Assembly (NCBI RefSeq): GCF_964204645.1
Contig: NC_134025.1
Location: 1,550,001 to 1,614,000, forward strand
Origin: Tubulanus polymorphus
Taxonomy: Eukaryota; Animalia; Nemertea
Length of the DNA stretch: 64,000 nucleotides
Direction of reading: 5' to 3'
Every line of letters starts with the position of its first letter. Position 1 is the stretch's first letter. Below the pieces are notes generated by a model. The model was given only the letters and a program-made list of their open reading frames with translations, searched no databases and had not been told where the DNA came from. Shown here one piece after another: positions 1-64,000 of the stretch. The position numbers and the translations under genes were made by a program.

Positions 1-31
1 GAATTCGTTTATTTCATCATCACCACCGTGC

Positions 32-150
<119 letters not shown>

Positions 151-2533
151 AGCTGTAAATTGTTTTCTTCCTCGGGTAAAGCTTTAATAGAATGAGGAGA
201 ACAAAGAAAAATACTACGAAGAAAGAGATAAAAATGTATTCATTTTAAACCTGGATAGATTTCTGAGAATTGATTCGTCAGATGATATAAATCCGCAGTC
301 TCACTAATCGGTATACGTTTCAACAGCTACTTATGAAGCCCTTGTTAAAAACTTTTTAGAAAGTGCAAATGAAACGACTAAACGGAGAGTTCTTCTTTAC
401 TGACACCGTCACATCTACGACATCGCCTCTAAATGAGTTATTTTTATGACGTTTTCTGAGGCGTGAAACGTAGTTTTCTTGCACCAACTGTAAGTGATTT
501 CTCTTCAGTTGGTCGGTCGCGTGTAATACTGTTTTTTAGTTACTCGCGCCACGAGCTTCAGGTGATGATTGCCGATCGATAAAATCACCATGGAGATTGC
601 ACCAACATCAACTGCAAAACGAAAGAATTTTCGTGAAGGACTCGATGAAATTTTTCCCCGTTTGATACCGTGCCCTTTCTTTGAAGGGGTATAATTATTG
701 TAGGTTAGTTAATGCAGTGAATCCTATACGATGAATCAGTTCGTGTATTCCCTATCTCAATACCAGGTTTCTGTTCCTACTTTTCCCTGCCATTAAGTGT
801 TTTCCATGCGAATTCCTAAATCTTGGTAAAGTGGGTTCTTCTACCAAAAAACCCAGATTAAACAAAAACCCAGATTAAGTGTCGCCAATATTCTGAACTG
901 TGAATGTCGGCATGTTTCAGATTTCTATATCCTAGGTATAAGTCCTGGTACTGTCTGTCACCAAGGTCGTTGCCACGACTTGTGGAAGTGCATCATGTTT
1001 TGATGGTGAAAGTACCGGAAGAGGTTTTTTTCCGGTGGCTAAAGAAGAGTATATATATATGTCCCCATACTTAATGCTTTGTCCAGCCATCTTAGAGGAT
1101 CCTAACTTCAGCTCCGCCAAGATGAAAATTTGATTCCTACTTCCCTCTTTTCATTTTTCAAAAGGACCGCTCGACAGCTGGTCATGCGCTACAACATCTT
1201 CAATCACATTTTTCAATGTTCAAACAAGTTTAAACAGATTTTCTATAATCGTCATTTGTTTCTATTGTTTCTACGTTGTTGATCTGGTAATCGATACTGT
1301 AATCGATACTGTATCGATTACTGATTGATTTTCAGCTCAAATGAGATTTTGATATTTTTCTCACCGATAGTTTTGATATTTTTAACAGATCGATACTGAT
1401 ATATCGCAGTCTCCCCGGATTGATACCGATAGCGCTATCTGCGGTATCAGGTGTCGTATCTGTATCAGTTTTGGTGACTGATTACCGCTTTACGCCCAAC
1501 CCATTCCCTCGATATTCTAATCCGCGTCGCGACTATTTTTGTCTAATGTCTCTCATCTCTAGACGAAGTCGGGTTCAGTAAGAATAAGACACCGAAACTA
1601 TATTCATTTATAACAAGTCGAAGTTGCTATCAGACAAAGTGCACGGATACATTGATACTGCTGCTGAGGAGGGAAAATGAGGAGGGACGGGGATGAGTGT
1701 ACGTTTTAACGGATGCTTAATGAACCCTGAATACGCTGGGTATTCAACGCTAAGCTTTACCCTCAAACTCATTAATATTTCACCTAGGTTGATGGGTTTC
1801 TGTGTCAATGTCAGATAATCCTCCAGCGGGTTTACGATTCAAGCCGATCAATAAATGATTGAAATAAATATTATATAATACGAGCGTGAAATGGTTTGAT
1901 GGAAGCTCGATTTTAATTCCCGGCGGTGTTCAATCTATCTGTGATCATCAACTGGCTTTTATGAATATTTCACAATATGTGGTTCGAACTGTGAATAATG
2001 AATATAAACAACATTTCACTGAGTGAATTCTCTGATGTTTTCCTACGTACTTCATCAGTATTTCATGTAGAGATCACTGTTTCACGCAGTCGGCAGTGTG
2101 AATGTATTTATAATGAGATGATCGTGTTAGCCACAAAGTGGTCGCAGTCGCCGTTCTACCAAATATCCTTCATCTTCTAAACGAGCACCAATCCTTGATA
2201 GTGAGTGTGTTATATAATATTAGAATGGGGTACGACTGGTGTATACCAGATGGGGCGACAATGCGCTGTGTTATCCTTGTGAAACTGTTCATTTTCAATG
2301 AAATGTCAAGTGTTTAATCCGAGTCTCAAACAAGTCTCATATAGATATAAGATTTGACTTTCTCACTCAGTTTATGGTATATATTTCACAAAAAAATTGA
2401 TTTACCAAACGGAGAAGTTGATTTTAATTTAACTCAAATGTAGAAAAAATTGAAGCGCCAAATCCCAGTAACATCAGCGACACCTGGCAGTTCCTCGAGG
2501 AATTCTTGCTCGCCAAAGTATGCCAGGGTCTAT

Positions 2534-2630
2534 GATATATCCAGGAATGAAAAGTTACCTGAAGTTCACAACATTAACATCTGACGCTGTATTCAAGTCG
2601 TCGAGGTAACTTTTCATCCCTGGATTTATC
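2534..2630. repeat. Short inverted repeat (27-bp arms), possible MITE remnant
   Basis: gatatatccaggaatgaaaagttacct ... aggtaacttttcatccctggatttatc, 2 mismatches, ~43-bp spacer. Confidence 0.6.
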
Positions 2631-3221
2631 AAAAACTGTACAACATACATGACAATAGTGCCAGTACCCCATTAGAATAATGTTTTATCTATTCATGGTT
2701 ATATCTGGATCGAAATGTATGAATAAACTAACAATGAACAGATAGAACCGGTTTAATGTTCTAAACCAATCATTATCTGCCCTGTGTTTATCACTAATAT
2801 CTGAGATCTATGATCAATAGACACATTTTTACCTAAAAAAGCACTTATGTGATGATAATAATATAGTTTATTATTGATATGAAAATGGCCGCAAACTCTG
2901 GGTTTTGTTATTCAAATATCATCCACCTCAAATTATCTCTTACCTGTTGAAACCCATTAATCTGTCCATAAGCCACAGCGTTTTGGCTATTTCCTAAAGG
3001 TCCACCTGATTATGGCTGTTAGGAAACAGGTGGTCGTCTCAGTGAATATTGCTTAATTACATCGAATTAAGAATAGTTATATGGAGAAGCTGTGTGTTAA
3101 CCTGTTCTGGTGTTAAATCGGTTAACGTTAAGACTGCTGGTAAAATCAGGTTTATAGGACTTTTACCTGATGAGGCTAGTATGCAATTCTAATAAAGCTT
3201 GTATTTTCGATAAAATCAAGT

Positions 3222-3483
3222 TTTAGTTAGTTAATAGGCATAGGTCTAGATAGACAATAGCGCAGAGCTGGGCCACCTCCTGATGTGACTACGAAGGCCC
3301 TCTCTAGAATGGTAGTCTTCCTTGCCCTGAGGGGGGTGGGGATCATAAATAGAGATGATAGGCATCTGATGCTCTTTCCTTGTACACTTGGTTGTCAGCC
3401 GTTCTCTGATCTGGCTCTTTAAGCTCCTTGTATAGATGAATCTGGTTGCTACAACACTGGACCACTAACATGCACTCCCATGT
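3222..3483 (-). mobile_element. Degenerate 3' end of an RTE-clade-like LINE
   Basis: Minus strand reads ...GKEDYHSREGLRSHIRRW, resembling the C-terminal SRIGLxSHxR motif of RTE ORFs, then a short UTR ending in a TAAC-type tail; stops present. Confidence 0.45.
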
Positions 3484-5036
3484 ATTACCTTTCCTACAGT
3501 TATAATGAATTTTTTCACATTTAAAGATTTAACATGCGTAGGATTAAGCTATGCACCGGTAACCTCTTCGCTGGGAGATTTTTCTATATTTTTTTATGAT
3601 CGACTTGTGACTGGTCGATGTTTTTCAGACAGGGATTATATCTCACCGAATCGGTAGTGGTTGAACGGAAACTGTGTAAAGCTTATTGTCGATACTGACT
3701 GAAGAAAACCAACCCGGAAACAGTGAAACCCGTTTCTGTTATGAGCTGTGTGGCAGTGGTTGTGCCAGCGGTGTCTAGGTAACATAAATCCACTGCATTC
3801 ATCAATGATCTAAAGAATTATCGGATTACCGTTCATTTATTGATTCTATGATCAATGTTGCGTCGGGCTGATTTTAAATATGTCAAACGGAAATGAGGTG
3901 AACTCGGTTTTAAAGACGCCGAGACCTGCGGGTGAATATCGCTGTCTCTATATCAGACACTACTAAAACGTTGCCTGGGAGTAATCCATGTCTGGTTATA
4001 ACCTCAGGAGTGACGACAACGTTTCTATTGTATTTCTTCGATACGCCTACGGATGAAAAGAAACTTCCAGTTCATTTCGTAACATGTTTCAATTGTGATG
4101 ATTTCTTTTGGCTTTCAGTTGATATTCGTAGGTTTTGTAATGTTATCCGGAAGCGTGTGACTGGTAACATCTGCACACTTGATCGCTCGCTAGCGCGATC
4201 TCCTCTTATAAACCTCACATCAATAACTTCACCAATGTTCAAACTATTCTCAACTTCACATCGAACCGAGTCGATCCTATCGTGTGAATATATGAACTTT
4301 AACCCGTTAGGTTGTTAGATCAATTACTGCATTCAGAAGAAGTTCATCTTTCAGATTGTAAGAACCATTTTTTGCTAAATTCTATCCCTATACGCTCACG
4401 GAGTGGCATTGATTCGTTCCTTCCTCTGACCTCACCTTCCCCGTTCCTTTCCAGACATCGAATTCTTCTTATATTGTTTGAATTGATCCTCACTTGACAT
4501 TTATTAATATTATCCACACGGCTGTGAGTCGTTACTTCAAGTAGACGTCAAATGCATCATCAAATTGATTGTCATCTTAAGTGCTACTGTCTTTATTTAT
4601 GTCAATAGCAATGATATAGATGAAACAAGATGTTCCACTAGATAAATGTCAGCGTTTCTCTGTCTCGCGTATTTAGTATTTTTGCGTTATTTATCAGAAG
4701 TAGATGGAACAGACAATGAATACTGAAAGAACATTATTTATCGTGCATTGATCATCGAAGAATTTCTATCGCGTGTTATTTTCCTATTTTCTCATTTATT
4801 TTTGCGTAATAATAATTCAGTGATTATCATTTACGATTTGTCTTCATTTTCGTCGTGATGATTTATTAACATTTTCAACGTGTGCCGATAAATGGAGCAA
4901 AAACTTGGCATGTGCTTCGTGACAAAAACTTCAATGAATCATCAGGTTTTCTTTTCCAGTTTATATATTCCCAATGCAATTCGCAATTCAGACAGTTCAG
5001 TGTCATTGACATTGACTTTAAGATCAGTCTCAGCAT

Positions 5037-5081
<45 letters not shown>
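5037..5081. repeat. (CAG)15 microsatellite
   Basis: Direct read; explains the spurious poly-S/A/L ORFs at 4875-5258. Confidence 0.95.
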
Positions 5082-5082
<1 letters not shown>

Positions 5083-5799
5083 CTGTAGCAGGAATATCGA
5101 TGTCTGGTTTTACTGTTTCCGGGATGTTGCGTTTGAATCACTCCTCCACTGATTACTAGTGTGAAATATTTCCTCGAGTGTTTTTCAGTTATTGCTGATG
5201 ATGTAACTTTATCCCGAGTACATTCATTAAGGGGGGCACATATTTCCTTCCTGTACATTATTTGATGTGCAATCGGTCGCTTGATTTAATGATTAGCAAT
5301 TGAATAGTAGTTTATCATATTTCACACTGATTGCTGTACTAATGATTCTATGATGCTGTATATCAGTAATGTCTACACTGATAGAATTGATAGCGTTATC
5401 ATTCTTCACTAGTTCAATAATACGTGAATCTAGTCTAATTAATGATGTTTGATGATAAACTGTTCCCCGGAATAGGAAGGCGCTTGGGTTTTTTTCGAAG
5501 ATATTTCTAGAAAGCTGAAACGGGGAGCATCTAGGAAAAATTGAAAGATGTGGGTCATAAAGAAAAGGAAGGATAAACAGGTTCCTTTCAGTGTTAGAAA
5601 CTTTTTGAAAAGAAACAATTTCCGTGAGAATGAGTTGAAAATGTGCAGGTTTTTGATCTCTTTCCCTTGACATGAAGGCAACCTCAATCGATCTTAAAGG
5701 TCTGAACCCAGAAACTCCATGCTGAGCACAGACTTGCTTGGTTTTCGCCATAATATTCCTATAGTTAAAAATGATGAATTCAATTTTTCAATTTTTCAG

Positions 5800-8700
5800 G
5801 GTAAATTAGGAGAACTTCTTCTGTCGTTGTGTTATCAGCCAACAATCGGTAGAATCACAGTAGTCATCATGAAGGGACGTGATCTTAAAGCTAAAGACAT
5901 TATAGGCACCTCTGGTAAGTGACTATCTAAACTGTGATCGATTGATGCCCGAAATTCAAAACGTGAAATGAGTTGGAAGAAGAGAGAGAGAGAGGTATAC
6001 ATAATGTAATTGATCTGTGATATGTTATCGTCAGGGTAATATAATAATATCAGGTCTCCTCGGTACATGTATTGATTCCCCATATCTTTTTTGCTGGAAT
6101 CGCGTCTAGGAACAATAATATACTGTTGATATATGATATTTCGCTCAATGTTCGCTGAACTCAATAATTCATCGGTAACACCGGTAATGGCTAAAGACGT
6201 AGTAAGGCGGGATGGACTCCTTAATATAAACTCCTTCTAGATTTCTAGTTCACACACTGCGTTGTTGGTATAGGTATGTACTGCTAGTTGTGCACCTGTG
6301 AATTGTATAAAGACCACATCAAACATGGAAGAATTGTGGCCGCCTATTCTTGGATTAAGAATTCTTCCAAGACTGTTATATTATTACGATGAGACTTGAC
6401 AAAGTCATTGGTATGAATTTGTCTTTGTGCTCCAGTTATTTGAGTTCTTTTTGTCAGGAGGGGAGACTGTTCTAGCTATGGTTTATTGTTAAGAAAGTTG
6501 AAATATGATTACTAACGCATTAAATCAAGAACTGAAAATTGGTTCAATGTCCCCCCTCCTCCTGCACTCAGACATGTAGATATAATGAGATGAAATCCTG
6601 CTATATACAAATGAAAGAGATTGAAATTCGCCGCTGACGTTTTCTCTACAGACAGAGTCCGAAATGTTACAGTCATTTTTCATTTTAACTCGATTTTAAT
6701 CTTTTAGATTTGTATATTGTGGGTTCTAATTCTAAGAACTAAAGAATATTCAAAAGATTGAATGCATTCAGTTTTTCTTCAATAGATTGTCAAAAGTAGA
6801 ATTAATCGATTTAACCTATCTTTAAGCTATCTGTCAGTCAGTCGATTACTACAAACATTCGAAAATTAGGTTTTACCAGAGTCTCGAGAGCTTTAGACTC
6901 TAGCTCTTTATCAGAAGTTAATTAAACTGCGAATCGGTAATTAGCGGAATAAATCTTGAGTAATTATACAAGGAATACTGCATGTGAATTCTATACAGAG
7001 TCAGACAGATTTCAGCGCGCTTCAGATGAATTGACGCAGATATTAAACTCTTTCTGAATGAACTGAAAAATCGAATATCTTATGAATAAAGTTTATTGAT
7101 CAGTTTGGATTCAAGCGTAATTTTTCTTTAATTTTCTGAAATTAAACTTTAGCGATTTTATTCAACGAAACCTTAAAAATCAAAAATTATATTGGCCCGT
7201 TGTACGTGACCTGATATTGATAAAATAGACACTATATAACTATATACATATCCAACTCAATATCGTTTAAGTCGGACACATTTTCCAGTAGTTCTGACTT
7301 GAGCGGAATCTACTGTAGATTGTAAGTATTTGTAACTATGAAAAATCAGATAGAACGAATAAAATCAGTTTTATTTCAGATCAGAAATATTGTATTCATT
7401 GCAGTATAACATAACCCATGAAATATAGATTTTTGATATAACTGTTCTATATTCATTGATCCCATCCTCAGGTACTCTAGAATATGTTGAACGCATGTTT
7501 AATACTGGTAAATATTTCAGCTTTACTGAAGAAACTGCAGCATCCACTAACTACAACCTTAACTGCAACTTCAGGTATTTTGCTCTCAAACATCAAATCA
7601 TAGGATGAACTGCTGCTGCCGCTGCTCCTGCTACTGTTTCATTATTACTGCCATAAAATACTACCATTGAAACCAGTGTCAGTTGATTTTGGTTCAATCA
7701 GCTGATCTATTTGAAATTGGTTTTTACAACTAAACCTTTGTATTTGAAAATGCTATCTAAATGCTTGCTATAAGAACAGATTCTATTTCAAGGACAGATC
7801 ATGGGAATGTCCCAGGGGTCGACATGAAGGGCCTCAAAATGTCAGCCTGAAAAATTCCTGACCTACCTTTTCCAATGAAAACACAATGTACATACACATG
7901 CAATTGTCCCCGGAATCCTGGAGCTGCTTGTAACAAAATTGTCAAATTTTTGTTTTAGCCCGTCCTTTTAAACCCTTTCATATTTTCCTAGATCTGTCCT
8001 TGTTTTTATTATCGCCAGTATAAGATGATAGTAATTTGTTGCCGGGACTGGAGTTCTCAGCTGTACTGGTATAACGGTAATGGGTCTTCAATTCATAAAC
8101 AACCTGTTATGAGGCAAAGGCAAGCATGTAATATCTCTCACTTACAGCGACTCAGTATCCGACCGAGCGAGCGCTCACAAATAAACATGAATCATTGAAG
8201 TATTAAATCAGAAAAGTGCTAAAACATTAGCACATCGTATATAACTACTCAGAACTAATGGTTCATCGTAATGACCATATTTATTGAGTCATAATTTGAC
8301 TTCATAAACGACAAATTCATCTTCAAAGTCAGATTATAATGTTTTCGAATCAAATTATAAGTTGATCGTTAGATTTTAATGATGTCATATTTACTTCTGC
8401 ATGATTATATTAGAACGTGATATTATAGTTATATATTCCATCAATATTATCATCATAATCTCATAATGATGTCGTTAGTTGAATAAGTAAGGCATTTAAT
8501 CCATATACAAGTTCAGCATAGTATTAGATTTGATAAATGGATTTTAGACATGGTATGTGATATAGCTACAGAGGCTTTTACTCCGTCACTGTCCATTTCT
8601 TCGAGCTAAACCCTGTCTTCTATAACCATCAATCCATATCATTATATGACTTACGGCATCTGCCAGGTTAAAGGGATATGCGTCAAATCAATGTCAATAT

Positions 8701-11028
8701 ATTTCTGCTTCAATCTGTAGGCTAATTACCTGCTTTTATACATATATATACATGCATACGATACGATAAATTCTATTTACTAAAGATTTTCTATGTTAAA
8801 ATGCTGTATAAGTGATTATGAATTCTCTGGTGATCCCTCGGCTCTGGTGAATCCTGAATAGAAACCTATTTCTCATTTCATCAGATCATCAGATCATACA
8901 ACGATGCTTAAAGCTTGTATCGTTATACTGTGTGTAAATCAATTTTTCTGCCATATTGCTACCGTGTCAACTCCTGTGGCTACAAATACTGACATGATAA
9001 TGCTTTCATGAGGTTCTACCTCTTGCATGTAACCAACAGATTGTTCGTTCTATTGAAGTCCCAGAGAGAGTCAGTCGGTGTCCTTAGAGTCATTATTGTG
9101 GAGTTGGAAAAGGTTACTAAACCTAAGTTTTGGTCAGTCCATTTTGATTTGGTTGGTCCGTTTCAAAATGGAACAGACCAATTTAACGATGTTTTGACTA
9201 GTTTGAATAACAATTTAGATTTAGAACTTCCTAGACATGGTGGAATGCGGGTATAACATCCAGGAACTATAATCAGCATATCATCTATTACAACGCACTG
9301 ATTTTTGTGTACCATATCAGGGCGGAAATATTACGCATTTTTTTCACACAATCAATATTGGAATAACAGAAGTTAATAATAAAACTTGGCCTGATTTCAA
9401 CACTTGTGGCAAAAAGTATAAATATCATAGTTTAAACTCGGCAAAATCTTCGATGAATACTTCATAGAATAGACGCTATGTCGCTATTGTTTTATGTATG
9501 AAGGGAGATAAGCATAAACAACAAGATGTTAGAGATCAGAATATCCATGTATTATTACAGATATACAATACTCATGAGACCAATGTCTTATATATCATAT
9601 TTCGGTGTATTGTGATCTTGTCACATTGCTTCAGACTATCTTCTCTATATTTCTCTATAGATATATCCAGCTTTAGTATATCTAATTCCACAGTGGTTGA
9701 TTTAGTTCGGTTCCAATGTCTCAGCCCTAAAGTCTTATTAAACTGAGGAGAACTCTACCTATTGCGCTCCCATGATCACACACGCATTTTTGACGTGGGC
9801 CAACTGTTCATTTTGATGCCAATTGGGCCCATGCCTGTTTGACACTTGCTAAGTGTGCATTGAATTATTGTAAGTGAATGCTGGTTCTCGAAATGACTTG
9901 CCTCACTTGCCACAGCATGGTTTTGATAGTGTTTTAGTAACGAGTGAGTGATTTACGCGTAGTTTGATAGGCATGGGCCAAACCTGACTCCGTTCTGATG
10001 TGTGATCATGCCTTTGATTAATATCTGACTGTATGGTTAAAACAGTGGAACTGAACGGAGATCTATGAAATGGCAGCCCTGGCTGATGTATAGTACTGAA
10101 TGAGGGCGTAACGAATTACGGAAGATGTCAATTACATCTATGAATAGCTGCTGTATAGTGATTATCACTGTTGTTTCAGTTATTTTTTTTCCTCTCATGT
10201 CTATTCAAATTCATGGCGTTAGACCCTGTAATACCTTAGAGCCATATCAGCCCTGTAATATCTCACAGAGCCATATCAACCCCGTAATACCTTATAGAGA
10301 GCCATATCAACAACATTTTATCACAAAAAGATCTGGTATTACCAGTTTGGTAATAACAAACCTTCCATAAGTTCTGTATACGTAATAAAGGGTCGCTTCG
10401 TTACAATTTAACCCTTCCGTGCTGACAAATCAATTCCCAAAAGTGCTGGAGATGGATTTTTAAAAATTCCACTCCAGTGTGTTGAAAAAGGGCATACCAG
10501 TATAGTGCATCTACAGCGCGGTGCGGTGTATTGTAAGTTGCTAATACTTCACTACGTTTGAGAGGTGCTGCCATCTTTCAGTAGAGATAGAAACTAATCA
10601 CTAATATCATCAATACACCGTAATGCGGTGTACTAGAAAAGTCATCACCAGTTTCTACACCGCACCGCATTGTCAGTGAAACTTTTTCAATGATGAAATC
10701 GATATGATTTATATTTTCAGATCCGTACGTGAAGATCTGGTTACAATACGGAGGCAGACGCGTCGAGAAGAAAAAAACAACGATTAAAAAACGAACTCTT
10801 AATCCGGTTTACAACGAATCGTTCATATTCGACGTGCCGTTAGAGAAAATCCGAGAAACAAGTATGGCCATAACTGTGATGGACTACGACAACCTGTCGA
10901 AGAATGATCTCATTGGTCAAATATTGATCGGTCCGAAATCAGGGCCAGCCGAACAGAAGCATTGGAACGATATGATCGCTAAACCTAGACAGGCTGTAGC
11001 TCAGTGGCATATCCTTAAACTATTATAG
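5800..11028 (+). CDS. SYT7: Synaptotagmin-7, last two coding exons (C2B domain); 5' part outside window or not located
   Basis: Exons 5800-5914 ([14 protein letters not shown]...AKDIIGTS) and 10721-11028 (DPYVKIWL...RVEKKKT...LNPVYNESF...[13 protein letters not shown]), canonical AG/GT, phase-1 join gives SDPYVK; C-terminus closely matches Syt7 as recalled. Confidence 0.92.
7789..8002. mobile_element. MITE-like element (CA(A/G)GG.C.GATC-type ends)
   Basis: Terminal inverted repeat caaggacagatc / gatctgtccttg; no clear TSD. Confidence 0.5.
9771..10010. mobile_element. MITE-like element
   Basis: Ends catgatcacaca / tgtgtgatcatg. Confidence 0.4.
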
Positions 11029-13427
11029 AATAGATGGGACAGATTCATTATCATCAGAGAGTGTCACTGATTTAATGGTGTGTATAATGGCTGTTGTTGA
11101 GACGTGATGAAGTCGCCAGCGTTTGGACACTTCGATTACAATCCGTTTATAAGGACCTGGTAATGATACTGTGGCAAGTGATGATCCACCAGATGGCGCT
11201 TATGCTAGATTTCTTAAAATCAATCGAAGTCTGTTGTTAATTTCCTCAAATGCAATGAACAAAGAAGAATGTGAAGTTTTGGAGCGACTTCAGGTTAGGG
11301 GACATCAGTATATCCCTTATAACCATAACCATAATTCATAGCGGCACTATAGGTCCTAAAAACTTAATCAAAAATGAACTAACGTTGATGAGAAGTATGT
11401 CTGACATTTTAGTGGCATCATTTGGAGGTGGCATGCGGGGTCCTCATGTCGAGGTATAGAGTGCACGCATGTCTATATGTATTGAATTGCCACTCATATA
11501 TTTGAGATTTTACTACAATAAACCACCGGGAATAAAACGCTTTTAAAACTCGCTGGTTTTAACGAAAACGTTGCAAGCAGCTCACTTTTAAAAATCTAAC
11601 ATATACAAACGAACGAATAACCCATCTTTATACAAAACCAGATACTAACCGAATACTTGATTTTAGACGCTTGCGCAGTTTAGAGTATTCACTTTTTCAT
11701 CTTATCACGTGAGATTGGTGGAAGAAAACCAGACAGTAATTGTTAGAAAGTAACCGGTTATTGCAGGTGTCACTTTCAACGTACCAACAGAAATGAGCAC
11801 AAAGATGCACTACTCACAGTATCTGCTATTTCGATTCTTCATTTCTTAACTAATACAGTCTTATAGCAGCTTTCTTCTTACATAGTGTAATTTATTGTGA
11901 CAAAAAGTACAAACAAAGTAGATGAAATAGTACAAACAAAGTGACTGCGGACAAAAAGGCACCCGATATTTCGACTGTAGTATGCACTACACGCATTATG
12001 GTCTACTAATTTTTTATTAGGTCCAAATTTGTATTACAAGAAATGTTATACGAAGTGACGAAAATATTTCATTAGATTTGTTTTATTCACTATAGCGCTG
12101 GCGGTCAAGCTTTTATAGTTGTACGTGTATTCTAAAACTAAACAATAGATTTTAGAAAAAAAAAACTATTTTCAATTATGCGAAAAATAATGAATGGGAA
12201 ATTTTTAAGTTAATTATATTTTATTCTCTATTTGTCGAGGGGAATAAAATGATGATCCAAGCAGATTGTGAAGAAAAAAAATATCAGATTTCATTTCATC
12301 GACGTTGTGTTTGAATTATCATTGTGATCAATACGTAGGAATAGTTTTACTTTTATATTCTAATAAATCCGAAATTTACCGAAGTTTACTTTTATTTAAT
12401 GCGAAAAAACCATCGAAGATTTTATAGAATATTTTTGTTGAATGCGTAGTTTTAATAAGATTTGAGTTCGGTAAAATGATTATAGATGGCGCCAAACCGC
12501 GGTAACAGAAAAACCAAATGAGATATTGTTATTTTTAAAAATGAATATCAATAATGTTTTATGCGTTTATGATAGTTTTCGTCACAAAACTCAATCGTGT
12601 ATTAAAATATATATTATCAAATATCATTAATTAAATCATGCATGTTTGTGTTAGTAAGATAGAGATACGTTACGTAATACTGACAGTTCATTAACTGGAG
12701 CAGAAAAAGTTAACTGCGAAAATGACATTCCCGAAAGTAAATAAAACCCTGCAGTTTTGTCAATAACTTTGCATTTATTGAATTAACGATTTGTATGAGT
12801 TGAAATATATGTATTTTGATAAAGATAATTTTAATGTGAATATTAGTTTGTTCCCACCGATATATGAATTACCCATACAGATTCAAATTTCAACGGTTCC
12901 CTGGTTTCCATTGGCAGTGAACTACAGCCAAACTCGCTGAAGTCGTCAATAAGTAACGTTTTATCCGGTGACAACTTCAACAAGTTTGAACTCTCGTGAA
13001 ACTTGATTCAGACTCATATACATACGAGGCTCTCATCGGGTGCGTTAATGAACAAATCAAATTAATTCTAAATATAATTATGTCGATAAATATTTATCTA
13101 GTGTAAATATATATTGTGGTAAAAAAACACTTTGCAAGAGGAATAATATGCACTTAATGTATATGCTTATGTCATATCAGTTATCAGTGAATTGCAGTTG
13201 AACCCGGAATCGATGTTACCAAACTTCTATTTATATCAATTATTCACAAGTTACTCTGAATACAGATTCATTTTATGAGAAAAAAATAATTAATTTTGTC
13301 TATTTATCTGTTGCTAGTCGTGTACGGATTGACATGACTTTTATCTGGGCGCCGTTCTGTTTACAAGTGTGCTTTAATTGCAGCATGTTATTTTGTCGTA
13401 CGAATCACGTGTGAAATTGAATCATCA

Positions 13428-13474
<47 letters not shown>

Positions 13475-13483
13475 TATTATTAT
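13428..13483. repeat. (ATT)n/(ATC) microsatellite
   Basis: Direct read. Confidence 0.9.
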
Positions 13484-14212
13484 TACTTTTATTATTAATA
13501 TATATGTAAACACGGGATGTATAAATATTCTGTATAATTGTAATATGTGCAAATTTGTATACAAAAAAAACAATATTATGAATACTGTACAAATAGACAC
13601 TATATATTATATATATATACATATATATTAAGTATATTATTATATAACCAGAAAAAACCTGTTGTTTTTGTTTTTCGAAAATAGTGTCCAAATAAATGAT
13701 GCTTTTTGAACATGCAGAATATGAAATTAATGTTCAATAAATACTAGTTATGTTAATGATTTGAGTTGTATTGATTTAAGCTCGTTTGAAAGAGGAATCA
13801 ATTCCGCTGGGACTGGGATCCTTTCGGTATCAAACCTCCTCTAGCTGTAGATGTCTGACTCGTGATGGGTCCTACTGGGGGTATCGCAGCCTGAGATAGA
13901 TGGAAGATGATAATGCTGAGTAGGATTAACTGATGTGTCCCGGGTTTGATCCTAGGAGAGGGTGCTCCGAACCCCTCTCAAACGTCGAGTTGCCCTGCAA
14001 TTTCACAGGAGAATGAAGAATAATGAACTGGTAGCAAAAAGTTTAGATTCAGAAGTTCTCTTTATTTCCAAAATGAGTTAATATTTTCCGAAGAGCTTTT
14101 CCGGGTGACTGCCCTATTTCGGGGGTGCGCCCCTTCCTGAATCAGACCATAGAACCGCCCCAGTACTGATAGCGTTTCCGTGTGTTCCATAAAATAAACA
14201 AATGATAAACAG

Positions 14213-14354
14213 GATTGTCCCGGGTTCGAAGCTGATCAGATCTCTAATTACGATATGTTCGCTATCTATTGGAATTTCGCTGAACTAACAAATCTTTGAA
14301 ATTGATAATAAGCGTAAAAGTTTTCAATGAGCTACATTTCACCAGCGCCATCTA
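14213..14354 (+). repeat. Dispersed repeat copy 1 (SINE-like; second copy at 23675-23811)
   Basis: Shared blocks gattgtccc..gttc.a..ctgatc, gatatgttcgctatctatt.gaattt.gctgaact, gcgccatcta; B-box-like ggttcgaagc. Confidence 0.65.
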
Positions 14355-16424
14355 TATTAAATATCAGATTAATGTCTTTAGTCGAATAAAGTCGGGAGCT
14401 TCACGATGATATTTTTGCCAACAAAGGAGATAAACATCGTGTAAACGCATATAAATGAATGTTTATTTTTATGTATTGGTGACAGTTTTTCTTAGTTTCC
14501 GACATTACATACCAGAGAAAACCCGACTCACCAAAACTCTCAGAGACTGATAAACTTCGCCTTATTTTAAACGAACATATGTTATTTCAATCAGAAGGCG
14601 ACAAAATGTCAACGAGACTGAATGTCCCGCCGGCCTCGGAGACCAGCGTTATTGACTGCAATTTCTAATTCAATTGAGATTTGCTTTAGCTGTCAACTGA
14701 GTTTGTTTATTGCACGAAAACAAACAAAAAACGTATATTCAATATTGACAAATAGTTCTTTAGTGGATTGACACACGCTGTGACTTTTTGGTTTTTGTGA
14801 AATGATGTCTGCTATAGGCCACTTGATGGCTCCGTTCGGCTGTCGACTAAAGACAAACACTTCACGTCAAGTGCCTGCCTGAAAAGGCCATCAAATACAG
14901 TATTACCGATCATTTATAAAGACATATCAATCATTAAATTTATCAAAAGACGTTAGTAATTGATGTAATAAACCAGTGGCACTAACGTGTTCCACATTCC
15001 ATTTTTGTCTGATAATATATACATATATTTCTATTGGTTCAGGGGCCGATTCGTTGCGGTGAACGGTAATTGCACTTTCCCACAGTTCCCACATTGAATA
15101 TATGTGAAATAAAGTGAAATATTGAAATGATTTGAAAAAGAAAACTGATAGCCCCGTTAGGAAACTGCCGAAACTTTGTGGTGTTGATAAACATTGGCAA
15201 CTTCAGATTTTAATTTTGAGGTTACATTATAGAAATTCCAAACAACCATGGAAAATGAAGTCTGAAAAGATTCCATAGTATGTCCAATGTTTCGACTATA
15301 TCCTTATAGTCATCAATTCAGGAATACCGGTATACTGAAGGAATATTGAATTGAAGTATATATTAGTGAAGATGTCTAGGATGTAGTCGAAATGTTTCAT
15401 CAATGGTTTCATTTTATGTCCTGTTGAGCGCTGGGTTCTTGAGACTGGAACCTGCTCTATCGACTGTATATCGATACTGATTACTGGATAGAGATATAGA
15501 CAGAGGAGGAATGAGGCAGGTTTTTCAATGTCCATATGTTCCTCCTCAATTTAGACGTCTATTTGACAACACGCGACAAAGGTTGAAGTGCTCGGCGCGG
15601 TCAGACCCCACGGTGCTGACATACCCGACCCTCTGGCGACTAACCTTCAAATATGAATGCTTTTTAAGCAAATAGATATCCATTTAGCTAATATTAAGTC
15701 AACATCGATAAGATATGGCTTTATTGAAAGCCAGATTGGAGCATAATTCGTCATCGAAACGCATTGAAATCAATTCAGAGCGTAATTGAAGTAAATGGCC
15801 CTAATCGATACGTGCATTGATTGTGTTAATTGAAATTGAATCAACATGTGTTATTTATCGCAATATTCCCGACAATTTTACAGTTTTGCGTGAGTTCATA
15901 ATCATCTGCAGTAGCTAGCTAATCGGAGCCACTTAATGTCGTTTCGCCGTTCCTCTAAAAGCCTTTATATTCGCTGTATCAGTATTAACAATGTAAAAAA
16001 AATAATAGAATTTGTTTCTCTTTTTTTCTATGAAGTAGACATTTATTTAATCGGATGCCGTGTCTATGTAGATCATTGCTCTGTAGGTTCCATGGGAAGT
16101 TAAAGCCAATCAAAACATTTATAACCTAAAATTATTCCTGGCGTGAGGAAGTGATCAACTAGATTCGTGTTTTTAAACATTCGCCAATCATAGCCCAATT
16201 AGGCGAACAAAAATCAACGGGATGGGTTTTCAATTCCGTCATTCCAGTACCGACTTCCGGAGAATGCCGAGTCGATGTTTTCCGACACGCGAGCGACACT
16301 TCCGGGCACGTGGTGAGGCTGTTATTGTAGAAAGAGTTTCGTGTTTCTTTAATAAATCAAGACAAGATTCAGAAAAATATATTTTGATGAAAATGATTTG
16401 ACTTAACACCAACCTGTATAACCA

Positions 16425-16480
16425 CTGGCCGGTTCTACTGGTTAGCGTGCGAGACCCGGGTTCGATACCCAGCGAGAGCG
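16425..16480 (+). mobile_element. tRNA-derived (SINE-like) fragment
   Basis: tggttagcg ... gacccgggttcgatacccag: T-arm/B box present, anticodon arm missing. Confidence 0.45.
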
Positions 16481-16688
16481 TTTAATTCCACTGCCACTTC
16501 CTAGTCGTTATATTAATGATGAGATTCGTGGCCCTCGAATTATCCAGAGATAAAAACAGAAAATTGTAACAGATAAAATTTAGCATGATTCATTTTATTA
16601 GAAATGACCCATGTAAATAATCAATATAGTTTCATATCTATGTACAGTATATTCTGGCTATTGCGTTATGATGTGAATGTTGAAGGAT

Positions 16689-19372
16689 CTAATCGCATCC
16701 CACATCAATATCGTCCACATCGGAACTGTGACCTTCGTCTTCTGACGTCATACCCTCGTCTGTCGGGGAGGCTAAGTCACGTGATTCGCTTGAGCCGTCC
16801 GGTGATTCTTGTTTCAGTCGGCGCCATTTTGCGCGTCTATTCTGAAACCAAGTTTTCACCTGAAAAAATAGAAATGATCAAAGTGGTAACTGGGTTTTCT
16901 TTCCTCTCCTTTATAATTTCTTTTTTTAACTATAAGGACTGTTTTCATTCGTACACAGACTAACTTTTGCAGTCCTTAATATAATACTACAGTGAACCCT
17001 CGTTACAACGAGCTTCATGGATCAGACAATGTGTTATAACCGATAGAGCTCGTTATATCCAGTATGAAGTTGTTGAAATTCTAGGTTTGTAACAAGCGGT
17101 AAATCGTTATATCCGAGTTCGTTAATAGCGTCTACTGTGATACATCTTTGAGTATGGTACACTTATATTATTGTGTGTTCGTCCATTCATTCATTTTGTA
17201 AAAATTTCATATGAAAATAAAATCGTATCAAATCATCCGTTGATTTTTTGTTGTGTTTGTTGTATTTACCTGTCTCTCTGATAGCTGTAAAGATTTGGCT
17301 AATTTCTTGCGCTCCGGAGGCGACAGATATTTTTGGGTGTCGAATTTCTTCTCTAAATCAGCAGTTTGTTCATTTGAGAAGCGAACTTGTCCTCCTTTTC
17401 TTTTATGAACGGGGCGATGCAAATATGGACTCCAATACCACGGCTTGAGCATAGCATCTGCTGAAATTTCAAAAACATTTTAACATAAGTTATTGATGTT
17501 TGAATGGTCTTTCCCTTTGACAGCTAATAGACGTTTAATTGCCATCAATTGTACGGTCACAAATATTTAAAAGTCATTTTGAATTTGTTTATAAATATGA
17601 ACGGACTGTGGGACCGCCCCATCGGTCATATTCAACTATCATAGCACAATGAACGGATTAGAAGGTGTTGAAATTTAATCGCCATTCTGCTGATTTTGAA
17701 GTCAAATTCGATCCGTAGACAAACTGAACGGTCAGATAAACAACCACTCAAGCAGACTCTGTCATTGTAAAGCCGTGTCCAATAGATTGCTGGACAATAG
17801 ATTCGCATTGGGTCATTAGCCTAGTGGATAGACCATTATCACAAACATATGGGTGATTTTACTGATAAAAGAAAGTGAAACCTTGGTTACATGAAACCAT
17901 TAAGTCCAATTAGCATAATCAGTTGACTTTGAGATAGTATACCGTTAATTCTTTGTATATTCAACTTATCATCAAACTTCATTTAGTTAATCGTTTTGTG
18001 ATGATAATATAGAAATTCTCACACTCAGATATAATGTATTGTCGAAACGTCGAAAACATTTTCGGACTCAATTCTTCTTTCTAGTTCTATATATTATCAC
18101 GGAATTAATTTGATAAATGACCTGAAGCTATTTACCTTTATACAAGTGATGATGATATCTTTGAGGATAAAACGGCGAATGATGAGTCGTGAATTCAGCA
18201 GCGGATTGTTGCGGTTGATGATGTAAGAAGATGTTATGAGGTGGAAGATGTTGCTGGTGATGGTGATGCTGATGATGATGAGGAGAATGATGAATTGATG
18301 ACGGTTGGTTCACGTATGAACTCATATAAGTCGGTACGTATGGACTGGATAGATTCGTCTCGAAATCAACAGGAATCGTCGATGACTGAGGAGAAGACAT
18401 CTGAAAATGTTAAATAGAAATCAAGTCATAACCGCTTTTCTTCCCTCTGATGCCAGTGCATACCCGGAGAAGTTTGATTCCAGCACCTAGCTCGATAACA
18501 ATAGCCGAATCAAATTATTTAAATGTAATTGCTCCCATTCAAGTGTGATGGGTAACCAACCATCTCAACGTTTCTAAAAATCTATAAATGTAGGAATTAG
18601 GGACCGGTCACTCAAAAGTTAGTTAATTTCAACCATAGACGTTAAGCTAAAAGACTGGTTGAAATCACTAACGTGGAATTGGTACGTGAATTAGAGACAT
18701 CCGACTCGTAAGGATTTAGTCAACTTTCGAGCAATTTAAGAATATTTTATTTACCTGATGAGGTGTGGGTCGATGTACCGCTGCTGTTGCTGCTGCTGCT
18801 GATGGTGGTGGTAGATGATGTATTACTGCTCCTGGTGGTGGAGGAGATGCTCTCTGATATTCTAAAACATCCAATCTCGGATCTGATTGATAACACGGAG
18901 GAGATGTTGGTGATAATTTAACAGTCTGTTGTTGCTGTTGATGATGAGTATTGTAACCAGTAAAGTTAATATTCTCGTCGCAATGACGTCTTTGAAAACC
19001 GTCGATATTCGCGAAGTATTTATTATTACAACCGCAGTTTGTTTCATGTTTATCTGACTTATCCGCGTTTCGTTGAGAACTGATATTGATGTCGGGTTTT
19101 ACAACATCAGTCGATGTTTCTAGGCGCTCTGGATGATTGTACACGTAACCACCGAATTGTTGCTGCTGCGATGTCGTGAAGTTGACCTCGTTTACTCGCG
19201 TCGGGTTTAGTTTATTGTTTTTTCGACCGAGAATGTCATCGATAAGAAATGACGGTTTCTTGCTGCCGCTGCTGTTGTTGTTGTTGTTGGGGTTTGACGG
19301 GTTTGTTGTTGGTTTTGAAGGAATCTGAGCTACGGGACGCAACATCGTGACTTCCGCGCACGTGACACCCAT
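16689..19372 (-). CDS. HHEX: Hhex/PRH homeobox transcription factor (~414 aa, 4 exons)
   Basis: Exons 19372-18755, 18400-18136, 17460-17270, 16859-16689 join in frame (1245 nt). eh1 motif SFLIDDILG; homeodomain KRKGGQVRFSNEQTADLEKKFDTQKYLSPPERKKLAKSLQLSERQ|VKTWFQNRRAKWRRLKQE; acidic tail. Confidence 0.96.
16990..17137. mobile_element. Tc1/mariner-type MITE remnant in Hhex intron 3
   Basis: ta|cagtgaaccctcgttacaacg left end, repeated (t)cgttata motifs, degenerate ...tctactg right end. Confidence 0.5.
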
Positions 19373-22300
19373 CAGACAGACGACTGAAATTAGACCGAAA
19401 TAACAAAACCGTTAAATTCAAAAATAAACAGATATAATGTGGGAAACTATACTCCGCTTGTGTTTAGCTCTTTATTTTATAATAATGATTGAAATAATTT
19501 TCTACTTAAAAGCGCTTTTCATTATAAAAATCTCGAAACTCTAGAGAAAGATTTAGAAATTTCGAAGTTTCTCTGAAAAAAACTGCCGCTTTGAAATGAT
19601 GAAAATATTTGAATAATGCGGATTTCATTTGATAGACTTTTCTTCAAGAGGCGAGATGCCCGAGTCGGAAAAACACCGTGCGCAATATATAGTAGAATGG
19701 AAAACACTATTTCAGTTCCGAAATAACCTTAAGATGGGCTTTACATGTGTATGCTAAAGCTTGGCTCCCCTCGACGCCAAAAAAAATTTTGTCCTGTTCG
19801 AAGAGAAAATGAGGTTTGCTGCGTCTCGATTCAAATCGAAATTTATTAGAAAATATAAGCATTAATCATTTATCGACGACAGAAGTTATAAATTGAATTT
19901 ATCAACAGCAGAATCGCATTTTAATCGCTTTTAATAAGGTTATAATTCGAATGAATGTTCAATAAATCATGACCAGTGCGACAGTTGTTTGATAAGACGA
20001 AGACAAACTGGAGCCAAACGTGGAGACAAGATAGCTCAACTCGAAATGACTACAATCAAATACCGCTATTGACAAATTTGTCTTAGATAACGCAATTATT
20101 TTGATTATGGAAATAATTGTATCAGATGACGGTGAGTACAGTTGAGTGCTATGTGAGTTGTCATGGCAAAATAAGCTTCATTCAAACTATATATAAAAGT
20201 CTTTAAAACATTATTTCAAACTTCGTTGAAAATTTGGAAACATTTTTACACTATCCTTTAAGAATATACGTATAAAATCCATTATATTAAAATTCAAGAA
20301 TTTAAGAATCTAGAAGCAAAATCTTTTTTAAAACACGGTTATCATTTTTCCAAAATATTATCCTGTTTTCAAGTGAGATTTTTCCGGGAATTTTGAGCGT
20401 GAATTCTTTATTTACTTCTATCATGATATCTAAAAGAGTCCGGGAATGATTAGGTTATTAAATGCAGAAAATCGTATCTTCATCAATTATTTACGGGCGA
20501 AATATGAACCGAAAACTTAATTTGTATTACACACGTTATTTGATTCACTTTACATGATCTGTATATGCGATTGATATATCAACAACTACTTATTTCGGTA
20601 ATTCATACATCATGTGCGCTGAATATTGCGGTTCAATTCCTATTCGACGATCCCTCGAGTTTTAATAAAGAAAACATACTTCGTGGAACAACCATTGATG
20701 AAACAATTTGAGTTACGAAAATATATGAAAACTGTAAGTATGAATGAATTAGTGGGAAATGTTTCCTCGAGCTAGTAGTTTATTCGACGTATCAATTTTA
20801 CGAAAGTCATCTTCAGTGGGATTCTTTACAGACTTGATGGAATAATCTCTTTGATCTTATAAAGTATAAAATTTAAATGTTCCTGATATAATGTCTTCAT
20901 AAGTTTGCTTAGTGATTGAATTACTGATTCACGTGAGGTGTTTAATTACCTGTTAATTGCTCGGATTTATTTAGTATTTGTGTTGATTTAGGTAAATAAA
21001 ACGATTGAGCGCGGCGCTAAAAGGCCCGTAATCAATTACACTTAGAATAACAGTTCAACAAATATCAATTAACGGAAACTGAAAATAAAAACATTATTTT
21101 CTCGTCGTAAGAAGCCGAAACTCAGGATCCAGTTAAACAGTTCCCACTAGAGATTCTTCGGTTGGAAATAAACTAGTTTAAATCATGAGTCAAACCAAAG
21201 CCGCGATCGCACGAAGAGAAAATGGACCGAGTCGTACGGACCAGGTCGTCCGGACCAGGCCTGCACCCTATTTCGGTACCAGTGTGAATGGTTGGCCCGG
21301 TCATATCACTGTTTTATCCCACAATGAATTTTGATTACCTGCAATCTCAAATTCCAAAAATTGTTAGTTGATTAGTTGGATGTTTTACCGCTGTTTCTCT
21401 CCACATTTTCCATTGAAATTCTCCACACTAATTTTACAATAATTAATTCGAATCTGTTATATCTCAATCAAATTCAAATTTTAAAATGTTTAAATTTTCG
21501 CATTGCGTCAAATAATACAATTCTAGGTTTTGAATTCCGCTGGCAATCCTATAATTGTATTATTGTGAATTTTTTCTCTTTTCTTTTTTCTAATTTTGAT
21601 CTAAGATTGTCGAATAAACTCAACTAAACTCAACTAGCGAATGTTCTCACAATAAAAATGCCGTCTATTGTATTTCAGTAAGGATTACCTTCTAAGCCAC
21701 TCAAAGCCTGTGTTCTTACAAGTAACCTATAACGCTTAAAAGATCTCGTCAGTTATACCATAAAAAGTTGGAATGAAGTTTTTCATCTTTTTCCAAAGGT
21801 TTTCACGCATATTTCATCAAGAAACTGAATTTCATTAAGAATCAATAAGGGAACGCCGCTGTGATTTCAAAATTTACATCTCAGTAATATGAAGATTACT
21901 TACCTGTGAAATGATTATTGAATTCTTGATAAATGAGTTGTCAGTATTGAGAATGTTGCTGTGATATATCCCGTGGGTTGAATATAGTATAAATGTCAGT
22001 CTCGTGTTTCAGTGTAGTTCGTTTTTATAAGTTATTTCCTCGGCGTTATCTTACTGTATCACGCTTCCTATATCCTATCTATAACAGGTTGTATTAGTTC
22101 TAATCACATCCTACCACAGTCCTAATTGAGCCATTAATACCGGGGGCGGAGCATTTACATATTTTAGGGCTTGATATTTACTTACGATAACCACTACTCG
22201 TGATTGGTTCAATCTGAAATCGCGCATGTGACGTATTATCAAAGTGGTCTTTGTTTTCTTTCCGATCGCACCAAATAACGGACTTCTTTTGAAATCTACT

Positions 22301-23674
22301 AGATATACGATCAAATTAACTGTAGATTGTCGAAAATAGAAATTCGAGTTCGACAAGAAATACTTTGTGTGGAGTTTAGAAAATATGTTTTTGGAAAATA
22401 ATGAAAATATTTTTCTCTGGTTTGAAATAAAGTTTTGGGCACTCAGATGAGAATGGTAACGTCACTTATCATTTACGCAAAATCTCGCACTAAGAAAAAA
22501 AAGACCGAAATCTTTATTAACGGTTTACCTTTCGACAATATCCTAATAATCATCTTCAGGAATATCATTAGATTAAAATCAAAACGTTGAAATTGTAAAT
22601 TAACACGAGGAAACATACAGGACACAGTTTTCTGTCGCGGTGCGGGATTTTATATCATCTTTACAACATGGATTTGAATTGTTTCATCAATGGCGAATAT
22701 CAGCAGATTTTTAGAATTGTTTTGGTTGGAGTTTCATCAGTAATTCTCGTGTGAGAACTGCACTGTTGCACCACGATGAATGTGTCCATACTCCAGTACA
22801 ACGGAACCTCAGTCTTCAGGGTCGCCATATATTTTTATCATTCGAAGTAATAAAGTGGAATATTCTGTGTAGATTCATACAACGGAAGCTGCTGCTTAAA
22901 GAATTGTCGTAGACAAATAAACTGATAAACTATAGACAGTTATTCATAATAGTTGAAGGGTTTTTTTATATAACAGTCATTCAAATAGCGGCCGCCAGTG
23001 TTGAATGCATTGTAACCGCAGCACAATACGTAAATGTTTACCAATAGCGCCAGTAAATCCCGGTTATGTAAAACTATCTGATGACAGTTTAGAATTTCTA
23101 ATTGGACACTAATTGAAAGCTACCGATCGGGATTTGAAGCAGTTGTGAAATGTCGCCGCCTTATATTTACATACTTCAGTTGACACGCAAATAATGACGC
23201 AAAAACATGGCCGAATAACGTCTATAGCTGGCGCGAGTTAGACTGTCATCGTGACCTAATGCTCTTTACACGTTTATTTACCAGTTATACCAAAATAGAG
23301 ACCAATTGCTCGAGTCAATTAGATGTCAAGTTAGAAATAATCCCTACTTTTCATTTTGGGACTTCGTATATTGTTTCATATAGGCCCATCGCTTAAATAC
23401 ATCGCGACTTATCGTTACTGCTGCCAGAAATTCGATCTCACGTTTTATCTGAGTTTTCAAGAATCCAGTTTTCAAGTTGCCTACGCTTAACGTGTTCAGT
23501 GGTATTCTCGCTCCCTGTGACCTGATGCCGAATCTCGAACCGTTACAGAAAATATAGACTTTATATCATCATTGAAAATTGTGCATTATTTACTCAAATC
23601 GAATGCAAACATTCTGATCTGTAAAACTATTTCGTATACAGAATTCACGCCTAGAATATAAACATATAAAACAT

Positions 23675-23811
23675 GATTGTCCCCAGTTCAAGACTGATCT
23701 CCTATAGATGATATGTTCGCTATCTATTAGAATTTTGCTGAACTGACGAATTCCTGAACATTGATTACGAAAAAGTTCGTCAATGGCTCATGATTCCAAA
23801 CGCGCCATCTA
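23675..23811 (+). repeat. Dispersed repeat copy 2 (see 14213-14354)
   Basis: Colinear similarity with 14213-14354. Confidence 0.65.
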
Positions 23812-25380
23812 TGAAAGTATAGAATAAATGTAGAATAAACCGGTATCCGAGGTTCGAATCCGGTGATTTATGAGATACAGCCGCCGAATAAAGGATCTAG
23901 GTTAGATAACAGTAATTACTAATACTGATTCTTCTGATGCAGCATACATGGTTGTCCTAATTTCGATATTTTTTTATATTGATTCATCGAGGTCCCGATG
24001 AAACGTCATCCAAAGTACATTATGTAATTCATAATTTTAGAAAATCGAAGTTCATTGAGAAGTCAGGAAATTTATCATGTTCAATGTAGACATGAACGTG
24101 TGGGAACACAACACCATCGTGTCACACAGACCGATTCTGTCTATATTTGCTACTAGGTGCCGGGGATCGAGACACTACTATGGACTAACGCCCTCGATCC
24201 ATTCACAAACCACTGTCAAAAGCCATTCCACGACGAACTGCCAAAAGACGCGAGATGTTTGCTATCTTGAATCTCAACAATCTTGACTTCAGATGCATCC
24301 TATAGATTCATCGCTCGATGATTCTGAATAATTGACCAAACACTCAGCGGCCGATTAAATATGTAACTAGATACTAACATTCACTCAACCAATTTCCTGA
24401 ACTAGATTTTACACCTATTTTCATTAAGTGAATACTAAAGAGGGCCACAATCATTACCATTACATTTCCTGAAAGCTAGCAAACTATCTGTAGTAATAAA
24501 ACCAACGGATTGGTTGCTTTTATCGCTTCCTTCAGGGTCCTTACAGCCATTCTTGGATACATGGAGTTGGAGAAAATTTCAATTTCGAGGAAGCGTCTGC
24601 ATCACTTTCATGTCCGAATTACTGTAGACTCTCCTATATCGGTACGGTTGATCTCAAAAACCATTAATTCGGTGCTTTTTAAGCAAACTTTTTATCTTTA
24701 ACACTAACTATACTCGGTTTCTAATTTGGTAAAAAAGAAACATGGTCCCAACTGTAGGCTACTAATTGGCATAGTTTACTGTACAACTACAAACTAAAGA
24801 CAAAGACAAAGACAAATTTCTAATTGCCCATTTCTCAAAATTGAAGGAATTTCGGGCATTTTGCTCAAATTAATGGACCTTTAAAATCATTTTCCGTTTT
24901 CTATGAAGTCTATACCCTCCGAAATTGATCTTATTTTAAATCAAGTGGAAGAAGAAACAAATACTACACAATAACGATGGACTTTTTTTTATAAACCATT
25001 TTATTTTTTTTATAGAAAAACGGCCTACAATACATTAGTAGACTAGACACAAAAATCATTGTTTTCTTTTATGTACAAATAGACCGACTTTGAACGTTGA
25101 TGGGGGAATATTATCAATTTCTATATGATTCACAGTTCTTTTCTAACAACAATTTAAATCATTGATTTAAACGATGATTCTAACAGATCAGGGAACCCTC
25201 AGATATCTTCAGTATTTATTTCTTCTCAAGAGGTTCCTCATCACCAGCACGAAGAACATGACACCAGAAATTCAAATGTCCTGACTTTTGAATCAGAATT
25301 TCCTGATTTAAAATCTGGATTTCTCTGATCTGTAAGAGGCATTATATACTGAAAACACTTGCGTTATGAAACATCTAAAT

Positions 25381-28111
25381 TCATTCGACATCTTCAGGTC
25401 GTAACATTCCCGGTTGTTGAGGTAAAGACCGTTTCCTCCTCTTTCGACCGGTTGCCTTTGCTTGTTCTAAAGCTTCTTGTTTCATGTGTTGTTTTTTCTT
25501 GATTAATTCCTGATGTTGAATATAAACGTCTTTATAAACGAGTTCGATGTCCTCGTCTTGAATATCTGCGCGATAGTTTTTCATCAGATCGTATTTTTGC
25601 CACGGTTCCGCGAGCTCTTCAGCTCGATCGATTAGTTTTTGTTTGATTTCAGGTAATTGGGCGTTTTGAAGATCAGCCCTTTCCCATCGTTGGTGCCAAG
25701 GGCGCGGATTCAAAGGTACCTGAAATCATATTTTACAGAATTTATTAGGTAAATTTGCTGTAATTCATCTAAAAAACATATCATACATAGATTTGAAATC
25801 ATCTTTTACTTCTTTTTATTAACGTTTTAAGCCGAAATTGAATTTTAAATGAGGGCTGTGGAACTGGAATGATCCTGCAGTTCTTCCTCAGTGTCGGTAT
25901 CATTGTCATGACTTAGACTTAAAGTAAAGAATCCTAGACTTAGTTCAATGGCTAACAACTTAAGACCATACTTAACATCCAAAACCTCTTTTGGTTTTAG
26001 GTCTTGAGAATGGAACCTGACGCTGGTATTAAAAATTATTCGAATAACTTTCTTACCTTTTCAGTAAATACAGGTACAGGGGCGCCTTTCTGATGTGGAA
26101 TAGGTTCCATATCGAATGGTATAGTGCTGTATTCCGGGGGACAATCTCGCAGATAAAACAACGAATCGTCTAAACGCTTCTCCAGCTTTAACAATTCGAT
26201 CTTCTGCACAGTCGGATTATACAATTCATACAGAATCTCAACACCTGAATCAAAAACAACCATTCTATCAAAAACACGCTTCTTACGATTCTAATAAAGT
26301 CACATCGTCGTTTCTTACCTAAACCATCGACTATATTTCGTAGTAAGAAGTTACTTCGTAGGCCCCATCCTCCTCTCTCGATGCATAAACCAACAAATCG
26401 ATTCTTCTTTCCGGGAGCGTATGGGTCGGATACCGTCACCGCTAAAATACTGCCTGAAATTGATCGTTACATTTTAGAACAAATACACGGTCAATAGCAT
26501 TATCCACATGGTTCCTACAGAACCATTGATATGAAATTTGAGGGGTATTTGAGGGGCTTTTGAGGGTATGATCACCAAATTTGAGGGTCATTTTTCACGA
26601 TGAAAACATAAACAGTACCAGTAGAATACTTGGCATACTTATCAGCCCATACCAAGCAGAATACATTTAGGCAAATTTAACTATATTCGGTACTAAACTC
26701 AATTTCCTGTTGACTTTGTTTTGAGTGAAAGAACTTATCTAGGGTGGGAGGCCAATCGTGACTGAATTTGGATTCCAAATATCCTGAGTTTCCTGGCCAC
26801 CCTGGATTTTACGCAGAGAAAAAGTAATTAAAATCATCATCAAGAGAGTTTAGTGAGTGTAAATTTGAAACTGACCGACGTAGAATTCTGGGATATCAAT
26901 GACAGCTCTACGGCGCATCATGTCGCGTCGTTCTAGTTTCTCAGTAATTCGATCTCTCATCCACCACGAGGCATTCGGTAAAAACTCAGGATGTGAATTC
27001 CTAAAATTCAAACATGGTATTAATTATACATAAAATACAAGCTGCTGAATGAATGAGTCATCATCAGCGGAATGATTCAGCTGAACTGACCGGAATTCTC
27101 GAGGAATTTCTACTTTAGCAAATTCGTTCGGATCTGGTTGTTCTTTTGTCGAGGATATTTCAGATTTTCGATGTTGTTCAACGAGTGAATGAGGTAAAGT
27201 ACGACTATAACGAACGTGAACCACTGAAAACATTCAATACAATATAATAATAACACGATCCAGGAGAGAGTGAGCGTGAAGTGAGTGGTGTTTTTAAATC
27301 AATCTACAGATTTTTCCAATTTCATAAAAAAGATTTAGTCGAAGATTCAAAAGGATTAACTCAACATGAACTGAACAAATTGGCTTAAATGGGACCAGCA
27401 AATATAAACTCAACGTGAACTGAACTCAAGATCAACTGGTTTTATAGAAAGGTTCACATTTTTGGTATACTGGGATTTGAAATCTGAAATTTAGATTATC
27501 ATACCACAATTTGGGTAAGAATTCTCTTTAGTCTTAGAACATTAAGAAAGAACAATGGCTGAATAATTCTCAGAATTCTCTGATTAGGGACTCAGGGTGA
27601 TCAGTAAAAACGAATGACACTGGGCCAACGGGTATGAAATTGAAATCACTCTCATACCTGTTGGCCCTAATCTAATATTCATTTGAAAAGATGCCACTGG
27701 GCTGTGGGCACTGCCAGCTTTTACTTTAAGGCTATAGGGCCAATTTAGAATTTTCGTATCTAGTCGACTAAACCGAGTGTGCTTAATTTTTGAACTATTT
27801 CCGGCCTATAGTTCCAACTAACTGACATTCGGTTTCACTTAGTTCGACTATAGTCGACTAACTACGATAACCGAAGTTGGCCCAGGTTGTAACGCCGGTT
27901 GTCGAGCGCAAGAACCCGGAAGTGATGATTGTAAATGAAACTATTCGTCGCTTATTTTACATGTAATTGAGAATTCAAGTCAGATTTTACAACACAACAT
28001 TACAGAATCCTTTCAAGGCAAGTAACACTACAATCGACGATCAATATGCTTACAATTAGGAGAAAATTGTGACAATTTCCCAAAAACTCGCAAAACCGCG
28101 GAGGCCGCCAT
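25381..28111 (-). CDS. MRPL19: Mitochondrial ribosomal protein bL19m (325 aa, 6 exons)
   Basis: Exons 28111-28054, 27223-27091, 27000-26876, 26453-26319, 26244-26057, 25719-25381 (978 nt, in frame). Transit-peptide-like start MAASAVLRVFGK; motifs IPEFYVGSILAVT, RFVGLCI, GVEILYELYNP, LFYLRD, PRPWHQRWE. Confidence 0.95.
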
Positions 28112-29161
28112 GTTTATAATTGAGAACCGGCGAACGAAACAGTAACTGTAGAGAGAGCGAATTGAATGGAACTTTCTGTTGTTGAATAGGATAAAGTTTA
28201 TACTTTATACCTACAGATTATCAATTTCATTGGAATCCAAATATAGCTATGAAACATTTCTAAATAATGATTATTTCTAATTGATCGGTTCGGGCCCGCG
28301 GTTTGATAGACTGGTTGCCGGTCCACTGCGAATGCAGGTGGCGCAGAATTGGACAGCCGACCAGTCTAGCGGTTTGAGAGCGCTGCCACGATATGGATGT
28401 TCTCGGAGCTACCCATTTCTCCGGCGGGGCGTTCCCTAATCAATTCAATTCAACATCTGCAGAGTTTCCAGAACCTGTCATGCCAGGGCCTCAAGACCTG
28501 ACAATTCAATTAATTCTTTATGACATGACAGGTGGGACCTCAGGTGACAGGTTGATTCGCTAAAATGAAAATCGTTATGACTGAAACGATGATAGGCGAT
28601 TAGAAGACATGATAGGCACGGATTTAGAACACATGATAGCCGATGAGAACACAAAGAACATATCGTAGTGCTTTCTGAATATATCATTCAAAAACAGGGC
28701 GGTGCAACCAGGATAATCTAAGCTCATCTTGCTTTTGGCATCTTCGAATGTGTTCTTCAAATTTATGAAACTTTTCGGGTTGAATTCTACAGACGCCCCT
28801 CTCCATCTCCTCTCCCCTATTGAATTCATCAGAATGCGTCACTTATTTTATATCATATCACATTATTTACCATCAAACAAGGCCTCAGGCAGCCACATTA
28901 ATCAATCTTTTTGTCGTTGGAACTACTTTTTGTTCAGAACAATATGCGCCTACACGCCGTGCTTCACGTGCGCGCCACAAGACTCGCTGCGATGTAATCT
29001 GTGCGTGTACTGTATATGAAAAGCGTGCCTCATGTGGTGGCCTGGTTAAAAGTTTTCCAGGAAACTGCATCCGATTCAACTGCAAGGTTTTGTAAATGAT
29101 TCACGGACCGGCCGTGAAAGCAGTGAATTTAATAGAAGGGCAGTGAAATGGGGGGGGGGGG

Positions 29162-29417
29162 GTGTTATTAAAACTATGCACTACTAAAACTAAGAACTAT
29201 GCACTTAGAGGTGTAAGAACTATGCATGACTAAAACGAAGTCCGATGAGCTATTGCACTCATTAGAAATCATCACTAGGAATGCTATCTATGTATTCAAC
29301 CATCTCTGCTAATTAGTGTAGGCAATTATACAAACAAATGCATGTGAAACGTAAATTGGTCGGTTTTCTCTGGTGCATATAGTCTTTTTATTTAGTAGTG
29401 CTTCGTTTTAGTAACAC
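29162..29417. mobile_element. Nested MITE-like element
   Basis: gtgttattaaaactatgcactactaaa / tttagtagtgcttcgttttagtaacac inverted ends; internal actatgca repeats. Confidence 0.6.
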
Positions 29418-30289
29418 TTGTTGCTTAACTCAACGAATGACAAATTTCAAAATCATATTTATTCTCATACAACAATATTATACAAAATGCCAGGATTGCT
29501 CGAGGAATTATAACGTAAGCTCCTCAAACACGTGGACTTTCAAAAAACAACTAGTCCAACCACCATAGGCGTATAAACTATAAATGAGTGTCTATACGCC
29601 CCTTGGTCCAAACATAGACTCTAAAACAAAAAAGTCTATGGCCCAACCATGGACTCAATTGTCCATGGCCCCCGCACTAAAACCAGAGATAAACCTGGCC
29701 AAATACTCTGGAAAGCGTAGGATTAATCAATCTGATTTACATTCTTTACATCATTTTATTTTCACATATCAAATTATTAACTTTTAGCTTATTTTCTCAG
29801 ATTTGAATAGCAATTTTATTTCTATTTCTATGTATGAAATTGTACTAATTGTACTAACTTTAAAATCACAAAAGTTACATGTAAGGCATTTATAAGTCTT
29901 TATATATGATACATTTCCACTACAGCTGATTCATACAATTTGCATCAATGGGAAAATAACAAAAATACATACAATTTGATCCATAAAACACCGAAAAAAG
30001 GACTAGTCTGAAAGTCTAAGATTATGAATTTGACAATTCATGAGGTCAATATAACCGACACTTTGTTATATTTCATGAAATATGAATCTATCATCGTCAA
30101 CTTTTCAAATGACATCGAGATTGAGGACATCTTAATTATCAAGAAAAAACATTAAACCTACAAATTTACTCACTCTGGAAAGCGTAAGGTTAACTTATTA
30201 ATCATTACTAGAAAACTAAAAACATTGCCAAATTTTTCTTCAAACATTATCAACTACTTTTTCACAAATTTTACATTTGAAACAAAGAG

Positions 30290-30552
30290 CAGGGTCTGAT
30301 TTAAGCACTAGTCCAATTGCCCGGGACAAGTATATTTTTCATTAGGGCATGAAGGTTATCATAATCACTCATCCACCGGGCTTGTGTAATTCTATGTCTC
30401 AAAGCTTTTATCCCACTCGATGCAAGGGATTATTGTGTCACAATCGGACTATTCATGTAGAGCAAGTTGATTTTTGAGGGGGCAAGTGATATTACATATA
30501 AGTTATGCTTGCCCCAAGGTCAAGTGGCATTTATTCCTTAGATCAAACCCTG
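30290..30552. mobile_element. Nested MITE-like element with CAGGG ends
   Basis: cagggtctgatttaag / cttagatcaaaccctg; internal g(g/a)caagt repeats. Confidence 0.55.
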
Positions 30553-31353
30553 CAAACTATTATAAAGGTTTTTCTTGGTGATGATTTAAGATAAATCAAG
30601 CATTTTCAAATAAATATGGTTTGATTGATGAAGCTGCGGTAACTTCTTGTTTTATTCAACTTGATAGTAGATATAAATATTACTCTATACAGAGATCAGA
30701 AATTCTTCGAGTCCAGATATTACAGGCCCTACCTAAACAGACGCGGTTAAACTGATAATCAAAACAAAGCTAGGACAATTATTCTATGCTCTTGCTATTT
30801 TCGACAGGGCCTTGATTAGATCAGTACTTTATGAACCACTGAAAAGCACCAAAGTGAAATTTTTGCTATAAAACTTAACTGAAAAGTTTTAACATGAATG
30901 ATGAAAATGTACATCGTTTTATTCGTCACGCAACAATAATATCTTAACCGAGGAATCGTCATGCAAGTTACAATAACAGTCTCCAACATAAAAGCATTAA
31001 AACTAGAGATGAGAAATTCAGATTCACTCTGGAACTCTTAGTATCAATTAATCATTACTTTCACTAGAAAACTGGAATTTTGCCAACTTTGCCTTGTCTT
31101 AAAGATTTCCAAACACCTTGACATTACATACTAAGTATTCTGACGTTTTTCCTGGCAGCTTCAACATAATTATACAATCGGTAACTAATCAATAACATCA
31201 ATAACTTAAGTTTATAGCTGTTTTAAATTCTTTCTAAAAAGTAAAATGTATGTACCAGATTTTAGATAGTAAGTCTACCCATGTATAACAATAAACAGTC
31301 ACAGCAGTGATTGAGCGCGGCTAGTTGAAAGGACGGGTCGATCTTTCATCACA

Positions 31354-31472
31354 GTTATTCAAAGCATTCTATCATATCAGTTATTTTTTTAAATGTTTTC
31401 GATTTAGTTAAGGTTTATGGTTATTTGTTTTGTTCATTACAATAACTGAGTTGATAGAATGCTTTGAATAAC
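31354..31472. repeat. Inverted repeat (~30-bp arms)
   Basis: gttattcaaagcattctatca..tcagttatt / aataactga..tgatagaatgctttgaataac. Confidence 0.7.
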
Positions 31473-33224
31473 AACATAAAAGATCTCGGGTTTTCGCTAT
31501 ACTTAGGGAAGGTTGTTCGATAAATGAAGAACCTTGTTGATAAATATTTGAAAAAATGCCTTTTCATGTAAATAGAATATTAATTTGTTGTATGTTTGTA
31601 TGTTTGTTTGTATTGTTGTTTATTCTATTTATTTTTTATTGGTTTTTTATTTTTTAGAATTAATTTATGTACTTGTAGTTTGTAGTTATGTATTATTTAT
31701 ACTCCTCTATTTACAACTGCAGGCATTTTTTCACTGTAAAGTTCTGGGCCCATTTTAAGAAAGCGCTACCGATTCACTGCCACTCCTTAATAATCATTAT
31801 ACACCCGATTTGAAGCTAAGTGATTATTCACGAGAGCCATCTCGTGATATGGATTGACCCATTACAATAAAAGAAGTTCAAACAGCTATAAACAATGTTA
31901 AAAATTAGTCCTAGCTATAACTTTATGCCTTGTTATTCCTAGCTTTACCTCTCAAATGTAAATAATGGTCTCCTTTCAGATAAAGCTTTAGTTTTCAAAT
32001 ACGTAGATATGATCATCAAACAGATTGATGGAGGCTTAAATCGAAATCTACGATTTGTTTCAAATTTTTCAAATTGGTTACCTTCGAAAATATCAATGCC
32101 ATCAAATTTGTACATCTACAATTCAGCAAATAGTTAATATTTGTACATCAACACTGGTCTAACGTTATGTTCTATGTTTCCTAACTATGTGATATCTACA
32201 CGGACAAATAGCCACAGTTGACTATGTTTAACTATGGTAAGTTGGAAGATTAAACTCACAATTCATGTTGAAACTATATTTCAGTTTAGGAGTTAACTCA
32301 ACAGACCTACGAGTCAAAACTAGGCACTCAACACGACCATTTACCCCTAGTGACTAACTTAACTTGACTTATCTATCGACCAAGGATCGAAGACCAAAAT
32401 CGTGCATTAATGGAGTTTAGCTTTTATTAGACTCTCACATTGCATAAACATTATCAAATAGTTTCCTCGAAAACACTATATTATCCATCCGACTGGTTTG
32501 AAAAAGGTGATAAGCAAAAAATCAATACTTTACTACAGAAATCCGCTATTGTCTTCGCCGCTCCTGGATCTCAGTGTTTATAACATGCACTATTGTCTAT
32601 GCTGCTCCTAATAAGATACACTATTGTCTTTGCTGCTTTTAAAACAATGTTTATCCTGAATCAGTGTTTATGAGATAATCCATTAGCTTTGTCACTTGAA
32701 TCAGTGTTTATAAGATTCACTATTGTCTCTGCTGCTCCTGATATTTAATGTTTCATAGAAATCAACCACCGATTGTAGAAGAATCCATCATTGAGTGATT
32801 AATCCGTTGCTGGATCCTCAACTTTTCATCTGGGCTTCTGCAGTTTTCATCAGCAAATGGGTCGATCAGTATTCATCTACTTGTGAGTGTCTTCTTCAGG
32901 CCAATTTTTCCGAGATGTAGTGTGGCTGAAACAAAGTGAAGAAAGCAAAACATTTCAGACAGATTTATCATAATTTACGTGTCATTTCAAATTACAAGCC
33001 AACCTGTTTTTCACAAAGTAAAATTCATTGACGTCAATTGCTGATTTAAACCCCAATAATTAATTGCAGTAGTAGGACTAGTTCATCACTGTTTAAGACT
33101 AGTGAAGATAAAAGTTCAGCCATGTGGACCGGTAAATAGATTTTGATGATAGCCACTTATGAAATGATATTCATATGAGGACTGAAATTTCTATATACAG
33201 GTAATTTCATGTATATCAACTTAC

Positions 33225-34430
33225 CTTAAAAGATTGCTGGGTTCAGTTCTGGCCTTTTCTGTGCACCGTTCCAGTTTGTAGATTTTGGATTGGTTGATGC
33301 ACTTGGTTGATGCATTTGATTCAAGCTTGGATGTTCAGTGGGCGGAGGTCATCTGTAGATATTTGATGAGTCATTGATTTAAAGCTGGGTAGTTTCATAT
33401 AGATAGGATTTAGCTGAAATGAGCAAACAAATATATCCTGTAATGACAAAATATTTCATTTAGAATTTATCGACATAATTCCACATACCGGTATATCAAG
33501 TTACCTTTTATGATTGCTGGTTTCATTATCGGCGATTATCTTATTAATTGGTTAGTTAATGAGTTGTATATTAGTTGGCCTCATCTGTGCACTGTTCCAG
33601 TTGGTCGATTTTGGACGAGTAGTTGATCTCAAGCTGGGTATTTTCTTATAGTTGAAATTTAGCTGCAATGGTTAAATGAAGATATCCTGTAATGAAAAAA
33701 TATTTCATTTAGAATTTATCGAAATAATTCCATGTATATCAAGTTACCTTTTATGATTGCTTGGTTATCGGCTATCCTATTAGTTGTTTAGTTAGTTGGC
33801 CTCATCTGTGCACTGTTCCAGTTGGTCGATTTTGGACGAGTAGTTGATCTCAAACTGGGTTTTTCTCATAGTTGAAATTTAGCTGCAATGATTAAAAGAA
33901 GATATCCCGTAATGACAAAATATTTCATTTAGAATTTATCTAAATAATTTCATGTATATCAAGTTACCTTTAATGATTGCTTGGTTCTTAATCGACGTGG
34001 ATCATCTTAAGTTTGTTTGTTGATAAGTTGGATTCTTGTTGGCCTCATCTGTGCACTGTTCCGGTTGGTCGATTTTAGATGAGTAGTTGATCTCAAACTG
34101 GGTTTTTCTCATAGTTGAAATTTAGCTGCAATGATTAAAAGAAGATATCCTGTAATGACAAAATATTTCATTTAGAATTTATCGAAATAATTCCACATAT
34201 ATCAAGTTACCTTATATGATTGCTTGGTTATCGGCGATTATCCTATCAGTTGGTTAGTTAGTTGGCCTCATCTGTGCACTGTTCCAGTTGGTCGATTTTG
34301 GACGAGTAGTCGATCTCAAGCTGGGTTTTTTCTTATAGTTGAAATTTAGCTGCAATGATTAAAAGAAGATATCCTGTAATGACAAAATATTTCATTTAGA
34401 ATTTATCATAATAATTTCCATAAATAATAT
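33225..34430 (-). repeat. Tandem array of five exon+intron-like cassettes (220-280-bp period)
   Basis: Blocks 34349-34211, 34125-33968, 33882-33748, 33662-33505, 33413-33225, each bounded by ...cag| and AAG|gtaa on the minus strand; ~85-nt near-identical spacers. Confidence 0.85.
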
Positions 34431-35299
34431 ACCTAGAATAGCCTACTCAGTTATATTCGTAACACCGAACAAATTATAAGCGAACATACGATTCCTAGTC
34501 GAAATGCTCGCCATTTTGTTTTGGGTTCCACATTGGATTTTCCCAATGGGCTTTCCCATTTACATCAGAAGTTTCTGGAATTTCCGGTATATCCAACAAA
34601 CAGCCAATCACATTCAATGTAGCTCAGGTAACAAGGTCAACTCAGATAAATAGAAGCGAGAAAATTTTGGGGGTTTATAAAGTGAGGACCCGTAGGTCGA
34701 AAAGTACATCGAGATGAGTCGCAAAAACCGGCAACACTTCCAGGAAGGATTGAACTTATATATATTTCAATTCCAAGTATGCAAATTCTCATATGTGAAA
34801 ACGTGCCATTACTTAGTGCTAAAAAGCAGGGTTTTTAAGTGTTTTTCAAGAATAAGTCCCCTAAAAATGACTTGATCACTATGAAATTTTTGTTGGCTCG
34901 AGAACTCATTATAAGCCAAACGATGACACCAAAAATCAACAGCCAATGTTTATGCCTTGTTGACACACCGGTACTCTATTCATTTTCAATGAAAACTGCT
35001 TCTCCAGACCATTTGCATATGCAAACCTACGGTTTGCCAAAAATCAACTTACATTTCAAGTTTGCTGGGTTCAGTATCGGTTAAAATGTTCTAAGTTCGT
35101 ATCAAATATCAAATTACCTTTTATGATGGCTGGGTTCATTATCGGAGGATCTCCTAAGTTGGTTGGTTGAGTTTCATCCAAATTGGCCCCTTCTGTGCAC
35201 TGTTCTCTAATCGGCAGATCTTAGTTGATGAGCTCTCGTTCGACTTTTGAGTTGGTGTCCCTTACGATCGTGACACACCTGCCAGGAGCGAAACAGGCG

Positions 35300-35630
35300 G
35301 GAATTGAAGTACAGATATAGTTGTGTGATCTTCGGTCGATTTTACATCATTTTTTTTCGGAATCGAAGTACAGATATAGTTGTGTGATCGTCGTTCGATT
35401 TTACATCATTTTTTTTTCGGAATCGAAGTACAGATATAGTTGTGTGATCGTCGGTCGATTTTAAATAATTTCTTTTCGATAATTTTACAATATTTGGTCT
35501 TTTTTCTTCACGTAGTCCGAAAGGTTACAAGGTTGAAGATAATTTTGTCTTAATGTTTTTTTCGAAATCGGAGTACAGATATAGTTGTGTGATCGTCGGT
35601 CGATTTTACTTAATCTTTTTTCAAAATCGA
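35300..35630. repeat. 60-bp tandem repeat (3 adjacent copies plus 1 offset copy)
   Basis: gaagtacagatatagttgtgtgatcgtcggtcgatttta unit. Confidence 0.9.
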
Positions 35631-35871
35631 AGTACTTCTTTGTCTTCTTGGGTTTCGTCGAAGCTGAAATTGAGAAAAAGAAAAACATTTTGTAATCACA
35701 CATTTCTCCATCATTAATCCTAATTTACATGGGTATCAACTTAACTTTCAAGATTGCCGAGTTCAGTGTTCTTTTTTCGGCATCGTCTTCTTTGTAGTCG
35801 CCTTCAGCATCTTCTTCATCTTGGGAGTCCTGAAATTAAAAAAAAAGAGAAGAGCGATGAAAACCTGGTAC

Positions 35872-36647
35872 GGAACAAAACTAATGTCCGAAAGCTTTAC
35901 AGCTCTCCGTCGCCGGTCACGTGCCGAGAACATCAGACAATGAGCCAGCCAGGAATATACTGCCCTCTACACGCCCTCACACAGAACGCGAAAACCAGAA
36001 TGACAACGCCTCACATTCCCCATCTAACTGCAGGATGTACTGGGCGACGTCAGTAACTGACAAACCTGTAAAATTGCACGAAACACAAATAGCGCAGTAC
36101 AACCAGCTTGACCGGGTTGAGATTCAGGATCTCAACTAGCACCCAAAAGCGTGACAAGAGACTTCATCCACTGACCGAGGTTGTCACAAGGACACAATGA
36201 AACTAGCACTCACAAGCCGACGAGAGACTTCATCCACTGACCGGGGTTGTCACAAGGACACAATGAAAACTAGCACTCAAACTAGAAATCAAAGAGCGTG
36301 ACAGTAGAATCATCCCTCAGCCGACTCAGAATACCAGAAACAAAGAGCGTGACAGTAGAATCATCCCTCATCCGGGCGGTCACAAGGACACAATGAATGC
36401 TAGTAGCGTGACAATCCAGTATAACCACTCCACTTGTATCCCGCGCAATCCCACAGATATGCCCGTCATTGACATCACTCAGCACACTTTGTAGATAGGT
36501 GGGGGCAGTGAGGCCTCGTCATCCTGGTTTTCGTGTTCCGTATGAGGGCGTGTAGAGGGCAGAATTTCCTGACCGACTCTTTGTCTGACATCCTCGACAC
36601 GTGACCGGCGAAGGAGAGCCGACGCTTTCGGACATTAGTTTTGTTCC
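35872..36647. repeat. Long imperfect inverted repeat (~180-bp arms) of a non-LTR retrotransposon fragment, with tandem repeats in the loop
   Basis: Arms ~35872-36052 (+) and ~36470-36647 (-) give related peptides NKTNVRK...CPLHAL..N.KTRMT.PH.PHL; minus arm has RKRRLSFAGHVSRM, the RRLxW/FxGHxxRM motif C-terminal to LINE RT. Confidence 0.8.
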
Positions 36648-37095
36648 AGCAAACGTTGAAATTCGACAGAGAAATCGGCCCTGAAAAATAAAACGGGTTA
36701 ATTGCTGAAAAATAGAACGGATTAATTAACACGGAACAGTACAGGACAGCACGGAGACGAACAGTAACACATAAAACATAAAGACGTCGTTCCTCAGGAA
36801 GCAGGAACAGGAGCAGGAGCGGGAGCGCAGCGAAAATCGCCAGGAGGAGAATCCACGGTAGCATGTTCACAGTGTGAGTGTGCAGAGGTGAATGGTCTAT
36901 GCTTGTGTACACCGTGGTCAGCCGGTGACGTATTCAATAGCGCGTATGAATGATATCAACAACTCTGAAAAGCCGCAATTGTGTTTCTATTGTTGAATGG
37001 ATTTACATTATTGAGAGCTTACCGTCCTAGAAGTTGGATGAAAAGGTTCTACTGCCGGGTTGAATACACGCCAGTAGCCAGCTGAACAATATCGT

Positions 37096-37425
37096 GGAAC
37101 TTTAATAAATTTCTAACCATGGATATAGTTAATCTTAAGTTACTATAAAACAATAATTTTGAAGCGAGACCTCACACGGCAGCTCGCGCCATTAAGCAGA
37201 GCTTCTCGAGACCTGTGGTGACAGGTCTGCATTATTGAACTGATGAAATGAAGGAAAACTTTAATTTTTTTGGTCTCATTATAGTAATGAGTATAATATC
37301 AATTGCTTACCATAGATAGATTAAATCTTTAGTTGCTATAAGACAATAATTTTGAAGCGAGACCTCACACGGCAGCTCGCGCCATTTTGCAGAATTTCTC
37401 GCGACCTGTGGTGACAGGTCTGCAT
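37096..37425. repeat. Direct duplication (~190-bp offset) near the right end of the 9.5-kb element
   Basis: caataattttgaagcgagacctcacacggcagctcgcgccatt...gacctgtggtgacaggtctgcat twice. Confidence 0.85.
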
Positions 37426-38010
37426 CAAAACTGGTATAAATAGAAAAAACTTCTTGCTTTAAATTTTGCTTTAAATTGATGAGTTGATTTAAAATCAGTC
37501 TCAATAAAATCAGTCACTATATTGCATTCGGCTCTTTTACATGTACATCATAAAAACAATGAATATAAATAGTGAGACTTCAGGACTTCAAGTTCAGGAC
37601 AGTGAGGAGTGATGCCGGCGAACTGTGATAGTGAGCAGATACTTTTTCAGTGTCTTATTGCGGAAACGAAGTATCAAGACCTCGATCCAGCTATCGAAAA
37701 TATTTTCTTACTTTTACATTAATTAATTCATCTATGCCTGAAACTTTTATTTTCCCTTTAATACAGAAATAAGTCATTTTATACATAAATATTTTATTCT
37801 TATAAATCAACCTTTCAAATGAATTATTAGTCAGAACATTTTCCTTATCGTTATTGTTGAATCATTTTCGATATTTACGACGGATCAAAATATTCATTCA
37901 ACTCGCCGTTTCGTCAAATATTGTTGTGAGTTTGGGTTTTTTTCGGGACCTGACATGACAGGTTCCGGAAACTCTGCAGACAGACATCATTCATTAAAAG
38001 AGTCTTTAAA

Positions 38011-40876
38011 ATGTCTTATCGAGATTCTGGTAAATAAATATTCTTCGATTGATTTCTCCCAACCAACAACAACTCCTTAATCTTTCAATGACGCTGAAAA
38101 AGGCGCTGATCTAACTTTCAAGTCATCTTTACTTGGCTTGGCTCATCAAAAATACATCGATCTATCCCATTTTTTATTTTATCTCATGAAGCCTAAAAAT
38201 CGGTTCTGTTTGATTAAATTAAGTAACAAGAAGGCCAACAGAACAGACAAACACAAGTTTAGGGTGAAACAATTTTGAAAAAGAAAAACTCAAACCTGAA
38301 AATGGATTTGTCATTTTTCGATATTGTTAGGTCAAAGACGCAGAAGAGACTGGCGTCAAAAAGATGATTCTCACCGCGGAGAGAAGAAGCAACAAACAAC
38401 GGCAGCGGAGGATAGCAATTCACCCGTAATACAAGCATTCATAGGATATCGCAAACAACTCGATAATAAACACGATAAATATGAGAGATTAGTGAAACTG
38501 AGTAGAGATATTACTATTGATAGTAAACGTACTATATTCTTATTACAGAGAATTACAGGGTATGTTAAAAACAATCAGAGGGTTTTATGATTTATTGATC
38601 TCTGGCGCTGCAGTTTAAGCGTCCGGTGATTGTATTTTTCAGGTTTTGAATGATCGCTCTTTGTTTCAGTAATGAACATCAGAAAGATGAAATTCTTTTG
38701 GAAGCGGCCGAAAAATTAGAACAGATTCAAAAAGAGAAATTTCAACAGATTGCCGATGAGTTGTTTTCAGAAGATGCGTATCAGTTCCTACGAGCGTATT
38801 CACCTGGTAATTAATCCATTGAGTGACATGTATTGTGGGTTCGATATTTCTTTTTCCCAATTGCAGGGGTGGATCCAGGGGCCGTTCCGAGGGTTCTGGA
38901 ATACCATAGAGCTTTGTTTGTGCCCCTCTGGAGATACCCCTTAATCCATGGATTTGGCATTGAAGTGCCCTAGTTGATTGCGTGATTTGGCGTAGTAAAT
39001 CCCCCTGAAAACCACGAGTTTGATGTTAAGGCTAAACAAAAATGATACCTTGTTTCTCCGCAGCGGCCGGGTCATTTTTGTAAAATATGATAAAATTTGT
39101 AAACAGTTCATTTCTATAGCGGCCGGGTCTGTTATGGTAAAATTGATCATGATTTTTAAAAAAGTAATGTATAGGGTAGATAGGCGGCCGGCCGGGTCAA
39201 CATTTAAGCTCAGCAGAGCGGAGAAACAAGGTATCAATTTTTTTAAGCCTAAGTGCCCTTTTTTGGCATGATTTGACATAGAAAGTGCCTCCTCCAACAG
39301 TGAGTGCCCTTATATAATTTGGAACCCCCTCAAGAAAGGGCCCTGAATTGGGTAGAGACCAAGGAAACTCTGTCGCCACCAGGATTCAAACCCATGTACC
39401 CTGCATTGACGAGACCAGTGACTGGCAGCTTCGGCCACTGCAGCTCTCAAGTAGACAGAGGTCCTCTCCGCGTATGCGCTTTACTGATGTATTAGGACCA
39501 CGGACGTATAAATTAGATCTAATCAATTGTACACATCCATGATGGGATGGAGAAGTGTTTACCCAGTGTTTGTTGATAGTCAGCCCTCTAACCCCAATGT
39601 ACACAATTCTAAGTATAACCAGTACATGCATAGGGAGGAATAGTGTAATAAATAGAATAGATTCTACAAATGCCTCACAATTTCTTATTGATATTTATTT
39701 CTAGGTTTACAGGAATATATTGAAGCGCTATCATTTTATTGGTATTGGAAACATGGTGATTTAGTAGATCTGACTGAGGTTGAAAAAGCTCTTAGATTTA
39801 ATGTTTCAAATGAAATGCAGGTAACTACTGTTCAAAAGAAAAGACTTTGTGAAATATTAACAGAAATCCCTACGCTACTGAGTTCCCTGATACTCAACTC
39901 AACTCGGTGAAATATTAACAGTCCTGACGCTTTTTGATAACTTTGATTATGGATGTTTTTCCAGAAAAAAGTGGGAGGGTAAAGGGAAAAAATGAAAATA
40001 TGTTATGCGAGTATTTTTCACATATGAAGCCTCGCAAGGACTGCAGAAAAAATTTAAAATGTTTGATGAATTTGATTTAAATGATGGGAGAAATGAAAAA
40101 ATTAACTTTTTTGCAAATCGTAAGATTGAAAATTGAGATAAACATAACTTTTACAAGTTACGAGATTGAAAATCAAGGCAAACCTATAAAAAAAATCTGT
40201 TTTTATTGGGGATCATTCATTCATTACATACGCATAAAATTTGAATTTTTAAACCCCCCCTCCCCCTCTGTACGCAAAATCGGCCATTTTTTCATATAAA
40301 TTAAGCATTACAGTACGCAATTGCACTGACCCTGACCCCCTCCCCTAATGCGTATGTAATAAATGAATGACCCCTTGAAAAATTGTGATGAAAACACAAA
40401 TTAGACCTAAAAAAATTCTTTTTTGGCCGGAGTGAAGCATGGTTGACTGTTCACTTGAATTCTATTAATTGTGAATGTTAATTATTCTGTAGGATGAAAC
40501 TGAAGAAACAGCAGCGGATGAAAGCGTGTTGAAACATGTCACTGTTCCTCCAATCGAGTATATTTTAGGAGTAGCTGATTTAACGGGTGAACTGATGCGT
40601 TGCGCAATACACAGCGTAGGTAACGGAGATCTCGATAAACCGTTTGAAATCTGCGCATTTTTACGACGTATTCACGACGCGTTTCTATCGTACGGGAATT
40701 CATCGCGTGAATTACCGCGCAAAATGTCGACGTTACGATCTAGTTTAAATAAAGTCGAACAGGCTTGTTATACCCTGCAAGTTCGCGGATCCGAGTTTCC
40801 TAAACATATGTTAATAGATCTCATCTCGAAACCCGTAGAATCGAGTGACTTTAATGATGAAGTTTATTACGATTAA
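38011..40876 (+). CDS. TSNAX: Translin-associated factor X (294 aa, 5 exons)
   Basis: Exons 38011-38029, 38331-38559, 38670-38806, 39705-39820, 40493-40876 (885 nt, in frame). Motifs [67 protein letters not shown]. Confidence 0.96.
39030..39249. mobile_element. MITE with TAA TSD (Zator- or PIF/Harbinger-type) in TRAX intron 3
   Basis: taa|ggctaaacaaaaatgataccttgtttctccgc ... gcggagaaacaaggtatcaattttttaagcc|taa. Confidence 0.75.
39373..39446 (-). mobile_element. tRNA-derived SINE head
   Basis: Minus strand: gagctgcagtggccgaag (A-box-like) ... gggtttgaatcctggtggcga (B-box-like). Confidence 0.5.
40208..40374. mobile_element. MITE in TRAX intron 4
   Basis: ggggatcattcattcattacatacgcat / atgcgtatgtaataaatgaatgacccc inverted ends. 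Confidence 0.7.
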
Positions 40877-42154
40877 AGAATTCACGAATGTTGTTTTTAA
40901 ATGTTTGCATTTATTGAACTCATTGAAATAAGCTCGATTATATTGATTATAATGAAATAAAATGTAAAAATTTTCATGAACCAAATATCGTCCTCTTATA
41001 TTGATGTTTGTTCGCAGCTTTAGATAAGAATTATTTAACGACTTCTTGCAGCCATGAGCTTTATCGACATGACTAAGCCTGATTAGTCGGTAAACACAAT
41101 TCCTTTTTTTACCATTACGATAAGCGAACATGACAGACCCCTTTAAGATACATTCAGTCCCAAACGAAGCCGTTTATTTGGGATTCGAGCATGGCTATCA
41201 CTATAGCTGGTTCGAAATCATGATTTGTACCGCCTCCAGATAGCATCCTATTTTCGCTGATTGTTTTGACCGTAAATTAACATTAAATTAGTTAATAAAA
41301 CCATCTACCTTAATTATTCCAATTCAGAAACTTACTACAAATTTATCTAACTTCATTACTGCAATAATTTATCATTCTTTAAGTTGAATAGAAAAATAAA
41401 ATTAAAATCCGCGAATCTACGGAATCTGTCAGGTGGCAGCACCGTACGGCCATGTCAATGAACCAGGAAGTAAAATGCACCTCGAACCCTTCAAGAAGCA
41501 AAAGGTTGAAAGCCTGTTTTGGTCGATGGCTAGTGACGTCATCAAGATCGCCTTTTTGTTACTCCCACAGCTAAACAACTCACTTTTAACGGTTAACCGC
41601 TGAATTTGAATTTTCTGTCAAGTGTATTCTTGCTGGCTGTTGATTAAAAGATTGTGAATCATGTTTTCCGAACGTGTTAAGCTTGTCTCCGGACCAGTTG
41701 GTGGGAATATTGGTTTGAAAAAAGAGGTAGATTGCAAGATTATAAAAAACTCACTGGGTAACACTGGTGAACGCCGCGAGGATCGTACACGGTGGTGCAG
41801 GCGAGGCGTCGCGACCGCGCGGCGGCAGGGCTTTTTAATTTTGGCTTTTGCCAGTTTTGGAGTCTTGTTATTGCCACCACGGCCACGTTACCACCACACT
41901 CACATTGTCGCTAGGCCTACTGTACTGCCACTACTTTACTTGCTTGCTACTTACTCGGCTAAATTAATTTGTCTTCATCCACGCTTACTTCCCCCCTCCC
42001 CCCCCCCCATGTTAACAAGTAATTTCTGCCAACCGAACCACCAGTCGCAGTAGCCGTAGGCAGTATACTATAGTGCAGTAGTGGGTACCCAGTGGCATGC
42101 CATTGCCATGCCACTGGGTATAGGCCTATGTTGCCCGTACACAGTCACCACCTA

Positions 42155-42702
42155 CTAATGTCTATTTATTAATTGATGAGACCTGTTTTTCTGGGATATT
42201 TTGCTTACTTTTTGGGGTACATACCTCATTTATGTCTTAACAGAATGCCAAAAATCGCGGACAACAACTGAATATCCGATATATTTCCAGTTCTGTACCA
42301 ATTAGATGGATTGGCAAAAAGACTCCTTAAGTCCAGTTGAATGAGAGAGAAAATCCTCCATTTTGTCAAGTTTCTTGGATTTGAACATTGTTACCATGCC
42401 TACGCCACCCTGATTTAGTTGTTGAGACCCCACAAGAAAAATAACTTCATTTCGTAGGCATGGTGACAATGTAAAAATTCAAGAAATTTCACAAAATGGA
42501 GGATTTTCTCTCTCATTCAATTGGACTTAAGGAGTCTTTTTGCCAATCCATCTAATTGGTACTGAACTGGAAATATATCGGATATTCAGTTGTTGTCCGC
42601 GATTTTTGGCATTCTGTTAAGACATAAATGAGGTATGTACCCCAAAAATTAAGCAAAATATCCAAGAAAAACAGGTCTCATCCATTAATAAATAGACATT
42701 AG
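42155..42702. repeat. Foldback: ~250-bp inverted arms with 48-bp spacer
   Basis: 42155-42404 is the reverse complement of 42453-42702 with only scattered mismatches. Confidence 0.93.
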
Positions 42703-43719
42703 GCCTTAAATATTCCAACAACCATTCCAAATCCAGCAACAAAAAATAAACAATAAATTTTAAGGCCTCGAAACAGAAGAATGGTAGTTCCCTGTATTCA
42801 GAGTCAATGAAAATGTATTTCTTGTTGCAGATAGATAGCCTAACCAATTTCAGGATAAGTACTTTTCATTCCTTTATTTATATACGTAGCCTAACTGTTT
42901 AATCCTGGCCCTGGCCACTGAGGGTGTATGCATTAGGTCTGGTCCCAGTTTCACTGAGCTAGTTAGCCAACAATTAAGCTGAGAAATTTTGTTAAGTGGC
43001 AATTCAGGGGCAGATCAGGAGAGTATACAGGGGTGTACACCCCTTAAAACTTTTAAGTCGCAATGAAATTTAAAGGAAAAATTAAAAATATCAACAAGTA
43101 TTTTTAAAAAGCTTATATTCCAAAACATGTTCTCTGTAGGCCTACTTCCAAAATATAGGTATTATGTTTTCTGATGATCTGGTGCCCTTTTGATTTTTAA
43201 TTATATATGATACTGATATGTATGCCCTATTTTGGGCTGCACCCCTCCCTGAATCAGTCTGCCTGCAATTAAGAGGATGTTTATAGATAATTTGATTTAG
43301 AGGAATCTTTTAATTTAGTGCCTGATGTTAGGCCTTCCACAGCCTGGTAGAGGTGGTTTAGGTGAACAAGTTAGTCTTCACACTGCAGGACTTTTAGGTG
43401 AAGGTGAAACTGGCCCTTGTTTATGCATAGGCTACTGTGTGTGCACGCTTATCTTTATGCTTATTCAATTAGAATACCCATGTAGCTACCAAATAAGCAC
43501 CGCTTCAGAGGATTTTAGAAATTTTCACTTCAATAACACTGTGTTCTATTTTTGGGCACTAGCTACTATTATGCACAATTTTTTCAATCAATTCTATCAC
43601 ATTGATATACATATATGTGTCACTTCTTTTGCATGTAGTAGGGTCTTACAGTAACCAGTGTGCTCTCTCACACCTCCCTGTGATATTGGCCTGAGACTGA
43701 CAAATAATCTTTTTTGTAG

Positions 43720-45908
43720 CGTATTGGTCTCGTAGCAGACAGCATTTTAAAGTATGCTGGGCTAGATGGTGTAGGCTTATTTGAATGGACAAGGATCGTG
43801 TGCCCCGGAGGAACCATTGAAACATTGATGGAAGGTAATTTCTCGGTTCAGTACTGATTTATATTGTTCATTTTCATTGGGTTACTGATTAGTTGTATAT
43901 TACAGAATTGAAAAAGGTGAAGATGCTGAATGTGGAACAACTAATCGTCCATGTTGGAACAAATAATATGACGCGTGATGTCCCGCTTGAGATTGTTCTG
44001 CGAAGACACGTTGAATTAATTCGATTGTTGCTCTATAAATGTACTGGGACCATCATTGTACCAGCTCTTTTTCCTCGATGTGATGAGTAAGTATCAAGAA
44101 TAGATTTTTCTTGAAGTACTATATTTATGATCGATGTAATGATTTTTAAATTTCTTTCTTTTTTAAAGTTTCGATGCTGACACAAAAATATTTCATTACA
44201 ATGAAATGCTGCACCGCGAATGCTTTACACTTGGTGTAAAGTTCGTTGATTTTCACTTCTCAAGAGATCTCCTTTCACCGTAAGTAATCGTTTAATTTTA
44301 ATAAGCCCAGTAGGTTATGTGCATTTTTTCGCGATTTAAACTAACTTGTTTTTTTCTAAATTTTGTGATCTAGGACTGACTTGTTACACCCCAGCCGTAA
44401 GGGAAATCAGTTCATAAATAACAGGATAATGGAACTACTGCTATTGAAAAATGAAGATGAAATGTACGTAGAATTGCATTATTTTATCCAATTACCAGGT
44501 ATGCAAACTACATAAATTTTATGATTGTACTGGAAATAATGAATGATTCTTAATCAGGTGCCCTCAATACTTTCCATATGAGATTGAAAAGATGCAAAGA
44601 AGTAGAGCAGTCCATCGACGAAAGGTAATCATTTAGCATTGATATCCTAGAAAATGAATGATTTGCAATTAGTTTTTATAACTTGAATACGAAACCACTT
44701 TATTCAAAATCCTTGCATTGAATTAATGAATCATATTGATAGCTGATAGCAAAAAACAAATTGAAGGATGATCAAGCAAGAGCATGGGATGATTCAACAA
44801 TAGTGGTAAAGTTGTTTTCCTAAGTGATTTGTACGTGATTTATCTTTATAAAGTTAGATATATTTTAACAGTTTTTTGTATCCTTCAATCCAGTATAGCA
44901 GTTTTGACGTTGCGCATCATACAAGGAAACAATTCTGTTGTGAAGATCAAAGAGCCTTTTTCACATTCGACCAGGTACATATCATCTCAAGAACTTATGA
45001 TTTAATATTAGTTTGGTCACTTTTATTTCACAATTACCTAAAGGCTGTGCATGCACAAATCTGTCTTTTTTTTCCAGTACATGACTAAAATTGATGTGGC
45101 TGGTGTTGCTATTTGTTTAAAGCCTCAATTATTTACTCCTTTTTATCAGACTAAGAACGTGAGTAATATGTTTCTCGAAATGAAATTATAGAAATTCATT
45201 GGTATTGGTATGATTTATGCTGTAAAGCTTTGTTTTCATATTCAGGGATGCTACAATAGAAGTTGTCACAATACTAAAAGATTTAACAGAAAAAGGAAGT
45301 CAGTGGAACATGTAAGTTTGATGCCCTTTCTGCGAGATGCGGGTTCATTTTTGTTATTTTTGCTTAGATGTTGAAGCAAAAACAGATTAATGTGCTCTTC
45401 CACATTAGGTTATTCATCCACAGACGGATCCTGCTGACTCGACATGTTTTTGCGGAGTTGAATTCACCAATTGGAAAGATCTTCTAGACCATGTTAGTTT
45501 AAACCATACTGAAATGTAAGTACAACATAATTCAATTAATTTAGTACCTACAAATCTAAATGACTTAATGCAAATGACTCAGAGATACCCATGTTTTATG
45601 TTAGGCCTATATGGGTAATTTCATACTCTATCTATTCATATGTCTAAAAAAAGTGAGTTGATAATGTGTATTTCAGGCGGACAATGGAGGAAGAAGGAAA
45701 GGACGCGGCTTGTGACAATTTCTCGGAAGGAACGATAGAGGAAGCAGAAAAGATGCAGGAAGATAGTTCGAAAGAAAGGATAGAAAGATTAAAGATGCAG
45801 GAAGATAGCTGGATGGAAAACAAAAAACAGCTAAGTATCACAGGTGGTGGAGGTATCGAACCAATCATAATTGATGATAGTGATGAGAATGATTCTGATG
45901 ATGAACAT
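43720..45908 (+). CDS. Multi-exon SGNH/GDSL-hydrolase-like domain plus zinc-finger region inside the MULE
   Basis: GT-AG exons 43720-43834, 43906-44086, 44169-44279, 44374-~44463 give RIGLVADS...CPGGT...LIVHVGTNN...ALFPR...YNEML...FVD...DLLHPSRKG (SGNH blocks I, II, III, V). Six more short exons to ~45514 (last CFC-x12-H-x4-H) and exon 45677-45908 can stay in frame. Start codon uncertain. Confidence 0.75.
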
Positions 45909-48900
45909 GTATGTGAGACTCGATACAGGCTGCTATTCTATTGATCAGATTAATAGGTTTCTTTTCTTACATTATGCTAAAACCAAACAACAAGATCTTT
46001 TTGCCATGAATCTTTGGGTAAATAGTAAGCCTTTAAGCCCCACTGATTCAGTCGATTGGGAACAGATTCAAGCATTTTCAAATATGCTCTTTTCCTTAAA
46101 ACCCTCTCAACAATTTCCAGTTGGTAATAATAATAGCGTATCTGTATCAGAACTTCAGACGATGACTAATCAAAAATGGTTTGAAGGATCTGTGTTAAAT
46201 GCTTTTGCATCTATGATAAATGAACAGTACTGTAATATTCATGCATTTATGATGCCACTTACATTTGATGCTAAGAAATATGTTTCAAATTTATATAAAA
46301 GATTCGGTCCTAATCCACTCATAAGTTGTGATAAACTAATTTTTTTCCTGCATGTTGGCACCCAAAACGATTTCGTATTTCTAAATTCTTATGGACATGT
46401 TGTTGCCAATCATTATGCACTAGCAGTTTTTTACCCAAAAAGTAACAAACTGTGTTATGCTGATACACTAGCATGGGATTGTCCAAGGGAATTTAAAAAT
46501 CATTTAAGATCTGTTTTGAAAGGTTTGAATTGCCCTGATCCTGTTTATATCCACCTCCATGATCCTCATTTTGTTACTGAAAATTCAGTGCATGTATGTA
46601 GTAATAATTGTACTAGTTATTACCCACTCCAATCATGTTCATCTGTCTGTGGCCCTGCTACATTAATTGGTGCTTGCATTGCAACCTATTATGAAAAGGA
46701 TATTTCAAGTGTATTTTCATCTCCCAATGAATTATCTTATCTTAAGAACATTTCTAACTATTCTGATTTTGTTAGATTGATATTGATTAATTGGCTTATG
46801 AAACATCTAATTGATATTACTCAACTCTTCTCAAAGTCATCTCAACCTACTGCTAATAGTACTACTTTCTCTAAGATATCACGATTATCTCGCAGACAGA
46901 GACATAAACGATCAACTGAGTCAAATAATACACTAGCTAGTTCTGAATTAAAGATGTCAGACTCTTATATTGCCCCTAAAAAAAGCAAATCAGTCTTAAC
47001 TACAGCCAAATCTAAATCTACACCAATTTTGAATAATGAATCAACACTTGAATCTACACCAATTTCGAATTATGAATCTGCAGCAATTTTGACTAATGAA
47101 TCAACACCAATTTCGAATAGTGAATCTGCACCAATTCTGACTAATGAATCAACACCTGAATCAACACCAATTTCGAATAGTGAATCTGCACCAATTTTGA
47201 CTAATGAATCTACACCAATTTCGAATAGTGAATCTGCACCAATTTTGACTATTAAATCTACACCTGAATCTACACCAATTTCGAATAATGAATCTACACC
47301 TGAATCTACATCCTCAATTTTGAATCCTCAATCCTCATTAACTCTAAATTCAGCTGAACCATTAACTTCCCATATTAATGGTTCTAAAACTACTATCTCC
47401 CATCGCATCAGGAGAGGAAAGCATTATCTTGAAGTTGCTTTTCATTCAACTGGCAGTAAGACGAAGTATAAAAGTTTTCATTGTACAGACCAAGGTACAA
47501 ATGACCAGGTAGCCATTGACACTATCAAGAAATACCTCAACAACCAGAATCCACTTAGTGATGAATGGGTTGAAAATGGGGAAGTAATGACTGGTGCTGA
47601 CACAAAATATTATTTCGATAGATTCACTTTTGATTTTACAAAAACAGTTCGTCTGCATAAGAATGTGCGGCCTTCATTTGTTGGTAACCAGACAACGATG
47701 AAAGCTTCCTTAACATTAAAAAAGAATTGGCAAACCCATAGATTAGATAATAAATTTGAATTTATTGAGCCAATTGTTGAGGATACTTCTCAATTTGTGG
47801 CTGCAGAAATGCTCATAAAATGTTCGTCAAAGTCTTCAGTTTGTAAATCATCATGTGGATATTATCTTTCAAAGTTGAATATGTCCAGTAACATCACTAA
47901 TTGTCCCTCATGTCAAATTGACGTTGTTTTAAATGATAAACAATGTATTCATTGCTCCATTACCATGTCTAACAAATGGAGGAAAAATGCTGATGGTGAA
48001 ACACTTTGTTCCAACTGTTACAACTATAAGCTGAAGAATAAACGTGATCGTCCTGTGAAGTTAAGGCAGCAGTTTGAGCCAAAAAAATTAATTCACCCTC
48101 ATTTTATGTGTTATTGGGCAACAAAACTTGTATTATTTAGTACTGATTTATCCAAGTGGAGAATCTTCAGCAAACCACTTAATGGTCAATATCATGACAA
48201 TATTCCTTTACAAATTAAAAAGCGACCTAATTTATCTACTAGAGATAGATGGGATGAAAATAGAGTCATGATGAAAGCCACAGCAATGAAGGTTCTTTCT
48301 GCCACCAATGCTCACAATAACCTTCATGTATCAAATGTAAATGATGGCGCCGGTCATGACCATACCCTAGATCAAATTTCAAATAGATTGAAATATATTG
48401 ATAAATCTTCGATAAAATTACATATGAAATCTCAAGACGAAATACCTATTCTAAGTTCTGATTGGAGAAATACTGAAAAATTATTAGAGGGTAACTATGA
48501 ATCTGTCCTTTTATTTCAACGAGGGGATGCCACACTCAAACGTAATTATCACATTATTCTCTCTGATCCTCGTTCTCTGGAACATTTATCCAACTTTGGA
48601 CAATCTGTCATTGGTATTGACGTGAAACATGATTTCAATTCGTGGAAATTCAAAACTTCATTTGTAACTTTTGCAGACAACAAAAATGAAGGACGTATTG
48701 CTGCTGCATCAATTAGTAGTGATGAAGGGGGGGCTACTCATGCAACTACCATCCAGTTAGTTCTAGCCAATACACCATGTAAAGACGAAAAATGTAATCA
48801 TCCATCTGAATTCTATATATTTAATGATGGCAATGGTTTTTTCAGAATCAAGCCATGTTCATCAACATCTAGATTTTGTCCTTTTGTACAACATGATAAA

Positions 48901-51183
48901 GATGCAAGTCTAAAGCAAGGAGCATCTGACAATAATCTTAAATCAGTACTATGTAATTTTCATGTCCTGCAGTGTATTCGTCGCTTCATGAATGAAAATC
49001 AAGAACTTCGCTTATTTTGCAAGCCTCTAGAAACTGGTTTCAAATGCATTATGAGATCATGGGATGCTTCCTCTAGAACTGATATAGCCAATTCATTTAT
49101 TAGTTTTATTGAGAATGATATTTCTTTAGACCTTATGTCGCAAGATACAAAAACATTATTTATTGATTACCTAAAGAAGAATTGGTTTAATTCCCAAATT
49201 TGGTCTGATGCATTCAATGCTGAATCAATTTATCAGTCAGACCAATCTAACAGAAATAACCCTTTGCTATTAACTGATAATATTACTGAGCGCAAATTCA
49301 AACAAATAGATGATGTCTACTTAAGTGGACACCTAAATAAACTGATATCATCTTTTGTACGATTACTGTTTGAAAATGTTTTTAATGATGAGATCAAAGC
49401 GACAAATATGAACAATCTCCAATTTAAGCAACTTGACCAACGAGTTAAGAATATACGTCACCTTGAAAAGATAGAAAAGTGTTGCAAAAGAGCCTTTGAT
49501 TTATTACAGAATAATGAGATTTTAAAATATGATGAAGAAACTAATTGGTTTGTTGTGAAGAGTTCTTCACGAAAGAACTTAAATAGGTTAGAAGATAATG
49601 ATAATTTTTTCAATGGTGATACTCAATATACATTCAATCAGCTTGATGTTTTAGAAGAAAGATTCCCCGATAAAGTATCAATATCCGAGGAACATTCATA
49701 TGACATTTCAAAAAAATGCCGAAGGTACATAGGAAATTTAGATTCAATATCCAGTCGTATCTTATTCAATTACGTTATTACAATCGTTCCTGAAAATTGT
49801 CTTTCATACGTAGATGGTAATTGCCATTTAATCAATTTGAAACTAGGTATATGTACTTGTGAAGCTTTTATAATGATTGGACAACCATATTTTTGCAAAC
49901 ATCTTTTTGCCTGTTTTGCCCAAAAAAACAATATAACCACAACGAAGGCTTTAATTGATGCATATAAATTCCACATTGTGGAGCCTCTGCCAACTTACAA
50001 TTTTACTCGACAAAATATTTCTGTTTCATCTACCCTCATTGATAAGTTAAAAGATCATTCCCACATTGCTAGCTCGAATGATATCAATGCTGCTCGGAAA
50101 GGGCACATTCTAAGTATTTTACATAATGAAAGCCACTGTGGAATTAAGTTAATAAGCGGACGACCTGCCAAACGACAACCTCACAATATGGCTCATAGGC
50201 GTGCTGAGGGTCCAATCAAGGACAATCAGGTTGCCATAAACCTTCCTGAACTTGAAGTGATAGACCCTTACTGTCCTAAGGTTACAATGCCTAAAGATGC
50301 TGAGAATGCAAGACACGGAGGGCGAAAGATAATTAGACCTGCTAACAGAGGTGTATCCTTTTCTGCTATGGTTGAAAATGCTGCTATCAAACTAGGTAAA
50401 AAAGCTAAAATATCAGAAATTGAAACCATAGACTCCACTGATCCAGATCCTGGCAATGATATCGAATTTTCAGCAGATATTTTAAGTCAGAATAAATCAT
50501 CCTTACCAAAAAAATCAAAAGATACCAAACCAAAAGATATTAAGTCAATACCAGTTGTTAAAAATGACTCGAAGTCTGTTTTATTTGAAAAAAGTATTGT
50601 CTGTTCCTTTTGTATTAAAGACAAAATAAATCCTCCATATCTTTGTTCATGTCGCAGGGAACTAGATAGGCACATATCCACTTCTCATTCATCTTTGAAA
50701 CCTATCTCATGTGCTATTTGTTGGGCAGATGGGGTTATTAATTCATATGCAAGTGAAACATTCCTTCAAAAGCACATTCGTATTGAACATAATCATCATA
50801 AGAAAAAATCTATTGTAATCGATTATAATAATAGAGATGATTATCTCAACAGTTCTCCTATTACAGAAATCAATAATTCCAATTCTGAAAAAGAATTAGA
50901 AATTCTTATAGATCAACCTGGAAATGCAGGCCTCCAAAACCTAGCAAAATTGAAACTAGATAATCTTTTGTCATCAAAAGTTGAAAAAACCCCTTCTCGG
51001 TTAGTTGCTGAAACCTGCCCTGTCTGCCACAAAAACTGCAATGCTAATCCTAAGAAAAAGTCCACATTCTCAATTGAATGTGATAATTGCCATAGATGGT
51101 ATCATTGGAAATGTGCTCCAATCAATGAGGCTCCTCCTGAACATATCAGGTGGTTTTGTTTTCATTGTGACCCGATTTCCTAA
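45871..51183 (+). CDS. MULE-family transposase with Ulp1/C48 protease, S/T-rich repeats, GATA finger, DDE core, SWIM, two C2H2-like fingers and PHD (true start probably via splicing)
   Basis: Ulp1: WFEGSVLNAF, HYALAV, YADTL, PLQSCSSVCG. GATA: CIHC-x17-CSNC...KRDRP. MULE: IGIDVKH, QHDKD, CNFH, TDNITE. SWIM: CTC...CKH. PHD: CPVC...IECDNCHRWYHWKC...WFCFHC. 1770 codons without a stop. Confidence 0.9.
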   Translation: MMIVMRMILMMNMYVRLDTGCYSIDQINRFLFLHYAKTKQQDLFAMNLWVNSKPLSPTDSVDWEQIQAFSNMLFSLKPSQQFPVGNNNSVSVSELQTMTNQKWFEGSVLNAFASMINEQYCNIHAFMMPLTFDAKKYVSNLYKRFGPNPLISCDKLIFFLHVGTQNDFVFLNSYGHVVANHYALAVFYPKSNKLCYADTLAWDCPREFKNHLRSVLKGLNCPDPVYIHLHDPHFVTENSVHVCSNNCTSYYPLQSCSSVCGPATLIGACIATYYEKDISSVFSSPNELSYLKNISNYSDFVRLILINWLMKHLIDITQLFSKSSQPTANSTTFSKISRLSRRQRHKRSTESNNTLASSELKMSDSYIAPKKSKSVLTTAKSKSTPILNNESTLESTPISNYESAAILTNESTPISNSESAPILTNESTPESTPISNSESAPILTNESTPISNSESAPILTIKSTPESTPISNNESTPESTSSILNPQSSLTLNSAEPLTSHINGSKTTISHRIRRGKHYLEVAFHSTGSKTKYKSFHCTDQGTNDQVAIDTIKKYLNNQNPLSDEWVENGEVMTGADTKYYFDRFTFDFTKTVRLHKNVRPSFVGNQTTMKASLTLKKNWQTHRLDNKFEFIEPIVEDTSQFVAAEMLIKCSSKSSVCKSSCGYYLSKLNMSSNITNCPSCQIDVVLNDKQCIHCSITMSNKWRKNADGETLCSNCYNYKLKNKRDRPVKLRQQFEPKKLIHPHFMCYWATKLVLFSTDLSKWRIFSKPLNGQYHDNIPLQIKKRPNLSTRDRWDENRVMMKATAMKVLSATNAHNNLHVSNVNDGAGHDHTLDQISNRLKYIDKSSIKLHMKSQDEIPILSSDWRNTEKLLEGNYESVLLFQRGDATLKRNYHIILSDPRSLEHLSNFGQSVIGIDVKHDFNSWKFKTSFVTFADNKNEGRIAAASISSDEGGATHATTIQLVLANTPCKDEKCNHPSEFYIFNDGNGFFRIKPCSSTSRFCPFVQHDKDASLKQGASDNNLKSVLCNFHVLQCIRRFMNENQELRLFCKPLETGFKCIMRSWDASSRTDIANSFISFIENDISLDLMSQDTKTLFIDYLKKNWFNSQIWSDAFNAESIYQSDQSNRNNPLLLTDNITERKFKQIDDVYLSGHLNKLISSFVRLLFENVFNDEIKATNMNNLQFKQLDQRVKNIRHLEKIEKCCKRAFDLLQNNEILKYDEETNWFVVKSSSRKNLNRLEDNDNFFNGDTQYTFNQLDVLEERFPDKVSISEEHSYDISKKCRRYIGNLDSISSRILFNYVITIVPENCLSYVDGNCHLINLKLGICTCEAFIMIGQPYFCKHLFACFAQKNNITTTKALIDAYKFHIVEPLPTYNFTRQNISVSSTLIDKLKDHSHIASSNDINAARKGHILSILHNESHCGIKLISGRPAKRQPHNMAHRRAEGPIKDNQVAINLPELEVIDPYCPKVTMPKDAENARHGGRKIIRPANRGVSFSAMVENAAIKLGKKAKISEIETIDSTDPDPGNDIEFSADILSQNKSSLPKKSKDTKPKDIKSIPVVKNDSKSVLFEKSIVCSFCIKDKINPPYLCSCRRELDRHISTSHSSLKPISCAICWADGVINSYASETFLQKHIRIEHNHHKKKSIVIDYNNRDDYLNSSPITEINNSNSEKELEILIDQPGNAGLQNLAKLKLDNLLSSKVEKTPSRLVAETCPVCHKNCNANPKKKSTFSIECDNCHRWYHWKCAPINEAPPEHIRWFCFHCDPIS
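47020..47320 (+). repeat. Coding tandem repeat (ESTPISNSESAPILTN-type) in the transposase linker
   Basis: Repeated gaatc(t/a)(a/g)caccaattt modules, frame preserved. Confidence 0.9.
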
Positions 51184-51959
51184 ATAGTTTGTATAGAATA
51201 TTATTGATCGGGTTTCGAATGAATCCCTGACGTTAGAAATATTTTCATTTCCCATGGTGAACGTAGAAGCCTATAATGACCGTCACTTAGTCACCTATAT
51301 ATTTACTCGATTATATATAAGGTTAAGAAGCGATGTATATGCACTGGTGTTTATAGTGCTCTATTTCAGGTTTTTTCTTTCAGGAAAATATATTTTGTGA
51401 ATAGATTACCGCTTGATTTTTTATGTTACAGGTTACTGCAAAATCATCAGTTATTGTGATGCGTGCCGATGTCTCTGGATGATTCTGACCATGTCTAGAA
51501 CTTCAACATCCTTGACTTATCATCAATTGGCAGCAGTATACATACATGCATGTTCAGAGAGTGTATGAAGAGAGTGTATGGACACATCAACCTCGGTTCA
51601 AGGCTGTCCCTGATTAAATTGTATAATCCATATATAATATATATAGATTGGTCCCATTTTAACTTACTCAACTGCTTGAATGTCTTGTTTGTTATTCGTA
51701 AATTTTCACTTATTCATTGATTGTTTCTGTAGAATTTTATATGTGATATATAAACGTGGAAACCAGGGCCCATTGCACTATGAAAGACACTTGACATTTT
51801 TTTGGGACAGATCTTTCTATATGTTTATGTCCTCGAGGCATCTGAAGTTAAGAAAATTCCCTTTGAAAACTGGAAATGACATAATGAAATAAGTTGTGGA
51901 ATGTTTACAAATGACAAAATGAATGAATTTTGCATTCCTAAGGCCCTATATATTTACTG

Positions 51960-52815
51960 CAGTTAGTCCTGTATGTCTTTTTTATCGCAATTTACTGTGG
52001 TTTATTCCTGTTTGTCCTGTATGTCTTTGTGATCGCGATCGCAATTCATTGGTTGCATTGTTTACTGTTAGTCCTGTATGTCTATCGCAATTAAGTTAGT
52101 CCTGTATGTCCTGTATGTCTTAGTTAATCGCAATTCATTGGTTGTTGAATTGTCTACTGTTAGTCCTGTATGTCCTGTGGTTTAGTCCTGTATGTCTTAG
52201 TTAATCGCAATTCGTTGGTTGAATTGTCTACTGTTAATCCTGTATGTCCTGTATGTCTATCGCAATTAAGTTAGTCCTGTATTTCTTAAATAATCGCAAT
52301 TCATTGGTTAATGAATTGTCTACTGTTAGTCCTGTATGTCCTGTGGTTTTGTCCTGTATGTCTTTGTGATCGCGATCGCAATTCATTGGTTGCATTGTTT
52401 ACTGTTAGTCCTGTATGTCTATCGCAATTAAGTTAGTCCTGTATGTCCTGTATGTCTTAGTTAATCGCAATTCATTGGTTGTTGAATTGTCTACTGTTAG
52501 TCCTGTATGTCCTGTGGTTTAGTCCTGTATGTCTTAGTTAATCGCAATTCGTTGGTTGAATTGTCTACTGTTAATCCTGTATGTCCTGTATGTCTATCGC
52601 AATTAAGTTAGTCCTGTTTGTCCTGTATGTCTTAGCTACGAGCAATTATCAAACTTGATAATTGCTCGTAGGTCTTAGTTAATCGCAATTCATTGGTTGC
52701 ATGGTTTACTGTTAAAGCTGTATGTTCTGTATCTCTATCGCAATTTCATTGGTTGCATTGTTTACTGTTAAAGCTGTATGTTCTGTATCTCTATCGCAAT
52801 TTCATTGGTTGAATT
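51960..52815. repeat. Complex minisatellite with 337-bp higher-order duplication
   Basis: Built from gtcctgtat, atcgcaatt and cattggtt modules; gatcgcgatc recurs at 52031 and 52368. Confidence 0.9.
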
Positions 52816-52968
52816 GTTAACAGTCCTCTGTATGTACATGTAAAAATAATTAAGGTTCTGACAACAGGTTTGTAAAGTAATCAGCTATCTGTTTTGTCTA
52901 TCGTTGCTTAAATTGTTAACTGTTGTTTTAGAGTTCTGTATGTCTTTGTCGATCATTTTGTCTGCACT

Positions 52969-53210
52969 CAGGGGCGGATCCAGCATTTTGAAGGGGGGGG
53001 GGGCAAATGAAAGCAACAACAGATGGCTGTAAGCCATTCCAGAGCAAGCACCGATAACGCGAAGACCCTTCCTAAAAATTTTTTGGAAAAATAGATGCAA
53101 GCAGGTGCATTCTGAGCATTACTTAATAGAAAGATTTCATTCGGTTTTTACTCAGTAACGCATAGATTTGCGGCTACATCGGTAAAAATAGAGGGGTGGA
53201 TCCGCCACTG
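52969..53210. mobile_element. MITE with CAG(G/T)GGCGGATCCA ends nested in the MULE
   Basis: caggggcggatcca / tggatccgccactg; a related degenerate copy at ~43005-43266. Confidence 0.65.
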
Positions 53211-54117
53211 AATAGCTATTGTTTTGTGTAGGATTGTATCTGTGAATTAAGTAAAGTTACTTACTCCAGTCTGATGTTATTGCTTATTGCTCGTATTTTA
53301 TTGTTTTAAGTGTGCGAATACTTTTCTTAGATTTATGGAGATCAGGATGACGAGGGTTCGATTTGAACCAACAAATAAACAAAAACATTCAAACCTCAAA
53401 TTAATCCGTTTACTTGTCTTTATTTTTGGGGAACATTTTTTTACCTAGTTCAGATTTGATAACACAGTAGTCGCTTGTTCCAAAGCGATGTGCCGTTGAA
53501 GACAGACCTGAAGGTCTTTGCCGACAGCGATGCTATCTAGGATTTCAAAGGATGTGAAGAAGGTGCATCTTCGACAACCATAGTTTGCAGTTTTAACAAT
53601 TTAAAACAATAATAGTTTCATTAAACAACTTAAAATTTAAAGATTTAGTGGACTTACTGTTTAACTAGGGCAGGGATTTCTCGCAACCGTACATGATATA
53701 TACATACACTAGCAGTAAATACAATGTACTTCTAACCCTTATAAAACTTAAACTATTATTAGTTATTTTACAATTATTAAACGGCAACGTTGAAATGCGA
53801 TGTGCGCTCAGAGCGGCCGTAGTGATTTTGGCGTATTGTGGGATTCGAACCGCTCGGAATTTGTACTAGTGACGTCACTCGCCATCGACCAAAACAGGCT
53901 TTCAACCTTTTGCACTTCAAGAACTGCAGAACTCTTCACAAAACTGTTACAAAGTGGTTTGAATGCTGTTAAAGTGGCTGATGCACGAGTAAGTATGATT
54001 TTGAGTATGTACAGTTTAGAATAGATAGTTGTCACGAGCTGTTATTAATTATTAATCAATGTGAAGTGAGAAGAGGTTGATCTCCAATTCGCGCGGGCCA
54101 ACAGGTAGTGACACAAA

Positions 54118-54174
54118 CAGTATCCTAGGTACTATATATAAAAAGACTTTTTATATATAGTACCTAGGATACTG
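54118..54174. repeat. Perfect palindrome, 28-bp arms, 1-nt spacer
   Basis: cagtatcctaggtactatatataaaaag-a-ctttttatatatagtacctaggatactg. Confidence 0.95.
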
Positions 54175-55163
54175 GGGTCAAAAACTCTTTGTGTCAGGTC
54201 CCTGTGGCGCGGGCGGCCGCAACTAACTTTGGTGTGCTCGTCCAGGAAGTGTTGTAATTATCTACTTTCTCTTTCGAATTTGTGGAAGTTTCTGCGCCGA
54301 ATCTTTTGTTTCAATTTTCCGTATATTAATATTGAATTGTATGTTTAAAAGAGCTTTTGATTAAGATAAATTGAATATTATTTAGTACTAGTGGGCACTC
54401 CAGGGTCCTAGGGATAGGAAGTGCATATATTTTGCCAATAGTATATGTTGAAGAAGTAATTTCTATAATTAGGGTTTGGATTATAGTGCGAATAAGATTG
54501 AAGCTTATATTAATTGTCACGTTTAGGGCTGGATTTATTAAGGGTATGCCTACTATTGCATCGTCAAAAAGTCCGCTCCCTAATAGAATAAATATCCTCT
54601 GAATATACATGTCTGTAGTATGATTCTAGCAGGAAGTTTTGTTTAGATAACAAATAGCCCACACACTACTGATAATTATTTTAGCTATGGTGAAAATGGC
54701 CTAAATAGAAGTCGTTTGGGAATGTTGCTTCTGAAGAAGGAAGTGTTTTTCGAACACTATTATTACTGATGATGATGGGATAAGCTAATTATACATAGTA
54801 ATAAAGGTCAAAGTCCATCCAACTCTACTATTCATCAATGATGCTTAATGTTCATTTTCAGTGAATTTTATTACATATATTTCTATACAAAAGCCATATA
54901 AGTTTAGGCATTATCTCACTGTATGTCCATTTTCATGACTGTTTTATAATGAGGCGTTGATACAGATTTCCCAGGAACCTGACTGAAAGACTGGTTGATT
55001 GTTTAGGTTAGCGGGTATTCAGATTGTTAAACTTCCTGGTTATGTTCACGCATGTCTTTCATGACATTTCTATTTTTGGTTTAAGTCGGTTATATTTTTT
55101 GTTATTTGATAGCTGAAAGTTAGCCGAATCACATTGTATCCGATAACAACAATTTTGGTACTT

Positions 55164-58100
55164 ATGAACAGAGTTCATCGTTTCAACTTATGGAAGGTAA
55201 GAATCTTGTCTTTCTAGTGTAACCTTTTTGGGGTGGAAACTTAGGAATTTAAGTTTGACTTTCAGATAGGCTGACCAACATAAAAATGCTTCCTCCAGCT
55301 CTGTCTGAATAGAATATTATTGTGACATTGTTGAGTGATGTAGTTTGGCATAGAAAATGTCACGATTCCTAATTTAATAGGCCTTTGTTCCTGGCTCTAG
55401 AAAACATATGATTTGCTTTCATTCATTAAGATTAAACATTGAAGAATGTTTCGTAATGAACATGTTTTCCCCTTGTTTTATGTATTTTATCACACATGAT
55501 GATGGTCCGATGGTCCGTCTCTAGAAATAGTCCGAAACGTCGAGTCTTGATTTTCTACGTCAAATATGGATGAATAAATTTTGTTTGTAATCATTCCAAT
55601 TTTATATAGCAGGATATGTATGGATATATGCCTTATACGGATTATATCCATTAAAAATTATTCTTTCACTGATAACTGAAGTTATTTATCACGAAGACGA
55701 AGATTTTTAAAATCGGTCATTAGTGTTTTCTTGTCAAATTTTATTGCGTGTGCTATTGATAAATCAGTTCATACTCTGATTCACACAAATACCGTATTTG
55801 AATGTGTCAGACGGTTTGATAAGTGAAAATATTTCGCCCTTAGTCTTAGATCTGGAATTTCCCATATATTATGTATTGTGACATTTTCTTTCAGAAACCA
55901 GTTTTAGCTGTTTATTCAGCCAACACTCGACGTATTCGTATACAGAACCATTATTCACAATGATGCCATTTTTTGCCTCGTCATATTTTCCTATGAAACA
56001 CATATAATTGACCATTATTTCAGCCATTATTCTTTCATGATCAGTTTCTCATGCATGAATTGCCCTCGGTACTTTTATGCTTCACCGCCAATGTCGCATC
56101 TTTTCATTCTGTAAATACTTCTAAAAAGAAAATATCATGATTTTTATTAATTTTCATTATGAAATTGATTGATTTTTTGTGAATATTTTAGATTGTTCTG
56201 CTGCTACAAGTGGTACATGGAGCAGCAAACAATCTCTCAGGTAATTATGAATCTTAACATTACAATTCTAGATTATCAAACTGTTTATGAACTACACTAG
56301 AATGAACATAAAATATTTCTCTGAGACTATTGTTGCCTGGTTGGTACTTCTTACTTTTTCAGTTTCTTCCTCAATAAACGCAACTACTACTGTTCAGATT
56401 ACTGTACCAACAAACACAACTGATGCAACTGCTACTGAACCAACTGATGCAACTGCTACTGAACCAACTGATGCAACTGCTACTGAACCAACTGATACTG
56501 CTACTGAACCAACCAATGCAACTGCTACTGAACCAACCAATGCAACTGCTACTGAACCAACTGATGTAACTGCTACTGAACCAACTGATGCAACTGCTAC
56601 TGAACCAACTGATACTGCTACTGAACCAACCAATGCAACTGCTACTGAACCAACCAACGCTACAACTGTCCTACCAAAACTAGGAGAGAATTGTACTCAA
56701 ACATGTGGTTCACATAGCAGTGGTTGTGAACAGGGTGTTTGTAAATGTCTTAAAGACTTCTATGAATCAACAGCTGGCTGTGTTTCAAGTATGCATTACA
56801 TTTATTACAAGGATTTCACTGAGTTCTGAAAAATTCCTCATCAGTAATAGTGCTATACATGTATATATTGTGATAGGTTACTCTATGCTGCTGGTGGTTG
56901 CTGTTATAAACAATGATTGACCAATTAGTGACATTTATATATAATAATTGCTCTATTAAACATATCATTAATGATTTTTATCACTTATCACTGAACCAAA
57001 ACAATGATCAATTACCTAGAACTATTAATAAAAACTGCCAGAGAATGATGTAATATATGCATCGTTTCTTTAATTCTTTTCTATATTTTAAAGAACCCAA
57101 ATGAATCTTTATTTACAGACAAAAATTTATCACCGCAAAATGTGACCATTAAAGATATCGGATTGACGAGTGTAAACATAACATGGAATCTTGCAACTGA
57201 GATTAATACCTCGTATATAATCAAATGGGGAGATCTGAATAGAACAGTGACTGACACCTCATTCACTGTACCAGATTTAAAACCTGGATCCATCTACAAT
57301 ATTTCCGTCTATGGAGAATATAATGGTGCTGTTGTTCAGGCATTCACAGAGTTAGTCAGAACATGTAGGTATTGGGTAAAGTATAGATGTATTTTATCAT
57401 AGTTGAGAGCATAGAACTGGCATGAATATGATTTTCATGATCAACATGACAGAAAACTTGCTACAGCAGCTTTAAATCTAAATAATGTGTATAAACTTGA
57501 AGATTTATTTTTGTTTACAGTACTTGAACCACCAAGTAATATTCAGATTGTCAGTGTAACGACTGGTGAAGTGAATGTGAACTGGTCTTCGGTGGCGAAT
57601 GTAACAAAATACAATGTGACCTGCTTGAAATTGACAGAAAATGGGAGCACTGCTGTTTCTTCGGAAATAATTGAAACGACAAATGCAACGTGTTCCGAAT
57701 TGGATCCTGGAATGCTGTTTGAAATAACTGTGATGTCAATTAAGGAGAATTTCAAACCATCACAACTATCATCAATCAAAGGAATAACGAGTTAGTACAT
57801 GTATATACAGCGCGCTACTCGGTGAAACACTATTTCTCCCATTAAACAACAATATTTGTATATTTCAGATCCGATGAAACCATCACACTTCTCGGCATCC
57901 GTTCTCAATTCTAACAGTACTAATGCCATACAGTTAAATTGGACTTATGCTGACAACTCTGGTCATACCGGTTTCAAATTACTACAAACACCAGCTGAAG
58001 GATCCCTTAATGACAGCTTACAGTCAAACGACAGATCTAAGACACAGTTTGTGGCAACTGGTTTGGTTCCTGGTAGATCGTATAGATTTACAATAAAGCT

Positions 58101-61100
58101 GATATCAAGCCGAGATATATACACTAGTAACAGTGAACCTGTCAGCGATAATGCAACCACATGTAGGTTCAACGCTTCAAGTTGTATTTTGTGTAATATT
58201 GACCTGCGTAGTTTATTGTATAAACTGTTCATTAAAAACTGAACCTTCAGATTGATATATTATTAAGTATATTTTATTTCAGATCCCGCTCCTGTTTCAA
58301 ATTTGACTCGATTACATTTATCTGCATATGAAATTCAATTGCGTTGGATACAGTCTGGTGAATTAGATGGTTACGATATCACATTATCCCCTCCTAATAC
58401 AAAGCCACCCAAACCTGTGAGGAATCCAAGAGATGACTCCACTTATGAAATGAATATTACATCTCTTAGTCCGTATAAAGACTATACACTGAGTTTTGTT
58501 ACAAATCGTCATCAACTAAATAGCTCTGTGGTTCTGTATGAATTCAAGACTAGTGAAGCAGGTTAGGAAATGTGCGGATTGTTTGGGATTTTTTTGTTAG
58601 TGATAGGATTTTTATTTATAATTTTTCTGTTTTTCAGAACCATCTGAAGTCAAGGATTTTAATGTCAACACATACAATGATACAAGTCTTATATTAATAT
58701 GGCGTGAACCCGATCCAGCTAATGGCCTGATTACAGATTACACCATCAGTTACTGGCCTATAAGTAATCCAGCAGGAAAAAAAAGTAAAACAGTTGATGG
58801 TGGAGAATTCAATACTACGATAATCGGATTGATAGCATTCATGGAATATAGTGTTTCTATTGTGGCAAACACATCTGCTGGATCTGGTCCTCCTGTTTAT
58901 CAAAACATTACCACTTCTGAAGCAGGTAATAGATTATAGCACTGAAATTCAACCACTATGTTTTCAGTAATTTGCACCTTGAAGTTCTGTGATAATCTCT
59001 TTCAGTTCCTGGTCCGCCGACAAATTTTACGGTTCTAGTAATGGGAGCACGGCAAATCAGTGTTAGTTGGGCAAAACCTGAAAAACGTAATGGACAGATC
59101 ACAAATTATACCATTCAGTATAACTCAACTGTTGGGAGTGTCAATACATCGTATCATACAAAGTTAGAAGATTTGAATAAAGTGATTGAAAACCTCAAAC
59201 CGTGCACTGTTTATTCATTGCGTATTGCTGCTTCGACGTCAGTCGGTCGTGGTGATTTTACAGAATGGAAGAATGAAACAACACAAGTCAATTCAGGTAA
59301 CTTTGAATTTACAGGATAGATTTATAGAATTTTTTCTCAAATTGAAAAACTAACAAATTTATTTTATTGATTACAGATCCTAAGCCGGTTGAGGACTTGG
59401 AACCCAGTATAGGCAGCAAAGAGAATTGTATAAATGTGACTTGGAGACGCCCCTCTGAAGAGTACTGCAATTTAACATATTCAGTCACAATTCATAATGC
59501 CCGTCAAGATAAATTGCCAAAATTGCCGTCACCAGTTACTGTTACCGGTATGTATGGACTGAATATGTTTGTGTTTGTGAATGCATGAAGTGTTTCAGGT
59601 AAAAAATGATATAATGGGTAAATATATATTTTGTACAGATGAGTGGTATGAATTCTGTGACCTCTATTATTACTGGGATTATAAGGTTGCTGTCATTGTG
59701 AAAACAACTAAAGGAAGCAGTGAGAATCGAAGATCAAACGTGATTCGAACTGGTGAAACTGGTAAGTAAGGAAGGCTGCTGGGTACATGTAATTACTCAA
59801 TTAACACAACTTGATATCATATACTTCTTCTGAACCTTACTATCAACATTCATCAAAACAAGATTTTTTTGGGAATATTCTTTTTGAGAGCCACCATATT
59901 TCTCTTATTTTTCAGCACCATCTGAAGTCAGAGAGTTTAATGTTACAACGATCACTGCTTCAAGTTTTGAATTGACATGGCTTGAACCCGATCCAGCTAA
60001 TGGCGTGATTACAAATTACACCATCAGTTACTGGCCTATAAGTAATTCAATGGACAGAAAAACTAAAACAATAAGTGGTAGAATATTGACTTTTGAAATT
60101 AGTGGATTGAAAGCATTCACGGAATATAATGTTTCTATTGTGGCAAACACATCTGCTGGATCTGGTCCTCCTGTTTATCAAAACTCCCTCACTTCTGAAG
60201 CAGGTACATATGTACATACCGTAATGTATTGGTGCAAATATCTGTTATTGTCAGTTAATTTGTGAATTGTTAATTCTTCGAATAATATCAAACAACATAG
60301 AATCAGAATAGATAAACTTAAGCAAAATATTCTTAAAGTTTTGTACATCACGTGAACCTTACTGTTAACATTCATCAAAATGAGATTGTTTGGGAATATT
60401 GTTTTTGAGAGCCACCATATTTCTCTTTGTTTTACAGCACCAACTAAAGTCAGAGGGTTTGATGTTACAAAAATCGCTGCTTCAAGTTTTGAATTGACAT
60501 GGCTTGAACCCGATCCAGCTAATGGCTTGATTACAAATTACACCATCAGTTACTGGCCTATAAGTAATTCAATGGAGAGAAAAACTAAAACAATAAGTGG
60601 TAGAATATTGACTTTTGAAATTAGTGGATTGAAAGCATTCACGGAATATAATGTTTCTATTGTGGCAAACACATCTGCTGGATCTGGTCCTCCTGTTTAT
60701 CAAAACATTACCACTTCTGAAGCAGGTAATAGATTATAGCACTGAAATTCAACCACTATGTTTTCAGTAATTTGCACCTTGAGGTTCTGTTATAATCTGT
60801 TTCAGTTCCTGGTCCGCCGACGAGTTTTACGGTTCTAGTTACGGGAGCACGACAAATGAATGTTAGTTGGGCAAAGCCTGAAACACCTAACGGAAAGATT
60901 ATGAATTATACCATTGAATATAGTTCAACTGTTGGGAGTATCAATACATCGTATCATACAATGTTAGAAGATTTGAATAAAGTGATTGAAAACCTCAAAC
61001 CGTGCACTGTTTATTCATTGCGTATTGCTGCTTCCACGTCAGTCGGTCGTGGTGATTTTACAGAATGGAAGAATGAAACAACACAAGTCAATTCAGGTAA

Positions 61101-63675
61101 CTTTGAATTTACAGGATAGATTTATAGAATTTTTTCTCGAATTGAAAAACTAACAAATTGAATTTATTGATTACAGATCCTAAGCCGGTTAATGGCTTGG
61201 AACCCAATAGAGGCAGCAACGAGAATTGTATAAATGTGACTTGGAGACGCCCCTCTGAAGAGTACTGCAATTTAACATATTCAGTCACAATTCATAATGC
61301 CCGTCAAGATAAATTGCCAAAATTGCCGTCACCAGTTACTGTTACTGGTACGTATGGACTGAATATGTTTGTGTTTGTGAATGCATGAAGTGTTTCAGGT
61401 AAAAAATGATATAATGGGTAAATATATATTTTGTACAGATGAGTGGTATGAATTCTGTGACCTCTATTATTACTGGGATTATAAGGTTGCTGTCATTGTG
61501 AAAACAACTAAAGGAAGCAGTGATAATCGAACATCAAACGTGTTTCGAACTGGTGAAACTGGTAAGTAAGGAAGGCTGCTGGGTACATGTAATTACTCAA
61601 TTAACACAACTTGAATATTATATACTTCTTCATTTTCAGTACCCGGTCCTGTTAGAAATTTAAAATTTCAGAAAAATTGCGAAATATGCTATGATTCTGT
61701 GTCAGTTCTTTGGGAGGCACCTGAACTTTATTTACGAAACGGGATTATATTTGAATATACGATATCATATAAAGTGATTGATGTCGTAAACGTATGTAGA
61801 TTTCTGAATGAATCATTTTATGGTATATTTTGTTCTCCAGATCTCTAGATATGTTTGAATAGAATATTGAATATTTTTCAGAACAAGAATCATGTTCTTA
61901 CTAATCGTACAAATGGTGAAAAATACAATCATTCTATAACCGGTATTCAACCGGGATTCAATTACAGTTTCACGGTATGTATAGAATTTTTTTGAATATT
62001 TTTGTAAATTGATGCAAGTGATTTACGTTTAGTATTTTCGTTATCATTTGTTCAGGTTTTGGCAAATAATCATGCGGGTAGTGGAGAATTACGCTCTGAG
62101 AAAATTTATTTGAAGGCTGGACGTAAGTATAGGTGTACTATTGAGTATGAGCCGTGCTGCAAACTACCCATATCAAACCGTCTCATAAATATCATGTCAT
62201 ATCATCATTTACCAGACAGCCTCTCAGTTTTAATATTTAGTGTGTATTGTGAAGAAGGTACTTAATTTTCTTATGGTCATTCCTCCTGATGAACGTGTCA
62301 ACAGCCAAAACAGTGTTGTTTTCGTTTTGATAAAGTTTTACCGTTTGAAATTCAATTGTGGGACTTATGTTGTATTTATATAGAATATATATGAACATAT
62401 GAAATGATTTTTAGCCCAAAGAAACTAAAATTTCAAAGTCTTTCAGTCTCTTTATTTACTTCTATTTATGTCTATTTCTGCTGCTTTGCAATCGATCTTT
62501 CGCATCTTTTAGAGTTTGATAGTTTTATCGTGCGATTTATTTTTTCAGCGCCGAAATTCACACTTACCCCTTCTGAAGTGGCAAAAAGGTTGAGGAGTCT
62601 TCCAAATGATACTGTTGACGAAACAAAGCAAATACGAATTTCTATTTCGAAGGATCTTTTTAAGTCTGATTATGGAACAGTGAAATATATTGCGTTATTA
62701 GTTGGAAACAAATGTACATTCATTTCAGTTCTGTTTATTACTCACAAACGCATTCAGTATTTTCATAAATGGTTTGTGACTTTTTTCCAGCTTTATCTCC
62801 AGAAAACGGAACATTTGACAGCCTCGATAGCGCCACGAAAGATTTGTCAAAGAAAAAATGGAATGATTTCACGAGAGGTTTTACTCACATATATCAACCT
62901 TTTGAATCCATGGACTGGGATAAAGGTACATAGTTGATTATGAAAATTGTATGAAAAACTGCACAAATATTAGTGATTTATTTCGTGGTTTACTTTTGAA
63001 AATAGATGACAAACGAAAAAAGCGTGAAGCCAACGCAGTGTATTACGTTATAGGGAAAAATGACGCGTGTAAAGTCGAAATAAACTCGTATTGTAACGGA
63101 CCTTTAAAACCAGATACAAAATACTGGTAGGTAGTTTTGTTGAATCATTGATCATTCAATTTCACCATTGTAGCTTGAATTGTGGTTGATCAAGTTTTCG
63201 TAAGTCTGATAAAATGTCTAATTTTTTTGTAGTTCATTTTCAGGGTCCAGCCTACTTTATGGAGTACAGTAGTAAATTGATATATATGTAATCACTGATC
63301 TGATATGTGAATATTTGTGAATATTTCAGGATTGCGGTCCGAGGTTTCACGGCAAATGGATATCGGGATACACCGAGTGTAGAATTTAAAACGAGTAAGT
63401 TATTATCCATTAAAAGCCTTTTGTTAACAATGAAAATAGATCCAAATGTTTCACCAATGTAAATCTGTCCGTTTTCAAGGTCCATCTTTTCCCATTGTAT
63501 CTGTGGTTGTATCTGTTGTTGTGGTTGTCGTTGTCATCGTTGTGATTGTTGCCGTTGTTTTGATCTGGCGTAGAAGGTAAAATTAACTTCATCGGTCACT
63601 GTTATCTGTATAGTGAGCTATTTTCACTTGTCTCTAAAACGAATTTTTGTTTTGTAGGAGGACCCCAAAACAGCC
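55164..63675 (+). CDS. Receptor-type protein tyrosine phosphatase-like (R3/PTPRB-PTPRJ-PTPRQ-like) ectodomain and TM; phosphatase domain expected beyond the window
   Basis: Putative signal peptide over exons 55164-55196 and 56192-56240 (MNRVHRFNLWK|IVLLLQVVHGA). Mucin-like + 6-Cys exon 56363-56788; about 12 FN3 repeats; juxtamembrane YCNGPLKPDTKYW|IAVRGFT typical of RPTPs; TM exon 63480-63576 ending WRRR. Catalytic domain not visible. Confidence 0.8.
56418..56660 (+). repeat. 21-bp coding tandem repeat (T-D/N-A-T-A-T-E-P), mucin-like stalk
   Basis: About 11 copies, two of them 18-bp variants. Confidence 0.92.
58638..61613 (+). repeat. Intragenic tandem duplication of FN3 exons with introns (1800-bp period; extra 522-bp duplication)
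   Basis: ~58690-59813 aligns with ~60490-61613 at exactly +1800; ~59850-60202 aligns with ~60370-60725 at +522. Confidence 0.93.
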
Positions 63676-64000
63676 GTAAGTAGTAATTCTCTATCTATAT
63701 TATGTATATTTCAAGTAAATGTCTTGTAAACCTAAGGCAGGTGAAAGTTGCCTGGACACAACGCCAACAGACACCGGCCTTTATTCACAACCTTGAAGTC
63801 GAAACCTGTTTTTAGTATTTTTAATAAAACCATGCGTACTTTTTTACAGGAAACCAGGAAAACAGTAAGTGCCAGTCGCTGAAATATTATTTCGCTTTTA
63901 GTCGTAACTTCTGATTCTCTCAATATTAGATTTATTTCCAACCGCTTTTTTCAATGATTCTAATCAATATTTACTAACAGAAAAACTATTGATTTTAGAA

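Follow-up and report, generated by a model that had tools for sequence, protein, structure and literature searches.

Structure of the element

The window (the whole 64-kb stretch of DNA that was analysed) holds a real, recently spread Mutator DNA transposon of the ribbon worm Tubulanus polymorphus. Its features, in order along the window, are as follows.

41489-41497, + strand: left copy of the target-site duplication (TSD), 9 bp, abutting the left TIR
41498-41541, + strand: left TIR, 44 bp
42156-42701, no strand: high-copy foldback MITE nested in the element; its arms are 250 bp long, and it measures about 542 bp between a pair of 2-bp duplications (by reading the sequence)
43720-44463, + strand: spliced SGNH hydrolase domain, with its Ser codon at 43741 and blocks I, II, III and V in the DNA
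44558-45515, + strand: six short coding exons, of which the last encodes a C2H2-like finger (by eye)
45677-45914, + strand: first part of the large final coding exon, with a splice donor after 45908 and a 230-bp gap at 45911-45914
45871-51183, + strand: open frame of 1770 codons, identical beyond the gap to RefSeq XP_074661727.1
45913-46830, + strand: Ulp1/SENP-fold cysteine protease with His 46411, Asp 46462, Gln 46630 and Cys 46648 (coordinates converted by hand)
47015-47300, + strand: in-frame Ser/Thr/Pro-rich tandem repeat (linker)
47797-48207, + strand: likely DNA-binding region, in which beta strands flank a Cys-rich insert
47944-48018, + strand: GATA-type finger, inside that Cys-rich insert
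48400-49400, + strand: Mutator DDE core with Asp 48619, Asp 48895, CxxH 48952-48963 and Glu 49288
48778-48858, + strand: family-specific Cys/His insert in the catalytic core
49852-49902, + strand: SWIM zinc finger (Pfam SWIM matches in relatives)
50602-50790, + strand: two C2H2-like fingers (by eye; Cys/His pattern matched in several relatives)
51016-51168, + strand: PHD finger (Pfam E=3.2e-5, at the cut-off; TAF3 PHD E=8e-7)
51432-51482, + strand: downstream exon, reached by the splice 45908>51432
51953-52818, no strand: minisatellite before the right end, with periods of 56, 74, 166 and 337
53870-53913, - strand: right TIR, 44 bp
53915-53923, + strand: right copy of the TSD, 9 bp, one base past the TIR

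The two TIRs are complementary at 43 of their 44 bases, and their pattern occurs at only two places within the window, with none expected from shuffling. The near-perfect repeats of a preliminary description of this DNA are thus borne out, as is the satellite, found at about 51953-52818. That description also gave a 9-bp TSD; 9-bp copies do stand on both sides, but an extra base (53914) separates the right TIR from the right copy, and two readings of the duplication are possible, 9 bp with an added base or 10 bp that differ at one position. The window copy has, in any case, a duplication in the 8-11-bp range of Mutator elements. The foldback, located at 42155-42702, was likewise rightly noticed, but it does not belong to the payload. 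It is skipped by 42 reads at one joint alone (42155>42700), its depth is about 150 times that of the flank, and hundreds of reads join it to unrelated flanks; it is a MITE separate from the Mutator element and inserted within it.

The proposed spliced SGNH region upstream of the long frame was recovered. Eleven GT-AG exons rebuild the RefSeq protein from the window DNA, the Ser, Gly, Asn and Asp-x-x-His blocks are all present at the DNA level, and Pfam Lipase_GDSL_2 matches a sister protein, P0131, above its cut-off (E=1.4e-9). The commonest RefSeq model begins at 43828, downstream of the SGNH Ser, and so omits the catalytic residue, which is included in models P0131 and P0137. The splice 45908>51432 bypasses the whole transposase, and its product is exactly RefSeq model P0135 (378 aa). 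The SGNH domain was found in ribbon-worm proteins only, with no match in any other protein scanned; a search of 328 candidates, which counts as weak evidence, gave no SGNH-bearing proteins of greater length.

Frame, copies and mobility

The uninterrupted frame of 1770 codons claimed for the element is indeed free of stops from 45871 to 51183. However, the copy cannot be called intact and autonomous, as it had been, since, as assembled, it lacks 230 bp at 45911-45914, a point that bears a 4-bp microhomology, and its frame is therefore shifted ahead of the long ORF. Contigs of both assembled runs examined (X1 and X2) have 230 more bases at this point, and the approximately 76 residues missing from the window are present in all eight proteins of the RefSeq cluster (n=11) that reach the long ORF. 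The spliced frame of the window ends at a stop after 373 aa, and no unbroken frame leads from the start to the transposase, although an in-frame acceptor could rescue it. The window copy would likely yield no more than a short SGNH-zinc-finger protein, and for its movement it would depend on enzyme supplied by intact copies. For those, a fusion protein of 2196 aa is predicted from the RefSeq gene models.

Evidence for other copies comes from reads (three sequencing runs, all behaving as DNA, with contigs from X1 and X2) and from RefSeq. At the left TIR, 211 reads continue past 41498 in unrelated flanking sequence (agreement 0.37). The depth of the element interior is about 4-10 times that of the flank, as computed by hand from the reads, which gives a copy number of about 4-10, and internal-deletion derivatives are also present among the reads. 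In one contig from X1 the left flank ends precisely at 41497, and 224 letters that did not align to the element come next; it behaves as an empty site would. RefSeq has 10 loci in T. polymorphus, on several contigs, three of which are full-length and encode 2196-aa proteins with 3 differences in 2196 aa (99.9% alike). The element is, as expected of Mutator, present in multiple dispersed copies: the diverse flanks, the 10 loci and the near-identical sisters identify a mobile multi-copy family rather than a single fixed domesticated gene. The window copy would be a recently inserted, frame-broken member of it.

Transposase, protease and relatives

The likeness of the sister proteins, together with the recovery of every domain named in the preliminary description, agrees with its picture of a young element having the listed domain order; the GATA, MULE, SWIM and C2H2 parts could each be located (C2H2 by eye). 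The GATA-type finger has four cysteines spaced CX2C-X17-CX2C, followed by a basic tail, and these cysteines are kept in 22 of 23 spanning sequences. The family profile matches GATA-3 with E=1.7e-12, and the single sequence falls below the Pfam cut-off. For the surrounding region we tentatively infer a WRKY-GCM1 identity, with which the strand pattern and the Cys/His residues are compatible; an Atlas lead (0.76) is weak, with GCM on 12% of members. No GCM, WRKY or FLYWCH structure was among the fold and profile matches listed, although the fold itself may still be of this kind.

Among solved structures, the one that matches the catalytic core best is that of the IS256 transposase ISCth4 (Z 11.8, rmsd 7.0, 249 residues aligned), followed by Hermes (Z 8.8), and the same order was obtained in a second fold search. 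The acidic triad sits on the expected strands and helix of an RNase H fold, in which CxxH follows the second Asp and a helical insert precedes the Glu. All five residues characteristic of a Mutator core (DDE and CxxH) are present in 20 of the 25 core-spanning sequences; Pfam MULE matches relatives below threshold. From Mutator biology, the GATA-containing region would bind the TIRs and the DDE core would excise the element and join it to a staggered target cut, the duplication then being made by gap repair.

Pfam, applied to the window protein, detects neither the MULE core nor the front protease. The Ulp1 domain proposed earlier was nevertheless confirmed by its fold, which matches SENP1 (Z 18.6), Ulp1 (Z 18.4, rmsd 2.7, about 204 residues aligned) and NEDP1 (Z 15.9), and by a Ulp1 profile (E=1.5e-7). 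It is a CE-clan fold with a His-Asp-Cys triad and an oxyanion Gln. Of 20 domain-spanning sequences, 16 retain the complete set of four active-site residues, across families that are 24-34% identical overall; the four exceptions are crab proteins, in which the second Asp and the CxxH of the transposase are gone as well.

It is likely that the front protease would strip SUMO from proteins at the element's own DNA. SUMO-dependent piRNA silencing has been demonstrated in Drosophila, and plant Mutators carrying Ulp1-bearing VANC genes evade silencing; the literature also states that it is unknown what Ulp1 domains do in transposons, plants included. The substrate cannot be read off the fold, because NEDP1 and bacterial deubiquitinases have it too. 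We give about even weight to the proposal that the protease would target SUMO, not NEDD8 or ubiquitin, and so would relieve SUMO-dependent silencing or keep the transposase active.

The PHD finger that had been claimed is recognized by both Pfam and TAF3 matches. In the alignment with TAF3 the Trp is kept and the pocket Met is replaced by Ser; we take these two positions to be parts of the H3K4me3 aromatic pocket. Judged by its residues, the finger would be a PHD without part of the usual pocket. It was not detected in six long relatives (P0004, P0006, P0008, P0013, P0014 and P0151). It might, tentatively, steer insertion or binding toward gene-proximal chromatin, and a combination of chromatin reading with the countering of SUMO silencing is plausible.

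Relatives were recovered at full length from limpet, mantis shrimp and crabs, and in part from a priapulid and a sea spider. They have in common a Ulp1/SENP-fold protease at the N-terminus, which Pfam misses, as well as a GATA-type finger and the Cys-rich core insert. The crab relatives, without key residues of both the protease and the transposase active sites, look domesticated. Viral contigs yielded no relative among 80 candidates; there are two distant metagenome loci (26% identity), one of which (L001) has no ORF of at least 150 aa. A KDZ/Zisupton-type transposase, P0148 (Pfam CxC4), has the same front-protease variant (26% identity over 295 aa, E=3e-31) and a C-terminal PHD, but its core is unrelated to that of the Tubulanus family (no significant match); the protease module has thus likely moved between superfamilies.

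Known systems and alternative readings

The element is a Mutator that carries additional parts of known types, and not a new kind of system. It shares its TIRs, 9-bp duplication, DDE core with CxxH and SWIM finger with the insert-containing WRKY-GCM1 type of Mutator/MULE (Dupeyron 2019, PMC6446971; Babu 2006, PMC1702500), from which the Tubulanus family differs in its GATA-type finger and front protease. Its transposase has about 2200 aa, where a survey of 322 arthropod types gives 313-1136 aa, and its spacing between the first and second Asp is 91, as against 60-84 in the arthropod survey, because of the Cys/His insert. C2H2 fingers and a C-terminal PHD have been described in some sea-urchin, Ciona and nematode Mutator members. 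Ulp1-bearing MULEs include Kaonashi/VANC of Arabidopsis and the MuDR elements of hydra and lancelet, and Ginger1 has Ulp1-PHD transposases (PMC2836005, PMC13317346). These share with the present family a Ulp1-fold protease within a DNA transposon and, in some, a PHD. The protease is C-terminal in Ginger1 and in a separate gene in Kaonashi, whereas in the Tubulanus family it precedes the DNA-binding region and is too divergent for Pfam. SGNH esterases are known in CR1 retrotransposons and Helitron-borne texim genes (PMC4021074). There, as here, an SGNH domain with all four catalytic blocks lies inside a transposon, but the Tubulanus domain belongs to a Mutator element, whose transposase is modelled with it at the N-terminus.

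Ulp1 and PHD domains have been described among Mutator, Ginger1 and Rehavkus elements. The Rehavkus descriptions consulted give 9-bp TSDs, TIRs of 26-400 bp, a PHD finger, a 3' minisatellite and a length of 5-18 kb; the present element resembles it in size, 9-bp duplication, PHD finger and minisatellite before the 3' TIR, and those descriptions mention neither a GATA finger nor a front protease. Membership of Rehavkus was rejected by eye: the six Rehavkus cores of a published alignment all show a far longer spacer between the second Asp and C/DxxH (21 residues to CxxH in the Tubulanus family) and another Glu motif. Membership of Ghost was rejected, also by eye, on two references without the Cys insert.

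Several other readings must be set against this one. That the locus is a domesticated host gene or a segmental duplication, its TIR/TSD likeness a relic, is very improbable. The domesticated look of the crab relatives would fit it, but the diversity of flanks at the exact TIR end already contradicts it, as do 10 near-identical loci across contigs and the deletion derivatives. We also think it unlikely that Repbase or Dfam already lists the family as a MuDR or a Rehavkus, leaving only the annotation new: the Rehavkus description does fit in TSD, TIR, PHD, minisatellite and length, and Repbase Reports has animal MuDR families with Ulp1, whereas the Rehavkus cores differ (by eye) in spacer and Glu motif, the two Ghost references lack the Cys insert, and four short family motifs had no matches in the published alignment supplement, in which gaps could hide them. 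The domain order, the GATA finger and the clade were not found described in the literature searched, although the PMC6446971 supplements, Repbase or Dfam may hold a member. The earlier impression of an unrecognised architecture stands to this extent, but the novelty of the payload was overstated, since Ulp1, PHD and SGNH are all known in transposons, SGNH was seen in ribbon-worm proteins alone and PHD is missing in several relatives.

The extent and use of the protein are more contested. The SGNH-zinc-finger exons could be a passenger gene that this one family has captured and expresses as a short protein, the true transposase starting near the protease and the fusion being a product of gene modelling or read-through; we consider this a real, if lesser, possibility. 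The limpet and mantis-shrimp models begin about 50 residues ahead of the protease domain, a RefSeq model exists for the short transposase-skipping form, the nearest Atlas clusters are stand-alone SGNH proteins of 150-200 aa, and the commonest model has no catalytic Ser. Yet models at 7 of the 10 ribbon-worm loci join the upstream exons to the long exon in frame, and small upstream exons may escape gene callers in other species. A role of the protease in transposition and not in silencing, be it polyprotein processing or the removal of SUMO, ubiquitin or NEDD8 from either the transposase itself or the repair factors that act at the cut, appears rather unlikely. The joint loss of protease and transposase residues in crabs ties the protease to transposition, although a domesticated gene with no need for relief from silencing would show the same loss; repair and polyprotein roles have been proposed in the literature, and a low-complexity linker lies between protease and core, but the closest folds are SUMO proteases rather than self-cleaving ones. 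The best explanation of the whole, which we regard as probable, is a frame-broken Mutator copy whose intact counterparts would make one transposase of about 2200 residues with a desumoylating front protease.

A wider proposal, improbable in its entirety, would make this an undescribed Mutator clade of at least five animal phyla that lifts its own silencing, with the GATA and PHD fingers bringing a SUMO protease to its own chromatin as a counterpart of VANC, the protease having been traded with KDZ elements, the splice acting as a switch to a short regulator, and portunid crabs having tamed a GATA-finger host gene. The family bears on the question of why so many DNA transposons carry SUMO-type proteases. 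It offers a good test system, because young intact copies exist in the ribbon worm (and probably the limpet), the active site is conserved between phyla and the crab derivatives are doubly dead. A Mutator clade in which core and protease both escape Pfam also suggests that such elements are annotated as 'GATA-type' or 'PHD-type' host genes.

Ends and copies of the element

The Mutator-like element at 41498-53913 is real and its family young. The terminal inverted repeats (TIRs; 41498-41541 and 53870-53913) are, as described from the sequence, near-perfect over 44 bp, with 43 of 44 bases complementary; a 28-base TIR pattern matches the window twice, at the TIRs themselves, and not once in 100 shuffles. 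The reported 9-bp target-site duplication stands in part: the left copy abuts its TIR, whereas the right copy sits one base beyond. Its sequence occurs only three times in the window, both strands counted, so that its placement at the element ends is not due to chance. The inner end of each TIR (41534-41541 and 53870-53877) is the same 8-bp palindrome, which occurs four times in the window and resembles a CREB site.

When the core protein was searched against 1.84 billion representatives (threshold E<=0.001), there were 127 matches, 17 of them at E<=1e-30. The best, 100% identical, comes from RefSeq, as a model assigned to the ribbon worm Tubulanus polymorphus; it belongs to a cluster of 11 proteins from 10 loci. 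Proteins of 2196 aa come from three loci and differ among themselves at three positions; one of these loci, on a 244-kb contig, could be a haplotype duplicate. Raw reads (run X5) aligned to 40600-51900 gave depths of ~7.4 in the flank, ~28-46 over protease and core, and ~72-77 over the arms, ratios that correspond to roughly 4-6 copies of protease and core and 10 of the arms. At 41498, 211 reads run off with a consensus agreement of 0.37, which implies many different flanks. The 10 loci, the near-identical proteins and these diverse flanks bear out the earlier claim of a young mobile family, which, from its membership of the class, would move by standard Mutator cut-and-paste. Read joints such as 44473>49606 and 46056>46862, among others, are deletion derivatives of the element.

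A contig from run X1 tracks the left flank to exactly 41497 and continues with 224 letters that do not align to the element. With regard to the proposed check for an empty allele, this exact departure suggests, without proving, an empty site. A translin-family coding exon (40493-40873, + strand; Pfam E=8e-27) ends ~0.6 kb before the left TIR, which may place the element inside the 3' UTR of that gene or immediately after it. Mutator elements prefer genes as insertion targets; the position is in line with this, a single site showing little.

The defect of the window copy

The window copy is defective, and the preliminary description of it as intact must be given up: 230 bases are missing at 45911-45914, and the spliced frame stops after 373 aa. 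Eight of the 11 cluster proteins extend into the long ORF; all eight carry ~76 residues that the window lacks, and one X1 and one X2 contig align either side of 45911-45914 with the 230 extra bases between. That ORF (45871-51183) is, as claimed, open over 1770 codons, and survives only because the gap lies just upstream of it. Splicing of 11 exons at GT-AG sites, starting at 43828, recovers the RefSeq N-terminus, but the window frame ends after those 373 aa. Joining the donor after 45908 to 51432 gives RefSeq model P0135 exactly (378 aa), which may represent the window locus; in-frame acceptors exist downstream, the nearest requiring a 40-base intron, as against 71-161 bases in the other introns. 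A one-base loss at 48726-48727, in 19 of 48 X5 reads, matches the truncation of model P0136 near residue 1380 and is another common defective lineage.

Domains, relatives and the front protease

The predicted structure of the protease (45913-46830; pLDDT 79.6) best matches the SENP1/Ulp1 fold, in agreement with the Ulp1 assignment (SENP1, Z 18.6; Ulp1, Z 18.4, rmsd 2.7 over ~204 residues; NEDP1, Z 15.9), and a second comparison ranks the families in the same order. The core model (pLDDT 77.0) upholds the MULE assignment, its best match being the IS256 transposase ISCth4 (Z 11.8, rmsd 7.0, 249 aligned), followed by Hermes (Z 8.8). A stretch of 51 residues in it also matches GATA-1 (Z 7.7, rmsd 2.8) and the family profile matches GATA-3 (E=1.7e-12), both as expected for the GATA finger proposed. 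This finger is flanked by two sets of beta strands, a position at which inserts occur in MULE WRKY-GCM1 domains, according to part of PMC1702500; fold comparison gave no direct match to WRKY-GCM1 for the region. Pfam passes PHD, at cut-off, and SGNH on the sister model P0131, with all four SGNH catalytic blocks in the window DNA; both domains had been named from the sequence. The SGNH Ser precedes the start of the commonest RefSeq model, its block still being encoded in the window.

Ulp1 has been described in Mutators of plants, hydra and lancelet, and together with PHD in Ginger1 (extract of PMC2836005); SGNH domains have been reported from CR1 elements and Helitrons (PMC4021074) and from giant retroelements (extract of PMC6431247). 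Rehavkus resembles the element in size, duplication, PHD and 3' minisatellite (extract of PMC6446971), but its core is unlike, compared by eye (extract of PMC13359780). Arthropod MULE transposases reach 1136 aa in PMC6446971, against 2196 aa for the full-length ribbon-worm protein. Our search of the published literature turned up no MULE that has Ulp1 at the front or a GATA finger, and the layout is distinctive and apparently undescribed in that literature. Of the 'undescribed autonomous family', the youth stands and the layout may be new, but the window copy is not an intact representative.

The family is spread over several phyla. The limpet Patella caerulea has eight full-length loci in two subfamilies (87% identity between, 93-99.9% within), and further relatives occur in the mantis shrimp Oratosquilla, the crabs Scylla and Portunus, and, as partial sequences, Priapulus and the sea spider Nymphon. 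Among 27 aligned sequences, protease His, Asp, Gln and Cys are all kept in 16 of the 20 spanning that domain, Asp, Asp, CxxH and Glu in 20 of the 25 spanning the core, and the four GATA Cys in 22 of 23. In a core tree of 26 rows, excluding near-duplicates and partial cores (P0011, P0012, P0025, P0045), 14 rows, including every named animal sequence present, group at 95/93; a wider 16-row grouping was rejected as not one clade. The Cys insert of the core is also present in remoter relatives, glomeromycete fungal sequences among them. PHD presence varies, the protease variant is duplicated in relative P0013, and SGNH was matched, among proteins scanned with Pfam, in the ribbon worm only.

In the Oratosquilla protein, the second transposase Asp is no longer present. 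Four portunid crab proteins (P0014, P0144, P0146, P0147; 88-100% identical) lack protease Cys and Gln and transposase second Asp and CxxH, with GATA and SWIM fingers intact; the lost active-site residues suggest a candidate domesticated gene. An intact transposase is accompanied by a preserved protease, and a dead one by its loss, so that the protease likely works for the element. Judged by predicted fold, SUMO is its likeliest substrate, and we infer that it would counter SUMO-dependent silencing. Drosophila Piwi silencing requires SUMOylation (part of bioRxiv 2021.07.27.453956), and plant Mutators with Ulp1-VANC genes escape silencing, the role of Ulp1 there being stated as unknown (extract of PMC13317346). 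The main rival is that the protease acts in processing or repair, a role raised for transposon Ulp1 in part of PMC2836005. The same protease variant heads a KDZ-type transposase, P0148 (E=3e-31; CxC4 above cut-off), whose core is unrelated to that of the element. The P0148 cluster has nine members, three full-length; P0148 itself carries PHD and, by eye, an apparent second protease domain near its end.

Nested and neighbouring repeats

The foldback and satellite noted earlier are present, as is a coding repeat, but the foldback (42156-42701) is a high-copy MITE family separate from the element in which it is nested: its X5 depth is ~150 times that of the flank, with hundreds of unrelated flanks. 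It is skipped by 42 reads and one X2 contig, although some skips could be hairpin artefacts. A hairpin with a perfect 57-bp palindrome (54090-54215), ~170 bp past the right end, is possibly a small MITE. Direct repeats of 1.2 kb, 92% identical, occupy 58621-61631, and 33355-34434 holds a 243-bp tandem array. Exons at 56272-58239 (+ strand) likely belong to a cell-surface protein gene; they contain a Thr/Ala/Glu-rich repeat of 24 bp, along with two fibronectin type III domains and a weak EB module.

Follow-up and report, generated by a model that had tools for sequence, protein, structure and literature searches.

A spliced SGNH esterase gene joined to the transposase of a young Mutator-like element in a ribbon worm: a candidate self-cleaving polyprotein

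In this work, we have analysed a 64,000-nucleotide stretch of DNA (the window) from the ribbon worm Tubulanus polymorphus, which holds a damaged copy of a Mutator-like DNA transposon belonging to a young, multi-copy family of 12.4 kb. The element is bounded by terminal inverted repeats (TIRs) of 44 bp, at 41498–41541 on the plus strand and 53870–53913 on the minus strand, which pair with a single mismatch (97.7% match, E 9e-14); Mutator/MULE TIRs are described as 14–500 bp long (PMC6446971). A target site duplication (TSD) of 9 bp, read at this one insertion site, flanks them at 41489–41497 and 53915–53923, with one extra base separating the right copy from its TIR, and the repeat can equally well be read as 8 bp, with the terminal bases then mismatched. 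Within intron 0 of the gene described below, the sequence structure reveals a palindromic MITE (42155–42702), absent (544 nt, TA ends) from contigs of the sequencing runs X2 and X3, and a subterminal minisatellite (52038–52818) lies ahead of the right TIR. The TIRs, a TSD of 9 or 8 bp within the 8–11 bp range and a DDE triad with a CxxH motif in its insertion domain are features of Mutator/MULE elements, while the 9-bp TSD, TIRs within the 26–400 bp range, a PHD finger and the minisatellite before the 3' TIR are those described for Rehavkus (PMC6446971). A Helitron-type carrier, with a Rep/helicase and lacking TIRs and TSD, is not matched, as a DDE ORF, TIRs and a TSD are present instead. When metagenome and viral contigs were scanned for loci of this kind, none of the 48 and none of the 42 candidates, respectively, was confirmed.

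This transposon, identified by its TIRs, TSD and DDE triad, contains a hidden spliced SGNH gene, as a preliminary description of the window had claimed. Eleven exons (43720–43834, 43906–44086, 44169–44279, 44374–44463, 44558–44624, 44743–44805, 44894–44974, 45078–45158, 45246–45311, 45409–45515 and 45677–45908) join in frame into 398 codons with no stop, and all ten introns, of 71–161 nt, are GT-AG. None of 100,000 draws of random GT/AG sites from the region reached the donor score or the acceptor score of the chain, a test that overstates the case since the sites of the chain had been picked by eye. The same chain is found in the RefSeq models of T. polymorphus at about 19 loci: models of sister copies are identical to it at 362 of 362 positions, counted from an internal Met, and each junction from exon 2–3 through exon 10–11 is present in 8 to 17 of the 19 models. 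The exon 10–11 junction is the only one with read evidence; in a contig of run X4, a run of unrecorded kind compared over 45640–46260, the end of exon 10 is joined straight to 45677 and intron 10 is gone. This support comes from a contig and not from a single molecule, and the contigs of X1–X3, among those listed, retain the introns. The search of sequencing runs listed no RNA run with the sequence, and run X5 yielded nothing. On the plus strand, exons 1–4 (43720–44463) encode the SGNH domain (Ser 43741, Gly 43807–43812, Asn 43962, Asp 44378, His 44387); the chain translation and the RefSeq models place a basic, Cys/His-containing region in exons 5–9 (44558–45311), exon 10 (45409–45515) carries a C2H2-type zinc finger (Pfam zf-C2H2, E 0.04), and the 5' part of exon 11 (45677–45914) encodes an acidic linker, which in intact copies extends without a break into the long ORF, the two forming a single large exon. 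The SGNH blocks, the finger and the acidic exon thus lie where they had been placed. Queried singly, no exon gave a significant match in Pfam (exon 2 matched GDSL_2 at E 0.2) or in the PDB.

In the joined translations, Lipase_GDSL_2 (PF13472) was found above its cut-off of 32.9 bits in P0138 (39.2 bits, E 1.4e-9) and P0161 (35.0 bits, E 2.5e-8), and blocks I (Ser), II (Gly), III (Asn) and V (Asp-x-x-His) are all present and in order. The fold agrees: with a weak structural prediction (pLDDT 51) as query, Foldseek and VIA return SGNH proteins almost exclusively (best Z 10.6, rmsd 3.3, 142 aligned). In the alignment to the esterase of the retrotransposon ZfL2-1 (4C1B, residue numbering from PMC3905857), the catalytic residues S143, G165, N195, D279 and H282, the gating trio of I144, T194 and L281 and the transposon-specific H191 are kept; at the second transposon-specific position, S228, 17 of 17 RefSeq models have Pro, and the S228A/H191F double mutant of ZfL2-1 is inactive (PMC3905857). 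By sequence, the closest solved relatives are the OSK domain of Oskar and the ZfL2-1 ORF1 esterase, the two likenesses anticipated in the preliminary description. OSK is the best PDB sequence match (E 0.002) and gives a weak Pfam match (PF17182, E 5.2e-5, 23 bits against a cut-off of 27). This match, the basic region that follows the domain (23 Lys plus Arg vs 15 Asp plus Glu) and the change at S228 would suit a fusion that stays uncut, its SGNH head acting, like OSK, as a tether to RNA or granules through which the transposase or its mRNA reaches the germ plasm, with the Gly-Gly-Gly run discussed below as a hinge. We consider this unlikely: OSK (5A4A, 5CD9) shares the SGNH fold but Oskar is described as non-catalytic (PMC3905857), whereas the triad and oxyanion residues are intact here, and oligo(A) RNA is not bound by the ZfL2-1 esterase. 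No SGNH domain turned up among the 146 other proteins retrieved, and word-index searches with the SGNH part returned two same-species clusters and nothing outside T. polymorphus, nor any longer protein, up to 2000 aa, which is weak evidence. The start of one relative, P0005, had been considered as half of a degenerate SGNH domain, a candidate that found no phmmer, Pfam or usable Atlas match.

Judged from the reading frame and the gene models, the ATG at 41661 is a likelier start than the one at 42781 suggested previously. It opens exon 0 (41661–41726, plus strand, 22 codons, phase 0) and is the first ATG inward of the TIR, its frame agrees with that of exon 1, and one RefSeq model of 19 (P0161) starts there; the ATG at 42781 serves as start in none of the 19 and is probably wrong. 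Block I is present in four models, with four different first exons, and 11 of the 19 start at an internal Met (43828) downstream of the catalytic Ser. Such a start, together with the absence of SGNH from the protein models of relatives, could indicate a captured passenger, as in Pack-MULEs, most transcripts initiating at the internal Met and yielding a domain without Ser, idle for the element. The lack of a selection signal among the very young copies fits this reading as well: of the 108 differences between copies, the 40 listed include 5 synonymous and 13 non-synonymous ones, and at this age the count, and with it the dN/dS check suggested earlier, is uninformative. We nevertheless hold a passenger to be improbable: every catalytic and gating residue survives, as do eleven in-frame introns; exon 1 is reached in phase from the first ATG inward of the TIR; and a head made of a zinc finger plus GGG is common to distant relatives.

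Shorter products are also modelled. An alternative acceptor at 44899 brings a stop two codons into exon 7 and gives an SGNH-only product (P0157, P0164, P0138), and a 3' exon (51432–51482, plus strand) is joined to donor 45909 in P0142 and to exon 4 in P0159, P0160 and P0162; in all, the transposase-free models are P0142, P0157 and P0159–P0164. These models, and the fact that those of relatives mostly begin close to the GGG run, could be taken to mean that the element holds two genes, the SGNH gene ending via the 3' exon or the exon-7 stop and the transposase being translated separately. This is very unlikely, given that the spliced X4 contig connects exon 10 with the long ORF and that fused models exist at three loci. 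Since one locus is modelled with a long isoform as well as a short one, the short SGNH forms look like isoforms or derivatives.

The true coding part of the long ORF (45916–51183, plus strand) comprises a protease, repeats, a GATA finger, the transposase, and SWIM, C2H2 and PHD domains. The protease (approximately 46120–46800, plus strand) matches yeast Ulp1 in a profile search (1euv, E 1.1e-5) and, with His 46411, Asp 46462, Gln 46630 and Cys 46648, shows the His-Asp-Cys order, the Gln ahead of Cys and the Ulp1/SENP similarity of clan CE cysteine proteases; Pfam Peptidase_C48 gave no match in the long ORF. A GATA-type finger (47944–48024, plus strand) is indicated by PDB GATA matches and by Pfam below its cut-off (E 0.0023), and the PHD finger (51016–51168, plus strand) by Pfam PF00628 at the cut-off (E 3.2e-5). 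Between them, the Mutator-like DDE core (48202–50019, plus strand) has its triad at Asp 48619, Asp 48895 and Glu 49288, a CxxH at 48952–48963 and a SWIM motif at 49852–49902. Its structural model (pLDDT 87) has as top match in both Foldseek and VIA ISCth4, which we take to be an IS256-family transposase (Z 11.3, rmsd 6.3, 255 aligned), followed by Hermes (Z 9.0). A profile search of PDB sequences with the core found no transposase, the fold search alone giving one; Pfam MULE (PF10551) is not matched by the window ORF, sub-threshold matches to it (best E 9e-4) occur in 3 of the 19 proteins scanned, and a word-index search with the first 397 residues of the long ORF returned no match. Among related proteins the first Asp is conserved in 12/12, the second in 11/13, CxxH in 12/13 and Glu in 13/13; CxxH is common to MULE and hAT (PMC5225508).

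How are the two parts joined? Esterase-transposase RefSeq models of 2196 aa occur at three loci (P0136 at two, P0139 at one), all starting from Met 43828 and hence without the catalytic Ser, and none of the 19 models contains all four SGNH blocks plus the transposase. The X4 contig (1713 nt), past the exon 10–11 junction, reads on into the long ORF. At 45911–45914, in 4 of 4 runs compared there, the contigs carry 226 extra letters plus a 4-base overlap, and the extra residues in RefSeq models, present in 8 of the 9 that reach the junction, correspond to exactly 226 nt. The window copy is therefore a deletion mutant, which lost 230 nt at a 4-base microhomology, since the 230 bases put exon 11 in frame. 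We rejected the opposite view, an insertion in the other copies, because the bases are found in all four runs and eight of nine models and restore the frame. Measured against a profile of seven relatives, the 76 missing residues are not significantly conserved, the observed value being equalled in 71 of 493 scored shuffles. The fusion suspected in the preliminary description thus exists in the gene models, by plain read-through across the 230 bases in intact copies and not by splicing there, and the stop near 45944, present in the window copy as noted, is a product of its deletion and not a feature of the element. It had been thought that donors 45909 or 45913 could be spliced to 45949, 46066 or 46121. 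These sites exist, are phase-compatible and give open frames of 2087–2143 codons, but they are used in none of the 19 models, the region is retained in X4, and their use would drop codons 45916–45948, which align with a motif found in nine of nine relatives; that the window copy makes its fusion in this way is extremely unlikely. From this copy one would expect a truncated protein of 431 residues or a transposase-free form made by splicing, if translation does not resume at Met 46006.

The linker contains a Gly-Gly-Gly-Gly run (45843–45854, plus strand), the only GGG run in the 2196-aa model and a candidate self-cleavage site. Exactly one GGG run, 220–273 residues before the protease His, is present in 6 of 12 proteins with the protease Cys, and these six represent four lineages with 29–36% core identity, a pattern that appears to be new here. 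None of five crab proteins without the Cys has an upstream GGG, and three of them have no GG whatever in their first 350 residues. The pattern was spotted after the fact, against a base rate of 12 in 1161 windows of 54 residues. Six limpet models that keep the Cys lack GGG; as they start only 167–248 residues before the His, they reach into part of the GGG range. P0011 has a second protease domain, and this too is without a GGG ahead of it. P0005 and P0006 carry a similar zinc finger upstream of the run. As the GGG is absent where the protease Cys is lost, its association with the protease suggests self-cleavage of a polyprotein, and it argues against the uncut tether considered above. African swine fever virus (ASFV) has a SUMO-family protease described as cutting polyproteins at Gly-Gly-Xaa (PMC8619059). 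A complex prediction of protease and GGG peptide, in which the alignment was unused, scored 0.02 and gave no verdict.

We propose that intact copies carry a single spliced gene whose polyprotein of about 2,250 residues, in the order SGNH esterase, zinc finger, Gly-Gly-Gly linker, Ulp1-like protease, GATA, DDE transposase, SWIM and PHD, probably cuts itself at GGG and frees the esterase module. Translation would start at ATG 41661, and the protease would cut after Gly-Gly, as SUMO-family viral proteases do on their own polyproteins, giving an esterase piece of about 400 residues ending in di-glycine and a protease-transposase of about 1,850 residues; alternative acceptors would additionally yield esterase-only proteins. 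More tentatively, an animal Mutator-like clade may make virus-style polyproteins in which the element's own Ulp1-like protease cuts a conserved GGG linker and releases an N-terminal cargo that can be exchanged; in the ribbon worm this would be an active esterase of retrotransposon type with a SUMO-like di-glycine at its end. Were this so, relatives whose models start near GGG would hide unannotated spliced cargo genes upstream. In the literature used here, Ulp1 domains of transposons are tied to host SUMO/ubiquitin pathways; the GGG run offers a concrete alternative substrate, the element's own polyprotein.

What could be the role of the esterase? Esterases of the SGNH type are a recurrent part of LINE, Penelope and LTR elements and also accompany Helitrons. 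They are usually supposed to serve the assembly of ribonucleoproteins on membranes, for which a cut-and-paste element has no use; a complete esterase in a young, multi-copy DNA transposon uncouples its job from retrotransposition and makes the question testable. By analogy with the ZfL2-1 ORF1 esterase, the freed module may act as a slow acyl esterase binding anionic membranes, an accessory for germ-line persistence or trafficking that would be dispensable for cut-and-paste chemistry.

The ORF1p esterase of ZfL2-1, of a type found in CR1, RTEX and Penelope elements (4C1B, PMC3905857), aligns co-linearly over all four blocks, and the ribbon-worm domain retains the five catalytic residues, the three gating ones and one of the two that are transposon-specific; unlike it, the ribbon-worm domain is carried by a DNA transposon, has its coding sequence interrupted by introns, is joined to a transposase polyprotein, and is preceded by 22 residues and no coiled coil region. 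No standard precedent in cut-and-paste transposons had been named in the preliminary description, which was incomplete in that an intron-containing SGNH gene already travels with fish Helitrons (texim, PMC4021074); as here, it is a multi-intron gene on a DNA transposon, but the carrier is rolling-circle, and texim is a separate gene beside or around the Helitron with no fusion to a DDE transposase. In ASFV (pS273R, PMC8619059), a SUMO-protease-family enzyme and its Gly-Gly-Xaa site likewise belong to the same element; there the protease is a separate viral gene with demonstrated cleavage, whereas here protease and site would act within one chain. The term 'esterase' occurs 0 times in PMC6446971, and 'sgnh' 0 times in PMC13359780. 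Animal Mutator elements with Ulp1 and PHD domains (hydra, lancelet; Rehavkus) share with the ribbon-worm element the TIRs, a TSD of 8–9 bp, a DDE core with CxxH, and SWIM, Ulp1 and PHD domains (PMC6446971, PMC2836005, PMC5225508), and Rehavkus as described also has the PHD finger and the minisatellite before the 3' TIR. To these the ribbon-worm element adds an N-terminal SGNH module with 11 introns, a GATA finger and the conserved GGG run, and it differs in having its protease upstream of the DDE core.

The hidden gene in the left part of the transposon comprises 11 exons across 43720-45908, recovered by reading the window in three frames. As the preliminary description had claimed, short exons join in frame: the ten introns, of 71-161 nt, all have GT-AG borders, and the joined chain runs through 398 codons without a stop. 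GC content is 39% in the exons and 28% in the introns, and the splice donor and acceptor scores, for sites that were picked by eye, were not reached by any of 100,000 random samples of sites in this region. No individual exon gave a significant match when searched one by one. A HMMER search returned 135 matches, among them one protein of 100% identity, whose cluster and two more are Tubulanus polymorphus RefSeq models of sister copies: 19 distinct proteins, assigned to 18 named loci and one whose name is not displayed. These models are predictions; RefSeq gene models are usually supported by RNA-seq. Each junction from exon 2-3 through exon 10-11 is present in 8 to 17 of the 19. Only 4 models were counted for junction 1-2 because the test required four upstream residues, and this junction is also crossed by 11 models that begin at the internal Met (43828). 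Fusions of 2196 aa occur as P0136 at two loci and P0139 at one; both agree with the exon chain at 362 of 362 residues when the count begins with the internal Met, and with the long ORF (45916-51183) at 1754 and 1757 of 1760 residues, respectively. We consider the esterase-transposase fusion well supported.

Contigs over 45640-46260 from all four sequencing runs (X1-X4) contain 226 letters between window positions 45914 and 45911 (net 230 nt). The additional residues in the models correspond to precisely 226 nt, and the insert is carried by 8 of the 9 models that reach the junction. Restoring these letters brings exon 11 into the reading frame of the long ORF; the window copy has therefore lost 230 nt at a 4-base microhomology, and its product would stop at 431 residues. 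P0142, the only model lacking the insert, splices 45909 to 51432, skipping the transposase, and would look like the form expected for a model of the window copy. The proposed fusion is supported by the fused models at three loci and by an X4 contig, but the splicing first suggested for it is not: the acceptors at 45949, 46066 and 46121 are used by none of the 19 models, and joining 45909 or 45913 to them would delete codons that align with all nine relatives. The X4 contig, of 1713 nt, joins the last 33 letters of exon 10 straight to 45677, retains the 226 letters and extends into the long ORF. This exon 10-11 junction is the sole one at read level, from a run whose type is not on record; no X4 contig lies over 45640-45660, and introns are retained in the listed contigs of X1-X3. 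Over 45640-45700 the runs X2, X3 and X4, which share one sample, disagree: X4 has only the spliced exon 10-11 form, and X2 and X3 have the intron. If all three were RNA, splicing would depend on the library or the tissue, much as splicing of the P element is tissue-specific.

The weakest link of the fusion reading is the translation start. P0161 begins at ATG 41661, the first ATG inside the TIR, and has its donor at 41726 joined to exon 1; 3 of its 231 residues differ. The full protein from this ATG would have 2254 residues. The Met at 42781, which had been offered as the start, begins none of the models. Eleven of the 19, the fused ones included, have as their first residue the internal Met, which lies downstream of the catalytic Ser, and the four models with block I, which holds this Ser, have four different first exons. 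None of the 19 combines all four SGNH blocks with the transposase. Intron 0 contains a palindromic MITE (42155-42702; 250-bp arms at 96%), with a depth far above that of the element; contigs of X2 and X3 skip this MITE.

The assignment of the head to the SGNH family, made earlier from its motifs, held at the level of profile and predicted fold. P0138 and P0161 pass the Lipase_GDSL_2 Pfam cut-off, and the only three PDB sequence matches up to E 10 are Oskar, twice, and the ZfL2-1 esterase. A single-sequence structure model (pLDDT 51) matches SGNH structures throughout, and the closest Atlas clusters are eukaryotic proteins of 150-180 aa, GDSL_2 where named. Compared with the ZfL2-1 ORF1 esterase structure 4C1B (residue numbering from the accessible text of PMC3905857), the triad, oxyanion and gating residues and H191 are retained, and the S228 position is Pro in 17 of 17 models. 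SGNH was not found in the 146 other retrieved proteins, most of which are fragments or single-exon calls unable to show it. Use of an alternative acceptor 5 nt inside exon 7 brings in a stop two codons later. In three models exon 4 is joined to 51432, and one locus has isoforms of 1388 aa and 175 aa; esterase-only products, via isoforms or deleted copies, are therefore likely.

Self-comparison places the 44-bp inverted repeats at 41498-41541 (left TIR) and 53870-53913 (right TIR), bordered by the two copies of a 9-bp direct repeat, of which the right one is separated from its TIR by a single additional base; a minisatellite precedes the right TIR. The long ORF has PHD and GATA matches, its profile with nine relatives matched yeast Ulp1 at E 1.1e-5, and the protease His, Asp, Gln and Cys are all in place. 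The transposase core model (pLDDT 87, built from 66 sequences) has a predicted fold best matched by ISCth4 (Z 11.3, rmsd 6.3, 255 aligned), with Hermes at Z 9.0; D1 is conserved in 12/12 rows with letters, D2 in 11/13, CxxH in 12/13 and E in 13/13. The element is Mutator-like and resembles Rehavkus in the outward marks listed for that group. In-frame 24/108-nt tandem repeats lie inside the long ORF at 47015-47310, where X3 has a 12-nt length variant. Two short elements within the transposon (43006-43257 and 52968-53212) share GC-rich inverted ends of one repeat type, and the many loose ends at 43221 and 43257 indicate further copies in the genome.

We surveyed GGG runs in 17 proteins with a detectable protease His, 12 of which retain the Cys. 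In a pattern spotted after the fact, six of these 12 contain a single GGG run along their entire length, located 220-273 residues ahead of the His (p 0.008-0.023 for each by shuffling); they represent four lineages with core identity of 29-36%, P0003/P0071 and P0005/P0006 being treated as pairs. Such runs have a base rate of 12 in 1161 windows. The remaining six, all limpet models without GGG, have only 167-248 residues in front of the His and could therefore be either incomplete or genuine exceptions. P0011, a relative with two tandem Ulp1-like domains and Cys in both, has no GGG in front of the second. In five crab proteins Tyr replaces the protease Cys, and none shows an upstream GGG: three extend 350 residues upstream without any GG and two are too short to judge. 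These relatives (P0010, P0151-P0154; Scylla, Portunus), all without the protease Cys, still have a long open frame in both genera, P0010 having lost the second Asp and CxxH, and are likely a domesticated host gene. According to the accessible text of PMC8619059, a SUMO-family viral protease cuts polyproteins at Gly-Gly-Xaa; nothing was found in the literature on self-cleavage by transposon Ulp1 domains. For the element's own protease, self-cleavage is a tentative, nearly even call.

We propose that transcription would begin near the left TIR, that 11 introns would be spliced out to give a polyprotein of about 2,250 residues, and that this would likely be cleaved to separate an esterase-finger module from a protease-transposase, the latter binding the TIRs for cut-and-paste transposition. 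We infer self-processing of the polyprotein, which can be tested. The ZfL2-1 ORF1p, as described in the available part of PMC3905857, is a slow esterase that binds anionic liposomes but not oligo(A) and is dispensable in HeLa; because of this analogy, the SGNH head is likely a germ-line accessory.

The SGNH-Mutator element of Tubulanus polymorphus is real. The literature describes SGNH/GDSL domains in retroelements of the non-LTR, Penelope-like and LTR types, and also next to Helitrons. No report of one fused to a cut-and-paste transposase appears in the accessible text of the published literature (PMC3905857, PMC4021074, PMC5408684, PMC13359780, PMC2836005, PMC6431247, PMC5718144, PMC5225508, PMC8619059 and PMC6446971), and supplements, Repbase reports or subscription papers may hold a precedent. 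No literature was found on transposable elements of Tubulanus polymorphus.

Removing the element joins 41452-41497 to 53924-53988 and leaves about 37 open codons that begin with ATG 41452, cross the insertion site and reach a GTAAGT donor; the insertion may have hit a host gene in its first coding exon. A spliced Translin-family (TRAX-like) host gene at 38300-40875, with PF01997 at E 9e-27 in its last exon, ends about 620 bases 5' of the left TIR. The minus-strand segment 18716-19411, for which there was no Pfam match, contains an eh1-like motif and is taken as exon 1 of a probable homeobox gene. At 56272-56829 lies an exon of mucin-like Thr/Glu/Pro repeats, after which comes an EB-like Cys module.
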